A DNA stretch of 53,579 nucleotides from Chloroflexota bacterium (GTDB taxonomy: Bacteria > Chloroflexota > Limnocylindria > Limnocylindrales > CSP1-4): NCBI GenBank assembly GCA_013698095.1, contig JACCVQ010000030.1, positions 1 through 53,579 on the forward strand, in the 5' to 3' direction. Each line of letters begins with the position of its first letter. Within the stretch, counting starts at the first letter, position 1. Position numbers and translations under genes: made by a program. The notes below the pieces were generated by a model. The model saw only the letters and a program-made list of their open reading frames with translations. It did no database searches and was not told the origin of the DNA. Positions 1-53,579 of the stretch are shown here, one piece after another.

Positions 1-84
1 CCCCTGCCCCTGCCCCGCGCCCCTGCCCCGCGCACCTGCCGCGCGCCCCTGCCGCGCGCCCCTGCCCCGCGCCCCTGCCCCGCG
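1..84. repeat. Tandem array (about 6.5 copies, cut by the window edge) of a C-rich 13-nt unit, consensus CCCCTGCCCCGCG
   Basis: Read directly. Full units lie at 20-32, 33-45, 46-58, 59-71 and 72-84, with 1-2 substitutions in the middle units. Partial units occupy 1-19. Confidence 0.85.
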
Positions 85-90
85 GGCTGT

Positions 91-268
91 ATGCCAAGAA
101 GGTCTATCCGGGAGCATGCTTCGACCGTCAGGCCCGATTCATGCCTTCCCAGGCTAGAACTGCCGGAGGCCGCCGGGCTTGGCCGCGATTCATGCGCCCC
201 AGGGATATGGGGCGCTCAACATGTCAAACCAGGCGCGCGGTAGACCTTCTCGGGATATCGCGCTCAGG
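91..268 (+). repeat. Copy A of a modular ~175-nt non-coding element (copy B at 22311-22487)
   Basis: Aligns to 22311-22487 at constant offset 22220, with a single 1-nt indel after CATGC. There are four conserved blocks with preserved spacing. The terminal blocks are inverted repeats forming a 12-bp helix (97-108 with 239-250). Confidence 0.7.
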
Positions 269-273
269 CCCAG

Positions 274-312
274 GAGCACGCGACGGGAGCACGCGACGGG
301 AGCACGCGACGT
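274..312. repeat. Three tandem copies of the 13-nt unit GAGCACGCGACGG
   Basis: Units 274-286 and 287-299 are identical. Unit 300-312 differs only in its last base. Confidence 0.85.
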
Positions 313-315
313 GAC

Positions 316-348
316 GACGCCCGCCCCGGCGAACCGGATGCGGGCGTC
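316..348 (-). terminator. GC-rich stem-loop downstream of the transglycosylase-like gene; possible U-tract-less terminator
   Basis: GACGCCCGC (316-324) pairs perfectly with GCGGGCGTC (340-348), and an inner CCGG/CCGG helix is possible. It lies 41 nt past the stop at 389. No T/U run follows. Confidence 0.35.
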
Positions 349-388
349 GTGCTGGGCCTGGGGGCTCGGGTTGGCAGGCTCGTTCCGG

Positions 389-1240
389 CTACCTCCCGAC
401 GATCAGCTCGTCGATCGCCACTGGCTTGCCGCTCGTCGTCACGACGATCCGGAGGGTGTGCTCGCCGGCCGGCAACGGCTTCGCGAACAGGATCACGCGG
501 GGCTTGAAGCTCGACGTGCGAAGGTTGACGGTGGCGGCCAGCTTGCCGTCGACGTAGACCTTGGCCTTGCCGCGAGTCGGTCCGACCGGCCCCATCCAGG
601 CGATCCCGGTGCCGGTGAAGGTCATCGTGGCCGTCGCGCCCTTGCGGGTCGAGTAGCTCACCTGGCGCCCGGCGTACGCCGAATAGCTGGCGAACTTCCA
701 GCTTGATGCGTACGTGATCGCCGCAGCTCGCTCAGGAACGCGGGTGTCCTTGGCGTCGATCCAGGCGTTGGCGGGGTTGGGCTTGGGCGTCGCCGCGCTG
801 CCCATGGAGCTGATGATCTTGGCCACATACGAGCGGGAGTAGGAGGACCAGAGGTTGGCGTTCCGCTCCGATGAGCCGGTCAGCCACCAGTGGGCGACCG
901 TCGGCCAGCTGTCGAGCCAGTTGTACAGGGCCGTCACCTTGCGCAAGGCGACGAACTCCTGGTTCTTCGCCGTCTGGGGAGCCGAGGCGCTGCCGAGGTA
1001 TGACTTGGCCCATGCCGCCCAGCTGGCCGGCATGATCTGGTACTTGCCGTAGGCGCCGCTCGTCGAGTTGCGGGCGGTGTAGTTCCCGCCGGATTCGACC
1101 CGACCGAGCGCGTACATGAACCGCGCGATGTTCGGCGGGGCCGTGGCCGATACGCCGACCGCCGGGATGATCGACACGAGGAGTGCCGCGGTCAGGATTG
1201 CCGCGGGGACCGCGCGAAAGCGGCCTGCCACGTCTGGCAA
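389..1240 (-). CDS. Secreted lysozyme-like/transglycosylase-domain protein with a C-terminal beta-rich domain
   Basis: TTG start at 1240 with GGAAGGAG 5 nt upstream. Signal-like segment AAILTAALLVSIIPAVGVSA. Motif GRVESGGNYTA...GAYGKYQI is typical of transglycosylase-like cell-wall hydrolases. Confidence 0.85.
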   Translation of the reverse strand: MPDVAGRFRAVPAAILTAALLVSIIPAVGVSATAPPNIARFMYALGRVESGGNYTARNSTSGAYGKYQIMPASWAAWAKSYLGSASAPQTAKNQEFVALRKVTALYNWLDSWPTVAHWWLTGSSERNANLWSSYSRSYVAKIISSMGSAATPKPNPANAWIDAKDTRVPERAAAITYASSWKFASYSAYAGRQVSYSTRKGATATMTFTGTGIAWMGPVGPTRGKAKVYVDGKLAATVNLRTSSFKPRVILFAKPLPAGEHTLRIVVTTSGKPVAIDELIVGR

Positions 1241-1465
1241 TGGTGCTCCTTCCTACCGGGACGGCACGGTGAGCGCGCCGAGCGATGGACGGACGAACGC
1301 CGGTCGGAGGAGTCACACGGGCGCCTGGTGGAGCTCGCGCGCCGCGAGTGAGCAGATCCGGCGGCTACGTCTTCAAGTTTGACCGAGCGTCCTCCCGTCC
1401 GCGCGGCCCTCTGGGGGTACGGCCCAGCATACGGGTCTTGTCCAGCCCCACCGGATCGGCGGCGT

Positions 1466-2014
1466 TCAGGTCAGTCCGAGGAGAAACGCGGCGGTCCGAT
1501 CGAGGGCATCCTCGAGGACGGGCTTGAGGCTGTGGCCGAGGCGCGGATACGTGACCAGCTCGGCCTGGGCGAGGAGCTCGATCCGGGTCCGCAGCAGGTC
1601 GAGGTTGGCGAACGGATCCGACTCCCCGGACAGGAACAGGACCGGACAGGAGATCGCCGGGAAATGAGCAGTTCGAGCCTCTGCCTGCTCCGCGCGGCCG
1701 GGCGGATGGAGCGGGAAGCTGAACAGGACGAGCGCTGCGTAGTCGGTGTCGGGCTCGGCCGCCGCGAGGCTGGCGACCCTGCCGCCGTAGGACTGACCGC
1801 CGACTGCGATTGGCAGCCCATCGCCGCCGGGCGCGGTCGGTCCGTCTGGGACGATTGCTCGAAAGGCATGCACTGCGGCCTCGGCCTTCTTCAGCGGCAG
1901 ATCGATCGCGCGGGCATCGATTCCGCGTTTGACCAGTCCGCGGACATGGGCCGCCATGCTCGCCGCCGAACCGCTCGCCCCGTGGCCGACGTAGAATCGG
2001 ATCGCCATCGGCAC
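1466..2014 (-). CDS. Small alpha/beta hydrolase (dienelactone hydrolase/KANL3-like)
   Basis: 182-aa ORF with high GC3. Nucleophile elbow GGQSYGG and a late GHSL motif. Confidence 0.8.
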   Translation of the reverse strand: MPMAIRFYVGHGASGSAASMAAHVRGLVKRGIDARAIDLPLKKAEAAVHAFRAIVPDGPTAPGGDGLPIAVGGQSYGGRVASLAAAEPDTDYAALVLFSFPLHPPGRAEQAEARTAHFPAISCPVLFLSGESDPFANLDLLRTRIELLAQAELVTYPRLGHSLKPVLEDALDRTAAFLLGLT

Positions 2015-2160
2015 AGGGTAGTCCGCGATCGACCAGCAACGCGCTCGCGCAAGTTTCGCTCACCCAACCCTGGCCCGATCGGATGGAAGCTTCTGGCCCC
2101 GTCGGGCCATGCCGGTGCACGACCGCACCGGGCATGGTTGCGGGGCCCACACAGGAAGAG

Positions 2161-3531
2161 ATGCTGCCCATGCCGTCGTCGCTCCCCCGGATTCCCACCG
2201 CCGATTCGCTCCAAACGTCCCGCCGCGCCCAGCGCACTGTGCCGCAGTGGCTGGTCGCCATCGCCGCCTCGATCGTCCTGATCGGCTCGAGCCTCGGGGT
2301 TCACGTGAGCCCGGTGGCCGCCGACACGACGCCACCGCCGCCACCGATCATCCCGAACACCACGTTTCACGGCCGCGGCTACGGCCACGGCGTCGGGATG
2401 TCGCAGTACGGTGCTCGCGGGCGGGCCCTTGCCGGCCAGCTCGCGCCGACGATCCTGGCGCATTACTTCCCGAAGACGACACTCGGGGCGCGCAGCCCTG
2501 GCACCGCGGTCCGGGTCCTCCTCCTGACGGGCTTCGTCGGCACGGCCGCCAAACCGCTGACCATCGTCGGTCGCGGCGGCAGCTTCGTGATGGACGGCGT
2601 GGCGAAGACGTTCCCGGCGGATGCGAAGGTGACATTCGTGCCGATCGCGGTCGGATCGCCGACCTGGACGGTCAAGGTCACGTCGGCCGCCGGCGCCGTC
2701 CTCCACAGCGGGACGATGAATGGCTACCAGTTCGTTCGGCCGGCGACCCCGACCTCGCTCCTTCAGCTCGTCTCGAAGGCGACGACAACCAACGTCTACC
2801 GCGGCGCGTTCCGGATTCGGTTGAACACGACCGCGATGGTGATGAACCACGTCGGGCTGGACCTTTACCTGCGCGGCGTCGTTCCCCTCGAGATGCCGTC
2901 GTCATGGCCGATCCAGGCGATCCAGGCCCAAGCGATCGCCGCCCGATCGTATGCGGTGTACCGGCTCCACCCGACCGTCGGCACGTTCGATGTCTACGAC
3001 GACACGCGCTCCCAGGTCTACCGTGGCAAGAACGCCGAGACCGCGGCCGGCACCGCCGCCGTGAGCGCGACCGCCGGCAAGGTCCTCCTGAGCGGGACCG
3101 CTGTCGTCAACGCGATGTTCCACTCGGCCGACGGCGGCTGGACCGAAAACAACGAGAACGTCTTCGTCAGCTCGGCCGGCAACATCGTCGCCGGCCCGGT
3201 CTCCTATCTCCGAGGGTCAAGCGACCGGGCGCCCGACGGGACCTCGTGGGACAAGTCGTCGCCGTATGCGACGTGGAAGACCCTGACGTACACCGGGGCC
3301 GCCCTGTCGGCCATCCTGGCCAAGGACGCGCGGACGAATGTCGGCACGCTGACGAAGCTCGACCTGTCGCGACGCGGCGTGTCGGGCCGGCTGATCAGCG
3401 TGACCGTGACGGGCAGCCTCGGCACGAAAACGGTCTCGGGCGGAGTCTTCCGATCGGCGTTCAATGCCGGCAAGCCGGCCGCCGATCCGCAGCTCCGGAG
3501 CACCCTTTTCGATACGAAGCCGATCCCCTGA
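2161..3531 (+). CDS. SpoIID/LytB-domain protein (cell-wall amidase enhancer family), membrane-anchored or secreted
   Basis: Motifs HGRGYGHGVGMSQYGA, YLRGVVPLEMP, AQAIAARSYA and FHSADGGWTE. Hydrophobic segment WLVAIAASIVLIGSSLG. The ORF is open from 2083; the ATG at 2161 has AGGAAG upstream. Confidence 0.9.
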   Translation: MLPMPSSLPRIPTADSLQTSRRAQRTVPQWLVAIAASIVLIGSSLGVHVSPVAADTTPPPPPIIPNTTFHGRGYGHGVGMSQYGARGRALAGQLAPTILAHYFPKTTLGARSPGTAVRVLLLTGFVGTAAKPLTIVGRGGSFVMDGVAKTFPADAKVTFVPIAVGSPTWTVKVTSAAGAVLHSGTMNGYQFVRPATPTSLLQLVSKATTTNVYRGAFRIRLNTTAMVMNHVGLDLYLRGVVPLEMPSSWPIQAIQAQAIAARSYAVYRLHPTVGTFDVYDDTRSQVYRGKNAETAAGTAAVSATAGKVLLSGTAVVNAMFHSADGGWTENNENVFVSSAGNIVAGPVSYLRGSSDRAPDGTSWDKSSPYATWKTLTYTGAALSAILAKDARTNVGTLTKLDLSRRGVSGRLISVTVTGSLGTKTVSGGVFRSAFNAGKPAADPQLRSTLFDTKPIP

Positions 3532-3543
3532 GCGGAGCCCGGC

Positions 3544-4221
3544 ATGGCCGGGTATCGTCGGGCCGTGCCCGAATCTGCCGTCGTCCCTGGGCTCGCCTTC
3601 GATCCCGACCGCGAGCGCTGCGTGTGGGCCGGCGCGTCAGGGCCGCGGCCGGACCCGATCATGGTCCGGTACCACGACGACGAGTGGGGCACACCGGTCC
3701 ACGATGATGTCGAGCTTTTCGAGCGGCTGGCTCTCGAGTCGTTCCAGGCGGGCCTGTCGTGGTCGACGATCCTGCGCAAGCGCGACACGTTTCGGACAGC
3801 GTTCCGGGGGTTCGACCCGGCGATCGTGGCAGCCTTCGACGACGGCGACCGGGAGCGACTGATGGCCGACGCCGGGATTGTCCGGAACCGGGCGAAGATC
3901 GATGCGACGATCGGCAACGCCGCCGCCTGGCTGGCCACGGCCGCCGAGTTCGGCTCGGGCGACGCCTACCTCGCGACGATGGTGCCCGGTCCATCCGCGC
4001 GGCTGCCACCGACCGCGACGATTGGCAGCATCCCTGGCGCGACGCCGGCGTCGGAAGCGCTGTCGGCCGACCTCAAGCGACGCGGCTTCCGGTTCGTCGG
4101 CTCGACGATCGTGTATGCCCTCATGCAGAGCATCGGTCTCGTCGACGATCACCTGCCGGGCTGCTTCCGGTACGAGCGGTCCGGATTCGTGTTCGGCGGC
4201 CGAAATCCGCCGACGCCGTGA
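3544..4221 (+). CDS. tag: DNA-3-methyladenine glycosylase I
   Basis: RCVWA...YHDDEWGTPVHDD...FERLALESFQAGLSWSTILRKR...GIVRNRAKI match the Tag family signature. Confidence 0.9.
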   Translation: MAGYRRAVPESAVVPGLAFDPDRERCVWAGASGPRPDPIMVRYHDDEWGTPVHDDVELFERLALESFQAGLSWSTILRKRDTFRTAFRGFDPAIVAAFDDGDRERLMADAGIVRNRAKIDATIGNAAAWLATAAEFGSGDAYLATMVPGPSARLPPTATIGSIPGATPASEALSADLKRRGFRFVGSTIVYALMQSIGLVDDHLPGCFRYERSGFVFGGRNPPTP

Positions 4222-4258
4222 CACGCTAGCTGTCACAGACGGGCGGCAATCTCCGGGC

Positions 4259-4396
4259 ATGATCCACATCGAATGCACCTGGTGCGACGCGGAGCTGGTC
4301 CTCGCCAGCCTCGACGCTCCGAGCGTCCACTGCCCGGACTGCCGCGTCACGGTCGAGTTCAGCCCGGAGCCCGAGGCGATCGCCCTCGCCGCCTGA
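4259..4396 (+). CDS. 45-aa zinc-ribbon-like small protein (CxxC...CxxC)
   Basis: ATG at 4259. MIHIECTWCDAELVLASLDAPSVHCPDCRVTVEF. Near-uniform G/C third positions. Sits in the gap between tag and the aquaporin gene. Confidence 0.55.
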   Translation: MIHIECTWCDAELVLASLDAPSVHCPDCRVTVEFSPEPEAIALAA

Positions 4397-4497
4397 GCGT
4401 CGCCCGTCCCGGCCGCTGCGCCGCCTCCCGATCCGTGCCGAGCCGAGTCGCTATCCTCGGCCGGGCGGACCCGTCGGGCCGCGAAGCGGAGGATGGG

Positions 4498-5151
4498 ATG
4501 GACGCACGCAAGTATCTCGCTGAACTGATTGGCACCTTCATTCTGGTCATCGTCGGCTCGATGACGATCGTGGCGGCCAGGTCGATGAACGCGCCGATCC
4601 TCGTCGTCGTGCCGTTCGGCTTCGGGTTGGGCCTGCTGGCCGCAATCCAGTCCGCGGGCTACGTGTCGGGCGGTCACTTCAACCCGGCCGTGACAATCGG
4701 CGCGCTGCTCGACCGGCGGATCGATGTCGTGAATGCCGTCGGCTACATCGTCGCCCAGGTCGTCGGTGCAATCGCGGCCTCCGGCGCCCTCCTGTTCGTC
4801 GCCGACCAGGCCGCCGTCCAGGCGACCGCGAGCGGCTTCCCCGCGGGCCGGATGGGCCAGGCGCTCGTCGTCGAGATCCTCCTGACCGGCATCTTCCTGC
4901 TCGTCATCCTGACGGTCACGAAACGTGCCCCGAACCACGCCGCCTTCGCAATCCCCCTCACGCTCATCGCCGTCCACATGGCGGGCATCCCGTTCAGTGG
5001 AGCATCCGTCAACCCGGCCCGGTCCCTCGCCCCCGCGCTCGTCGGCGGGACCATCGACCAGAACATCGTCGTGTGGATCGTCGGCCCGATCGTGGGCGCC
5101 GCCCTGGGCTGGGTCCTGTACCGCGCGTTGGAGGACGCCTCGACCCGTTGA
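4498..5151 (+). CDS. aqpZ: Aquaporin/MIP-family channel
   Basis: Two NPA boxes (GGHFNPAVT, GASVNPARS) and six hydrophobic segments. ATG at 4498 (MDARKYLAELIGTF). Confidence 0.92.
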   Translation: MDARKYLAELIGTFILVIVGSMTIVAARSMNAPILVVVPFGFGLGLLAAIQSAGYVSGGHFNPAVTIGALLDRRIDVVNAVGYIVAQVVGAIAASGALLFVADQAAVQATASGFPAGRMGQALVVEILLTGIFLLVILTVTKRAPNHAAFAIPLTLIAVHMAGIPFSGASVNPARSLAPALVGGTIDQNIVVWIVGPIVGAALGWVLYRALEDASTR

Positions 5152-5329
5152 CCAGGGGCGATGGCGGGGCCGCGAGGCTCCGGGCCGGACACTCGCAGCG
5201 GGGATCCGCGAGACGGGCGCAAGCCGGGCGCCCACCGGGCCAGCACATCCGCGACGCCGCGTCGCGGATCGTCGGCCGGTGGACGGTTCTTTCCTTCAGC
5301 CGCTCGGTCTCGGGGCGTTGGTGGTGGCG

Positions 5330-5503
5330 ATGATCGTCACGCTCTACGAGATGAACTCTGCCCTCGGACCGGAGAGGTGCCCGGAGTGCAGTCATTGCCT
5401 GGCGATCGCCGCAGAGGAGTCACGGACGCAGGAGCGCCTGAGCCGCGAGTACGCCAGGCGGGCCGGACTCGAGGACGAGGACGACGACCGCGGGATCGGT
5501 TGA
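5330..5503 (+). CDS. Possible 57-aa small protein with a CPECSHC motif and an acidic tail
   Basis: ATG at 5330 (GTG/TTG alternatives lie just upstream). GC3 is high. No family recognised. Confidence 0.35.
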   Translation: MIVTLYEMNSALGPERCPECSHCLAIAAEESRTQERLSREYARRAGLEDEDDDRGIG

Positions 5504-5627
5504 TCGATGGGCGCCACCCGCCCGAAGCGTTCCCGAGCAACCCCCCGACGCGTCAGGGGCCGGGAGCCTGTAACCGGCATGCGTCGCCCATTCCCGGCCA
5601 TCCCCGCGTCTGCGGATCGAGGCCCAA

Positions 5628-6818
5628 TCAGGCTTCCTCCTCGAGAGCGCCGGCAGACACGGTTTCGCCGGGCGGGATGGTGGACGCGGCGCCCGGCGCG
5701 CCGGCTGTGGTCGCGAGCGCGGCGTCGACCGGGGCCGCGATCCCCGGCTCGACGACCTCGCCGAGATGGTGGGGCGGGAGGACGGGCAGCGCTCGCCCAC
5801 CCTCGGCCAGCCAGCAGGCGGCCTGCTGACCCGGCCCGACATCGAAGAGCGGCGGCTCTTCCACCCGGCAGCGATCGAAGACGTACGGGCAGCGCGGGTG
5901 AAATCGACATCCCGGCGGGATCCGGGCGGCGTCGGGCGTCTCGCCGACCAGGATCGTCCGCTTCGCTCGCTGGCCGGCCGTCGGCGGATCGGGCGACGGC
6001 GAGACCGACACGAGAGCCTGGGTGTAGGGGTTGTGGGGCGAGCGGATGACCTGCTCGGCCGGTCCGATCTCGAGAATCTTGCCGAGGTACATGACCGCGA
6101 TCCGGTCGGCGATCACCCACGCCAGCGACAGGTCGTGGGTGATGAACAGATACGTCAGGCCGAGCTCGGCCCGGAGCGCCAGCATCAGCCGGAGAAGCTC
6201 CGTCCGGATCGACACGTCGAGCATCGAGACCGGTTCGTCGGCCACGATCACCTGAGGCGACATCACGAGGGCACCGGCGATCACGACGCGCTGGCGCTGA
6301 CCGCCGGACAGCTCGTGCGGATAGCGGTGGGCGAAATCGGCCGCCGGCCGGAGGCCCGCCGCGGCGAGCGCCTCGAGGACCCGCCGCTCGCGATCCGCCT
6401 TCGTGCCGAGGTCGTTGACCACGAGGGGTTCGGCCACGAACTCGCGGATCGTCTGCTTCGGATTCAGCGTCTCGTACGGATCCTGGAAGATCAGCTGAAC
6501 GCGTCGACGATAGGCTCGCAGGCGCCGGACGCCCCACAGCTCGCTGACATCGTCACCCTCGAACCAGACCCGGCCGGCCGTCTGGCGGGTCAGCTTGACG
6601 ATGACCCGGCCGGTCGTCGTCTTGCCGCTGCCGGACTCGCCGACGAGAGCGAGGACCTCGCCGCGCCGAAGGCTCAGGTCGATCCCGTCCACGGCCCGAA
6701 CGACGCCCCGCGACCGCCGCAGGATCGTGTCGAGGAAGCCGCTCCGGATCGGGAAGTGGACCTCCAGTCCGTCGAGCCTGACGAGCTCGTCGCCGTCAGC
6801 CGCTGCCGGGTGCGTCAT
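5628..6818 (-). CDS. Peptide/nickel ABC transporter ATP-binding protein (OppF/DppF-like)
   Basis: Walker A GESGSGKTT, signature LSGGQRQR, Walker B IVADEP, and a C-terminal oligopeptide-type extension. Overlaps the upstream ATPase gene by 4 nt. Confidence 0.92.
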   Translation of the reverse strand: MTHPAAADGDELVRLDGLEVHFPIRSGFLDTILRRSRGVVRAVDGIDLSLRRGEVLALVGESGSGKTTTGRVIVKLTRQTAGRVWFEGDDVSELWGVRRLRAYRRRVQLIFQDPYETLNPKQTIREFVAEPLVVNDLGTKADRERRVLEALAAAGLRPAADFAHRYPHELSGGQRQRVVIAGALVMSPQVIVADEPVSMLDVSIRTELLRLMLALRAELGLTYLFITHDLSLAWVIADRIAVMYLGKILEIGPAEQVIRSPHNPYTQALVSVSPSPDPPTAGQRAKRTILVGETPDAARIPPGCRFHPRCPYVFDRCRVEEPPLFDVGPGQQAACWLAEGGRALPVLPPHHLGEVVEPGIAAPVDAALATTAGAPGAASTIPPGETVSAGALEEEA

Positions 6819-7903
6819 CGCGGGCCAGCCTCGATCGGCGCCGGCGGAACGGTCACGGGCACGCCATCGCTGCCGGGCGGGTACAGGTGGCAGGCAACCC
6901 GGACCCCATCGAAGGTCACCTCGGGCGGGACGACCTCAGTGCAGACCTCCATCGCGAACGGACAGCGCGGCGCGAAGCGGCAGCCCGGCGGCGGGTGACG
7001 CAGGTCCGGCGGCGATCCGGAGATCACATCGAGCGTCCGGCGGTCCGCCTGGATGTTCGGGAAGGCGGCCAGGAGCTTCTGGGTGTACGGGTGGCGCGGC
7101 GCCCGGAACACCTCACCCACCAGGCCCTCCTCGGCGACCCGCCCGGCGTACATGACGAGGATCCGATCGCACGTCTCAGCGATGACCGACAGGTCGTGGG
7201 TGATCAAGACGAGGGACAGCCCGAGGTCCCGCCGGAGCCGCTCGAGGAGCTCCAGGATCTGGGCCTGGACCATGACGTCGAGGGCAGTGGTCGGCTCATC
7301 GCCGATGACGATCGCCGGATCGCAGGCAAGGGCCATCGCGATCATCGCCCGCTGGCGCATCCCGCCGGACAGCTCGTGGGGGTACGCTCCGCCGCGCTTC
7401 TTCGGGATCCCGACGAGCTCGAGCAGCTCACCCGCCTTCGTGCGGGCCGCGCCGGCTTTCAAGTTCAGCCGCTCGCGGAGCGGCTCGGCGATCTGGTCGC
7501 GCAGGCGGTGGACGGGGTTGAGCGCGTTCATCGCCCCCTGGAACACGATCGAGATCTCGCGCCAGCGGTAGCGCCGGATGGCCGTGTCGCTCTTCTGGAC
7601 GAGGTCGATCCCGAAGTACCGGATGGCGCCCTCGACGATCTTTGCGTTCGACGGCAGGAGGCGGACGAGCGACAGGGCCGTCGTCGTCTTGCCACAGCCC
7701 GACTCGCCGGCGATCCCGAGCGCCTCGCCCTGGTTCAGCGTGAAGCTGACGCCGTCGACTGCCCGGACCGTATCGCCGTCGAGGCTGAAGTACGTCCGGA
7801 GGTTCTCCACCACGAGGAGCGGTTGGCCCGGGTCGGCCTGCCGGGGGAGGGTCCGTCCGCGCGAATCGACCGGGACTGTCGCGGCTGAGCGGGCAGCCGA
7901 CAT
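6815..7903 (-). CDS. Peptide/nickel ABC transporter ATP-binding protein (OppD/DppD-like)
   Basis: Walker A GESGCGKTT, LSGGMRQR, VIGDEP. The ORF is open to 8086, but the ATG at 7903 lies 14 nt after the permease stop. Confidence 0.9.
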   Translation of the reverse strand: MSAARSAATVPVDSRGRTLPRQADPGQPLLVVENLRTYFSLDGDTVRAVDGVSFTLNQGEALGIAGESGCGKTTTALSLVRLLPSNAKIVEGAIRYFGIDLVQKSDTAIRRYRWREISIVFQGAMNALNPVHRLRDQIAEPLRERLNLKAGAARTKAGELLELVGIPKKRGGAYPHELSGGMRQRAMIAMALACDPAIVIGDEPTTALDVMVQAQILELLERLRRDLGLSLVLITHDLSVIAETCDRILVMYAGRVAEEGLVGEVFRAPRHPYTQKLLAAFPNIQADRRTLDVISGSPPDLRHPPPGCRFAPRCPFAMEVCTEVVPPEVTFDGVRVACHLYPPGSDGVPVTVPPAPIEAGPR

Positions 7904-7917
7904 GGAGCGGGCTGTGG

Positions 7918-8862
7918 TCACCGCCTGCCCCGGCGCTTCGGGTTCAGGAGGTCGTCGAGGGCGCTTCCAACGAGGGTGAAGGCAAGGACGACAAGGACGA
8001 TCCCGGCTCCGGGCGGGACGAAATACCACCACGCCCCGAGACCGGGCGCACCGCTCGACCGTGCGGCCTCGAGGAGCTGGCCCCACGATGGCTGAAACGG
8101 ATCGCCCAGCCCGACGAACGACAGGGTCGTCTCGGTCAAGACCGCGCCGGCGAACGTCAGGACGGCGTTGGCGACGATCAGGTTGATCACGTTGGGCAGG
8201 ATGTGACGGCGCATGATGTGGCCGCTCCCGGCGCCGATGACCCGGGCTCGGTCAACGAAGGCCCGCTCCCGGAGCGACAACGTCTGGGAGCGGATGATCC
8301 GGGCGGTCGACGACCAGCTCGTGATCCCGATGACGACCACGATGACGATCAGGGTCATCCGGATCCCGAACACCTCGGTCGCGGCCGAGCCGACGAGCTC
8401 CCGGATGATCGGGGTCAGGATCAGGGCGAGGACGAACGTCGGGATCACGAGGAAGAAGTCCGTGATCCGCATCAGGACAGCGTCAAGCCAGCCGCCGACG
8501 AAACCGGCCACGATCCCGACGACAACCCCGATTGCGACCGTGATGAGGGTCGCGAGGAGGCCGATCACGAGCGAGATACGGGCGCCGTGGACGGTCAGGT
8601 TCAGCATGTCCCGGCCAAGCTCGTCCGTCCCGAAGTAATGCGCGCCCGACGGTGGCTCGAGCCGACCGGCCGTTGCGGTGACCGCGGTCTGGAGCGGCCC
8701 GACGAAGAGCTGCGGAGCGAGCGACAGGACGATGAACACAGTCAGGATCACGCTCCCGATCAGCCCCTCCGGTCGGCGGAGCAGCCGCTTCAGCAGGTCC
8801 CACACCCCCGACCCGACGTGGACTCCGCGTGGCGCCGTGCCCTGGAGCTGGGCGACGGTCAC
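7918..8862 (-). CDS. ABC transporter permease (OppC/DppC-like)
   Basis: Multi-TM protein with a binding-protein-dependent transport signature region (SLRERAFVDRARVIGAG). 4-nt overlap with the upstream permease gene. Confidence 0.9.
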   Translation of the reverse strand: MTVAQLQGTAPRGVHVGSGVWDLLKRLLRRPEGLIGSVILTVFIVLSLAPQLFVGPLQTAVTATAGRLEPPSGAHYFGTDELGRDMLNLTVHGARISLVIGLLATLITVAIGVVVGIVAGFVGGWLDAVLMRITDFFLVIPTFVLALILTPIIRELVGSAATEVFGIRMTLIVIVVVIGITSWSSTARIIRSQTLSLRERAFVDRARVIGAGSGHIMRRHILPNVINLIVANAVLTFAGAVLTETTLSFVGLGDPFQPSWGQLLEAARSSGAPGLGAWWYFVPPGAGIVLVVLAFTLVGSALDDLLNPKRRGRR

Positions 8863-9836
8863 GTCCGCACACGTGGATCGAGGGCGCCGTAGATCAGGTC
8901 GGCCGCGAGGTTGGCGAGGACCACCGACACGCCCAGGAGCAGGAACACGCCCTGCAGGACCGGGTAGTCGCGGGCCGTCAGGGCCTCCACGGCGAGCGTC
9001 CCGAGGCCGGGCCAGTTGAACACGACCTCGACGGTGATGGCGCCGGCCACCACGTAGCCAAGGTTGATCGCGATCAGCGAGACGGTCGGGAGGAGGGCGT
9101 TCGGCAGGGCGTGGCGACCCAGGATCCGGCCCTCACGCAGGCCCATGGCCCGAGCCGTCGTGACGTAGTCCTCGGACAGGGTCTCGACGATCGATGAACG
9201 CATGACGATCGCGTACTGGCCCACGAGCCCGAGAGACACGGTCGCCAGCGGCAACGCCAGATGGGCGATGAAGTCGAGGAACCGTGCCCACGGGTCCGGG
9301 TACTGCATCCCCGCGGTCAACATCCCGAACGTCGGGAACCAGCGCAGCGTCGTCGCGAAGATCAGGAGGAAGGCCATCCCGAGCAGGAAGTAGGGCGTGG
9401 AGTAGAGAATGAGCGAAACACTGTTGCCGACATGGTCGATCGGCCCTCCTCTCCGCCAGCCGGTGTACGCCCCGAGGGCCAGCCCGAGCAGGATCGCGAC
9501 GAGCTCGCCGAGTCCGAACAGGATGACCGTCGGCCAGATCCGCTGGGCCAGGACGTCGGTCACAGTCCGGCCGCGGGCGATGAACGAATACCCCAGATCA
9601 CCCCGGACGGTCGACCCGAGGTAGGCAACGAACTGATCCGGGAAGACCGGTTTGTCCAGTCCCCAGCGCACGCGAGCCGCCTGAAGCTGGGCCTGGGTGA
9701 CGTTCGGTGTGCCGCGCAGGATCACTCGCTCGGGCGAGCCCGGCATCGCCCGGAAGAGGACGAAGTTCACGATCGTGATCAAAGCGATCGTGATGAACGC
9801 GGACGCGAGGCGTCGCGTCAGGTAGCCGCCCCTCAC
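8859..9836 (-). CDS. ABC transporter permease (OppB/DppB-like)
   Basis: N-terminus MRGGYLTRRLASAFITIALITIVNFVLFR is typical of OppB/DppB. Also EDYVTTARAMGL. Confidence 0.9.
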   Translation of the reverse strand: MRGGYLTRRLASAFITIALITIVNFVLFRAMPGSPERVILRGTPNVTQAQLQAARVRWGLDKPVFPDQFVAYLGSTVRGDLGYSFIARGRTVTDVLAQRIWPTVILFGLGELVAILLGLALGAYTGWRRGGPIDHVGNSVSLILYSTPYFLLGMAFLLIFATTLRWFPTFGMLTAGMQYPDPWARFLDFIAHLALPLATVSLGLVGQYAIVMRSSIVETLSEDYVTTARAMGLREGRILGRHALPNALLPTVSLIAINLGYVVAGAITVEVVFNWPGLGTLAVEALTARDYPVLQGVFLLLGVSVVLANLAADLIYGALDPRVRT

Positions 9837-9899
9837 CGCTCCCGAACCCTCGGCCGGCTTGCCATCGGGGTCGGGTCAGGCCGACCGGGCGGCCGAGCT

Positions 9900-9923
9900 G
9901 GGGAGCGCCGGATGACGCTCCCC
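9900..9923 (-). terminator. Intercistronic stem-loop between the binding-protein and permease genes
   Basis: GGGGAGCG (9900-9907) pairs perfectly with CGCTCCCC (9916-9923) around an 8-nt loop. It lies 46 nt downstream of the binding-protein stop. No U tract follows. Confidence 0.35.
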
Positions 9924-9969
9924 TGCCGTTGACGGGGACGGCTGCCGGAGGCCGCGCCGCCCGCCGCTG

Positions 9970-11913
9970 TCATTCCTCCTCGACCCTCCGGTTGCGGCCG
10001 CGCATGATGACGAGGCCGACCACGACGATGATCACCAGGGCGAGGACCCCAAGGATCAGCGGCAACGACGAGTTCGATGAGCTCGCTGGCGTCGGGCTCG
10101 GCGTGGCCGAGGCCGCCTGGCTGGCGCCAGCGCTGGCGCCCGTGCCTGCGCTGCCTGTCGCGGCCGAGGCGTCTGCCGACGGCGCGGGCGACGGTTGCGC
10201 CGAGGCATCGGTCAGGAGCGTGTATCCGCGCGACCCATATCCGAACAGGGGCGTCCCGCCGACCGATGGCTGGTTCGTCCAGCCACCGAACTTGTCGGTC
10301 CGATAGGCGTGGAGCTCGGCGTCGTAGTAGAGGATGTGGTACGGCGCCTCGTCATAGACGAGGTTCTGCATCTCGGCGAGGATCCCCTTGCGGGTGGCTT
10401 CGTCCGATTCGGCTCGCTGCTTCAGGAACAGCTCGTCGTACTTCGGGCTGTTGTAGTAGCTGTCGCTGGCCCCGCCGATCTCCTCGCTCCTGAAGAAGTT
10501 CAGGAGCGAGTTCGGGTCGGGGTCGCCCACCCAACCCCACATGTAGATGTCGTAGTTGGCCGGGCCGTTCGGCGGGCCGGTGACATCGTCGATCAGCTTG
10601 CCTTCCTCGGTGACCGCGGCAGTCACCGTGACGCCGAGCTGGCCGAACCACTCGACGAGGAATTGGGCGTTTGTCGCGTTCTCGGACTCCGAATCGGGCC
10701 AGGTCAGTCGGAGGTTGATGACCTTGCCGTCCTTGTCGAGCCGCTTGTTGCTCGCGTCCAGCTTGTAACCCGCCGCGTCGAGGCGACGCTTTGCCTCCTC
10801 GATGTCGAAGGTCCGAGCCTTGGCCGGCTCGACGTGCCAGCGGGTGTGGAACGGCGGGATGATCGTCGAGCCCGCGGTGCCGTAGCCGCCGAGAGTCGAA
10901 TCCACGAGCTTCTGCTTGTCGATTGCATAGCCGAGCGCGTCGCGGAACGCGACGTCGGCGAGCGCCGAGGTGGAGCCGCCGTAGCCTTTCTTGTTTCCGC
11001 CGGTGTTGAACGACAGCTCGCTGTAGCCGTTGGCGACGCCTTCGACCGTCGCGACGTTGGGCTCCGATTTCAAGGCGTTGAACTGGTCGGCGAGGACGCC
11101 CCGGGCGTAGTCGATCTCGCCGGTCTTCAGAGCCTGGACCATGGTGTCCGTGCTCGCGAACTTCTGCATGATGATCTCGTCGACCGCGCCCTGGGTGCCC
11201 CAGTAGTTCGGGTTCTTCGCGAACCGGATGAACTCGCCGGGCTTCCACTCGACCGCCTGGAAGGGGCCTGTGCCCACGACGCTCGGCTCATTGAGGAAGG
11301 CAGTCGCACCCGTGGCGTTGGCGATCTCGTCCATCGTGTACTTCGACCAGATGTGCTTTGGCAGGATCGGAACGTAGGCCTGGAGGAGGAGCGTGTTGGC
11401 AAACTCGGTGGTGACCGTCACCGTCGTCGGATTGATCGCCTCGACCTTCGTCACCCCGGCATTGGTCAGGTACGGCTCGAGATAGCCCTGGCCGAGGTAG
11501 TAGCCGTCCGCCGATGCATCGCTCTTCGCGACCGCGTCCAGGACGAGCTGATACGTCCAGCGGACATCCTCGGCGGTGGCGGGCTGGCCATCTGACCACT
11601 TCATGTCAGGCCGGATCTTGAAGGTCCAGAACTTGCCGTCGGTCGACGTCGTCCAGGACTCGGCGAAGCCCGGCACGGGCTCGAGGTCCGGCCCGAAGTT
11701 GACGAGCAGGTCGTAGTTGAGGGTGTAGACCTCGAAGTCGGCCACGACGACCGAGTTCCACGGGTTCAGGACCTGGAGATCCTGATCCGTTCCGGTCTTG
11801 AGGATCAGATCGCCTTCGGCGGCGGTGACCGACCCGCCGGGCACGATCGTCGACAGGATCAACCCGCCGGCGACGAGCGCCCGAGCGAGTCGGGGGCGCA
11901 AGGGTTGTCGCAT
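9970..11913 (-). CDS. Family-5 (peptide/nickel) ABC substrate-binding protein with a C-terminal Ser/Ala/Pro linker and TM anchor
   Basis: ATG at 11913 preceded by GAGGAGGAG. Signal-like N-terminus (LVAGGLILSTIVPGGSVTAAEG). Long SBP_bac_5-like body. The C-terminus is ...SSLPLILGVLALVIIVVVGLVIMRGRNRR. Confidence 0.9.
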   Translation of the reverse strand: MRQPLRPRLARALVAGGLILSTIVPGGSVTAAEGDLILKTGTDQDLQVLNPWNSVVVADFEVYTLNYDLLVNFGPDLEPVPGFAESWTTSTDGKFWTFKIRPDMKWSDGQPATAEDVRWTYQLVLDAVAKSDASADGYYLGQGYLEPYLTNAGVTKVEAINPTTVTVTTEFANTLLLQAYVPILPKHIWSKYTMDEIANATGATAFLNEPSVVGTGPFQAVEWKPGEFIRFAKNPNYWGTQGAVDEIIMQKFASTDTMVQALKTGEIDYARGVLADQFNALKSEPNVATVEGVANGYSELSFNTGGNKKGYGGSTSALADVAFRDALGYAIDKQKLVDSTLGGYGTAGSTIIPPFHTRWHVEPAKARTFDIEEAKRRLDAAGYKLDASNKRLDKDGKVINLRLTWPDSESENATNAQFLVEWFGQLGVTVTAAVTEEGKLIDDVTGPPNGPANYDIYMWGWVGDPDPNSLLNFFRSEEIGGASDSYYNSPKYDELFLKQRAESDEATRKGILAEMQNLVYDEAPYHILYYDAELHAYRTDKFGGWTNQPSVGGTPLFGYGSRGYTLLTDASAQPSPAPSADASAATGSAGTGASAGASQAASATPSPTPASSSNSSLPLILGVLALVIIVVVGLVIMRGRNRRVEEE

Positions 11914-12080
11914 GTCTCCTCCTCGTTGGCCCGCGACCCGGGTCGGCGGGCACTCGCGTCTTTCGCGTCCCCTCGCGAAGTGGCCGGAACTGTCGCACGG
12001 TCGGACGGCGAGGTGCAGCGTCGGCTCGCATCGTGGGTCATCCGGGGGTGGCCCGTGGCGGTATCGCCGTCGGTCCGCCG

Positions 12081-13043
12081 TCAATCGGTGGTCACCACCT
12101 CCTCGACGATCAGCGTGCCGGCGTCGCCGTCCAGGGTCGCCAGGGCGCCGAGCGGGACGGTCGCGTGATGCTTGTTGTGGCCGATGGGCAAGCCGAAGAT
12201 CAGGGGCAGACCGAGGGGCGCAAGGACCTCCTCGACGATGTCCTCGGCCGACAATTCCGCGATCCCGCCCGACCACTTCGCCTTGATGTCGCCCACAACG
12301 ATCCCGGCCGCGCCATCGAACATGCCTGCGTTCCGGAGCTGGGTCAGGATCCCGTCGTGGACGTAGCCCTCGTTGTCGATCTCTTCGAGGATGACGATCC
12401 GGCCTCGGAAGTCGGGCTGGAGGCGGGTCCCGATGGCGCTGCTCAGGAGCCCGGCGCAGCCGCCGGTCAGCCGGCCGGTGGCACGCCCGCCGACGACCGT
12501 CCGGACGTAGGGATCGTCCGGGTTCGGGCCGATCAGGCCGTACGGCTCGTCACTGAAGAGGGCGCGCTTCAACGACGCCTTCGAGAACTCCGTGACCTCC
12601 GGTGAGCCGATCCCGGTCACGCCGTTGGCATAGAAGGTGATCACGTTGGCCCACGCCTGCTGGGCGAGGTGGAGCGTGGTCAGGTCGCTGTAGCCGCACA
12701 GGATCTTGGGGTTGTTGCGGAACACCGCCTCGTCCAGGAGCGGGATGAGGCGCGGCGTGCCGTAGCCGCCCTGGAGGCACATGACGGCCGCGATGTCGGG
12801 ATCCTCGAGGGCCGCGTGGAGGTCGGCGGCGCGATCGGCGTCCGTCCCGGCCATGTAGCCGTGGCGATCGTTGACGTGGGCCCCGAGGCGGACCTCCAGG
12901 CCCCACGACTCCAGGCCGGCGATCCCGCGCAGGAGCTCGCTCCGGTTCTCCCAGCTGCTTGCCGGCGCGACGACCGAGACGGTGTCGCCTGAGCGAAGGC
13001 GGCGCGGCTTGCGCGGTGCGGCGGCGGCGTCGCGGCTGCTCAT
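12081..13043 (-). CDS. ldcA: LD-carboxypeptidase (peptidase S66, muramoyl-tetrapeptide carboxypeptidase)
   Basis: GDTVSVVAPAS, GTDADRAADLHAAL, CLQGGYG, and GYSDLTTLH (catalytic Ser context). Confidence 0.88.
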   Translation of the reverse strand: MSSRDAAAAPRKPRRLRSGDTVSVVAPASSWENRSELLRGIAGLESWGLEVRLGAHVNDRHGYMAGTDADRAADLHAALEDPDIAAVMCLQGGYGTPRLIPLLDEAVFRNNPKILCGYSDLTTLHLAQQAWANVITFYANGVTGIGSPEVTEFSKASLKRALFSDEPYGLIGPNPDDPYVRTVVGGRATGRLTGGCAGLLSSAIGTRLQPDFRGRIVILEEIDNEGYVHDGILTQLRNAGMFDGAAGIVVGDIKAKWSGGIAELSAEDIVEEVLAPLGLPLIFGLPIGHNKHHATVPLGALATLDGDAGTLIVEEVVTTD

Positions 13044-13050
13044 CGGACCG

Positions 13051-14229
13051 TCATACCAGGTAGCTCGTCATGGGGTTCGCCTCGCGGAGGATCGGTCGGT
13101 CGATGGTGAAGCGCTCGAGCTCGCCGGCCGACGGGCTCGCGCCGTCGAGGACGAGCTCGCTGAGGACGCGCCCGAGGACCGACGCGAACTTGTAGGCGTG
13201 GGCCGCACCGAGCACGACGTGGACGCCGGGCACGTCCGGCAGGCGATCGACGACGAAATCGCGGTCGGGGGTCAGCGTATAGAGGCACGTCTTCGTGTAG
13301 ATCTCGCGGCCGACGTGCTCCGGCAGGTGACGCTCGAGGAAGTCGGTCAGGCGCCGGAACCCGACGTCGTTCCGCTCGAACGTCCGGGTCGCCGGAGTCA
13401 CCTCGTCGCCGTCGACGTCCTCGGCCGCCTTGGGACCCGCTTCGCCGTAGGTCGGAAAGCCGTAGAAGGACGGGTCGTCCATCCAGATCCAGATCGGGAA
13501 GCGGTCCGGAGCGAACAGGGCCGGGTCGGGTGGGGCGAAGTACGTGACCTGGGCCTGGAGGATCGACAGCGGGAGTCGGCGGTCAAAGGACCGAAGGAGA
13601 TCGTTCGTCCAGGCGTCGGCGGCGAGGACCACGTGGGGCGCGGAATGGATCGCGCCGTTGGCCAACTCGACCTCGATCGTGCCGTCCGGGCGGGCCCCGA
13701 GACGCGTGACCGGGGCGTGCTCGAGGAGCGTCGCGCCGCGCTCGCGGGCGAGCCGCTGGTGGGCGGCGTTGCCGCGGTTCGGATCGGCGATGCCGGCGTC
13801 AGCCTGGAAGAGACCGTGGTGCTCATCGCCGAGGCGCCATTGCGGCCAGCGCCGGCTGATCTCCAGGCCATCGAGGTGCTCGTACGGGACGTCCTCGGCG
13901 GTCATCGCCGCGGCATAGTCGGCGAGCGGGATGGCGCCGTCACGCGGGCCGATGTCGAGCCCTCCGGTCCGCGTCACGATCCGGGTCCCGCTCTCATCCT
14001 CGACCTCCGCCCAGCTCTCGTACGCACGCCGGGCAAGGCGGACGTACTCGGGTCGGTGATAGGACAGGCGGATGATCCGGCTGTGATCCTGGCCCGCTCC
14101 ATTGGAGTGGCCGAGCTCGAACTGCTCGAGGCCCAGGACACGGTCGCCGAGCCGCCGACTCAGCCAGTAGGCCGCGCCGGAGCCAATGGCCCCGAGACCG
14201 ATCACGATGGAATCCCAATCGTTCCGCAC
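13051..14229 (-). CDS. FAD-dependent sarcosine/N-methyltryptophan oxidase-like oxidoreductase
   Basis: Dinucleotide-binding IVIGLGAIGSGAAY followed by GHSNGAGQDHSRIIR. The ORF is open to 14295; GTG at 14229 is the start closest to the Rossmann motif. Confidence 0.85.
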   Translation of the reverse strand: MRNDWDSIVIGLGAIGSGAAYWLSRRLGDRVLGLEQFELGHSNGAGQDHSRIIRLSYHRPEYVRLARRAYESWAEVEDESGTRIVTRTGGLDIGPRDGAIPLADYAAAMTAEDVPYEHLDGLEISRRWPQWRLGDEHHGLFQADAGIADPNRGNAAHQRLARERGATLLEHAPVTRLGARPDGTIEVELANGAIHSAPHVVLAADAWTNDLLRSFDRRLPLSILQAQVTYFAPPDPALFAPDRFPIWIWMDDPSFYGFPTYGEAGPKAAEDVDGDEVTPATRTFERNDVGFRRLTDFLERHLPEHVGREIYTKTCLYTLTPDRDFVVDRLPDVPGVHVVLGAAHAYKFASVLGRVLSELVLDGASPSAGELERFTIDRPILREANPMTSYLV

Positions 14230-14364
14230 ATCGGCGATCGTAGCCGTGGGCGGCGCTGCGGCGCATCGCCGTCGCGCAGTCCGAGCGTTGCACACCCCGA
14301 CCTCGCGCTGCGTCGGGCCACACGTCTGATGGACGTCTCAGGCTTCGTGCGCCATCATGTGCGC

Positions 14365-14625
14365 ATGAACGTGCGCACGAACCTGCTCCTCCCGAAAGAT
14401 CTCGTCGAAGAGGTCGACCATTTCGCCGGCCAGCGCGGCCGGAGTCGGTATGTGGCCGAGGCACTCCGAGCGCGACTCAAGAGGGATCGCCTCAAGGAGG
14501 CGATGGCGCAGACGGCAGGCGTGCTACGCCCGGAGGACTACCCCGAGTGGTCCACGTCGGCGAAGGTCGTCGAGTGGGTCCGCGCTCGACGCGCGGAAAC
14601 CACGGATTCCGGACCGGAGGCCTGA
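14365..14625 (+). CDS. vapB: Ribbon-helix-helix antitoxin
   Basis: MNVRTNLLLPKDLVEEVDHFAG...SRYVAEALRARL is an RHH-like N-terminus. The stop lies 1 nt before the PIN gene start. Confidence 0.8.
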   Translation: MNVRTNLLLPKDLVEEVDHFAGQRGRSRYVAEALRARLKRDRLKEAMAQTAGVLRPEDYPEWSTSAKVVEWVRARRAETTDSGPEA

Positions 14626-14626
14626 C

Positions 14627-15007
14627 ATGCGTCTTGTGCTCGACTCGACGTTTCTGATCGACCACCTTCGAGGCGAGGATGAGGCCGTTGATGAGCTGGC
14701 CAGTATCTTCGAAAACGGCGACGAGCCGATCGTCACGGAAGTCATCGTCTGCGAGGTCAGGGCCGGGTTGCTCCCGGACGCCGAGCGTCATCTTGTCGCC
14801 CTGCTCGAGCCGATGGACTTCGTCCAGCCCGATCCCGCGACGGCGATGCGAGCCGGTCGGTGGCGCGCCGAGTTGCGTGCTCGTGGACGGACGCTGAGCC
14901 TGGCCGACTCGCTCATCGCCGCGGCCGCCGATTCGATGGGAGCGACGGTGCTGACCCGGAACGTGCGGGACTTCTCCTTGACGCCCGTCCCCGTGAAAAC
15001 CTACTGA
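14627..15007 (+). CDS. vapC: PIN-domain ribonuclease toxin
   Basis: Conserved acidic positions in LVLDSTFLID, TEVIVCEV, LADSLIAAAA and TRNVRDF. Confidence 0.88.
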   Translation: MRLVLDSTFLIDHLRGEDEAVDELASIFENGDEPIVTEVIVCEVRAGLLPDAERHLVALLEPMDFVQPDPATAMRAGRWRAELRARGRTLSLADSLIAAAADSMGATVLTRNVRDFSLTPVPVKTY

Positions 15008-15690
15008 GCCGGGGCGTACTCGCGCATCTCCACCAGCTCGACCCGGCCGCCGATCTCGATCGTCCCGTCGGGCTGCGGGCGGACCAGGATCTCGGAGCCC
15101 ACGCCCTGGCGGATCATGATCGGCCGGCCGATCAGGTGGCCCATCAGCACGGCGGCCGCGCCCGTCGCCTCGTCCTCGAGGATCCCGACGTCGGTCGCGA
15201 AGTAGCGTGCACGGAGGACTCCCGCATCCTCGTCGATCCAGGCCCAGACGTAGCGACCCAATGCGCCCATCTCCTGGCCCGGGCTCGCCTCCACGTCGGC
15301 GGCCGACGCGAGCTGGTCGACCCGGATCGGGTGGACCCATTCGGGACGCGCCCGGATCCAAGTCCGCTCCGCGTCGTGACGGACGGGCACGTCGCCGGCG
15401 GGCGGCCGGAGGGTCGTCGCGGGCGCGCCGGTCTCGCGCAGGAGCCAGCCGATGCCCACCAAGGGGTGGCCCGCGAAGGGCAGCTCCCGGCCCGGCGTGA
15501 AGATCCGGACTGCTCCCTCGGCGGCGTCATCGACAAAGACCGTCTCGGAGAACCCGAGGTCGACCGCGACGGCCTGACGACGGTCGATCGAGATGACGGC
15601 GCCATCGAGGAAGACACCGAGCGGGTTGCCGCCGCGCCCATCCGGGCCGACGAAGACGCGCAGGACGTGGAGCCTGGTCGAGGCCGTCAT
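15001..15690 (-). CDS. PhzF-family isomerase-like protein
   Basis: 229 aa starting MTASTRLHVLRVFVGPDGRGGNPLGVF, with EDEATGAAA near the C-terminal half. 4-nt overlap with the Nudix gene. Confidence 0.75.
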   Translation of the reverse strand: MTASTRLHVLRVFVGPDGRGGNPLGVFLDGAVISIDRRQAVAVDLGFSETVFVDDAAEGAVRIFTPGRELPFAGHPLVGIGWLLRETGAPATTLRPPAGDVPVRHDAERTWIRARPEWVHPIRVDQLASAADVEASPGQEMGALGRYVWAWIDEDAGVLRARYFATDVGILEDEATGAAAVLMGHLIGRPIMIRQGVGSEILVRPQPDGTIEIGGRVELVEMREYAPAQ

Positions 15691-16292
15691 GAGGGATCCC
15701 CTCCTCCTGTTTGTGTGGCCCAGGCGCGGTCGAGGGCGAGCCGCTGCAGGCCGATGATCGTGATCGCGTCGGTGATCCGGCCGTCCGCGGTCATCGCGAG
15801 CGCATCGTCGAACGGCAACCAGCGCACCGCGAGCTCCTCCGACTCCTCGGGCGTTGCCTGACCGTGGCTCGTCGCGTGGGCCGCGAATACGACGCCGGCC
15901 TCGTCGCTGACCGAGTTGGACAAGTGGAACCGGGCGACCTCGCGCCAGTCGTCGGCCTCCACCCCGGTCTCTTCCCGGAGCTCGCGCCGGGCACCCTCGA
16001 GCAGGCCCTCGGCCTGGGCCACGCCACCCTCCGGGATCTCCCATGAGTACTCGTCGATGGTGTACCGGTGCTGGCCGACGAGGAGGACGTTGTCGTGGTC
16101 GTCGAGGACGACGACACCGGCGGCCCGGTTCTGGAAGTGGACGACACCGTAGATGCCGGGGCTGCGGTCGGGCCGGGTGACCTCGTCGTGCCAGACGGTC
16201 ACCCACGGATTCTGGTACGCGACGCGGCGCGATCGACGGAGCCATGGACCGACAGCGGTTGCGGGCTCGAGCGGTTCGGACATCGCCGTCAT
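15687..16292 (-). CDS. Nudix hydrolase (ADP-ribose pyrophosphatase-like)
   Basis: Nudix box GGVAQAEGLLEGARRELREETGV. ATG at 16292. Confidence 0.88.
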   Translation of the reverse strand: MTAMSEPLEPATAVGPWLRRSRRVAYQNPWVTVWHDEVTRPDRSPGIYGVVHFQNRAAGVVVLDDHDNVLLVGQHRYTIDEYSWEIPEGGVAQAEGLLEGARRELREETGVEADDWREVARFHLSNSVSDEAGVVFAAHATSHGQATPEESEELAVRWLPFDDALAMTADGRITDAITIIGLQRLALDRAWATQTGGGDPS

Positions 16293-16382
16293 CGTCGCAC
16301 GGGCGCCCGCGAGCGTCCGCGACCATCCGCGTGCGAGACGCGCGCCCAGGCCGCACCATGGGTCGGCCCTCCTGAGGTCACC

Positions 16383-17375
16383 ATGCACCGAGCCCCGATC
16401 CTCCTTGGCGCTGCCGCTGCCACGATCACCGTGGCTGTCGTCGGATACGGCATTGCCAGCGTGATCGTGTACGAGCGGCTCACGACGATCGGGCCGTGCC
16501 CAGGAGCGTGGGGCGCGAACAACCCGAGCCATTTCTCCATGAACGGGCCGGACGGTGCGCCGCTGGCTGGTCACGACGACTTCGACACGGCCCCGTACCT
16601 GATGCCATCCCCCGAGGATGTCCGAATCCGCAGTCGCACCGCGGGGATCGAGCTCGCCGGCTGGTTCGTTGCCGCTCCGGACCCCGGCGCGCCGGTCGTT
16701 GTCGTCGTCCACGGTCGCGGCGCCTGCCGGCGCGACCCGACCGCGCTCCTGCCAGCCGGCATGCTCCATCGCAATGGTTTCGCGGTCCTCATGGTCGACC
16801 TCCGCGAGCACGGTGAGTCGACGATCGAGGACGGCCACTTCGCAGCCGGGACCGAGGAGTATCAGGACATCCTCGGTGCCTGGGACTGGCTCCGGACGAC
16901 GAGGTCCGTCGCGCCGGATCGGATCGGGCTCGCAGGGGTTTCGCTCGGTGCTGCCACGGCCCTGATCGCTGCGGGTCGCGAGCCTGGCGTGGCCGGCGTG
17001 TGGGCGGACTCGAGCCACGCTGACCTGCCCGAGTTCATCCGCGACGAGCTCGCTCGCCAGGGGTATCCGACGTTCCTCGACATCGGCGCCGTCGTGGCCG
17101 GGCGGATCCTCCATGGAGACGACCTCGCTGCGGTGAGCCCGTCGGACAGCGTGCGCGAGCTCGCCGGACGGCAGCTCTTCATCACGCACGGCGAGGCGGA
17201 TGTCGTGGTCGATGTCCGGCACGGTCGCGCGCTCGTCGCCGCTGCCCACGCGAGCGGCGCAACGCCAGAGACGTGGTTCGTGCCGGGATCTGGCCACACC
17301 CTGGCGATGGTCGACCAGGCCTCCGAGTACGAGCGCCGGATCGTGGCGTTCTTCCGGATTGCGCTTCGGCGGTGA
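16383..17375 (+). CDS. Membrane-anchored alpha/beta hydrolase
   Basis: N-terminal TM segment ILLGAAAATITVAVVGYGIASVIV, nucleophile elbow GVSLGA, and a late GSGH motif. Confidence 0.8.
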   Translation: MHRAPILLGAAAATITVAVVGYGIASVIVYERLTTIGPCPGAWGANNPSHFSMNGPDGAPLAGHDDFDTAPYLMPSPEDVRIRSRTAGIELAGWFVAAPDPGAPVVVVVHGRGACRRDPTALLPAGMLHRNGFAVLMVDLREHGESTIEDGHFAAGTEEYQDILGAWDWLRTTRSVAPDRIGLAGVSLGAATALIAAGREPGVAGVWADSSHADLPEFIRDELARQGYPTFLDIGAVVAGRILHGDDLAAVSPSDSVRELAGRQLFITHGEADVVVDVRHGRALVAAAHASGATPETWFVPGSGHTLAMVDQASEYERRIVAFFRIALRR

Positions 17376-17434
17376 GTCGCGCAGAGCGCGGTTGGGGGCA
17401 GGGAGCATCCCCGGTTGGCTCTAGACTCGGCTCC

Positions 17435-19513
17435 GTGACGGAGCGACCGGCGAGCCAGCCAGTTCACGGGGTGGCCGCCCTGCGCGACGTCCGGATTCCG
17501 GTCTCGGACGGGCTCGAGCTGTCGGCCAACCTGTGGCTGCCCGAGCCGCTCGGCGACGATACGGGGCCGCGGGTCTTCCCTGCAATCCTCGAGATGATTC
17601 CGTACCGCAAGGACGACTGGCGCGCGGCGAGCGACCAGAGCCGCGGCGAGTGGCTGGCGGCGCGCGGCTTCGCCCTGTGCCGGCTCGACATCCGCGGCAC
17701 GGGTTCCTCGCCCGGGATCGCCCGCGACGAGTACACCGCCCGTGAGACGCAGGACGGCTACGACGCCGTCGAGTGGCTGGCCGCCCAGCCATGGTCGAAC
17801 GGCAAGGTCGGAATGTGGGGGATCTCGTACGGCGGCTTCACCTCGATCCAGGTCGCCCTGCTCCACCCGCCCCATCTCGCGGCGATCGTGCCGATGATGG
17901 CCACCGATGACCGCTATACGGATGACGTCCATTACCTGGGCGGCTGCGCGACCGTGTCGGAGCTGTCGCAGTACGCCGTCAGCATGGTCGGGATGAACGC
18001 CATGCCGCCGCTCGCCGCGTATCGCGGCGCCGCGTGGGCGGTGGAGTGGCGTGAGCGTCTCGAGCAGACCCCGATCTGGCTGTTCGAGTGGCTCCGCCAG
18101 CAGCACGATGGACCGTACTGGCGACAGGGCTCGCTCGCCCCTGACTACGGCCGCCTCACCACGCCGACGTTCCTGATCGGCGGCTGGATGGATGAGTACG
18201 TCGACGCGGCGGTGCGGATGCTCGAGCGCTGCACGAACGCGCCCCGCAAGGCCCTGATCGGCAACTGGGTCCACGACCTCCCGGACGACGCCTACCCGGC
18301 GCCCAACGTCGACTGGTACCACGAGATGGTTCGTTTCTTCGACCACTGGCTGAAGGGCATCGACAATGGGGCGATGGGCGAGCCGGGGTTCGTGGCCTTC
18401 CGTCATGACTGGGCCGAACCGGATCCGTTCCCGGCGCGCTGGTCCGGGGAGTGGATCGCCGAACCAGGCTGGCCGCCGGTCGGCGCCACCGAGGAGGTCC
18501 TCCACCTGGCTCCCGGTGACGCACCACTTGTCGGTCGCTTGATCGGCGACGGGGACGGACCGGGCGCGGCGACCGTCGAACGTTTTCGTCACCGGGCGAC
18601 GATCGGAACCCGGGCGGGGTTGTCGTGGGGCGCCGGCGGCCAGCCCAACGGGGTCGCCCGCGACCTGCGCCCGGACGACGCCCTCGGGCCGACGTTCACG
18701 GCGGCGCCGCTCGAGGCGGACCTCGACGTTGTCGGGTTCCCGGCGGTGATCCTGCACTGGGAATCACCAGTGCCCGTCGCGACAGCCGTGGTCCGGCTCC
18801 TGGACGTGGCACCCGATGGCACGCCGTTCCAGGTGAGCGCCGGCATCCTGAACCTGACCCACCGCGCTTCGCACACGTCCCCGGAAGCGCTCGAGCCCGG
18901 CGTCGTCAGCGAGATCCGCATCGCCCTCCGCTCGACCGCCCACCGATTCGGCGCGGGCCACCGGATCCGCCTGTCCGTGGCGTCGTCGATGTGGCCGGTC
19001 GTCTGGCCGTCGCCGTTTCCGGCCGACTACGGACTGCATCTCGGCGGCGAGGCGGCGAACGCAGCGCGGTTGATCCTGCCGACCCTGCCCGGCGGACATC
19101 GCGGGGCCGACGTTCCTCCGTTCAAGACGACGCCGGCAGGGCTGCGCGAGATCGGCTCGTACCGCGGCGAAGCGCCGACCTGGCAGGTGATCGAGGACGT
19201 CATGGACGGTTCGGTCACGGTGGTGACGAGCGAGTTCGGTGAGACGACCCTGCCCGACGGCCGCACGACGCTGTACAGCGGCGAGCGGCTCGAGATGACC
19301 GCACGGGACGCCGATCCGGCCCACGCCCGGATGCACAATGAGGTCGTCTATCGTCTCCGCGAGGACGGCTCGGAGATCCTGATCGAGGCGAACGGCACGA
19401 TCCGGACGACCGAAACCGACTTCCACATGAACGTCGGGCTGAACGTGACCCTCGACGGCGCGCCATTCTTCGAGCGCGGCTGGCTCGAGACGATCCCCCG
19501 CCGGCTCGTCTAG
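17435..19513 (+). CDS. CocE/NonD-family (peptidase S15-like) hydrolase
   Basis: PAILEMIPYRKDD, DIRGTGSSPG, and WSNGKVGMWGISYGG. GTG at 17435 follows the upstream stop at 17375. Confidence 0.88.
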   Translation: MTERPASQPVHGVAALRDVRIPVSDGLELSANLWLPEPLGDDTGPRVFPAILEMIPYRKDDWRAASDQSRGEWLAARGFALCRLDIRGTGSSPGIARDEYTARETQDGYDAVEWLAAQPWSNGKVGMWGISYGGFTSIQVALLHPPHLAAIVPMMATDDRYTDDVHYLGGCATVSELSQYAVSMVGMNAMPPLAAYRGAAWAVEWRERLEQTPIWLFEWLRQQHDGPYWRQGSLAPDYGRLTTPTFLIGGWMDEYVDAAVRMLERCTNAPRKALIGNWVHDLPDDAYPAPNVDWYHEMVRFFDHWLKGIDNGAMGEPGFVAFRHDWAEPDPFPARWSGEWIAEPGWPPVGATEEVLHLAPGDAPLVGRLIGDGDGPGAATVERFRHRATIGTRAGLSWGAGGQPNGVARDLRPDDALGPTFTAAPLEADLDVVGFPAVILHWESPVPVATAVVRLLDVAPDGTPFQVSAGILNLTHRASHTSPEALEPGVVSEIRIALRSTAHRFGAGHRIRLSVASSMWPVVWPSPFPADYGLHLGGEAANAARLILPTLPGGHRGADVPPFKTTPAGLREIGSYRGEAPTWQVIEDVMDGSVTVVTSEFGETTLPDGRTTLYSGERLEMTARDADPAHARMHNEVVYRLREDGSEILIEANGTIRTTETDFHMNVGLNVTLDGAPFFERGWLETIPRRLV

Positions 19514-20824
19514 GTCGCGGCCCCGAGGCGCTCCTCCAGGCGTTTCAGGTAGCTCGTCGCGCCGCCGGCCATCGTGTATCGCGTCGCCGGCTCGAGGGCG
19601 CGAAGGATCCCGTCGTAGCTGACGACCTGGTATGCGGCGCCGACGACGATGATGTCGTCGATCGCGGCGCGGACGGCATCGGGATTGTTCGGCCCGAGCG
19701 GGGCGCCGAGCCAGGCGTCGACCCAGGCGTCGGTCGCGACCCGCTGCTCGTCGGGCTCGTTCCTGCTCCACGACAGCCAGGTCACGAGGTCGATCGCCGG
19801 GTTGCCGATCGCCGCATCGGACCAGTCGATGATGACCGCCTCGTCCCCGGCAAGGGCGACGTTGCCGGGGTGAAAGTCGCCGTGGACGATGGTCGCCGGA
19901 AATCCGAGCGCGGCGACCCGCTCCGCCGCGTCCCGGGTGGGCGCCGACGGCTCGCAGGCGGCGCTCCGTCGGGACCCAGTTCGGCGCGTGGGCGACGGCC
20001 CCGGGCCCGAGCGCGACAGCGAGCGCCGCGGCGAGGTCCTCGATCGGCCTGCTCGGACAGCCAACCGCCACGAACGCGTCCAGGTCACCGGCCAGCGAGG
20101 ATTGGATCCGGGCGATCGCGTGCGCACCCGCGATCAGCCCGTGTCGCTTGGCCTCGGCGGGGAGTTCGCCGACCATGGGCGCAGCGACGTCGTCCATGAT
20201 GAGCCAGCCCTCATCCGGCTCGACTGCCAGGACGCGGGGAACGAGCTCCGGGAACCGATGTGCGAGCAGGCGACCGACGTCCGGTTCGGGATGAAACGGC
20301 GGGAACACCGCCTTCATGAAGACATCGCCAGTCGCGGTCCGGCCACGAAGCAGCGCGGAGATTCCCCGCAGGTAGAACGGCCGTGGCGGCTCGAGCAGCG
20401 GGCGGCCAGCCGCGGCGAGCGCTTCGGTCATCCAGACGGTCGCCCGACCGTTCCAGCCCCGACGGGCCCAGCGCGGCCGGAGGGCAGGCGGCTCGGATCC
20501 GGTTCGGAGCTCGGCGAGGAGCTCCTCTGCCCGTTGCCTGAGTATCGGCGGGAGATCGTCGAGCAGGATGGCGCCGGCGGTCGCGACCGGCACGAAGGCA
20601 AGCCCGGCGGGCGGCCGCCACTCGGCCGCAGCCGGCTCGGTCATCACGAGGGTGGGGATGGGCTGGCCATCCGGAACGCCCTCGTCTCGCGGATGGGTCT
20701 CGAGAATCGGCGACGGGAACGCGAGCTGCTCGCGCAGCCAGACGGTCGCAGCCACGACGGTTGCCTCGTCCGCGTCGCCATCGATCGGCTGGGCGGGTGG
20801 GCGCCCTTCAGTGTCGAGCAGCAT
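19510..20824 (-). pseudogene. Aminoglycoside/choline-kinase-type phosphotransferase (APH fold) interrupted by a 1-nt frameshift
   Basis: The N-lobe (DVFMKAVFPP..., EGWLIMDDV) reads from ATG 20824 in one frame. The catalytic C-lobe (IVHGDFHPGNVAL, IIDWSDAAIGNPAIDL) is in the adjacent frame ending at 19510. The switch lies around 19950-19975. Confidence 0.7.
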
Positions 20825-20896
20825 GCTCCCCGGCGCGGGTCCCGGGATGATGAACCGGAGGTCGAGCTTCACGGTCGAGAGCCTACTATTCGCGCC

Positions 20897-22060
20897 ATGC
20901 TCCGAATCTCTCGAAAGGCCGAATCGTTCACTGAATCCGTCATCCGCGAGATGAACCGGCTCGCCGTCGCCGCCGGTGCCGTCAGCCTCGCCCAGGGCTT
21001 CCCCGACTTCGCCTGTCCGCCTGAGCTCAAAGCCGCGGTCGCCGAGGCGGTCAACGCCGACCACAACCAGTACGCGATCACATTCGGGTCGAAGCCGCTC
21101 CGCGACGCGATCGTGGCAAAGACGGCGCGGTTCCACCCGGGCTGGATCGTCGACGCGGAGAGCCAGGTCACCGTCGTCAACGGCGCGACCGAGGGCATGA
21201 TCGCGGCGATGCTCGGCCTGCTCGATCCGGGCGACGAGGTCATCGTGTTCGAGCCGTTCTACGAGAACTATGGCCCTGACGCGGTCCTGACCGGCGCGAT
21301 CCCGCGCTACGTGACGCTCCACGAGCCGGACTGGCGGATCGATCCCGAGGAGCTCCGGGCAGCGGTCACACCGCGAACCCGGGCGATCGTCATCAACTCG
21401 CCCCACAACCCCACCGGCAAGGTATTCACGCGGGCCGAGCTTGACCTCGTCGCCGACCTCTGCCGAGAGCACGACCTGATCGCCTTCACCGACGACATCT
21501 ACCAGCACCTGGTGTACGAGGGCGAGCACATCCCGCTCGCGACGCTGCCCGGCATGGCCGAGCGGACGGTCTCGATCGACTCGATGTCCAAGACGTACTC
21601 GGTCACCGGCTGGCGGATCGGCTGGGTGATCGCATCGCCCGAGCTGACCGTCGGCGTCCGGCGCGTCCACGACTTCCTGACCGTTGGCGCCGCGGCGCCG
21701 CTCCAGCAGGCCGCGGTCGCCGGGCTGACGATGGCCGACGCCTATTACGACGATCTGCTGGCCGCCTATCGTGAGCGCCGCGACGTGCTCCTGCCGGCAC
21801 TCGAGGTGGCCGGTTTCCGTGCTAGCCCTCCCGCGGGCGCCTATTACGTGATGACCGACATCCGCGACCTGACCGACGAGGACGACGTGACCTTCGCTCG
21901 CCGGCTGATCGCCAATCCCGGCGTCGCGGCCGTGCCGGGCTCGTCGTTCTTCTCGCGACCCGAGCTCGGCCGGACGAAGGTCCGGTTCGCGTTTCCCAAG
22001 CGACTCGAGACGCTCCACGCGGCGGCGGATCGGCTGGCCACGCTCCGAACGGCAGTCTGA
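20897..22060 (+). CDS. Class I/II PLP-dependent aminotransferase
   Basis: INSPHNPTGKVF and SMSKTYSVTGWRIGW (PLP lysine context). ATG at 20897. Confidence 0.9.
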   Translation: MLRISRKAESFTESVIREMNRLAVAAGAVSLAQGFPDFACPPELKAAVAEAVNADHNQYAITFGSKPLRDAIVAKTARFHPGWIVDAESQVTVVNGATEGMIAAMLGLLDPGDEVIVFEPFYENYGPDAVLTGAIPRYVTLHEPDWRIDPEELRAAVTPRTRAIVINSPHNPTGKVFTRAELDLVADLCREHDLIAFTDDIYQHLVYEGEHIPLATLPGMAERTVSIDSMSKTYSVTGWRIGWVIASPELTVGVRRVHDFLTVGAAAPLQQAAVAGLTMADAYYDDLLAAYRERRDVLLPALEVAGFRASPPAGAYYVMTDIRDLTDEDDVTFARRLIANPGVAAVPGSSFFSRPELGRTKVRFAFPKRLETLHAAADRLATLRTAV

Positions 22061-22310
22061 CGTGGCCGAGCCCGCCGCCTTCGCGACAGCAGGTCCTCCG
22101 CCGGTTCCGTCACCCGGGCGCCCGAAACGAGGGCGGACGAGGCCCACAGATCAGAACGCGCTGGTCCGGGACCCGCTCCCCCGATGAGGCGAGTCCCGTC
22201 GTTTGGCACGAACCGGTCTTCGGTCGCTGGTCGATCGAGCGCTCGAGCTTCTTCCTCGCGGACTGAACGGCAACCGGCCGCCGGTGCCGTCGTGAAACTC
22301 GCACGTTCTC

Positions 22311-22487
22311 ATGCGCAGAGGGTCTATCCGCGATCTCCCGGCGGGCCTTGACCGAAAGTCATGCCTTCACGGAATGCACCGCGATCGGAGTGTGGCTCTC
22401 GCCGCCATTTCATGCCCCCAGGGCATGAACTGCGCGCACCGCGGGCCCAACGTGTGGGATAGACCTTCCCGGAATAGTCGCCCGCAG
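22311..22487 (+). repeat. Copy B of the modular ~175-nt non-coding element
   Basis: Same four blocks and spacing as 91-268. The closing helix is 22318-22329 with 22457-22468. The right part overlaps the last ~26 codons of the 22410-23078 ORF. Confidence 0.7.
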
Positions 22488-23078
22488 GATCCCCGACCGG
22501 GCGAGCATCAGGATCGACACGAAGCCGAAGGCGCGTTGGCTGGACCGCGACGAACCCGCCCCAATGCGATTGGACGCTGTCAGCGCCGTCAACCCGCGCA
22601 CGAACACGCCGGCAGCGATGAAGCCGAGGGCCGCCGCCGATCCGAATCCACCGGGCGCAAGGTCTAGCCGAACGACGGCGACCGCGCCGGCGGCGAACGC
22701 AACACCGGGATCGAGCGCGCCCACGACACCCAGCCGGGCAGCCGCGCCGAGGACGGTGGTCGGCAGGACGGCGTTGCTCGACACCCCATAGGGACCGAGC
22801 AGCAGGCCCAGCGCGATCCAGCCCGCCACACCGACGAACAGCCCGGCGCCGATCGTCCCGCGCAGATTCGAGTCCGACACCAGACCACCGATCGCCGACC
22901 CGATCCACAGTCCGAGGACGACCAGGATCGCGTCGATCGCCGCGACGCCAGCCATGGCCCCGATCACGACGCGCAGCGATCGACGCTGCCAGAGGGCGGC
23001 CAGCAGGACCGACAGCATCGACGCCGGCAGGGCGACCACGAAGCCGACGAAGAATCCGATCGCGAAGTCGCCGGTCAT
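22410..23078 (-). CDS. Gly/Ala-rich polytopic membrane protein, unknown function
   Basis: About six hydrophobic segments. It begins 14 nt downstream of the DUF3307-like gene on the same strand. Confidence 0.6.
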   Translation of the reverse strand: MTGDFAIGFFVGFVVALPASMLSVLLAALWQRRSLRVVIGAMAGVAAIDAILVVLGLWIGSAIGGLVSDSNLRGTIGAGLFVGVAGWIALGLLLGPYGVSSNAVLPTTVLGAAARLGVVGALDPGVAFAAGAVAVVRLDLAPGGFGSAAALGFIAAGVFVRGLTALTASNRIGAGSSRSSQRAFGFVSILMLARSGILRATIPGRSIPHVGPAVRAVHALGA

Positions 23079-23091
23079 CGGCGATCGTCGC

Positions 23092-24132
23092 TCAGGCGAG
23101 GAGGGCGCCGAGCGCGGCCCGGCCGATCAGCGCGCTGACGATCGCGATCGCAACGCTGGCGAGGGTGCCCAGCAGGTAGTACTCGGCGAAATCGCGGTCG
23201 TCGAGGAGGCGGAACCGGGCGAGCGTCTTGGCCGCGACGACGAACCCGATCGCCACGTCCGTACCGGTCAGGACGAAGACGACGATCAGGATCCGTTCGA
23301 GCACGCCGATCGTGGAGCCGACTCGAGCGCTGCCACCGAGCGGCGGCGTCGAGGGTGACGCGGGCGACGCAATCGCGGGCTCGGGCTCCGCGATCACGCG
23401 CGCGTCCAACGGCCCCAGCCGGATCGACCAGCGACGCCCGACCGGCGCCTGGGCCGCCGACGTCGATGACCGGATATCCGGATCGGGAGCCGGCGCGACC
23501 CGTCCACCCCAGCGATGCTCGCCCCCAGCTGTCACCTCGACCGGCCGGACGAGGATCCCGACGAACAGGGAAGCCGCCCGGATATTGACGATCGCCAGGC
23601 CGATGAGCACCACAGCCGCGCTCGCCACGCCGTGGACAGCGACCCGATCCCAGCTACCCAGCCAGCCGTCGATCGCCGCCGTCCAGCCCGGGTCGAGCGG
23701 CACACCCGCGAGCAGCACGGCCCATCCCCCGCTGGCGGCCGCGAGGTGCGCGCCCTGGTCCGCCAGGAACAGCGCGGCCGGCTGCGGAGTCCAGGCCCGG
23801 CCGAGGTGCTCGGGCGGACGTGGAGCCTCGTGGCGATCGTGCGCCTCGCGCAATGCGGCGGCGGCGGCGCGGCGGGTGAGAACGACCTTCGCCCGATCGA
23901 TCGCGATGTGGCTCAGACCGGTCAGCAGCACGAACCACCAGCCTCGTTCGCCGAACGCGAAGCCGACGGGGACGACGACCGCGGCGACGATCCAACCGTG
24001 GGCGAAGAGCCCGGCCAGGGCGCGCGAGCCGTGGCCCGACTTCGCGGCCGCGATCGAGGCCGACTGGAGGATGAAGTCGGCGGCGAGGTGGGCGAGGACG
24101 AGCCAGGCGAGGACGAGGATCGTGTCGGCCAT
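23092..24132 (-). CDS. DUF3307-like membrane protein with a long internal insertion
   Basis: N-terminus LAHLAADFILQS...HIAIDRAK and C-terminus IGVLERILIVVF...VVAAKTLARFR...FAEYYLLGTLAS resemble the two halves of DUF3307. Its stop overlaps the SatD-like gene end. Confidence 0.65.
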   Translation of the reverse strand: MADTILVLAWLVLAHLAADFILQSASIAAAKSGHGSRALAGLFAHGWIVAAVVVPVGFAFGERGWWFVLLTGLSHIAIDRAKVVLTRRAAAAALREAHDRHEAPRPPEHLGRAWTPQPAALFLADQGAHLAAASGGWAVLLAGVPLDPGWTAAIDGWLGSWDRVAVHGVASAAVVLIGLAIVNIRAASLFVGILVRPVEVTAGGEHRWGGRVAPAPDPDIRSSTSAAQAPVGRRWSIRLGPLDARVIAEPEPAIASPASPSTPPLGGSARVGSTIGVLERILIVVFVLTGTDVAIGFVVAAKTLARFRLLDDRDFAEYYLLGTLASVAIAIVSALIGRAALGALLA

Positions 24133-24758
24133 CAGGCCCCCACCGTAGCCCGAGCCAGCAGCGTTCGTGCAACGCCGGCGAGGTCGCCGAGAGCGCGGAG
24201 GTGGGCTCGCTCAGCTGCCACCGAGACCGTTGCCCGCGAGACGCCCAGGCGCGTCGCCGTCTCCGAGCGGCGCAGGCCCTCGACCAGAATCAGCCAGCCG
24301 ATCTCGCGCTGGCGATCGGTCAGCTCCGCGAGGAGCAGGCCGAGGAGGGGCGCCGTGCCGTCGAGCAGCTCGTCGGTGGCGGGGTCGCCGCTGACGAGCG
24401 CCAGTCGTTCACGACGGGCGGCGGCCAGCTCCAGACGTTCGCGCGCGACGATGAACGCGGGCCCGCTCCGCTGGGTCGCGGGACCGTGGCCCGGGTCCAC
24501 CTCGCCGGCCACGACGACCCAGCGCATCGCGAGGGCCTCGGGATGCAGGAACGCGCGCAGAATCGGATGAATCGGGTTGGCCGTGGGCGCCAGCAGGCCC
24601 TGGATCTCGTCGCCCTGGGTGAACTCGAACGCAGCCAGGCGGTCTGGCGCGGGCAGGGCGGTCGTCACGTCGGCTGCGAGCGTCCGGAGCCAGGCCGTCG
24701 CCGCCGGCGAGTCGCGGCGGGAGCGGATCACGTCGCCGAAAAGCACGAGGCCGTTCAC
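24132..24758 (-). CDS. SatD-family-like protein (nucleotidyl-cyclase-like N-domain plus C-terminal HTH)
   Basis: LVLFGDVIRSR...FTQGDEIQGL N-domain and C-terminal REIGWLILVEGLRRSETATRLGVSRATVS (sigma-70 region-4-like HTH). GTG start at 24758. Confidence 0.6.
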   Translation of the reverse strand: MNGLVLFGDVIRSRRDSPAATAWLRTLAADVTTALPAPDRLAAFEFTQGDEIQGLLAPTANPIHPILRAFLHPEALAMRWVVVAGEVDPGHGPATQRSGPAFIVARERLELAAARRERLALVSGDPATDELLDGTAPLLGLLLAELTDRQREIGWLILVEGLRRSETATRLGVSRATVSVAAERAHLRALGDLAGVARTLLARATVGA

Positions 24759-24764
24759 GTCCGG

Positions 24765-24793
24765 AGGCTAACTGCCGCGCTGTTAGCCGTCAA
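24765..24793 (-). promoter_or_regulatory. Candidate sigma-70-type promoter for the SatD-like operon, probably leaderless
   Basis: On the minus strand: TTGACG (24793-24788), a 17-nt spacer, then TAGCCT (24770-24765). The GTG start codon begins 7 nt after the -10 hexamer. Confidence 0.35.
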
Positions 24794-24825
24794 CGACTAA
24801 TTCACGGTCAATTAGTCGGATCGGG

Positions 24826-26403
24826 CTATCTGACTCCCATCTCGGCGACGATGTCGGCGACCCGGCTCCGGACGGCGGGGGTGTCGAAGCGAAGCAGCGG
24901 ATCGGGATCGACCGCCCGTTCGTCGATCTTGCCGGACCGGCGCAGGTAGAGGACCGGATAGACGGCCGCCGTCCCGTCCGCCTCCATGGTGATCCCGAGC
25001 GAATCGGCTGTGCCGTCGTCGCCCGCGCCGTCGAGGAAGGCGGACAGCGGGACGATTCCCTCGTCGCGCGCCCCGACTGACGGATCGAGCGAGATCACGC
25101 GGACGAGGTACGCCCGCTGATGCCACAGCTCGGGCGCGGCGGCAAGCTCGCCCAGGACGACATCGACGAGATCGGCTGGGGCGATCAGCGGCCGCTCAGG
25201 CACGTGGGAGGAAGCACGGCGTGCGATGTGGGCGGCCAGCACCCGGGCGTTGTAGCGTGCCCCGTGGACGGCCCCGGAGTTCGCCGGCAATCCGTGCTTC
25301 TTCAGCCCGGCCGAGCCCTGGCCGATCGTGCCCGCAAAGAAGATCCCCGGAACCGATGCGCTCTCCCAGTACGCGGTCTGGGCGGGCAGCCGGGCCTGGC
25401 CGAACGTCGTCACGCCGAGGTCCGCCAGGTCCAGCAACGGGGTGACGAAACCGGTCGCGGCAATGACCTCGTCGGCCTCGATCGCGAGCTCCTCGCCACC
25501 CGCCGACGGGCGAACGCGGACGATCAGCGGTCCGTCGGCGCCGGCCGGCCCGCGCTCGATCGACCCGATCGAGGCATCCAGGATCGACACCCCACCGCCC
25601 AGGACGTGGTCCTCGAATGGCTGGAGATAGCGCGCCCGGACCCCGACGAGGGATCGCGTGTTGACCGACAGCTTGGCCGGCGACGGCGAGGCGAGCAGGA
25701 TCCGACGGGCCCACGGGAGCAGCCCCGACGCCAGCTCGAAGCCCGAGTTCTGCTTGCCGATGATGAAGATCCGGCGGCCGGCGTATGTTTCGGCGGGGCG
25801 GGTGTCGGCGTAGTGGGCGGCGAGCTGGATACCGGGTGTCGCCGGTGCATACGGTTCGGCCACGCCGACGGCGAAGATGGCGACCGGGGTCCGGTACTCG
25901 CCGTCCGTGGTGGTCAGGACGAAGCTGTCGCCGGTGGGTCCGTCCCCGCGTCGAGTCGCGGTCCAGCGACAGTTGTAGCGGATCGCGAGCGACGTCCGCT
26001 CGACGAACGTCGCGATGTTCCGCTCCATCTCGGGTCGCGATGGGAAGTACGAGGTGCCGTCCATGAACTCGGGCATGATCGCCCGTTCGCCGGGGTTGTC
26101 GGCGAGGAGCGAGTTCCAGTCGTAGCGTTCGTAGGCCCGCGCGGTCCGATCGACCGGGGCGTAGGGCTTGGTCCATGACAGGAGGCGCTGGAAGAATGGC
26201 CAGCGCCGGAACATGCCGCCAGGCGCCGGGTCGGCCGAGATCACCGCATGGCTCAGCCCGAGGGCGCGGAGCGAGTACGAGACCTGGATTGCGCCAGGCC
26301 CGCTGCCGACGACGACGATCGGGTAATCGCCGGGCGGGAACGGTCGTTCGTTGTGTCGATCCGGGCCGGTCACCTCGTCGCCCGGAAGGCTCAGCTCCGC
26401 CAC
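24826..26403 (-). CDS. Two-dinucleotide-binding-domain flavoprotein (pyridine nucleotide-disulfide oxidoreductase/FMO-like) with an extra ~120-aa C-terminal domain
   Basis: IVVVGSGPGAIQVS (FAD) and IFIIGKQNSGFELA (NAD(P)). The GTG at 26403 overlaps the upstream gene by 13 nt; an alternative GTG lies at 26373. Confidence 0.8.
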   Translation of the reverse strand: MAELSLPGDEVTGPDRHNERPFPPGDYPIVVVGSGPGAIQVSYSLRALGLSHAVISADPAPGGMFRRWPFFQRLLSWTKPYAPVDRTARAYERYDWNSLLADNPGERAIMPEFMDGTSYFPSRPEMERNIATFVERTSLAIRYNCRWTATRRGDGPTGDSFVLTTTDGEYRTPVAIFAVGVAEPYAPATPGIQLAAHYADTRPAETYAGRRIFIIGKQNSGFELASGLLPWARRILLASPSPAKLSVNTRSLVGVRARYLQPFEDHVLGGGVSILDASIGSIERGPAGADGPLIVRVRPSAGGEELAIEADEVIAATGFVTPLLDLADLGVTTFGQARLPAQTAYWESASVPGIFFAGTIGQGSAGLKKHGLPANSGAVHGARYNARVLAAHIARRASSHVPERPLIAPADLVDVVLGELAAAPELWHQRAYLVRVISLDPSVGARDEGIVPLSAFLDGAGDDGTADSLGITMEADGTAAVYPVLYLRRSGKIDERAVDPDPLLRFDTPAVRSRVADIVAEMGVR

Positions 26404-26813
26404 CGGTTCGCGTTCCGCAGGCGGCGCGCCTGCGCCTGGAGCATCCGGTACATCAACGGCGGGTTGTCGAGCAGGACCGGCTGGACCTGAGGGCCTGACA
26501 GGACGAGCGTCCGGAGCGGACGCGACGCCACGATGTCGGCTCCGGGCGCCTCGCCGAGCAGGATCGACACCTCGCCGAAGAAATCGCCTCGGGCGAGGGT
26601 CGCGCGCTGGTCGCCGTCGATGACGACCGCGGCCTCGCCGTCGAGGATGATGTGAAAGGCCGAGCCGGAGAGGCCCTGGCGCAGGACCCGGGCGCCTTCC
26701 GGGTACACCGCCTCCTCGAACATGTGGGCGATCCGCTCGAGCTGGGGCGTCGCCAGGTCGGCGAACAGCGCGAAGCTGGCGATCTGGTCGACGATTTCGT
26801 CGGTGCTTGCCAT
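26391..26813 (-). CDS. Stand-alone cyclic-nucleotide-binding (CAP effector) domain protein
   Basis: 140 aa. FALFADL...VLRQGLSGSAFHIILDGEA...RGDFFGEVSIL (FGE phosphate-binding cassette). No HTH domain. Confidence 0.85.
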   Translation of the reverse strand: MASTDEIVDQIASFALFADLATPQLERIAHMFEEAVYPEGARVLRQGLSGSAFHIILDGEAAVVIDGDQRATLARGDFFGEVSILLGEAPGADIVASRPLRTLVLSGPQVQPVLLDNPPLMYRMLQAQARRLRNANRWRS

Positions 26814-26960
26814 GGGTGGTATCCCTCGCTTGTTCCCTCCGTGCATTCTGACATCGGACGGCGCAAGCGACGCATCGATCAGGACGGCGCTCCGGAGGCG
26901 GCGGCGGTTGACGAAGACCCGCTCGAACCCGCAGCATCGAGACCTGCCAGAGGAGAATTC

Positions 26961-27389
26961 GTGACCCTGACCGAGGATCGTCGAACCGAGCTGCTCGGCG
27001 GCTGCCCGCTGTTCACGGGCGTCCGACCCGAGGACCTGGCGGCGATCGGCGAGCGAGCGCTCGAGGTCGACTTCGGCGCCGACCATGTGATCGCCCGCCA
27101 GGGTGAGATCGGGACCGGGCTGTTCGTGATCGTGGAGGGCGCCGTTCGCGTCGTCCGTGATGGCGCCGAGCTCGCCCGCCTCGGTTCGGGCGACTTCTTC
27201 GGCGAGATGTCCGTGATCGACGGCCTGCCCCGCATCGCCCAGGTCGTGACCACCGAGCCGACCCGCTGCCTGGCCCTCGCCAGCTGGGAGTTCGAGCGGC
27301 TCGTCCTGGACCATCCCGCGATCAGCCTGGCGATCCTGCGCGGTCTGTCGGCCCGGCTCCGGGCGAAGACCGAACTGCCCCAGCACTGA
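26961..27389 (+). CDS. Stand-alone cyclic-nucleotide-binding domain protein, or the N-terminal domain of the downstream cyclase
   Basis: GTG at 26961 with AGGAGA 5 nt upstream. CPLFTGV...IARQGEIGTGLFVIVEG...GDFFGEMSVI. It ends at TGA 27387-27389, in the same frame as the cyclase ORF. Confidence 0.85.
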   Translation: MTLTEDRRTELLGGCPLFTGVRPEDLAAIGERALEVDFGADHVIARQGEIGTGLFVIVEGAVRVVRDGAELARLGSGDFFGEMSVIDGLPRIAQVVTTEPTRCLALASWEFERLVLDHPAISLAILRGLSARLRAKTELPQH

Positions 27390-30161
27390 CCGAGGCCCGC
27401 CACGGAGCCCACCGCCGGACGATTCCTGCCGACCGGGACCGTCGCCTTCGTCTTCACCGACATCGAAGGCTCGACCCACCTCGCCCAGACGCTCGCGGGT
27501 GACCGCTGGGAGGCGCTCCTCGACCGCCATCGGGCGCTAATCCGGGCGGCGGTCGCGGACCACGGTGGGCACGAGGTCCTGACCGAGGGCGACGGCTTCT
27601 TCCTGGTGTTTCCGCGGACCGCCGATGCCGTTGCGGCAGCAGTCGATGCCCAGCGCGCCCTGGCAGGCGAGCCGTGGCCGGACGACACTCCAGTCAGAGT
27701 CCGGATCGGGATCCATACCGGCGACGGTCGGCTCGATCGTGACGGCTCGTACGTCGGCGCGGATGTTCATCGGGCGGCCCGGGTTGCGGCCGCTGGGCAT
27801 GGCGGCCAGATCCTGGTGTCCGAGACGACGTCGACCCTCGTCGCCGACGAGCTGCCCGCCGGCGTCGCGCTGCGCGGCCTGGGCGAGCATCGCCTCAAGG
27901 ACCTCCGGCCCGAGCGCATCTGCCAGGTCGACATTGCCGGACTTCGAACCGAGTTTCCCCCGATCCGCTCCCTCGACCGACGGCCCAACAACCTGCCGAC
28001 CCAGCTGACCAGCTTCGTCGGGCGCGACGCCGAGCTGCGCGCGGCCGGCGAGCTGCTTCGCTCGACCCGGCTGCTGACCCTGACCGGCCCGGGCGGCACG
28101 GGCAAGACCCGCTTGTCGCTCCAGCTCGCCGCCGACGTCGCCGAGCGCTTCGCCGATGGGACGTGGTTCGTGGCGCTGGAGCCGGTCCGCGACCCTGGCA
28201 TGGTCGCGGCCACGATCCTCACGACGCTCGGCCTGGTCGAGGCGGGCGGGCGGCCCGCCCGCGACATCCTCATTGACTGGCTGGAGGGGCGCGAGGCCCT
28301 CCTCGTCCTCGACAACTTCGAGCAGGTGATCGACGCCGCGCCGACGGTCGCGGCCATCCTCCGCGGCGCTCCGCATGTCTCTTTCGTCGTCACGAGCCGG
28401 GCTCCGCTCCGGGTCAGCGGCGAGCAGGAGTACCCCGTTCCAGGGCTGCCCGCTCCGCGTGACGTCCTCGCTCTGACGGACCTCGAGAAGATGAATCTGC
28501 CGGCCGGCGATCGGCTCCTGGGCGCGGCGGCCGCGACGATGTACGAGGCGGTTCGCCTGTTCGTCGCCCGCGCCGTCGCGGTCCGTCCCGACTTCACGGT
28601 CACCAACGACAACGCACCGGCCGTGGCCGCGATCGCCGCCCGCCTCCACGGGATGCCGCTCGCCATCGAGCTCGCAGCCGCGCGCGTCAAGCTGCTGTCG
28701 CCCGATGCGATCCTCGAGCGGCTGGAGCACCAGCTCGGGGTCCTGTCGGCCGGCGCACGGGACCTGCCGGAACGGCAGCAGACGCTGCGCGGCGCGATCG
28801 CCTGGAGCCACGACCTGCTCGGCGAGGGCGAGCGTCGCCTGCTTGCCCGCCTGTCGGTATTCGTTGGTGGCTGCGAGCTCGACAGCGCCGAGGCGGTCTG
28901 CGGACCGCCGTCGGAGCTGGATGGCGTCGAGGTCATCGACTGCCTGACCTTCCTCGCGGACCAGAGCCTCGTCCGGGCGGAGGATGTCGAGGGTGGCCTC
29001 CGGTTCCGGATGCTCGATACGATTCGCGAGTTCGCGGCCGAGCAGCTGGAGGAGCGAGGCGAGCGGGTGGAGATCAAGCGTCGCCACACAGAGACGTTCG
29101 TCGCCTTCGCGGAAGCCCTCACGCCGCGCCTGTCGAGAGACGATCAGCGCCTCTGGCTCGGCCGGCTCGAGCGCGACCACGACAACATCCGGGCGGTTCT
29201 CGACCGGGCGGTCGCCGCCGGCGACGGGCAGACCGCGATCCGGCTCGGGTTCGCCATGTGGCGCTACTGGCAGAAGCGCGGCCACCTCGCCGAGGCCCGC
29301 CGCCGACTCCAGGCGATGGCCGATGCGCCGTGGTCGCGCGACGATCCGCGCCTCCGGGCCCGGCTCATGGAGGCGTTCGGCGGGGTCTGCTGGTGGCAGG
29401 CGGACATCGCGGCGATGGGTCGCGCCTATGCGGAGGCGCTGGAGCTGTGGCAGTCGATCGGCGACGAGCGCGAGATCGCGAATGCCCTCTACAACGACTC
29501 GTTCCGCTTTGCCGTCAGCGTCACCCCGACGGGCGACCGGGACCCCGAGCGGCTGGGCTACAAGCAGATGCATCGGGCGCGCGAGGCCGCCACCGCTGCG
29601 GGCGATGAGCGCGGACGGGCGAACGCGCTCTGGGGGATCGGCAACTGGCTCTACTTTCACGCGGCCGACGACAGCGGGATCAGCCAGTTCGATGAGGCGC
29701 TCGACGTGTTCCGGCGGCTCGGCGATCGGACGATGGAGGCGTGGTCCCACCACATGCTCGGCATCGCCCAGATCCGGTTCGGGCAGCTCGACGAGGCCCG
29801 CCGCAACGGGCACGCAGCGATGCGCCTGTTCCACGGCTTTGGCGACGTGGCCGGGATCACGCTCTCGCTCGACGACTTCGCCTCGATCGCGATCGCGGCC
29901 GGCGACCTGCTGCGGGCGGCGAAGCTGTGGGGCGCCGCCCGGGCCCTGTCCGCGGCCGGGGGTGTCGGTCTGGCCGATTTCGTCGACAGCCAGTTCGAGT
30001 TCTACGGCCGGCCGAGCACCCGGGACACGATCGATCCGGAGGAGCTGGACCGGAACGCCCAGGAGGGCCGGGCGATGACGCTCGACGAGAGCGTGGCGTA
30101 CGCGCTGGAGGTGTCGATCGACGAGCTGGCGCCGCACGACCACGCCGGCGCGAACCGGTGA
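27390..30161 (+). CDS. Class III adenylate/guanylate cyclase domain, P-loop (STAND/NB-ARC-like) ATPase and TPR protein; start codon unresolved
   Basis: GTVAFVFTDIEGST (27435-27476), EGDGFFLVF and RIGIHTGD; Walker A GPGGTGKTRL; TPR-like C-terminal half. The first in-frame ATG/GTG/TTG is at 27606, inside the cyclase domain. Confidence 0.85.
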   Translation, partial: PRPATEPTAGRFLPTGTVAFVFTDIEGSTHLAQTLAGDRWEALLDRHRALIRAAVADHGGHEVLTEGDGFFLVFPRTADAVAAAVDAQRALAGEPWPDDTPVRVRIGIHTGDGRLDRDGSYVGADVHRAARVAAAGHGGQILVSETTSTLVADELPAGVALRGLGEHRLKDLRPERICQVDIAGLRTEFPPIRSLDRRPNNLPTQLTSFVGRDAELRAAGELLRSTRLLTLTGPGGTGKTRLSLQLAADVAERFADGTWFVALEPVRDPGMVAATILTTLGLVEAGGRPARDILIDWLEGREALLVLDNFEQVIDAAPTVAAILRGAPHVSFVVTSRAPLRVSGEQEYPVPGLPAPRDVLALTDLEKMNLPAGDRLLGAAAATMYEAVRLFVARAVAVRPDFTVTNDNAPAVAAIAARLHGMPLAIELAAARVKLLSPDAILERLEHQLGVLSAGARDLPERQQTLRGAIAWSHDLLGEGERRLLARLSVFVGGCELDSAEAVCGPPSELDGVEVIDCLTFLADQSLVRAEDVEGGLRFRMLDTIREFAAEQLEERGERVEIKRRHTETFVAFAEALTPRLSRDDQRLWLGRLERDHDNIRAVLDRAVAAGDGQTAIRLGFAMWRYWQKRGHLAEARRRLQAMADAPWSRDDPRLRARLMEAFGGVCWWQADIAAMGRAYAEALELWQSIGDEREIANALYNDSFRFAVSVTPTGDRDPERLGYKQMHRAREAATAAGDERGRANALWGIGNWLYFHAADDSGISQFDEALDVFRRLGDRTMEAWSHHMLGIAQIRFGQLDEARRNGHAAMRLFHGFGDVAGITLSLDDFASIAIAAGDLLRAAKLWGAARALSAAGGVGLADFVDSQFEFYGRPSTRDTIDPEELDRNAQEGRAMTLDESVAYALEVSIDELAPHDHAGANR

Positions 30162-30509
30162 TCGAGCCCGCGGCCGCGCAGCGTTTCGTCGACGACGACC
30201 CTGATCGGTCGTTCTCGCCGCGGCGGCGGGGGGTTGTCGGTGGGCGCACCGTGGGGTCCCTCCTGATCGATCTGGTTGATCGAATACCCGACGGCTGAGC
30301 GTGGCCGCCGGCTCGAAGCGACCCGGCGTGTCGCTCCGTGCCGAGAGCGAAGCGCGGAAGTGACGATTGCGATCAGCGACAGTCATCAGAAACTGGCCGT
30401 CAGGCCCTCGGTCGCCGTCAATGGCCGTCCGTGGCCTTCGGTGCGGATCATCACGTCCCCGGGGGATAACCCGCGCCCGTTCGACGGGTCCGCGTCGTAG
30501 ACTTCGGCG

Positions 30510-31415
30510 ATGACCGCCGAGGCGACTCAGCCGCCCGCATTCCAGCCCGATTCCGGCCCACCGGCGCCTGTCACGGCGCCCCGCGAGAAGACCGCGATCC
30601 CGAAGAATCCGGGTCGTCGCGAGCTCGGGATGAAGGCCACCCTCCTGTTTCCCAACAAGGAGATCGTTGAGCAGTACTACGTCCCGCTGATCTACACCGC
30701 GTGCCGGACGTGCTACTCGGAGCTGACGCCGGACGACATCTTCGACCGGGCGGCGACCGGCCAGATCGACCAGGCGAAGATGCAAAAGTTGATCTCGGGC
30801 GTGATCGAGTCGGGGCACGGATCGACGATCGAGCACGTCGTCTTCACGTTCGGCATCAGCGGCGTCTCGCGGACCCTGTCGCACCAGCTCGTCCGCCATC
30901 GGGCAGGCGTCGCGTTCGACCAGCAGAGCCAGCGCTACGTGACGTTCAAGGGGGCGTCGACGATGCTGCCGGCCTCGATCGAGGACGCCGAGCCGGAGCT
31001 GCGCGACGCCTACAACGAGCAGATCGCGGGCTCGATGGACCTGTACGGCCAGCTCGTGGGAGCCGGGATCCCCGGTGAGGACGCCCGGTTCGTCTTCCCG
31101 AACGCAACCCGCACCAACCTCGTGATGACGACCAACCTGCGGGCGCTGATCCACATGTCCGGACTGCGACTGTGCACGATGGCCCAGTGGGAGATCCGTC
31201 GGCTGTTCCAGCTGATCCGCCACGAGATCTTCCAGGTGTCGCCGTTCCTCGGTTCGTTCCTCGCCCCGAAGTGCGTCGCCCTCGGCTACTGCGACGAGAT
31301 GGGCAACCGAGATGAGCACTGCCCCATCCGGCCCCACAAGGACAACGTCCTCGGCGCCTGGGCCGAGAAGTCGAAGGCCGCCAAGGCGGCGGGGCGCGAG
31401 CTGACCGTCAAGTAG
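30510..31415 (+). CDS. thyX: Flavin-dependent thymidylate synthase
   Basis: ThyX motif LVRHRAGVAFDQQSQRY. An alternative start is at 30630 (MKATLLF). The C-terminal tail is Cys-containing. Confidence 0.9.
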   Translation: MTAEATQPPAFQPDSGPPAPVTAPREKTAIPKNPGRRELGMKATLLFPNKEIVEQYYVPLIYTACRTCYSELTPDDIFDRAATGQIDQAKMQKLISGVIESGHGSTIEHVVFTFGISGVSRTLSHQLVRHRAGVAFDQQSQRYVTFKGASTMLPASIEDAEPELRDAYNEQIAGSMDLYGQLVGAGIPGEDARFVFPNATRTNLVMTTNLRALIHMSGLRLCTMAQWEIRRLFQLIRHEIFQVSPFLGSFLAPKCVALGYCDEMGNRDEHCPIRPHKDNVLGAWAEKSKAAKAAGRELTVK

Positions 31416-31418
31416 TGG

Positions 31419-32303
31419 TCAGGCGAGTCCGGCGACGAACCTCCGGATGACACGCGCGAGACGCGGGCCCGCCTCTGCCCCGGCCTCCAGCACCTCCTCG
31501 TGGCTCAGGGGCACGCCGCTGTAGCCCGCCCCGGCGTTCGTCACGAGCGACACACCGCAGACCTGGAGTCCAGCCCAGCGCGCCGCGATGCATTCGAGGA
31601 CCGTCGACATCCCGACCGCATCGGCCCCCAGTCCACGAAGCATCCGGACCTCCGACGGGGTCTCGTACTGCGGCCCGAGCAGGCCGGCGTACACGCCCTC
31701 CTCGAGCGCCACGCCCTCTGCCACGCCGGCGGCCTTGAGCGCCTCGCGGAGTCGCGGGCTCCAGGCATCGGTCAGGTCCTGGAACCGCGGGCCGATCGAG
31801 TCGGCGTTCGGGCCGTGGAGTGGGGTCCGGCCGGTCAGGTTGAGGTGGTCGGCGATGACCATCAGGGTGCCCGGTCCGAACGCCGGGTCGACCCCGCCGG
31901 CAGCATTCGTCAAGAGCACGATCTCGGCGCCGAGCCGGCCGAATAGCAGCACCGGCTGGACAACAAGGCCCGAATCGTTGCCCTCGTAGACGTGAAAGCG
32001 GCCCTGGAGCATCGCGACTGGCGTCCCGCCGAGGCGACCGAGGAGCAGCCGACCGACGTGACCGGGCGCGGTGGCGGCCGGCCAGCCCGGCAGGTCCGCG
32101 AACGGGATGGCGACGGCGTCCTCGACATCGTCGGCGAGGCCGCCCAGCCCGGAGCCAAGGACGATGCCGATCCTTGGCACCAGATCGGAGCGGGATCGGA
32201 CGGCAGCCTCGAGGGCGTCCAGCCGGGCGGGCTGCTCGGCCGGCGCGATGGGCCGGCTGGGGTCGATCGACGAGGTGGGCTGCGGCGCCGGCAACGTCGT
32301 CAC
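31419..32303 (-). CDS. punA: Purine nucleoside phosphorylase (PunA type)
   Basis: IVLGSGLGG, GRFHVYEG, YETPSEVRMLRGLGADAVGMSTV and SLVTNAGAG. GTG at 32303; the ORF is open to 32591, but the upstream part looks non-coding. Confidence 0.85.
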   Translation of the reverse strand: MTTLPAPQPTSSIDPSRPIAPAEQPARLDALEAAVRSRSDLVPRIGIVLGSGLGGLADDVEDAVAIPFADLPGWPAATAPGHVGRLLLGRLGGTPVAMLQGRFHVYEGNDSGLVVQPVLLFGRLGAEIVLLTNAAGGVDPAFGPGTLMVIADHLNLTGRTPLHGPNADSIGPRFQDLTDAWSPRLREALKAAGVAEGVALEEGVYAGLLGPQYETPSEVRMLRGLGADAVGMSTVLECIAARWAGLQVCGVSLVTNAGAGYSGVPLSHEEVLEAGAEAGPRLARVIRRFVAGLA

Positions 32304-32580
32304 GGGCGTGCGGGCCTCCGGATACGCGTCCAGGGGAAAGACGGCCGAGGCCCGCTTGATATGCCCGACGGACGTACCGACACCGGGATGCCGGTCACGG
32401 TCCGTCGGGCGGTCGTCGTCCGGACGGGAGCGGCCGAAGCCGTCGGGGCCGGGCAACGAAACGCCCGAAGCGACCGGCGCGGAGCGGAGGTCCTTGATGT
32501 GATCTCGGTGTCTCCGGTTCCTGACGGCCCCTTCGGGCAATGACGACGATACGGGGCGGCCGACGTGAGGGTCAACGGAC

Positions 32581-32655
32581 TTGTCCACCAACTGAGAGCC
32601 TCGACGTCATCGAGTATCCACGAGTTCTCCACGTCTGTGGACAAGCGGTGGACAA
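32581..32655. promoter_or_regulatory. Cluster of five DnaA-box-like 9-mers
   Basis: TTGTCCACC 32581-89, GTATCCACG 32614-22, TTCTCCACG 32625-33, TGTGGACAA 32636-44 (reverse complement of TTGTCCACA), and GGTGGACAA 32647-55. Confidence 0.55.
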
Positions 32656-32717
32656 CGTGGCTGACGCCGGGCTCGCGCGCCGCGCGCGCCCGGCGTCGCG
32701 GACCGCCGCCCGCGACC

Positions 32718-33782
32718 CTACCCGCCCATCGCGAACATCTCGATCCGCGGCAGCCGCGTCGATGTCGCCTCCGTCCGTTCCTCGGAGTAGCGGTCGTCGC
32801 GGACGCGCCAGACGGCGGCCACGGCCTCGCGCAGGACAGCGTCATCAAGCGCGCCCGCGGCCGCGGGGTCGCGCAGCACCGCCCGCAGATCGTGCCCGTC
32901 TCCGGTAAAGAGACAGGTGTAGAAGCGACCCTCGGCCGAAAGCCGGGCGCGCGTGCAGTCGCCACAGAACGGCTTCGTGACCGACGCGATCAGCCCGATC
33001 TCGCCGGTCCCCTCGGCGTGGCGGTAGCGGGTCGCGACCTCACCCCGGTAGCGCGGCGGCTCGGCCACGAGGGGCATCTCCGCGTCGACGAGCGCCACCA
33101 GCTCGTCGGCCGGGACAACGTCATCCATTCGCCAGCCGTTCGTGTGGCCGACGTCCATGTACTCGATGAACCGGAGCGTCACCCCGGCCGTCCGCGCCCA
33201 GCGGGCCATCGGCAGGACGCTCGATTCGTTGATACCGCGTCGCACGACCATGTTGATCTTCACCGGCCCGAGGCCCGCCGCCTGCGCCGCGGCGATCCCG
33301 TCGAGGACCTTGGCGACCGGAAAGTCGACCCCGTTCATCGCCCCGAACACGGCATCGTCGAGCGAGTCCAGCGACACCGTGACGCGGCCCAAACCGGCCG
33401 CCGCCAACGGTCCGGCCATCTTCCGGAGGGCCGACGCATTCGTCGTCAGGGTCAGGTCGAGCGGCTGCCCGTCCGGCCGCCGGATCGACGCCAGCATCTC
33501 GACCAGGGCCGGCAGGTCGCGCCGGACCAGGGGCTCGCCGCCGGTCAGCCGGAGCTTCTCCACCCCAAGCGACACGAACACCCGGGCCACTCGCTCGATC
33601 TCTTCGAACGTCAGGACTTCGGACCGGGGCAGGAATGCGTAGTCGGCTCCGAAGACCTCCTTCGGCATGCAGTACGTGCAGCGGAAGTTGCAGCGATCGG
33701 TGACCGAGATCCGCAGGTCACGGAGGGGCCGCTCGAGCCGGTCGACGAGCGCCGTGGCCGAAACGGCGCCAAGGGGTTCCAT
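32718..33782 (-). CDS. moaA: GTP 3',8-cyclase (molybdenum cofactor biosynthesis protein A)
   Basis: Radical-SAM CNFRCTYC, TGGEPL, C-terminal FCGDCTRARLSAEG, and a GG end. ATG at 33782. Confidence 0.93.
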   Translation of the reverse strand: MEPLGAVSATALVDRLERPLRDLRISVTDRCNFRCTYCMPKEVFGADYAFLPRSEVLTFEEIERVARVFVSLGVEKLRLTGGEPLVRRDLPALVEMLASIRRPDGQPLDLTLTTNASALRKMAGPLAAAGLGRVTVSLDSLDDAVFGAMNGVDFPVAKVLDGIAAAQAAGLGPVKINMVVRRGINESSVLPMARWARTAGVTLRFIEYMDVGHTNGWRMDDVVPADELVALVDAEMPLVAEPPRYRGEVATRYRHAEGTGEIGLIASVTKPFCGDCTRARLSAEGRFYTCLFTGDGHDLRAVLRDPAAAGALDDAVLREAVAAVWRVRDDRYSEERTEATSTRLPRIEMFAMGG

Positions 33783-34025
33783 GGCGTCATCGTAGCGGCT
33801 CCCGGGGCGGCGTCCCGATCTGGGCCCGGACCGGGCGCCGCGCAGAGAAATGGCGATGCGACGACGCACCGACCGGGCCTCGCGCAACGTGGTCCGGCCC
33901 CCCCGGCGGTACCACCGGCTTGATCCGCTGGTACCTCTAGCGGACTCCATCACACCGACCCTTGCGACCACACTGCGATCACGCCCTGAATCCCTGCGGG
34001 GCGCACCTGGAGAGGCACACGACGC

Positions 34026-35420
34026 ATGGCAACCACCGACGCCCGAGCCGGTTTCCGGCTTCCCTGGAGCTCCGAGCGACAGTCGACCGACCATGTCGGC
34101 GAGTCCGCCGATCGGGACGTCGCAGCCGCGACGGGCTGGCCGTCCGAGGACACCGCGCAGCAGGACGCTGCCTCGCCGGACGCCGCCGTCGCGACCATCG
34201 CCGAAGCGCCCGCCACCGACACAGGCCCTGGCCAGGCCCAGCCCGACCGAGGCCCGGTCGAGCCCGCTGCGCCGAAGCCGCCGACCGGCAAGAAGCCCAG
34301 CAAGTTCATGGCCGACCTGACGAAGGCGATGCAGGCTGCGGCAGAGGATGCCCGCACCCGCGCCCTCGCCCAGCTCCAGTCCGACGCCAAGACCCACGTC
34401 GAGGCGATCCATGGCCGGTCCGCGACCGACGCCGCCGGGCTCCGCCGCAAGGCCGATGACGATGTCGCAACGGTCCGCGAGTGGTCCAAGGCAGAGATCG
34501 CCCGGATCCGCGAAGAGACCGAGACGAAGATCACCGAGCGCAAGGCCGGCCTCGAGACCCAGATCGAGCAGCACGCGGCCGTGATCGAGCGCGAGATCGA
34601 TGCCGTCCAGAAGACGGTCGCCGCGTTCGAGGAGGCCATGGCCGCCTTCTTCGAGCGGCTGCTCGGCGAGGAAGACCCCAGCCGGTTTGCCACGCTGGCC
34701 GAGAACCTGCCCGAGCCGCCGTCCTTCGACGGGCTCCTGGCCGGCGCGTCCGACGAGGACGAGGGCGAGGCCGCGGTCGCGAACGCGACCGTGGTCGAGG
34801 TCGTCGAGGTCGTCGAGGCTGAGGGCGCCACGCTTGAGTCGAACCCTGGCGGGGCCGACGACACGACGCTCGACGGCGACGTCGATGAGACCGAGCCTGG
34901 GCCGAACGGCGAGCTCGATCGCGAATCCGCCTTCGCCGCGATCCAGGCCACCGCCCAGGCCGCCGCCAACGCCGAGGATGCCGCGGACCCGCGCTTCGCG
35001 GCGCTCGGCCTGTCGCCGGACTACGACGCGGCGGAGGCCGAAGCCCTCGCCGACGCCGGCGACTCCGACGAGGAGATCCCGGAGATCGGTGACGACGCCC
35101 TCGCCGCCCGTATCGCGGGCCTGGTGCCCGGCAAGGGCAAGACCGACGAAGCGGCCACCTCGACCCAGGTCGTGGTCGTCGGGCTCGTGAGCGTTGCCAG
35201 CATCGCCAGCTTCAAGCGCCATCTCGGCCGCCTCACGGGCGTCCAGTCGGTCGGGGTCTCCTCGGGCCCTGAGGGCGAGTTCATCTTCGCCGTCAGCCAC
35301 GGAGCAGACGTCGTCGTTCCCGACGCCATCCCGTCCCTGCCGAGCTTCCAGGCACGCGTCACCGGATCAGCCGATGGCATCGTCCACGTCACCGCTCACG
35401 ATCCGGAGTCGGACGCCTAG
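34026..35420 (+). CDS. Acidic coiled-coil protein with a small C-terminal alpha/beta domain, unknown function
   Basis: 464 aa. The central heptad-like charged region begins about aa 95 (KFMADLTKAMQAAAEDARTRALAQL...), followed by a long D/E-rich linker. The C-terminus is VVVVGLVSVASIASFKRHLGRLTGV...FIFAVSH. Confidence 0.7.
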   Translation: MATTDARAGFRLPWSSERQSTDHVGESADRDVAAATGWPSEDTAQQDAASPDAAVATIAEAPATDTGPGQAQPDRGPVEPAAPKPPTGKKPSKFMADLTKAMQAAAEDARTRALAQLQSDAKTHVEAIHGRSATDAAGLRRKADDDVATVREWSKAEIARIREETETKITERKAGLETQIEQHAAVIEREIDAVQKTVAAFEEAMAAFFERLLGEEDPSRFATLAENLPEPPSFDGLLAGASDEDEGEAAVANATVVEVVEVVEAEGATLESNPGGADDTTLDGDVDETEPGPNGELDRESAFAAIQATAQAAANAEDAADPRFAALGLSPDYDAAEAEALADAGDSDEEIPEIGDDALAARIAGLVPGKGKTDEAATSTQVVVVGLVSVASIASFKRHLGRLTGVQSVGVSSGPEGEFIFAVSHGADVVVPDAIPSLPSFQARVTGSADGIVHVTAHDPESDA

Positions 35421-35480
35421 ATCGGCTTCGAGCCGACCGAACGCGTTCACCGGACACCTCATCCCCAGGAGGAAATCGTC

Positions 35481-36725
35481 GTGGCTCGTCCTGCCATCGT
35501 CATCGCTCTACCGCCCGAGGAACGGGGCGCCGTCGCCGACGAGCTCCGCGCCGCCGGGTTCGAGGCGATCACGATCGGTACGCCCAGCGAGCTCGAGGTG
35601 CTCCTGGCCGACCGCAACGACATCGCGGTGGCCATCCTCGATGGGGAACGCGACTTCGACGCGTCAATCGAGTGCTACGGCCTGCTCCACGAAGGCGCCC
35701 GGAGCATTCCGGCCCTGATGGTCATGTCTCCGGAGTCCCTGAACGCCCTGTTCAGCCCGACCGCCACGGACGAGTTCTTCAGCCGGCCCTATTCGGTCGA
35801 TTCGCTCCGCTGGCGCGTCGAGGCCATGTGCATCCGGTCGGTCACCGTCGACGACGGCTCCGGGCCCGTCATCCAGGGCGGGTCCATGGAGATGGTCGAT
35901 TGGTCGCGCAGGGCGACCGTCATCGCGGTCTTCAACCCGAAGGGTGGAGTCGGCAAGACGACCGTCGCGACGAACCTCGCGTCAGCCCTCCAGCTCCACC
36001 AGAATCAGAAGGTGCTCCTCGTCGACGCGGACACCGTGACGGGTCATGTCACGACGTCGCTCGGGCTCGAGTCGGTCCGGACCGTCGCCGACAGCTGGCG
36101 CGACCAGGCCGAGGGCGGCGATGCCGAGACGCTGACGGAGATCGCCGCGGCCCACGTCTCGGGCTTGACGATCGTCGCGCTCACGTCGACCCCGCTCAAC
36201 ATCGACATCCTGGAGCCCGGTCGGGTCACCGATGCGATCACGACCTCGCGCCCGATGTACGACTTCATCGTCGTCGACCTCCACCCCTCGTACAGCGCCC
36301 TGAACAAGGCCATCTTCGAGAAGGCCGACCGGATCCTCGTTCCGGTCACGCCGGATGTGCCGGCTCTGCGTGCCGCCGTCCAGCTCCGCGAGGTCGCGAT
36401 CGAGCTCGGCATCCAGGACCGCCTGTCGCTCGTGATCAACCGGGCCAACAGCGGCGTGTCCGTGGCCGACATGGAGAAGACCGTCGGCATGCCCGCCCTG
36501 GCCCTGATCCGGTCCGGAGGCCTGCTCTTCGTCCGGGCCGCCAACGAGGGCCGGACCGTCATCGAGATGTACCCGAAAGAGCGCGTGACCGAGGACTTCG
36601 ACGCCATCGCCGAGCGTCTCGTCCGGACGTTTGCTCCGGAGGCAGCCACGGTGGCCATGCCGGTTGCTCGGAGCAGCGGGTTCCGTCGGCCGTTCGGTCG
36701 CGCGAAGGTACCCGCCCGAGCCTGA
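35481..36725 (+). CDS. CpaE/TadZ-like protein: degenerate receiver domain fused to a ParA/MinD-type ATPase
   Basis: GTG at 35481 with AGGAGGAAA upstream. REC-like N-domain (ILDGERD; acidic pair replaced by PPEE; RP instead of KP). Deviant Walker A NPKGGVGKTT, then LLVDAD and VVDL. Confidence 0.85.
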   Translation: MARPAIVIALPPEERGAVADELRAAGFEAITIGTPSELEVLLADRNDIAVAILDGERDFDASIECYGLLHEGARSIPALMVMSPESLNALFSPTATDEFFSRPYSVDSLRWRVEAMCIRSVTVDDGSGPVIQGGSMEMVDWSRRATVIAVFNPKGGVGKTTVATNLASALQLHQNQKVLLVDADTVTGHVTTSLGLESVRTVADSWRDQAEGGDAETLTEIAAAHVSGLTIVALTSTPLNIDILEPGRVTDAITTSRPMYDFIVVDLHPSYSALNKAIFEKADRILVPVTPDVPALRAAVQLREVAIELGIQDRLSLVINRANSGVSVADMEKTVGMPALALIRSGGLLFVRAANEGRTVIEMYPKERVTEDFDAIAERLVRTFAPEAATVAMPVARSSGFRRPFGRAKVPARA

Positions 36726-36732
36726 GGGCTGT

Positions 36733-37383
36733 TCAGCGCAGGCGCGCGATCGCATCCGGCAGCTCCGCCAGGCTGGTGACGGTCAGCCTCGCCTCGGGCG
36801 GGTCGTCGACAGGCGCCTGGATCCACGCCCAGGGCCCGCGCCGGATGAAGATCGCCTGAAACCCGGCGGCAGCCGCGGGCCGCACGTCGTTGTCGATGCG
36901 ATCGCCGACGTAGGCGATCTCGGCGGCCGGCAGGTCAATCTCCGCGGCGATCCGCTCGAAGAATCGGATGTCCGGCTTCTCCACGCCCCAGCTCGCCGAC
37001 GACCCGACCAGGTCGACCGCCAACCCGAGCCCGGCCAATGCCGCCTCCGCGCGGGCCGGCTGGTTGCCGACGACCCCGATCCGGAAGCCCGCTTCGTGGA
37101 GCGTCCGCAGGCACGGGCCCGCGTCCGGATACAGGTCCTCGGCGGTGATCCTGTCTCCGACCCCGGCCGCCTCGCGCTTGCGCAACTCGTCGGCCAGGTC
37201 GAGCCCGGGTCGGAAGATCCGGAACGGTTCGCGATGGTCGGGGTTGCCGCTGGCGATGACCGCGCCGCACACCGCGAGGAAGGTCAGGCGCGGGATGCCG
37301 AGCCAGTCTGCCCACGCGCTCCACGCCCGCGTCTCGTCGACGATCGTCTCCCCGACATCAAAGACGACAGCCGTCGGCCTCAC
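36733..37383 (-). CDS. HAD-superfamily hydrolase (subfamily IA-like)
   Basis: VVFDVGETIVD (DxD-type motif I variant), GVVGNQ, and YVGDRIDNDV. GTG at 37383. Confidence 0.8.
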   Translation of the reverse strand: MRPTAVVFDVGETIVDETRAWSAWADWLGIPRLTFLAVCGAVIASGNPDHREPFRIFRPGLDLADELRKREAAGVGDRITAEDLYPDAGPCLRTLHEAGFRIGVVGNQPARAEAALAGLGLAVDLVGSSASWGVEKPDIRFFERIAAEIDLPAAEIAYVGDRIDNDVRPAAAAGFQAIFIRRGPWAWIQAPVDDPPEARLTVTSLAELPDAIARLR

Positions 37384-37402
37384 GTCCCGCGGCGCGGCGC
37401 CG

Positions 37403-38050
37403 CTACGAGCGATCCTGCCACGTGGTTCCGCCCAGGGGTCGTCCCGGTAACTTCTGGGCCTTGATCCCGGTCCGCTTGTCGACCTGCTCGACGCCCCGTA
37501 GGTAGAAGCGGTTGACGAGCACCGTATCGACATCCGGATCGCCGACCCGGACTTCGCCAAGCATGGCCACGGCGTCGACGACCGGTACGAACATCTCTGT
37601 CGCACGATCGAGGAGGCGGTCGGGCTCGGACCCCGGGTGGAGGTAAACCGTGCCGATGACCCGGAACGGGGGCACCTCGAGCGCCACGTCGTACGACACC
37701 TTGTGGATCCGGTGGGCGGCCCGATCGGTATCGCTCAGCTCGGGCAGGGAACCGTCGCCGGCCAGGACGAGGATCAGATCGTAGGGGTCGACGCTCTTCA
37801 AACCGGATGCCTCGACGAGCGGCGCCGAGCCGTCGATCGGCGCCCACTGGACATCGTGGATGGCGATCGCCTCGCGCTTGTTCAGGGCGTCGGACAACCG
37901 GCCCTCGACCGTCATCCGGCCCACGAGCCGCCATTCCTCCGTGACGGCATCGAAGGCGGCGCCGGTTCGTCCGTGCGGGCTGGGTGCCGCCGCCGCCACG
38001 CTGGGCGTCCTCGCATCGGCCTTCTTGCGACGCAGGAAGTTCAAGGGCAC
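37403..38050 (-). CDS. Conserved-looking hypothetical protein with an internal duplication
   Basis: 215 aa with high GC3. Two similar halves (WRLVGRMTVEGRLSDALNKRE... and FRVIGTVYLHPGSEPDRLLDRA...). Confidence 0.6.
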   Translation of the reverse strand: MPLNFLRRKKADARTPSVAAAAPSPHGRTGAAFDAVTEEWRLVGRMTVEGRLSDALNKREAIAIHDVQWAPIDGSAPLVEASGLKSVDPYDLILVLAGDGSLPELSDTDRAAHRIHKVSYDVALEVPPFRVIGTVYLHPGSEPDRLLDRATEMFVPVVDAVAMLGEVRVGDPDVDTVLVNRFYLRGVEQVDKRTGIKAQKLPGRPLGGTTWQDRS

Positions 38051-38054
38051 GCGG

Positions 38055-40019
38055 TCAGTCCTCGGACTTGAGGCTGTTCTCGCGGATCGTCTCCACGACG
38101 GTCGCGTCCGCCAGGGTCGTCGTATCCCCGAGCGATCGGCCCTGGGCGATGTCGCGCAGGAGGCGGCGCATGATCTTGCCGCTCCGGGTCTTGGGGAGAT
38201 CCGGGGTGAACATCAGGCTCTTGGGCTTGGCGATGGGGCTGATCTTCGTTGCAACGTGCTTGCGCAACTCCTCGCCCAGCTCCGGGGTCGGGTCGAAGCC
38301 GAGGCGCAGGATGACGAAGGCGTTGATCGCCTCGCCCGTGACCGGATCCGGGCCGCCGACGACGGCCGCCTCGGCCACCGCGGGGTGGGAGACGAGGGCG
38401 CTCTCGATCTCCGTGGTGGACAGGCGGTGGCCGGAGATGTTCATGACGTCGTCGACCCGGCCGAGGAGCCAGAAGTAGCCCTCCTCGTCGCGCTTCGCCC
38501 CGTCGCCAGCGAAGTACATCCCGGGGAACCGGCTCCAGTATGTCTCCTTGTAGCGCTCCGGATCGCCGTAGATGCCACGGAGCATGGCCGGCCACGGGCG
38601 CTTCAGAACGAGGTAACCGCCACCGCCGTTCGGAACCGAGTTGCCATCGCCGTCGACGATGTCGGCTTCGATGCCTGGCAGCGGGAACGTCGCGCTGCCG
38701 GGCTTGGTGGTCGTGACGCCGGGCAGCGGGCTGATCAGGATCTGGCCCGTCTCGGTCTGCCACCACGTGTCGACGACTGGCGCCCGGTTGCCGCCGATGT
38801 GCTCCCGGTACCACATCCAGGCCTCCGGGTTGATCGGCTCGCCGACCGAGCCGAGGACCCGCAGGGTCGAGAGGTCGTGCTTCGCCGGATGCTCGGCGCC
38901 CTGCTTCATGAACGCCCGGATCGCGGTGGGGGCGCAGTACAGGACGCTGACCTTGTACTCCTCGATGATCTGCCACCAACGGTCCCAGGCGGGACTGTCG
39001 GGCGTCCCCTCGTACAGGACGCCGGTCGTGCCGTTGGCGAGGGGGCCGTACACGATGTAGCTGTGGCCGGTGACCCACCCGATGTCGGCCGCGCACCAGT
39101 ACACGTCGTCCGGCTTGATGTCGAAGATCTGCTTGTGGGAGTACGACGTGCCGACCAGGTAGCCCGCGGTCGTGTGGGTGATCCCCTTCGGCTTGGCCGT
39201 CGAGCCCGAGGTGTAGAGCAGGTAGAGCATGTGCTCGCTGTCGAGCGGGACCGGCGGGCAATCCGCCTCTTGGCGGTCGACGAGGTCGTGCCACCAGATG
39301 TCGCGGCCGTCGACGAAGGTCGTCTCCGGAGCGGCCTCGCCGAGGCGGCGGACCATGAGGACGTGCTCGATCGTCGGGCTGGCCGCGACCGCTTCGTCGA
39401 CGGCGGCCTTCAGCGGCATCGCCTTGCCGCGGCGGTAGCTGCCGTCGGCGGTGATCACCAGCTTCGCCTGGGCGTCGTTGATCCGGCCGCTCAGCGCCTC
39501 GGCCGAGAAGCCGGCGAAAACGACGGTATGCGGAGCGCCGATCCGGGCGCAGGCAAGCATCGCGATCGGCAGCTCGGGGATCATCGGCATGTAGATCGCG
39601 ACGCGGTCGCCGGCCTCGATGCCGAGCTCGAGGAGCGCGTTCGCCGCCTTCTGGACCTCGCGATGGAGGTCGCCGAACGTGATCGTCCGGGTGTCGCCGG
39701 GCTCGCCGACCCAGTGGTAGGCGACCTTGTCACCGAGGCCGCTGGCAACGTGGCGGTCGACACAGTTCTCGCTCATGTTGAGCTTGCCGCCGACGAACCA
39801 CTTCGCGAAGGGCAGCTCCCAGTCGAGGGTCGTGTGGAACGGCTCGTTCCAGGTCACCGTCTCGCGGGCGATCTTCGCCCAGAACGCCTCCGGGTCGCGG
39901 GCCGCCTCGTCGTACAGGTCGGGCTGGGCGTTGGCCTGGGCCGCGAATGCGGGGTCGGGCGGGAAGACCCGGCCTTCGGCGAGGAGGTTCTCGATCTCGG
40001 GTCGCTGGTCGACGCTCAC
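38055..40019 (-). CDS. acs: Acetyl-CoA synthetase
   Basis: [26 protein letters not shown], and [14 protein letters not shown] at 40019 with GGAGAGG upstream; the ORF is open to 40076. Confidence 0.93.
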
Positions 40020-40119
40020 GTGGCCTCTCCTGCCGGTGTTCGAGGCGTGGACGACTGGACGGGGCTGAGCGGCCATTCTACGCGGGGCGTGCTCCGGCTG
40101 GCGGCGCCCGGGCCGTTCC

Positions 40120-41052
40120 CTATTCGTCGGCCAGGTCGTCCTGGGTCGGGGCCGGGCCGATCTGGACGCCCTCGGTCGCCTCTGTCTGCGCGACGAAGAC
40201 CTGCGGTGGCCGCGGCAGGCGGATCCCGTTCTTCGCGAACGCCTCGAGGAGGAGCTTCCGGAACTCGCCGCCGGCCGCCCACTGCTCGGACGCCCTCACC
40301 GTGCCGAGGATCTTGAGGGTGACGCCGCGCTCGTCGATCGACTCGACCCGCTCCACCCGCGGCGGCTCCAGGATCCGGCGCTTCCAGATCGGATCGGCGG
40401 CCATCGCCTTGCCGAGCTCCTCGACGACCTGGATCGCCTTGTCGATGTCCGTCCCGAATGCGACCGTCACGTTCTGGTTGATCCGAGCCCAGGTCCGGGT
40501 CCGGTTACTGGCGACCTTGACCTCGCCGTTGGGGACGGTGTGGACGATGCCGTCGAGGTCGCGCAGGGTCGTCCGACGGAGGCTGAAGTCCTCGACCGCG
40601 CCGCTGACGCCCGCGATCGAGACGACATCACCCTTGCTGTACTGGTTCTCGATCAGGATCAGGGCGCCGTTGAGGTAGTCGCGGACGAGGCTCTGGGCGC
40701 CGAACCCGACGGCGATCCCGACGACCCCGAGGCCGGCCACGGCCGGCCCGATGTCGAGGTCGAGGGCGCCGAGGACCATGATGAACGCGATCATGATGAT
40801 GAACGCCCGGATGACCCGGCTGCCGAGTTCGTCGAGCGTGTCCATCCGCTTCTGGACCTCGATCGCGGACAGTTCCTGGGCTGTGCCCTCCGTCGCTTCC
40901 CGGTCGAGCAGGGTTCGGACGATCCCCCGGACGAGGAGGGTCGTCACGCGCAACGCGATGACCGCGACGACGACGATCACGACGATCCGCCACCCGTGCG
41001 TCGCGAGCACAGCGATGATCGTGCTGAGCGGCGGTTTGTTGAAGTCCATCAA
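40120..41052 (-). CDS. MscS-family mechanosensitive channel
   Basis: Three N-terminal TM segments, then [27 protein letters not shown]...[15 protein letters not shown]. Confidence 0.9.
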
Positions 41053-41366
41053 GCCCGATGGTAGCGGTCCCTGGAGGCTCGGTCGGCTCGGGCTGAAGAC
41101 GGCACGCGCCTCAGGGGCAGCACACCGGTGGCCAAACTTTCATGACCGGAACGTTGGCCGCGGTCCGGGGCCGGGAGTCGGCGACTCCGGTGTCGCGGCG
41201 GGCGCTCGGCGAGCGTGGCCGTGCCCGATCCGGGCCTGTTTTGTGGCCATCGCGACGTCCTGACCGAGCCGAACGTTCCGCCGGAATCTGGCCAGTTCAT
41301 GGGCGCCGGCAACCGGCGCGGCGGGCCCGGGCCGGTTCATCGTGCAGGAGCGGGATCCTGTCTGGA

Positions 41367-42275
41367 TCAGGAGGCGGCGGCCACCTCGGTCGGGGCCTCG
41401 GGCGCGACCGTTGGCGGCACCGAAGTCGGCGCCAGCGGAGCCGGCTCGCTTGCGGCGATCGACGAGTTCGACAGGGCCTGGGCGAGGGTCGGCTGGGCGG
41501 CCGTCGCGGTGCCCGTGCCACCAAGCCGGACCGAGATCGCGGCCGCGGCCTCGCGGGCCTGGGCGGCCAGCTCGGGGATGCGGCGCGGGGTCAGGCGGAA
41601 GGCCGGACCCCAGATGTCGACCGCGGCGATCACGTTGCCGCGAGCGTCGTGGACCGGGGCGGAGACCGCGTTGAGGCCCATCTCGAACTCGCCCAGGGCC
41701 GTGGCGTAGCCGCGCCGTCGGATCCGGGCCAGCTCCTCGAGGAGCGGCTCGAGCTCGGTGATCGTTCGTTCGGTGTAGCTGACGAGGCCGCGCCGGACGA
41801 TCCGGAGGACCTCGCGCTCGGCCACCGACGACATCAGCACCTTGCCCGACGCGACGCAATGCAGCGGCGTCGCCCGCCCGGTCCAGTCGCCGACGGCGAT
41901 CAGGTTCGGGCCGTCGGCCTGGGCCACGGTCAGGAGCGCGTCGCCGTCGAGGATCCCGAGACCGGTGGTCTCGTGGGTCAAGCGGGCGAGGCGCTCCAGC
42001 TCGGGCATCGCGATCCCGCGCAGGTCGAGCGTTCGCTCGGCTCGCTCGGCGAGGCGGATGATGACGAGCCCGAGGCGATATTTGCCGGTCTCCCCGTCCT
42101 GCTCGACGAGGCCGCGCTTCTGGAGCGTCGCGAGGAGTCGCGACGCAGTGGACTTGTGGAGGCCGAGCCGTCGGGCGAGCTCGGTCACGCCCGCCTCACC
42201 CTGCGACTCGCCCAGGGCCAGGAGGAGGGCGGCCGCTCGATCGACCGAGCGGACTGCGTTGCCGTCGAGGACCAT
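41367..42275 (-). CDS. IclR-family transcriptional regulator with an Ala/Pro-rich C-terminal tail
   Basis: HTH VTELARRLGLHKSTASRLLATL and an effector domain (GLNAVSAPV). Confidence 0.9.
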   Translation of the reverse strand: MVLDGNAVRSVDRAAALLLALGESQGEAGVTELARRLGLHKSTASRLLATLQKRGLVEQDGETGKYRLGLVIIRLAERAERTLDLRGIAMPELERLARLTHETTGLGILDGDALLTVAQADGPNLIAVGDWTGRATPLHCVASGKVLMSSVAEREVLRIVRRGLVSYTERTITELEPLLEELARIRRRGYATALGEFEMGLNAVSAPVHDARGNVIAAVDIWGPAFRLTPRRIPELAAQAREAAAAISVRLGGTGTATAAQPTLAQALSNSSIAASEPAPLAPTSVPPTVAPEAPTEVAAAS

Positions 42276-42348
42276 CGATCTGTTGTCCCTCGTTCTTGCT
42301 GCCGGTCGAGCCGGCGGAGCGCTGCCTGGGTGACGGACCGTCCGGCGC

Positions 42349-43752
42349 TCAGCCGGCCGCTGGGTGGCTCATCGCGCCGTGGCGGTGTTCGGCGACCTCT
42401 CCATGGGCGCGTCCCTCGAGCGCGGCGTGGAGTGATTCCTCAAAGATCGTGACGATCTGGTCGACCGTGTCGCCCTGGGCATGGGCCTCGCACAGGAACC
42501 ACGGCTCGCGGCTGTCCGGCTCGGGCATCGCGCCGCGGGCGAGCATGCCGAGGGCCACTGCGTCGTAGAGCTCGTGGTCGGACTTGGCCCAGTCGCGGTA
42601 TTCGGTCGGGACCTCGTCGGTGAACATGATCCCGAACATCGACGGATGGCCGGTGAACAGGTACGGGATGCCGGTGGGGTTGAGGACTTCGCGGAGACCG
42701 TCCTGGACGCGCCGGCCAGTGGCATGGATCGTCTCGAGGGCGTCCGTGTCGCGGAGGATCTCGAGGGTCCTGACCGCGGCCGCCGACGCGACCCGGTTGC
42801 CCGCATACGTCCCGCCGTGGCTGACCTTGTCCGGCAGGACGTCCATCACCTCGCGCCGGCCGCCGAAGGCCGCCGCCGGATAGCCGTTGCCCATCGCCTT
42901 TGCGAACGTCCCGAGGTCCGGCTTGATCCCGAAGAACTCGGCCGCGCCGCCCTTGGCGAGCCGGAAGCCGGTCTTGACCTCGTCGAAGATCAGGAGGATC
43001 CCGAACTCCTCGGTCATCGCCCGCATGGCGGCGTGGAAGCCCTCCTGGGGCATGATCCCCTGGGCGTTGCCGAGGACCGGCTCGACGATCACCGCGGCAA
43101 TGTCGTGGCCGTGCTCCTCGAACAGTCGCCGGAGGAGATCGAGGTCGTTGTAGCGGGCCGGGATGATCGTGTCGGCGACCGCGTCCGGAATACCCCGGCC
43201 CCAGGCGAGGCGGACGGGCTTGTCGGCATCGCCGAGCTCGGACATGTCGTCGGGGGCCACGCTGATCAGGGCGTAATCATGGACGCCGTGGTACTGGCCT
43301 TCGAACTTCACGATCTTGTTGCGGCCGGTGAAGGCCCGGGCGATCCGCATCGCGTGCATCGTCGCCTCGGTCCCGGACACCGTCATCCGAGCCATCTCGA
43401 CCCACCCTGTGAGCTCCTTCACGAGCTCCATCGCCCGGACCTCGTCCTCGCTCGTGAGCGAGAAGCTGACGCCCCTGCGCATCTGCTCGTTGACGTAGTC
43501 GTCCACCCGGTCGTCGGCGTGGCCGAGGATCACCGGGCCGTAGCCCATGCGGAGGTCGATGAACTCGTTCTGATCCTGGTCCCAGATCCGGCCGCCCTTG
43601 CCCCGGTCGATGTAGACCGTGTCCTCGCCCCATGCCCGGAAGTTGGAGTTCGTGCCGCCGGGCAGCGTGTTGAGCGCGCGGCGATACATGTCGAGCTGGC
43701 GATCGCGCCGCAGCGCGGGGGCCTGTGACGGCGTTCGGGACTCAGTGGCCAT
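42349..43752 (-). CDS. Class III PLP-dependent aminotransferase (GSA-aminomutase-like)
   Basis: SGTEATMHAMRIARAFTG, and FDEVKTGFR (PLP lysine). Confidence 0.9.
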   Translation of the reverse strand: MATESRTPSQAPALRRDRQLDMYRRALNTLPGGTNSNFRAWGEDTVYIDRGKGGRIWDQDQNEFIDLRMGYGPVILGHADDRVDDYVNEQMRRGVSFSLTSEDEVRAMELVKELTGWVEMARMTVSGTEATMHAMRIARAFTGRNKIVKFEGQYHGVHDYALISVAPDDMSELGDADKPVRLAWGRGIPDAVADTIIPARYNDLDLLRRLFEEHGHDIAAVIVEPVLGNAQGIMPQEGFHAAMRAMTEEFGILLIFDEVKTGFRLAKGGAAEFFGIKPDLGTFAKAMGNGYPAAAFGGRREVMDVLPDKVSHGGTYAGNRVASAAAVRTLEILRDTDALETIHATGRRVQDGLREVLNPTGIPYLFTGHPSMFGIMFTDEVPTEYRDWAKSDHELYDAVALGMLARGAMPEPDSREPWFLCEAHAQGDTVDQIVTIFEESLHAALEGRAHGEVAEHRHGAMSHPAAG

Positions 43753-43797
43753 GAGGTCACTCCGTGGGCATTCGTTGGACCGTCAAGCGCGACGGGT

Positions 43798-43901
43798 GTT
43801 CCGGGGAGCGGAACGGTGGGCCCCCATCTTGGCATAGCGGCCTTACCACCGTCAACGCGAATATCGCAGCAATGGTCGGAATCTGATTCGAATAACGCAG
43901 C
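43798..43901. promoter_or_regulatory. Operator-like repeats in the divergent promoter region
   Basis: Palindrome GTTCCG-N5-CGGAAC at 43798-43814. Direct repeats CGAATATCGCAGC (43858-70) and CGAATAACGCAGC (43889-901) are 31 nt apart in a locally AT-richer stretch. Confidence 0.45.
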
Positions 43902-43977
43902 GATCAGCGACTGAGCACTGGAGACGCGTACGGATCGGATCGCCGCGGCGACCGCCGGCCGGTAGCATCGACGTGCC

Positions 43978-45387
43978 ATGGCAGCGACCCGATCCCGTGA
44001 CGATCCGGACCCCGGCTCGTCGATCAGCTATTGGCTCGCCGCGTCGCCGGGCGGCGCTCCTCGGCCATCGCTCACGGGCGCAACCCGGGCCGACGTCGCC
44101 ATCGTCGGTGCCGGGTTCACCGGGCTGTGGACGGCGATCGCACTGTCGGACACGGATCCGTCCGTCCGCGTCGTCGTGCTCGAGCAGGAGACGGTCGGGT
44201 TCGGGGCGAGCGGCCGGAACGGCGGCTTCTGCCAGGCGTCCCTAACCCACGGCCTGGCGAATGGCATCCGCCACTTCCCCGACGAGGTGGCGCTCCTCGA
44301 GCGCGAGGGCATTGCCAACCTCGCCGAGCTCATCGCCTTCACCCGAACCCATGGGATCGACTGCGAACTCGAGGAGACCGGCGGCCTGTCGGTCGCAGAT
44401 CAGGCGCACCAGGTCGACGAGTTCAAGGCATGGGTCGACGAAGCGGCCGAGCATGGCGAGGAGCTCGTCTTCCTCGATCGTGATACGGTCCGGGCCGAGG
44501 TCCACTCGCCGCTCTGGCTGGCCGGTCTCTACCAGCCGCCGGGCCGTGACGTCCTCCTCGATCCCGCGAAGCTCGTCCGAGGGCTGGCCCGGGTGTGTGA
44601 GGAGCGCGGGATCACGATCCACGAGCGGACTCGTGTCTCGTCCGTCGAGCGGCGTGCCGGCGGAGTCCGGGTGACGACCGACGACGGCGCCAGCCTCGAC
44701 GCTGGCCACGTCGTGGTCGCGACGTCGGCCTACTCGGGCTGGCTGGCCCGTCTCGAGCAGCACTTCGTCCCGGTCTACGACTATGTCCTGGTGTCGGACC
44801 CGTTGACGCCCGAGCAGCGGGCGTCCATTGGCTGGCATGGCCGCGAGGGAATGTCCGATTCGAACAACCAGTTCCACTACTTCCGGCTCACGGCTGACGA
44901 CCGGATCCTGTGGGGCGGCTACGACGCGATCTACCATCGCAACAGCGGCGTCGGGCCCCAGTTCGACCGCCGGCCGGCCACGTTCGAAAAGCTCGAGATC
45001 CACTTCCGGCGGGCGTTCCCGCAGCTCGGCGACCTGCGCTTTCCGTACCGCTGGGGTGGCGCGATCGACACGACCTCGCGCTTCACCGTCACGTTCGGGC
45101 AGGCGCTCGGTGGCCGCCTGACGTACGCCCTCGGCTACACCGGCCTGGGCGTCGGCGCCAGCCGCTGGGCGGGCGGCATCATCCGTGACTTCATCCTCCG
45201 GCCCGACTCGGACCTCCTGCGCCTTCGCTTCGTCCGGAGCCGGCCGCTCCCCTTCCCACCCGAGCCGCTCCGCTCGATCGCAGTCAACCTCGTCCGTCAT
45301 GAGCTCGATCGGGCCGACCGCAACGAGGGTCGGCGCGGCATCGTCCTGCGGGCGCTCGACGCAGTCGGAATCGGCTTCGACAGCTAG
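43978..45387 (+). CDS. FAD-dependent oxidoreductase (DadA/PuuB-like)
   Basis: VAIVGAGFTGLWTA, followed by GASGRNGG. Confidence 0.88.
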   Translation: MAATRSRDDPDPGSSISYWLAASPGGAPRPSLTGATRADVAIVGAGFTGLWTAIALSDTDPSVRVVVLEQETVGFGASGRNGGFCQASLTHGLANGIRHFPDEVALLEREGIANLAELIAFTRTHGIDCELEETGGLSVADQAHQVDEFKAWVDEAAEHGEELVFLDRDTVRAEVHSPLWLAGLYQPPGRDVLLDPAKLVRGLARVCEERGITIHERTRVSSVERRAGGVRVTTDDGASLDAGHVVVATSAYSGWLARLEQHFVPVYDYVLVSDPLTPEQRASIGWHGREGMSDSNNQFHYFRLTADDRILWGGYDAIYHRNSGVGPQFDRRPATFEKLEIHFRRAFPQLGDLRFPYRWGGAIDTTSRFTVTFGQALGGRLTYALGYTGLGVGASRWAGGIIRDFILRPDSDLLRLRFVRSRPLPFPPEPLRSIAVNLVRHELDRADRNEGRRGIVLRALDAVGIGFDS

Positions 45388-45413
45388 CGCACGGTTCTTC
45401 GCCGCGGAATCCG

Positions 45414-45439
45414 GAAGGCCCCGCCGAAGCGGGGCCTTC
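45414..45439. terminator. Bidirectional stem-loop terminator between convergent genes
   Basis: GAAGGCCCCGC (45414-24) pairs perfectly with GCGGGGCCTTC (45429-39) around a CGAA loop. Confidence 0.65.
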
Positions 45440-45460
45440 GTTCGCGTCGGGGATCGGCGG

Positions 45461-47068
45461 TCAGGCGCCCGGGATGCGGATGGCCAGCAGCTGTCCGCCT
45501 TCGAGCTCGAAGCGAGTTGCCCCGATCTTGTCGTTCTTGAGGATCAGGGAGCCCGCCTGGATATCGACCAGGAACCAGCCCGGACCGAAGGCCGCGGAGG
45601 CGTCGATGATCCCGCTCGATTCCCACGCACCGGCACGCGCCGCGTTGGCGTTGTAGGTGTCGGTGTCGATGGCCGACTCGTCCAGTGACTGGTTGACCTT
45701 GGCGACGACCTCGAGGGTCTTGTCGGACAGGTCATAGCGCCAGATCCGGGCGGTCGAGCCCTGCGGCCCGTTCGAGAACTGGTTGTGACCACCCGGGTCC
45801 TCCTGGATCAGGAGGCTGTTGGCGGTGGTCTCGATGTTGTCCGGCTGATGGATGACGCCGGCGTAGGCGCCATAGCCGCCGGCGTCGGCATCGATCAGGA
45901 TCGACAGGCTGTCGACGACCTTCGGATCGTTCTGGTTCAGAACCATCTTCCAGACCCGGCCGTTCGGGAACGGACCCTGGAAGCTCGACGCCTCGCGCGT
46001 CATCCGCGCCGCCGCCGTAGCGCCCGGCTTGGCCCGCGGCTCACCCGTGTCGGCGAAGTAGACGATGTTGGAGTTCGTGCGGTCGTACGCGATGTCCTCG
46101 ACGCGAATGAACTGGAAGACCTCGTTGGCGTTTGACCAGGTCTCGAGCGGACCCTGCGGCCCCTGGGCGATCGCCTTGGGTACCTCGATGAACCGGCCGG
46201 ACACCTCTTCAGTGCCGGTCACGTCGCTGTAGTCGTTGTTGGCCAGAAGGTCGGTCCCGGGATTGGCGGCGAACGCCCAGAGTGCGCCCTGATCGTTCCA
46301 GACCGCGTTCGTATCCGCGGCAATGTAGCTGTAGAGCTGGGAGGCCGGGGCGCTGAACGTGTCGTCACCCGACAGGATGACGAGGTCCTCGTAGCCCGGG
46401 ATGGCGACACTGTTCTCGTGGTTGTGGCGACCCATCCCGTAGATCGTCTTGTAGGCCCCGCTCTTCACGTCGTACGCGACGACCACGCCGCCCTGCTCCG
46501 GGTTCGAGCCGCCCGCATCGAGCGGGAAGGCCGTGCCGGTCCGGTTGACCGTGTCGGTTGCTTCCTCGTTGGCGAAGAGGATGTCGCGATCGAAGCCCTG
46601 CGCCGCCGTGGCCAGGAAGTTCGAGCAGAAACGCTGGTAGTTGGCGCTCGAGGGGATGACGTACTCCGCGTTCAGCGCGCCCATCGAGTTCTGATTCAGG
46701 GCGATCCGGCTGACCTGCGCGTTCGTGTAGTCGCTGAAGAGCTCCGGCGTGACCGGGAAGGGCACGAGAGAGGTCTCATGGTTCAGGTAGACGTCGACGC
46801 GGCCCTTGCCCTTCACGGTGAACGAGATGCCGTCCATCAGCGAGTCAGCGGTGTAGCCGTCATCGCCGACGGCGTCGCCCACCGTCAGGATCGGCACGAT
46901 CGAGACGTCCGACCGGACCTTGTCGAGCATTGATGGCGCGGTCGTCCTGAAGCCGCCGCTCGCGGCGCTGGCCGGAATGGCGATTGTGGTGGCGGCGACG
47001 ACAGTGGCAGCCAGAACGGCCAACGCGCGAACGCGGCCGAGGGGCGCTCGGGACCGAGTCGGGTCCAT
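45461..47068 (-). CDS. Secreted PhoX/DUF839-like protein (putative phosphatase)
   Basis: ATG at 47068 with GGAGGAGGAG upstream. Signal segment ALAVLAATVVAATTIAIPASA. YGMGRHNHENS and beta-propeller-like repeats. Confidence 0.8.
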   Translation of the reverse strand: MDPTRSRAPLGRVRALAVLAATVVAATTIAIPASAASGGFRTTAPSMLDKVRSDVSIVPILTVGDAVGDDGYTADSLMDGISFTVKGKGRVDVYLNHETSLVPFPVTPELFSDYTNAQVSRIALNQNSMGALNAEYVIPSSANYQRFCSNFLATAAQGFDRDILFANEEATDTVNRTGTAFPLDAGGSNPEQGGVVVAYDVKSGAYKTIYGMGRHNHENSVAIPGYEDLVILSGDDTFSAPASQLYSYIAADTNAVWNDQGALWAFAANPGTDLLANNDYSDVTGTEEVSGRFIEVPKAIAQGPQGPLETWSNANEVFQFIRVEDIAYDRTNSNIVYFADTGEPRAKPGATAAARMTREASSFQGPFPNGRVWKMVLNQNDPKVVDSLSILIDADAGGYGAYAGVIHQPDNIETTANSLLIQEDPGGHNQFSNGPQGSTARIWRYDLSDKTLEVVAKVNQSLDESAIDTDTYNANAARAGAWESSGIIDASAAFGPGWFLVDIQAGSLILKNDKIGATRFELEGGQLLAIRIPGA

Positions 47069-47209
47069 CGATTCTCCTCCTCCAGGGGTCTCGGGGTCCG
47101 GATTGGCGTGGAGCGCGGGGGTTTGATGCAATGGTCGTCCGTCGGCGCGATCTCGACAACTGGCGGCCCGAGCGCGGGTCGCGGCGACGGTGCCGGGGCG
47201 CACCGCCCT

Positions 47210-48892
47210 TCAGGCCGGGGCGGTGACCCAGTGCGGCAGCTCCCTGGCGAGCGTTGCGAGAGGCAGCGAGCCGTGGGCGAGGAGCTGGTCGTGAAAGGCG
47301 CGCAGGTCGAACCGGGAGCCGTCACGCGCGGCCAGCTCGGCCCGCAGCCGCTCGATTTCACGGCAGCCGATCATGTAGGTCAGCGCCTGACCCGGCCAGG
47401 CGATGTAGCGGTCCGTCTCGATCGTCGCGTCGGTCTCGGACAGGCCCGTCTCGAGCAAGAAGTCGATCGACTGCTGGCGCGTCCAGCGGAGGGCGTGGAT
47501 GCCCGTGTCGACGACCAGCCGGGCGGCCCGCCAGGCAACCGCATCGAGCATGCCAAAGCGCTCGGCGTCGTCGCGGAACAGGCCCATCTCGTCGGCGAGC
47601 TTCTCGCTGTAGAGGCCCCAGCCCTCGACGTATGCCCCGCCGACGATCCGTGCCCCGAGCCGGCGGAAGACGGACAGGTTCGGATTCTCCTGTTCGAGCG
47701 CGATCTGGAAGTGGTGGCCCGGAACGGCCTCGTGATACGTCGTCGTCGCGAGCTTCGTGTATTTCCGGCTCGGCAGGTCGTAGCCGTTGGCGTAGTACGT
47801 GCCGCCGCGCGAACCATCGGTGGCCGGCGGGAAATAGTAGGCGAACGGTGCGTCCTTCTCCTTGAACTCCTCGACGGCCTTGACCTCGCAGCCGGCCTTC
47901 GGGAGGGTCCCGAAGAAGCGCGGCGCAATCAGCATCGCGCGGTCGATGTCCTCGCGCGCCCGCTGGAGGAGCTCGTCCTTGGAGCCAGGGGTGTTGGCTG
48001 GATCGTCGTTGAGGCGCTGGCGGTACGCGTGCGGGCTGGCCGCGCCGCCAGTGTGCGCGATCGCGCGGCGCCCGACATCGACGATACGGAGCTCTTCCAT
48101 CCCGATCTCGTGGACCTGCGCCGGATCGAGCTCGAGGGTCGTCCATGACCGGATCTGGGTCCGGTACAGCGAGGTGCCATCGGGCGCGGACCACAGGCCA
48201 GGCTCCTCGCGGGTCGCCTTGAGGTAATCGCCACTCAGGACGTCGAGAAACGCCCGGTCGGCGGGGAGGATGACCTCTTCGGTGATCTTCCGGACTCGGT
48301 CCCGATCCGCCTCCGACGAGACCCGAGCGAGGCTCGGGACGATCGCCTCCTCGAGCGGGATCGCCATCAACCGCTCCAGCTGCGCCACCGTCCGCTCGGC
48401 CACGATCCGTGGCGCCGTCAATCCCGTGTCGAGGCCCTCGCGCAGGATGTCGGTGTTGGCGGCCATGTAGTCGCGGTACGACTCGAGGCGGGCGAGGAAC
48501 ATCTCGAGCCGCTCGGGCGTGTCCGCCGGCTGAAACTGGCAGAGCTGGGGCAGGAGCGTCTGTGGCCCGGAAATCTGGTCGACGACGCGGAGCCGGTGGA
48601 TGCCCTGGTCGTCCTCCTCGATGCCCTGGTCGGCGATCACGATCAGCATGTCGCGGGTGATTCGGTCCTCGACCGACAGGCCGTCGGGCGAGATCGCCTC
48701 CGCGTCGGCTTTCGTGCGCTCCATCAGCCGGCGCGCCTTCGCCCGGCCGGTCGGCCCGGGATCCTCGAGGCGGTCGTTGTAGCGCTCATCGCCGTAGACC
48801 GTCGCCGTCGTCGGGTTGAGCTCGAGGATGCTCGCCCAGAAGCCGTCGGCGAGCTGGTTGACAGGCGAATCGAGGTGATCGGACGGGCTCAC
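47210..48892 (-). CDS. DUF885-family protein (metallopeptidase-like)
   Basis: TTYHEAVPGHHFQIAL, and GWGLYSE. GTG at 48892 with GGAGG 5 nt upstream; the ORF is open to 48994. Confidence 0.85.
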   Translation of the reverse strand: MSPSDHLDSPVNQLADGFWASILELNPTTATVYGDERYNDRLEDPGPTGRAKARRLMERTKADAEAISPDGLSVEDRITRDMLIVIADQGIEEDDQGIHRLRVVDQISGPQTLLPQLCQFQPADTPERLEMFLARLESYRDYMAANTDILREGLDTGLTAPRIVAERTVAQLERLMAIPLEEAIVPSLARVSSEADRDRVRKITEEVILPADRAFLDVLSGDYLKATREEPGLWSAPDGTSLYRTQIRSWTTLELDPAQVHEIGMEELRIVDVGRRAIAHTGGAASPHAYRQRLNDDPANTPGSKDELLQRAREDIDRAMLIAPRFFGTLPKAGCEVKAVEEFKEKDAPFAYYFPPATDGSRGGTYYANGYDLPSRKYTKLATTTYHEAVPGHHFQIALEQENPNLSVFRRLGARIVGGAYVEGWGLYSEKLADEMGLFRDDAERFGMLDAVAWRAARLVVDTGIHALRWTRQQSIDFLLETGLSETDATIETDRYIAWPGQALTYMIGCREIERLRAELAARDGSRFDLRAFHDQLLAHGSLPLATLARELPHWVTAPA

Positions 48893-49035
48893 GGGCGCCT
48901 CCAGAAGTTGTTGGGGGACGCGCACGAGTCGACCCCGGACAGTGGTCGGGTCAGGGTAGCGCGGTCGCGGGGATCGAGAGATCGAGGGCCGCACGCAGGC
49001 ACCGGGCAGCGGGCTCCTGGAGCGGGTCTGGCGCC

Positions 49036-52000
49036 CTACTCGCCGAACAGGCCCAGCTGCTCGCCGCTTCGTTCGGCGACGGGATCGAGGCCGAGGTACG
49101 GCTCCAGGCCGTCGAGTGACAGCTCGTCACGGGCCAGGAACGAGCGAAGGTGGTTCCACTTGAGGACGTGCCAGTTGTCGCGCTCGAACGCTTCCCGCAG
49201 GAGGGGCGAGCGCTCGATCTTGTGGCGCACCAGCTCGGTCCGCTCCGGGGCGATCACGAGGAACCGCACCATGCCCTCGTCCTGGGCGATCCTGACGTGG
49301 CGGCGGAGGACCGGCTCGCTCAGCATGGCGGTCCACTCGACCTCGAACAGGAATGACAGGCGGCCGCGGACGTACCAGGCGCAGTCGACTTCGGCTATTT
49401 CCTCGACCGACCGGTTGATGTGGGACAGCGGGGTCCGCAGATCGCGCTCGTCGAGGCGGTCGCCGAGGCGCCCGCTCCCGAGCCGGCGAGCCTGTTCGCG
49501 GCGGCCGATCCAGACCGACAGCCCCAGGCGATGGCCGCCGTCGGCCAGGGCGGCGATCAGCTCGGCGTGGTCCTGGGCGCGCTTGAGCAGGTCGTCGCCC
49601 GTGATGATCCGGTCCGCGGTGCTCGCCCGGCTGCGGTAGCTGGCGAGGCACGCTCGGACGAGGGTCTCGTCGGGCAGATCGTGGCCGCTGAACAGCCCGG
49701 CGATCCGCTGGAGGAACGCCGACTCGGACATCGGGCCCGACGTCGACAGCAGGCTGAAGACCGCCCACTCGACTCGGTCGGCGAGCGGCACGGCGGCGGT
49801 CTCGCGGTCGCGTGGGTCGGCCAGCCACCAGCGGCCCGGGACCACCTCGGCAAGGCGGCGTTGGCCGCTTTCGGCCATCCCGTCCCGGATCAGCGCGAGG
49901 AGCGACTCGACCTGGTCGGGCGGCGGCTCGGAAGGCCGGAGGATCCGGCGTGGTTCGGTCGCGCCCGGGACGGGCGCCCGACCGGCCACAGCCCGATCGG
50001 ACGAGGGGGCGTGTTCGTCCGCGCTGCCCGCCCAGGCCTCCCGTCGAGGGCTGTTCGTCGGGCTCGTGGACACGTCGGCTTCGCGGTTGCCGGCGGCCGC
50101 CGGCTCGCCCTCGATCGCCGGGTCCATGAGCGCCGGCTCGCTGGCTGCGCGGGCGGGCGGCGCCTCATCGGGGGCGTTCACCGGGCCTGTGGACGGCAGA
50201 CCGCGATCGGCGATCAGGCGTCGGAGTTGGCCGGCGCGATCGAGACCCACAAGCACCTCGCCGAGGAGGCGATCACCCGATGCCGGTTCGCCACGGGCCT
50301 TCAGGCTCTCGACGGCGACCTCGACGACCGTGTGGCGGACGTCCGCTGCCGAGAACGGTCGCCGATCGAAGCGCTCCGGGGCGCTGAACAGGCCGCCGCC
50401 CGGGACGAGGTCCGGGTCGCCCGGTCCGCCCGTTGCGGGATGGAGCGAGACGTTCGCTCGGGTCCGGGGACCCGGCGGCAGCACGGCGCCCGGCGGGACG
50501 AGCTCGACGATCCCGTACGCCTCGTCGTCGCCGTCCCCGAGCCGGGCCGAGCGGAGACGGAAGCCGGCCCCGACCCCGCCGAGGGCCGCCGCGACGAGGG
50601 CCTCGGCGCCCCCGTCGACGAGCTGGACGACCTCACCGTCGCGGGCGAGCGACGGCTCGATCGAGGCAAGCGAGCGGGCGAGCGCGGCTGCCTGCCAGCC
50701 CCACGGCGCCCGGATCGGGGGGCCGGACAACGCCGCCAAAGGCAGGCCCGAGGCGGCTTCCGATCCCACGGTCCAGGCGGTTGCCCAGTACGTCAGCGAC
50801 AGTCGTTCCTGGTTGGGCCGGACCGGCGGCTGGCCGAGCACAAGCCGGATCCGGCGTCGGAGCGTGGGGCCGCCCTCCCAGCCTCGACCGAGCGACGCTT
50901 CGGCGCCGATCGCGCGCGTGGCCGACGGCCCGGTGACCCCGACCACCGCGGTCGCGCTGCCCTCGTCGAGCGACTGGAGGTCATGGCCGAGGCGGGCCTG
51001 GACGGCGCCACCGGGACCGCTCTCGAGCCGCTGGATGAAGCCGCGGACCGTCCGGATGCCGTCTTCGAAAGCCAACCACGGATTGCGCTCGCGCCATTGA
51101 CCCGATCCGGGTGGGCGAACGTGGCCGGCCTGGACCCGGAGCGTGCCCAACCGCCCCGGGTAGCCGTTGAGCCGGCTCGCCGGGAGCAGCGTGTGAAGGA
51201 ATCCGAGCCGCAGTGCCGCCTCCACCGGCGCCGCCCGAAGATCACTCTCGATCCGGTCGAGGATCGCTTCGAGACCGACGAGCTGGCGTGGGGTGTGCAG
51301 ATCGAGCAGGCCGTCGACGAGGTTCGCCCCGCCATCGACGACCGGAAACCGTTCGGCGAGCCGGGCGCGCGCGGCGGCGATTCCCTCGGGAACCGCCCGG
51401 GCGCGGCTCAGGTCCGCCTCGTCGAGCTCGGCGTTGCGCTGGTCGCCACCGCGCTGGCCGCGACAGACGGGGCAGGCGTAGAACTTCCGGGCTCGGGGTC
51501 GATCGCGGTCGGCGCTCGAACGAGCGGCCCGGGCCTCGGCGGCCCGTGGTTCGGCGGCCGCGTCCACGGTTGGCGCATCTGGCGATGCAGCCTCGACAGG
51601 TCCTGCGGCGGCCGGCGGTGTCGCTCGCCGTCGTCCGTCGCCGGGTGGCGCGATGCTGGCCGGCGCCGGATCCTGCTCGGCGTCGAACCCGGCGGCGGCC
51701 TGGAGCTCGGGTTCGTCGACGCCGGACGGCCCGGGCCAGACCACCTCATCGAGGGTCAGGCTTCGACCGCAGGTGGCGCAGCGAGTCGTGAAAAGCTCGC
51801 CGACCGCGACCTTCAGGCTCGTCTGGCCGCGTGGCGAGGCGCCCATCGCCTGGAACGCGGCGTCGAGGTGGCGCAGGTCGGGCGGGCGGAGGACGAGCTC
51901 GGCGAGGAGCCGGGTGAGCGGCGTCGATTCGAGGCTGACCGCCCGGCGCTGGCGGTCGACCGCCGCGCGGGCCACCCAGCCGCCCCGGCCGTTGAGGTCG

Positions 52001-52137
52001 AGGACGACGTCACCGGCCGCGGTGTGCGCGTCGATCCGGCCGGCGATCAGGCCGGGCGGCGGCGGCGGAGCCAGGCGGTCGAAGAACGGTAGCGAGAAGC
52101 CCGGCTCCGCTCGGACCAGGGACGCTCGACCCGCCAT
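49036..52137 (-). CDS. 1033-aa Zn-ribbon methyltransferase-like protein (degenerate motif IV) with a C-terminal PD-(D/E)xK-like region
   Basis: Motif-I-like VVLDLNGRGGW...AVSLESTPL. CxxC at aa 120-123 and 222-225. HTPRQLVGLEAIL. QPPV (50821-50832) where [DNS]PP[YFW] is expected, followed by LSLTYWATAW. C-terminus VDCAWYV...FLFEVEW...FLVIAPE. Confidence 0.75.
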   Translation of the reverse strand: MAGRASLVRAEPGFSLPFFDRLAPPPPPGLIAGRIDAHTAAGDVVLDLNGRGGWVARAAVDRQRRAVSLESTPLTRLLAELVLRPPDLRHLDAAFQAMGASPRGQTSLKVAVGELFTTRCATCGRSLTLDEVVWPGPSGVDEPELQAAAGFDAEQDPAPASIAPPGDGRRRATPPAAAGPVEAASPDAPTVDAAAEPRAAEARAARSSADRDRPRARKFYACPVCRGQRGGDQRNAELDEADLSRARAVPEGIAAARARLAERFPVVDGGANLVDGLLDLHTPRQLVGLEAILDRIESDLRAAPVEAALRLGFLHTLLPASRLNGYPGRLGTLRVQAGHVRPPGSGQWRERNPWLAFEDGIRTVRGFIQRLESGPGGAVQARLGHDLQSLDEGSATAVVGVTGPSATRAIGAEASLGRGWEGGPTLRRRIRLVLGQPPVRPNQERLSLTYWATAWTVGSEAASGLPLAALSGPPIRAPWGWQAAALARSLASIEPSLARDGEVVQLVDGGAEALVAAALGGVGAGFRLRSARLGDGDDEAYGIVELVPPGAVLPPGPRTRANVSLHPATGGPGDPDLVPGGGLFSAPERFDRRPFSAADVRHTVVEVAVESLKARGEPASGDRLLGEVLVGLDRAGQLRRLIADRGLPSTGPVNAPDEAPPARAASEPALMDPAIEGEPAAAGNREADVSTSPTNSPRREAWAGSADEHAPSSDRAVAGRAPVPGATEPRRILRPSEPPPDQVESLLALIRDGMAESGQRRLAEVVPGRWWLADPRDRETAAVPLADRVEWAVFSLLSTSGPMSESAFLQRIAGLFSGHDLPDETLVRACLASYRSRASTADRIITGDDLLKRAQDHAELIAALADGGHRLGLSVWIGRREQARRLGSGRLGDRLDERDLRTPLSHINRSVEEIAEVDCAWYVRGRLSFLFEVEWTAMLSEPVLRRHVRIAQDEGMVRFLVIAPERTELVRHKIERSPLLREAFERDNWHVLKWNHLRSFLARDELSLDGLEPYLGLDPVAERSGEQLGLFGE

Positions 52138-52503
52138 CCGGACAGCCTACTCGCGCCAGGCAGGACCCGTCGGGGCCCGAGCTGGCACTTGGCCGACCTG
52201 GCTCGCGGGTCGAGCCAGGCGCGCGGCCCGACAAGACGCGATCCCTGCCGAAAGGCTGGAATCCCGGCCGAAACGTCGTCAACCAGTCACTCGGGGACTG
52301 GTACGTCGGGATGCACGGCCGCTCGGGATCGAATCGTCGGGCGATCGCGGTGCACCGAGCGTGATGGACTGGCGCGGCGACAGAATGCCGCGGACATTGG
52401 CGCCATACCAGTCCATGGAAGACTGTTGAGCGAAGCTCTCAGGCCCGGGCCGCTCGCCGCGTCGTGACGCCGCCAGCGGCGTTCAGGCGCGCCAGCCCGC
52501 GAT

Positions 52504-53382
52504 CTAGCTCTCGTCGGCCTCGTCGAGCTCTTCCTCGAAGGCTTCGTCGGTCGTGGCCTCGGGCGGCAGGACGCGGTCGAGGTCCTCGATCTCGTCGTCC
52601 TCGTCGTCGTCCTCGAGATCCTCCTCGAGATCCATCTCCTCGCGAACGAGGGTGCCCTTCGTATACGGCCGCAGGTCAGTCGACTTCGCCGCGGTCGGGA
52701 AGGACACCTTGCCGTAGTTGCGGGGGTCCTGGTAGATCTCGCGGATGATGATCCGGACGTCCTTGTCCCCGAGCGAGGTCACGCCCGCGGCGTACTTGTT
52801 GCCGTCGGCCATGAGCTTCAGCAGGCGAGCGGCGACGCGCGGCTCGACGATCCCGATCCGCATCCCGTTGCTTGTCGCGATCAGGCGTCCGCTCTCCGGC
52901 GCGAGCTCGACCGCATCGCCCGGGTTGACCTGGGCGAGCTTGCGCGGATGGGGCAGGTCGGTCAGGAATGCGAAGCCGGTCTTGCCGGTCTCCTCGACGA
53001 AGATCGAGACGGCGGCCTTGCTGCCCTCCTGGGCCGGAACCGTCTTCTCGCCGGCGTCGACGAGGAGGATCCGGAGGCGATCGATGTTGCGCTCGGCGAT
53101 CCGGTTGGTCGGATCGAGGGCGAGTGCCGTCTGGTAGTGCTCGCGCGCCTGGCCCAGCTCGCCGAGCTCCCAGAGCGCCTTGGCGAGGCGGTTCTCCGCC
53201 TCCGCGTCAGGCCCGAGCTCGAGCAGCCGCTGGTTCGTCTCGGTCGCCTCGGCCCACTGCGCCGCCGTCGCCTGGGCGATCGCCTGGTCCGACAGCTGGC
53301 GCTTCAGCCGGGTCTGGTTGACGGCGCTCGTTGCCTGGGTCTCGACGTCGGGAAAGGTCACAGGGAGAGTCTCCGATTTCAT
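52504..53382 (-). CDS. TPR-repeat protein with a central beta-rich domain and a strongly acidic C-terminal tail
   Basis: ATG at 53382 (MKSETLPV). TPR-like AKALWELGELGQAREHYQTALALDPTN. Tail EEMDLEEDLEDDDEDDEIEDLD...EEELDEADES. Confidence 0.8.
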   Translation of the reverse strand: MKSETLPVTFPDVETQATSAVNQTRLKRQLSDQAIAQATAAQWAEATETNQRLLELGPDAEAENRLAKALWELGELGQAREHYQTALALDPTNRIAERNIDRLRILLVDAGEKTVPAQEGSKAAVSIFVEETGKTGFAFLTDLPHPRKLAQVNPGDAVELAPESGRLIATSNGMRIGIVEPRVAARLLKLMADGNKYAAGVTSLGDKDVRIIIREIYQDPRNYGKVSFPTAAKSTDLRPYTKGTLVREEMDLEEDLEDDDEDDEIEDLDRVLPPEATTDEAFEEELDEADES

Positions 53383-53444
53383 GCGGGGCGACGCCGTCGG
53401 GATGGCCGTAGCCGGGTGCCGGAAGCCGATCGGGCGGGCATGGA

Positions 53445-53473
53445 CTTGTAGCATCGCAGGCAGCCCACGTCAA
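53445..53473 (-). promoter_or_regulatory. Candidate sigma-70-type promoter upstream of the TPR gene
   Basis: On the minus strand: TTGACG (53473-68), a 17-nt spacer, then TACAAG (53450-45). It lies about 60 nt upstream of the ATG. Confidence 0.3.
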
Positions 53474-53579
53474 ACGTCCGAGGCCTTGGCACGCGACCGG
53501 GCGGACGCGCCACGCGGCCGCACGCGGCGGCTCCGGTCGGCGGCCGCGCCCGGCGAACGCTCTCGTCACAGGTCAGCCG

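Follow-up and report, generated by a model that had tools for sequence, protein, structure and literature searches.

A conserved pseudo-methyltransferase and nuclease-like fusion protein of Limnocylindria with a putative clamp-binding tail

The window, the whole stretch of 53,579 nucleotides that was analysed, carries a gene for a 1033-residue protein whose first half resembles a DNA methyltransferase and whose last part resembles a nuclease, and the question it raises is whether such a fusion serves defence or the replication and repair of DNA. The reading frame (ATG start; third-position GC 0.87) encodes an N-terminus that is conserved in homologues from residue 1 onward; one search returned 1493 homologues and another 1330 representatives, which places the feature far beyond chance. 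The AF2 model has a pLDDT of 81.8 and a pTM of 0.80, the latter indicating a predicted compact, confidently packed multi-domain assembly, and the order pseudo-methyltransferase, Zn-ribbon, winged-helix and NmeDI_C nuclease-like module, closed by a Qxx[LM]F tail, is well supported. Minus-strand arithmetic upheld every ORF and motif position given in a sequence-only reading of this DNA (QPPV, residues 436–439, 50821–50832; D918, 49384–49386; E932-x-E934, 49336–49344), and all the motifs listed there are present and conserved, including LSLTYWATAW and GAGFRL. The features are as follows.

49036–52137, minus strand: whole gene, 1033 residues (ORF and GC3, homologues, AF2 model)
51838–52137, minus strand: residues 1–100, N-terminal half of a split Rossmann methyltransferase-like fold (AF2, alignment)
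51426–51822, minus strand: residues 106–237, Cys4 zinc ribbon (cysteine conservation, AF2 strands)
50863–51420, minus strand: residues 240–425, helical/beta, TRD-like insert between motifs I and IV (invariant columns)
50497–50856, minus strand: residues 428–547, C-terminal half of the Rossmann fold (BLASTP, 80-species conservation)
49939–50193, minus strand: residues 649–733, disordered low-complexity linker from the methylase-like half to the C-terminal module (pLDDT <50)
49588–49917, minus strand: residues 741–850, predicted winged-helix-like module (AF2 elements, conservation)
49108–49587, minus strand: residues 851–1010, NmeDI_C-type PD-(D/E)xK-like nuclease core (Pfam, PADLOC, conservation, AF2)
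49036–49077, minus strand: residues 1021–1033 and stop codon, flexible tail ERSGEQLGLFGE (motif counts, pLDDT)
52504–53454, minus strand: TPR protein ending in a long acidic tail, putative partner (TPR_1/TPR_2 Pfam matches)

The N-terminal ~550 residues form a split Rossmann DNA-methyltransferase-like module into which a Cys4 zinc ribbon is inserted. In the AF2 model, beta-1 spans residues 44–50, beta-2 residues 65–70 with the acidic E70 at its end, and beta-4 residues 430–435, followed by motif IV (Q436-P-P-V439) and then LSLTYWATAW. The module is homologous to PF01555, PglXI and DUF1156-type methylases, and the methyltransferase-like assignment made from the letters alone agrees with PF01555 (24 of 56 relatives, best 7.2e-16; a weak match of P0117 residues 27–71 to its C-terminal motif-I end), with PADLOC MTase_II models (up to 40 of 56 relatives) and with Foldseek. 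The last returned mostly SAM-methyltransferases from the PDB and, as its top viral (BFVD) match, an N4-cytosine DNA methyltransferase (probability 1.00, 567 aligned columns), at weak whole-model E-values (best 0.14 for the PDB, 8.9e-3 for the viral library); in profile searches the protein itself fell below every Pfam and NCBIfam methyltransferase threshold. With PglXI (BREX), DUF1156 and COG1743 proteins it shares motif I, ~390 residues containing a zinc ribbon and helical insert, and motif IV. Positions 185–218 (motif I) and 572–603 (motif IV) of the NCBIfam DUF1156_antiphage profile were matched, with the two motifs in unchanged order and ~390 residues between them, and the PADLOC PglXI model matched the insert-equivalent region of an intact cousin (E 1.7e-46) as well as P0184 (2.3e-6), all PglXI and DUF1156_antiphage matches lying far below curated cut-offs. 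These weak matches are consistent with the COG1743/DUF1156-like layout without a DUF1156 module that had been proposed. Unlike PglXI/DUF1156 systems, the locus lacks that N-terminal module, BREX genes (PglZ, BrxC) and DUF499/DUF3780 partners, and unlike their methylases the protein is degenerate at its catalytic motifs and bears a nuclease in addition.

The zinc knuckles, C120-x-x-C123 (CATC) and C222-x-x-C225 (CPVC), each lie between beta strands (117–119, 126–134, 217–220 and 234–237 in AF2), and their cysteines are invariant or nearly so in all clades. The ~95-residue Ala/Pro-rich stretch noticed between them is real; the insertion (residues ~136–214) is disordered, with pLDDT <50 over 148–194, and is lineage-specific, close homologues having just ~20–40 residues at this site. 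Within the TRD-like insert, R284 of HTPRQL (TPRQL) and E350, N352 and W354 of WRERNPW are invariant across the superfamily. The linker at residues 649–733 is poorly conserved (mean column identity 0.47 vs. 0.73–0.83 elsewhere) and missing from clades of 755–890 residues.

Both catalytic motifs of the methylase-like half are degenerate. Motif I, DLNGRGGW (residues 47–54), aligns with DPFSGSG of an intact cousin, and its FxGxG loop is also spoiled (GRGGW); at motif IV, BLASTP against the intact cousin P0375 places QPPV in register with DPPY (LVLGQPPVRPNQERLSLTYWATAW pairs with IFTDPPYDSSIQYGELAYLWTAW), in line with the degeneracy first read there. GRGGW and GQPP[VIML]R are fixed in 80 species, and since the degenerate states are themselves fixed, the protein appears to be an ancient pseudo-methylase in which methyl transfer has probably been lost, to judge from the residues; some residual transfer is conceivable, as Gln436 might in principle hydrogen-bond the target amino group. 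METTL14, a subunit of the eukaryotic RNA m6A writer that works with an active partner, has EPPL in place of DPPW. The Limnocylindria protein resembles it in its degenerate motif IV and SAM site and as a nucleic-acid-binding scaffold kept under selection, but an active partner is not apparent in its case.

An intact-motif sister clade (~840 residues; its members, such as P0308 and P0375, go by the annotation "DNA adenine methylase" or else "DNA methyltransferase") occurs in Ignavibacteriales, Thermodesulfobacteriota, Bacteroidota and CPR and combines PF01555, PF02086 and NmeDI_C. It shares domain order, zinc ribbon, TPRxL, ExNxW, DRVE, D..W..FE[VI]E and a C-terminal tail (Qxx[LM]F or Y[NS]LF) with the target; BLASTP aligned the C-terminal half at E 9e-25, the motif-I/Zn-finger region at 4e-10 and the stretch across motif IV at 1e-3. 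It differs in keeping DPFxGxG (113/115 members) and [DNS]PP[YFW] (114/115), in lacking the two disordered linkers and in spanning several phyla. The sequence-only reading had allowed that homologues might retain canonical DPPY and belong to a described restriction-modification (RM) or BREX-like system; DPPY was found in this distant clade only (24–29% identity), whose own function is putative, and this does not make the target a member of a described RM or BREX system.

Beyond the linker, residues 741–850 are tentatively labelled winged-helix-like from the order of their modelled secondary structure alone (helices 785–799, 805–815 and 824–834; strands 835–837 and 844–846), and E790 of PLADRVEWAV is invariant across the whole superfamily. 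The C-terminal ~180 residues follow an alpha-beta-beta-beta-alpha-beta order in AF2, with D918 before beta-2 and the ExE on beta-3: helix 850–870 (D856), strand 874–877, D918, strands 919–923 and 926–934 (E932-V-E934), helix 940–949, strand 957–962 and, last, helix 964–976 (R966, K973). This order, a precomputed PF27126 (NmeDI_C) assignment, PADLOC REase_II (residues 855–940 against profile positions 176–265 of 351; 18 of 56 relatives matched) and weak fold matches to EcoT38I, a phage restriction endonuclease and an MmcB-like protein all agree with the nuclease-like C-terminus suggested earlier; with Foldseek E-values weak and referring to the whole model, the fold call rests mainly on the Pfam and PADLOC profiles and secondary-structure order. 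In the 80-species alignment FEVEWT is present in 80/80, K973 is invariant, R966 is invariant or nearly so, and every listed variant has D918. At the third predicted catalytic position the protein has E where K would be usual, a putative variant for this family. The acidic residue conserved on the first helix proved to be D856, at a position where relatives mostly have E or D (Q in 7/80), instead of E859 of HAELIA. Nuclease activity is predicted from these features.

R.NmeDI of Neisseria meningitidis is a stand-alone, 351-residue Type II enzyme accompanied by a separate C5-methylase and a Vsr partner (PMC2095814); it is the source of Pfam NmeDI_C, and its catalytic residues are not defined in that paper. 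The target carries PF27126 in its C-terminal module, and the REase_II model that matches it has the published length of R.NmeDI; unlike R.NmeDI, it is a 1033-residue fusion without a C5-methylase or Vsr partner. BtgZI-type Type IIC enzymes join an N-terminal alpha-class methyltransferase to a C-terminal PD-(D/E)xK variant (PMC4081073) and are alike by description: a single chain, methylase first and variant nuclease last, with motif I before motif IV and a recognition insert between. The target differs from them in lacking a functional-looking methyltransferase, in its clamp-binding-type tail and in its fixed synteny in every Limnocylindria locus retrieved, where an RM gene would be patchy.

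The conserved C-terminal tail was missed in the sequence-only reading. Q1027-L-G-L1030-F1031 fits the beta-clamp-binding consensus QL[S/D]LF or QxxLF, which is usually C-terminal (PMC12309361, PMC4549789). Qxx[LM]F is a short motif. It lies within the last 9 residues of 117/120 close homologues, 33/37 divergent degenerate homologues and 73/115 intact-clade members; set against over 90% of the family, it was found in 0/713 neighbouring genes. The tail thereby points to docking on the beta sliding clamp. That it is instead an intramolecular or oligomerisation peptide, or a dock for some other partner, for instance the TPR protein, is a possible though lesser reading: short C-terminal peptides are commonly bound by TPR domains, in Limnocylindria the gene just upstream is a highly conserved TPR gene, and motif position 2 in intact-clade tails is non-hydrophobic, with charged residues or Gly (QERLF, QGRLF). 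Against it, the tail is conserved in clades with no TPR neighbour, its sequence and C-terminal site fit the published consensus, and AF2 leaves it undocked, pLDDT falling to 65 and then 46. The TPR gene, on the same strand 366 bp upstream, has only generic TPR matches in the PDB; it lies upstream in 72/82 related loci (74–95% identity) and is absent from three non-Limnocylindria contexts, its synteny being limited to Limnocylindria; the partner role named earlier is putative.

NucS/EndoMS, a clamp-tethered repair nuclease, has a PD-(D/E)xK-type domain and, at its C-terminus, a clamp motif. MutL is likewise a clamp-tethered repair nuclease (PMC6511837). The likeness to both is a functional analogy only, a nuclease recruited by a short clamp peptide (putative here), with no sequence or detected fold relationship and with entirely different size and architecture.

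The target matches 393 species genomes, of which the best 80 are all Limnocylindria; in all 80 Limnocylindria loci retrieved (52–82% identity) the gene stands in the conserved order PolX, unk303, TPR, target, DUF885. The PolX synteny may be no more than gene order kept throughout the class, since DUF885 and metabolic genes are equally syntenic. The target's clade appears to be confined to Chloroflexota-labelled genomes, save a few bins with other labels, and in the three non-Limnocylindria contexts other-clade homologues stand alone, with genes for tRNA synthetases, RNase J and G6PD around them. Neither the window nor related loci hold an ATPase or helicase partner, as had been noted. The defence role then suggested is disfavoured by the fixed synteny, housekeeping neighbours (in the window, transporters, peptidases, ThyX and similar genes) and a search of viral contigs that turned up no relative.

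A solitary Type IV-like restriction or defence enzyme, whose dead pocket would read m6A, m4C or foreign bases and whose nuclease would cut, is accordingly unlikely. It would need no cognate methylase, which would account for the missing partners; its module comes from RM and defence methylases (PglXI, E 1.7e-46 for the intact cousin; DUF1156_antiphage), its nuclease domain is common to R.NmeDI, plasmid homologues adjoin McrBC-like genes, and intact nuclease motifs occur with no protective methyltransferase in the window. Defence genes, however, are usually patchy and turn over fast, unlike this gene with its fixed synteny, the setting is not a defence island, a clamp-binding-type tail is unexpected for Type IV enzymes, and no known modified-base reader domain was detected in the target.

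Also improbable, and ranked next, is a non-catalytic scaffold with both halves in effect dead, which would bind DNA and the clamp and play an architectural or regulatory part at the replisome or nucleoid, and in which the Limnocylindria D/E residues would bind metal or DNA without cleavage. Sister Chloroflexota clades have lost E932/E934 (FVVQW, FVVRW) and keep the protein with its zinc ribbon, E350/N352/W354, winged-helix DRVE and tail; nuclease catalysis may thus be dispensable for the conserved core function, the shared function outlasting the loss of both catalytic motif sets. Yet FEVEWT, D918, R966 and K973 vary little or not at all in 80 Limnocylindria species and D..W..FE[VI]E is kept in 115/115 intact-clade members, and an acidic triad kept so strictly typically marks an active site. 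Very unlikely is a still-active, non-canonical DNA (or RNA or protein) methyltransferase-nuclease of Type IIC, BtgZI-like order using QPPV and GRGG: the Gly-rich GRGG loop and E70 are kept, Gln could mimic Asn or Asp and BtgZI offers a precedent (PMC4081073), but Arg takes the place of a glycine whose lack of a side chain is essential, 80/80 species have V, I, M or L instead of the aromatic residue on which the flipped base stacks, the Phe of DPF is gone in most of these, other degenerate clades lack the motif-I glycines altogether (DPFCRTD), and the target is below Pfam and NCBIfam methyltransferase thresholds.

The modestly favoured reading is that of a domesticated RM-type fusion, now a clamp-tethered, DNA-reading nuclease with a pseudoenzyme methyltransferase. 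Its ancestor would have been a single-chain RM-type enzyme, with an alpha-order N6/N4 DNA methyltransferase containing a zinc-ribbon/TRD insert first, then a winged-helix-like module and a C-terminal NmeDI_C PD-(D/E)xK-type nuclease. The gene is now fixed in the chromosome. In the Limnocylindria lineage the methyltransferase would have become a pseudoenzyme, with Arg settled in place of the middle glycine of FxGxG and (D/N/S)PP(Y/F/W) becoming QPP[V/I/M/L], and would have been kept as a reader that binds DNA and possibly flips bases. Strict selection would still act on the triad D918/E932/E934, a D...ExE variant accompanied by the acidic D856 of the first helix, and the flexible QLxLF peptide most likely docks the protein on the DnaN beta sliding clamp, where the nuclease may act on newly replicated or clamp-marked DNA. 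The biological role is proposed on these grounds: dead methylase motifs, kept nuclease motifs and a clamp-like tail make a replication- or repair-linked DNA factor more likely than a defence gene, and the outcome would be surveillance, incision or repair of DNA coupled to replication, not defence against phages.

The open reading frame at 49036-52137 (minus strand; 1033 codons, ATG start) is a real gene, with a third-position GC of 0.87 that is typical for genes of the window (~70% GC) and an N-terminus that its homologues share from residue 1 on in the alignment. An 890-aa antisense frame at 49420-52092 (+) was discarded as an unsupported GC-rich shadow frame. A word-indexed search returned 1493 homologues and an exhaustive search 1330 representatives at E ≤ 0.001, nearly all of them unnamed 'hypothetical proteins' from Candidatus Limnocylindrales/Limnocylindria (Chloroflexota). 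Pfam and NCBIfam searches with the target sequence alone gave nothing above threshold, a PDB sequence search with the full protein gave no meaningful match, and a scan of 48900-53579 found no promoter or terminator; an RNA-seq k-mer search found no more than marginal shares in two RNA runs. An AF2 model built on a 56-sequence alignment (18-87% identity) reached pLDDT 81.8 and pTM 0.80, and the resulting domain map places a methylase and a nuclease domain on a single polypeptide.

Domain map of the 1033-aa protein (encoded on the minus strand)
aa 1-100 and 428-547: a Rossmann-type fold split into two halves, with beta-1 then motif I, beta-2 ending at E70, and beta-4 then motif IV (AF2)
aa ~106-237: four-stranded zinc ribbon, CxxC knuckles at 120-123 and 222-225 (AF2)
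aa 136-214, window 51495-51731 (-): disordered Ala/Pro/Asp-rich linker splitting the zinc knuckles
aa 240-425: helical/beta insert holding the superfamily-invariant R284 and E350-x-N352-x-W354 (AF2 and alignment)
aa 597-643: short helical unit (AF2)
aa 649-733, window 49939-50193 (-): poorly conserved, disordered linker of low complexity, rich in Ala/Pro/Asp
aa 741-850: unit of winged-helix-like secondary-structure order, carrying 'DRVE' with E790 invariant (AF2)
aa 851-1010: alpha/beta domain, helix (D856)-strand-[D918]strand-strand (E932-V-E934)-helix-strand-helix (R966, K973) (AF2)
last ~12 residues: flexible C-terminal stretch (AF2)

All motifs named in the sequence-only reading, which had proposed a degenerate Zn-ribbon methyltransferase with a nuclease-like C-terminus, were recovered in place: QPPV at aa 436-439 (50821-50832), D918 at 49384-49386 and E932-x-E934 at 49336-49344. 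The CxxC knuckles are invariant or nearly so across all clades. The insertion between them is about 80-95 aa long in the target versus ~20-40, the longest among 24 aligned close homologues, and both low-complexity linkers (aa 136-214 and 649-733) are missing in clades with proteins of 755-890 aa.

The N-terminal half is homologous to N6/N4 amino-DNA methyltransferases with a Rossmann-type class I fold, as profile matches to relatives and fold matches indicate. PF01555 (N6_N4_Mtase) matches 24 of the 56 aligned relatives and PADLOC Type II MTase models match up to 40 of the 56; the target by itself stays below the curated MTase thresholds of Pfam and NCBIfam. Foldseek, run with the whole 1033-aa model rather than single domains, gave only weak E-values; the top match in the viral library (BFVD) was an N4-cytosine DNA methyltransferase (probability 1.00, 567 columns), and the PDB list consisted nearly entirely of class I SAM-methyltransferases, though again with weak E-values. 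Decisive for the identity of this half is a distant sister clade (P0308, P0375 and ~1300 relatives of ~840 aa, from Ignavibacteriales, Thermodesulfobacteriota, Bacteroidota and CPR), which has the same architecture as the target and is annotated 'DNA adenine methylase' or 'DNA methyltransferase'; of 115 members, 113 carry canonical DPFxGxG and 114 carry [DNS]PP[YFW].

BLASTP aligns LVLGQPPVRPNQERLSLTYWATAW of the target with IFTDPPYDSSIQYGELAYLWTAW of an intact cousin, with QPPV in register with DPPY; because of this alignment, Q436 is assigned to the position of the catalytic D and V439 to that of the stacking Y. The target lacks both the FxGxG SAM-binding loop at motif I and the (D/N/S)PP(Y/F/W) consensus at motif IV. 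Across 80 Limnocylindria species motif I reads DL[F/A/H/N/S]GRGGW (DLNGRGGW in the target), with Arg fixed in place of the central Gly of FxGxG, a position that should lack a side chain, and Phe lost in most, and motif IV reads GQPP[V/I/M/L]R; the departure from [DNS]PP[YFW], from which methyl transfer had earlier been doubted, holds across all 80. Other Chloroflexota clades keep DPF and have lost the glycines (DPFCRTD and similar); their motif IV is [S/A/T/R]PPx or SPAR. Judged by these patterns, the degenerate motif states are ancient and under purifying selection, and the target is a putative pseudo-methyltransferase, not a decaying gene, in which methyl transfer would have been lost. The architecture and the pseudo-methylase assignment, taken together, are held with high confidence.

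Family profiles also connect the C-terminal half to PD-(D/E)xK/NmeDI_C nucleases in the target itself. The sole precomputed Pfam tag, present on the target and most homologues, is PF27126 (NmeDI_C), and PADLOC REase_II, a model of 351 positions that equals the published R.NmeDI length (PMC2095814), matches the target at E 0.0059 (aa 855-940 to model positions 176-265) and 18 of the 56 relatives (best 3.8e-5). The strand and helix order of aa 851-1010 in the AF2 model is that of the PD-(D/E)xK core (alpha-beta-beta-beta-alpha-beta), with D918 ahead of strand 919-923 and E932-V-E934 lying on strand 926-934; E stands in for K as the third residue, and the acidic triad is D...ExE, not D...ExK. BamHI has a variant of the D...ExE type. 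Variant PD-(D/E)xK domains also occur in BtgZI (Type II enzymes reviewed in PMC4081073). The nuclease-like character proposed from sequence is upheld by PF27126, REase_II, secondary-structure order and weak whole-model Foldseek matches (EcoT38I, 7edb, probability 0.66; a cyanophage 'restriction endonuclease', 0.82; an MmcB-like repair nuclease, 0.69). The PD-(D/E)xK fold itself is no more than probable, because those matches have weak E-values and came without query ranges and a 22-sequence profile of the C-terminal module found nothing meaningful among PDB sequences. Matches of that profile to pAgo at E 0.15 were judged spurious. FEVEWT is invariant in 80 of 80 species, K973 is invariant and R966 nearly so, D918 occurs in every listed variant (80 species), and D..W..FE[VI]E is kept in all 115 intact-clade members (115/115). 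The best-supported reading of this conservation is that the nuclease is still under selection in Limnocylindria, and activity is predicted.

Three observations point to RM/defence ancestry of the methylase module. NCBIfam DUF1156_antiphage matches intact cousins at profile 185-218 (motif I) and 572-603 (motif IV), in these segments only and far below cut-off; PADLOC PglXI matches the central region of an intact cousin (E 1.7e-46), a BREX likeness limited to the methylase core; and stand-alone plasmid homologues of the module adjoin McrBC-like and other RM genes. The order and spacing of motifs I and IV in the DUF1156_antiphage model are those of the target, which fits the earlier description of a COG1743/DUF1156-like layout minus the DUF1156 module; the module is indeed absent, with no Pfam match to DUF1156 in any of the 56 members (0/56). 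Also as described, an ATPase or helicase partner is lacking: no linked DUF499 ATPase, DUF3780 or helicase gene was found in the window or related loci, and their Pfam annotation shows no PglZ, BrxC or other BREX gene. Membership in a BREX or DUF1156 system was dismissed because these partners are missing. With Type IIC/IIG combined RM enzymes the target shares a methylase and nuclease in a single chain, and its order, methylase first and PD-(D/E)xK variant last, is BtgZI-like. However, those enzymes have a competent, host-protecting methylase, whereas motifs I and IV of the target are degenerate, and their distribution is typically accessory, patchy or mobile, whereas the best 80 of the 393 matching species genomes are Limnocylindria with a common gene order.

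The main new lead is a feature absent from the sequence-only reading, a short conserved end peptide common to all clades. The target ends in EQLGLFGE-COOH; Limnocylindria tails read ...GEQ[L/M]x[L/M]F plus one or two residues, other Chloroflexota have QLSLF, QLPLF or QMELF at the extreme C-terminus, and the intact clade has QMNLF, QERLF, QGRLF or a Y[N/S]LF variant. Qxx[LM]F lies within the last nine residues of 117 of 120 close homologues, 33 of 37 divergent degenerate homologues and 73 of 115 intact-clade members (0 of 713 neighbouring genes of the same loci have such a tail). For bacterial clamp-binding peptides the published consensus is QL[S/D]LF, 'or more generally QxxLF', mostly in a C-terminal position (PMC12309361, PMC4549789); the target carries such a peptide on a flexible terminal segment. 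In the AF2 model the tail is undocked and confidence falls along it (pLDDT 65 dropping to 46), the behaviour expected of a linear motif. On this basis the tail is predicted, with somewhat better than even confidence, to bind the clamp (DnaN). The rival is that it docks on something else, such as the TPR protein encoded next to the target.

When a single genome was scanned for each species, 393 genomes had a relative, and the best 80 of these (52-82% identity) are MAGs of class Limnocylindria, save for a few bins that carry other labels. The conserved order is PolX, an unknown gene (~300 aa), a variable position, TPR, target, DUF885, further genes, FAD oxidoreductase, aminotransferase and IclR; across 82 loci TPR is present in 72, DUF885 in 77 and PolX in 61, and most absences are truncated contigs. 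The window is ordinary chromosome, with genes for an oligopeptide ABC transporter, peptidases, Tag glycosylase, ThyX, acetyl-CoA synthetase, MscS and similar proteins, and Rfam and tRNA scans found no RNA genes in it. The gene stands alone amid housekeeping genes in three contexts outside Limnocylindria and in two of the intact clade, with no TPR, PolX or RM partners, and scans of viral contigs found no relative of either clade. Distribution and setting are those of a vertically inherited core gene rather than a defence-island gene.

The TPR neighbour (52504-53454, minus strand) lies directly upstream on the same strand as the target and has a strongly acidic C-terminal tail of ~45 residues; it is more conserved than the target (74-95% identity), is syntenic in Limnocylindria (72/82 loci) and absent beside homologues in other clades, and no match was obtained for its middle part (aa ~140-270). 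Past the right end of the window, 61-63 of 82 related loci have, a few kb upstream of the pair formed by TPR gene and target, a PolX-family polymerase (HHH_8, DNA_pol_B_thumb, PHP; 3655-5550 in related locus L001, 5623-7593 in L002) and the adjacent unannotated ~300-aa gene (L001 5573-6484, L002 7557-8441). This vicinity could be a repair neighbourhood or mere class-wide synteny; a functional tie to PolX or DUF885 from synteny alone was discarded because metabolic neighbours are equally syntenic. Two of the three loci from divergent clades, too small a sample for judging linkage, have small stand-alone Cas4/PDDEXK_1 genes within 3-5 kb of the family member (L084 15288-15809, L085 4875-5474). 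One defence-like neighbourhood, and no other, was seen for the superfamily: in L087 (17840-18529), genes for an XhoI-type restriction enzyme, an N6_N4 methylase and a Phd/YefM antitoxin follow an intact-clade member at ~6-8 kb on its downstream side.

Elsewhere in the window, 45461-47203 (-) encodes a protein of 580 aa whose N-terminus looks signal-like and for which Pfam gave no match; its L002 counterpart is tagged PhoX, and unlike the flanking genes it is variably present (22 of 82 loci). An 851-aa protein at 27606-30161 (+) has AAA_16 and a C-terminal TPR_12 just under Pfam curated cut-offs, a STAND/MalT-like regulator architecture, and adjoins a cNMP-binding protein at 26391-27530 (-). 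Frames with good GC3 and no Pfam family at E ≤ 1e-5 lie at 22410-23078 (-), 34026-35420 (+) and 37403-38050 (-). ThyX is encoded at 30510-31415 (+) and a Tag-type 3-methyladenine glycosylase at 3544-4221 (+); this alkylation-repair glycosylase is therefore kept here, in contrast to its reported loss in freshwater Limnocylindraceae (PMC13212565).

The best-supported reading is that the target is a domesticated single-chain RM-type enzyme, in which the methylase half would have become a DNA-reading pseudoenzyme, the nuclease is under selection, and the protein is probably tethered to the beta clamp; such a tether would have it act on replicating or clamp-marked DNA. A role in replication or repair is possible, at a little below an even chance. 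The protein may instead be a Type IV-like solitary restriction enzyme whose dead pocket reads modified bases; defence, as the sequence-only reading had suggested, is disfavoured by the Limnocylindria-wide gene order, the housekeeping setting and the lack of relatives on viral contigs. A purely non-catalytic scaffold is suggested by Anaerolineae-type clades in which the ExE pair is replaced (FVVQW, FVVRW, FIFRE) and D918 and all else are kept; the nuclease motif of Limnocylindria itself is fixed. A methylase that is still active in a non-canonical way is a further rival, an improbable one.

A broader joint reading, which we consider unlikely, takes the MTase + NmeDI_C superfamily as an unrecognised class of beta-clamp-tethered DNA-modification/incision enzymes with the methylase dead in Chloroflexota. 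Such a class would correspond, in bacteria, to PCNA-coupled maintenance methylation (DNMT1-like logic), with the nuclease built in, and the Chloroflexota protein would be kept as a clamp-riding pseudo-methylase nuclease. It would survey newly replicated DNA for strand discrimination, mismatch, damage or the incision of foreign replicons, and might be restrained by the acidic-tailed TPR neighbour.

Literature searches on PF27126, clamp-binding methyltransferases and Limnocylindria DNA repair returned no description of the target's family. The component parts (amino-MTase, zinc ribbon and PD-(D/E)xK/NmeDI_C domain) are known; what appears to be undescribed is that the fusion is fixed, with conserved synteny, throughout Limnocylindria, that both methylase motifs are degenerate in a fixed state, and that a clamp-type tail runs through the whole superfamily. 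A route from these to a more novel category, clamp-coupled methylase-nucleases, is plausible. Even without clamp binding, more than 1,300 representative 'hypothetical proteins' can now be annotated by domain. If the domesticated-enzyme reading is true, the family would be a clear case of an RM-type enzyme turned into a core chromosomal factor, with a dead methylase retained as DNA reader and a live nuclease, both linked to the replication clamp; the bacterial clamp interactome would gain a new class of client, and the pseudo-methyltransferase principle a prokaryotic example, with METTL14 as its eukaryotic analogue. The intact sister clade would then suggest replication-coupled methylation in several other phyla, and a candidate genome-maintenance factor would be at hand for Limnocylindria, a large lineage of soil and fresh water that is uncultured and whose repertoire of DNA repair is being discussed (PMC13212565).
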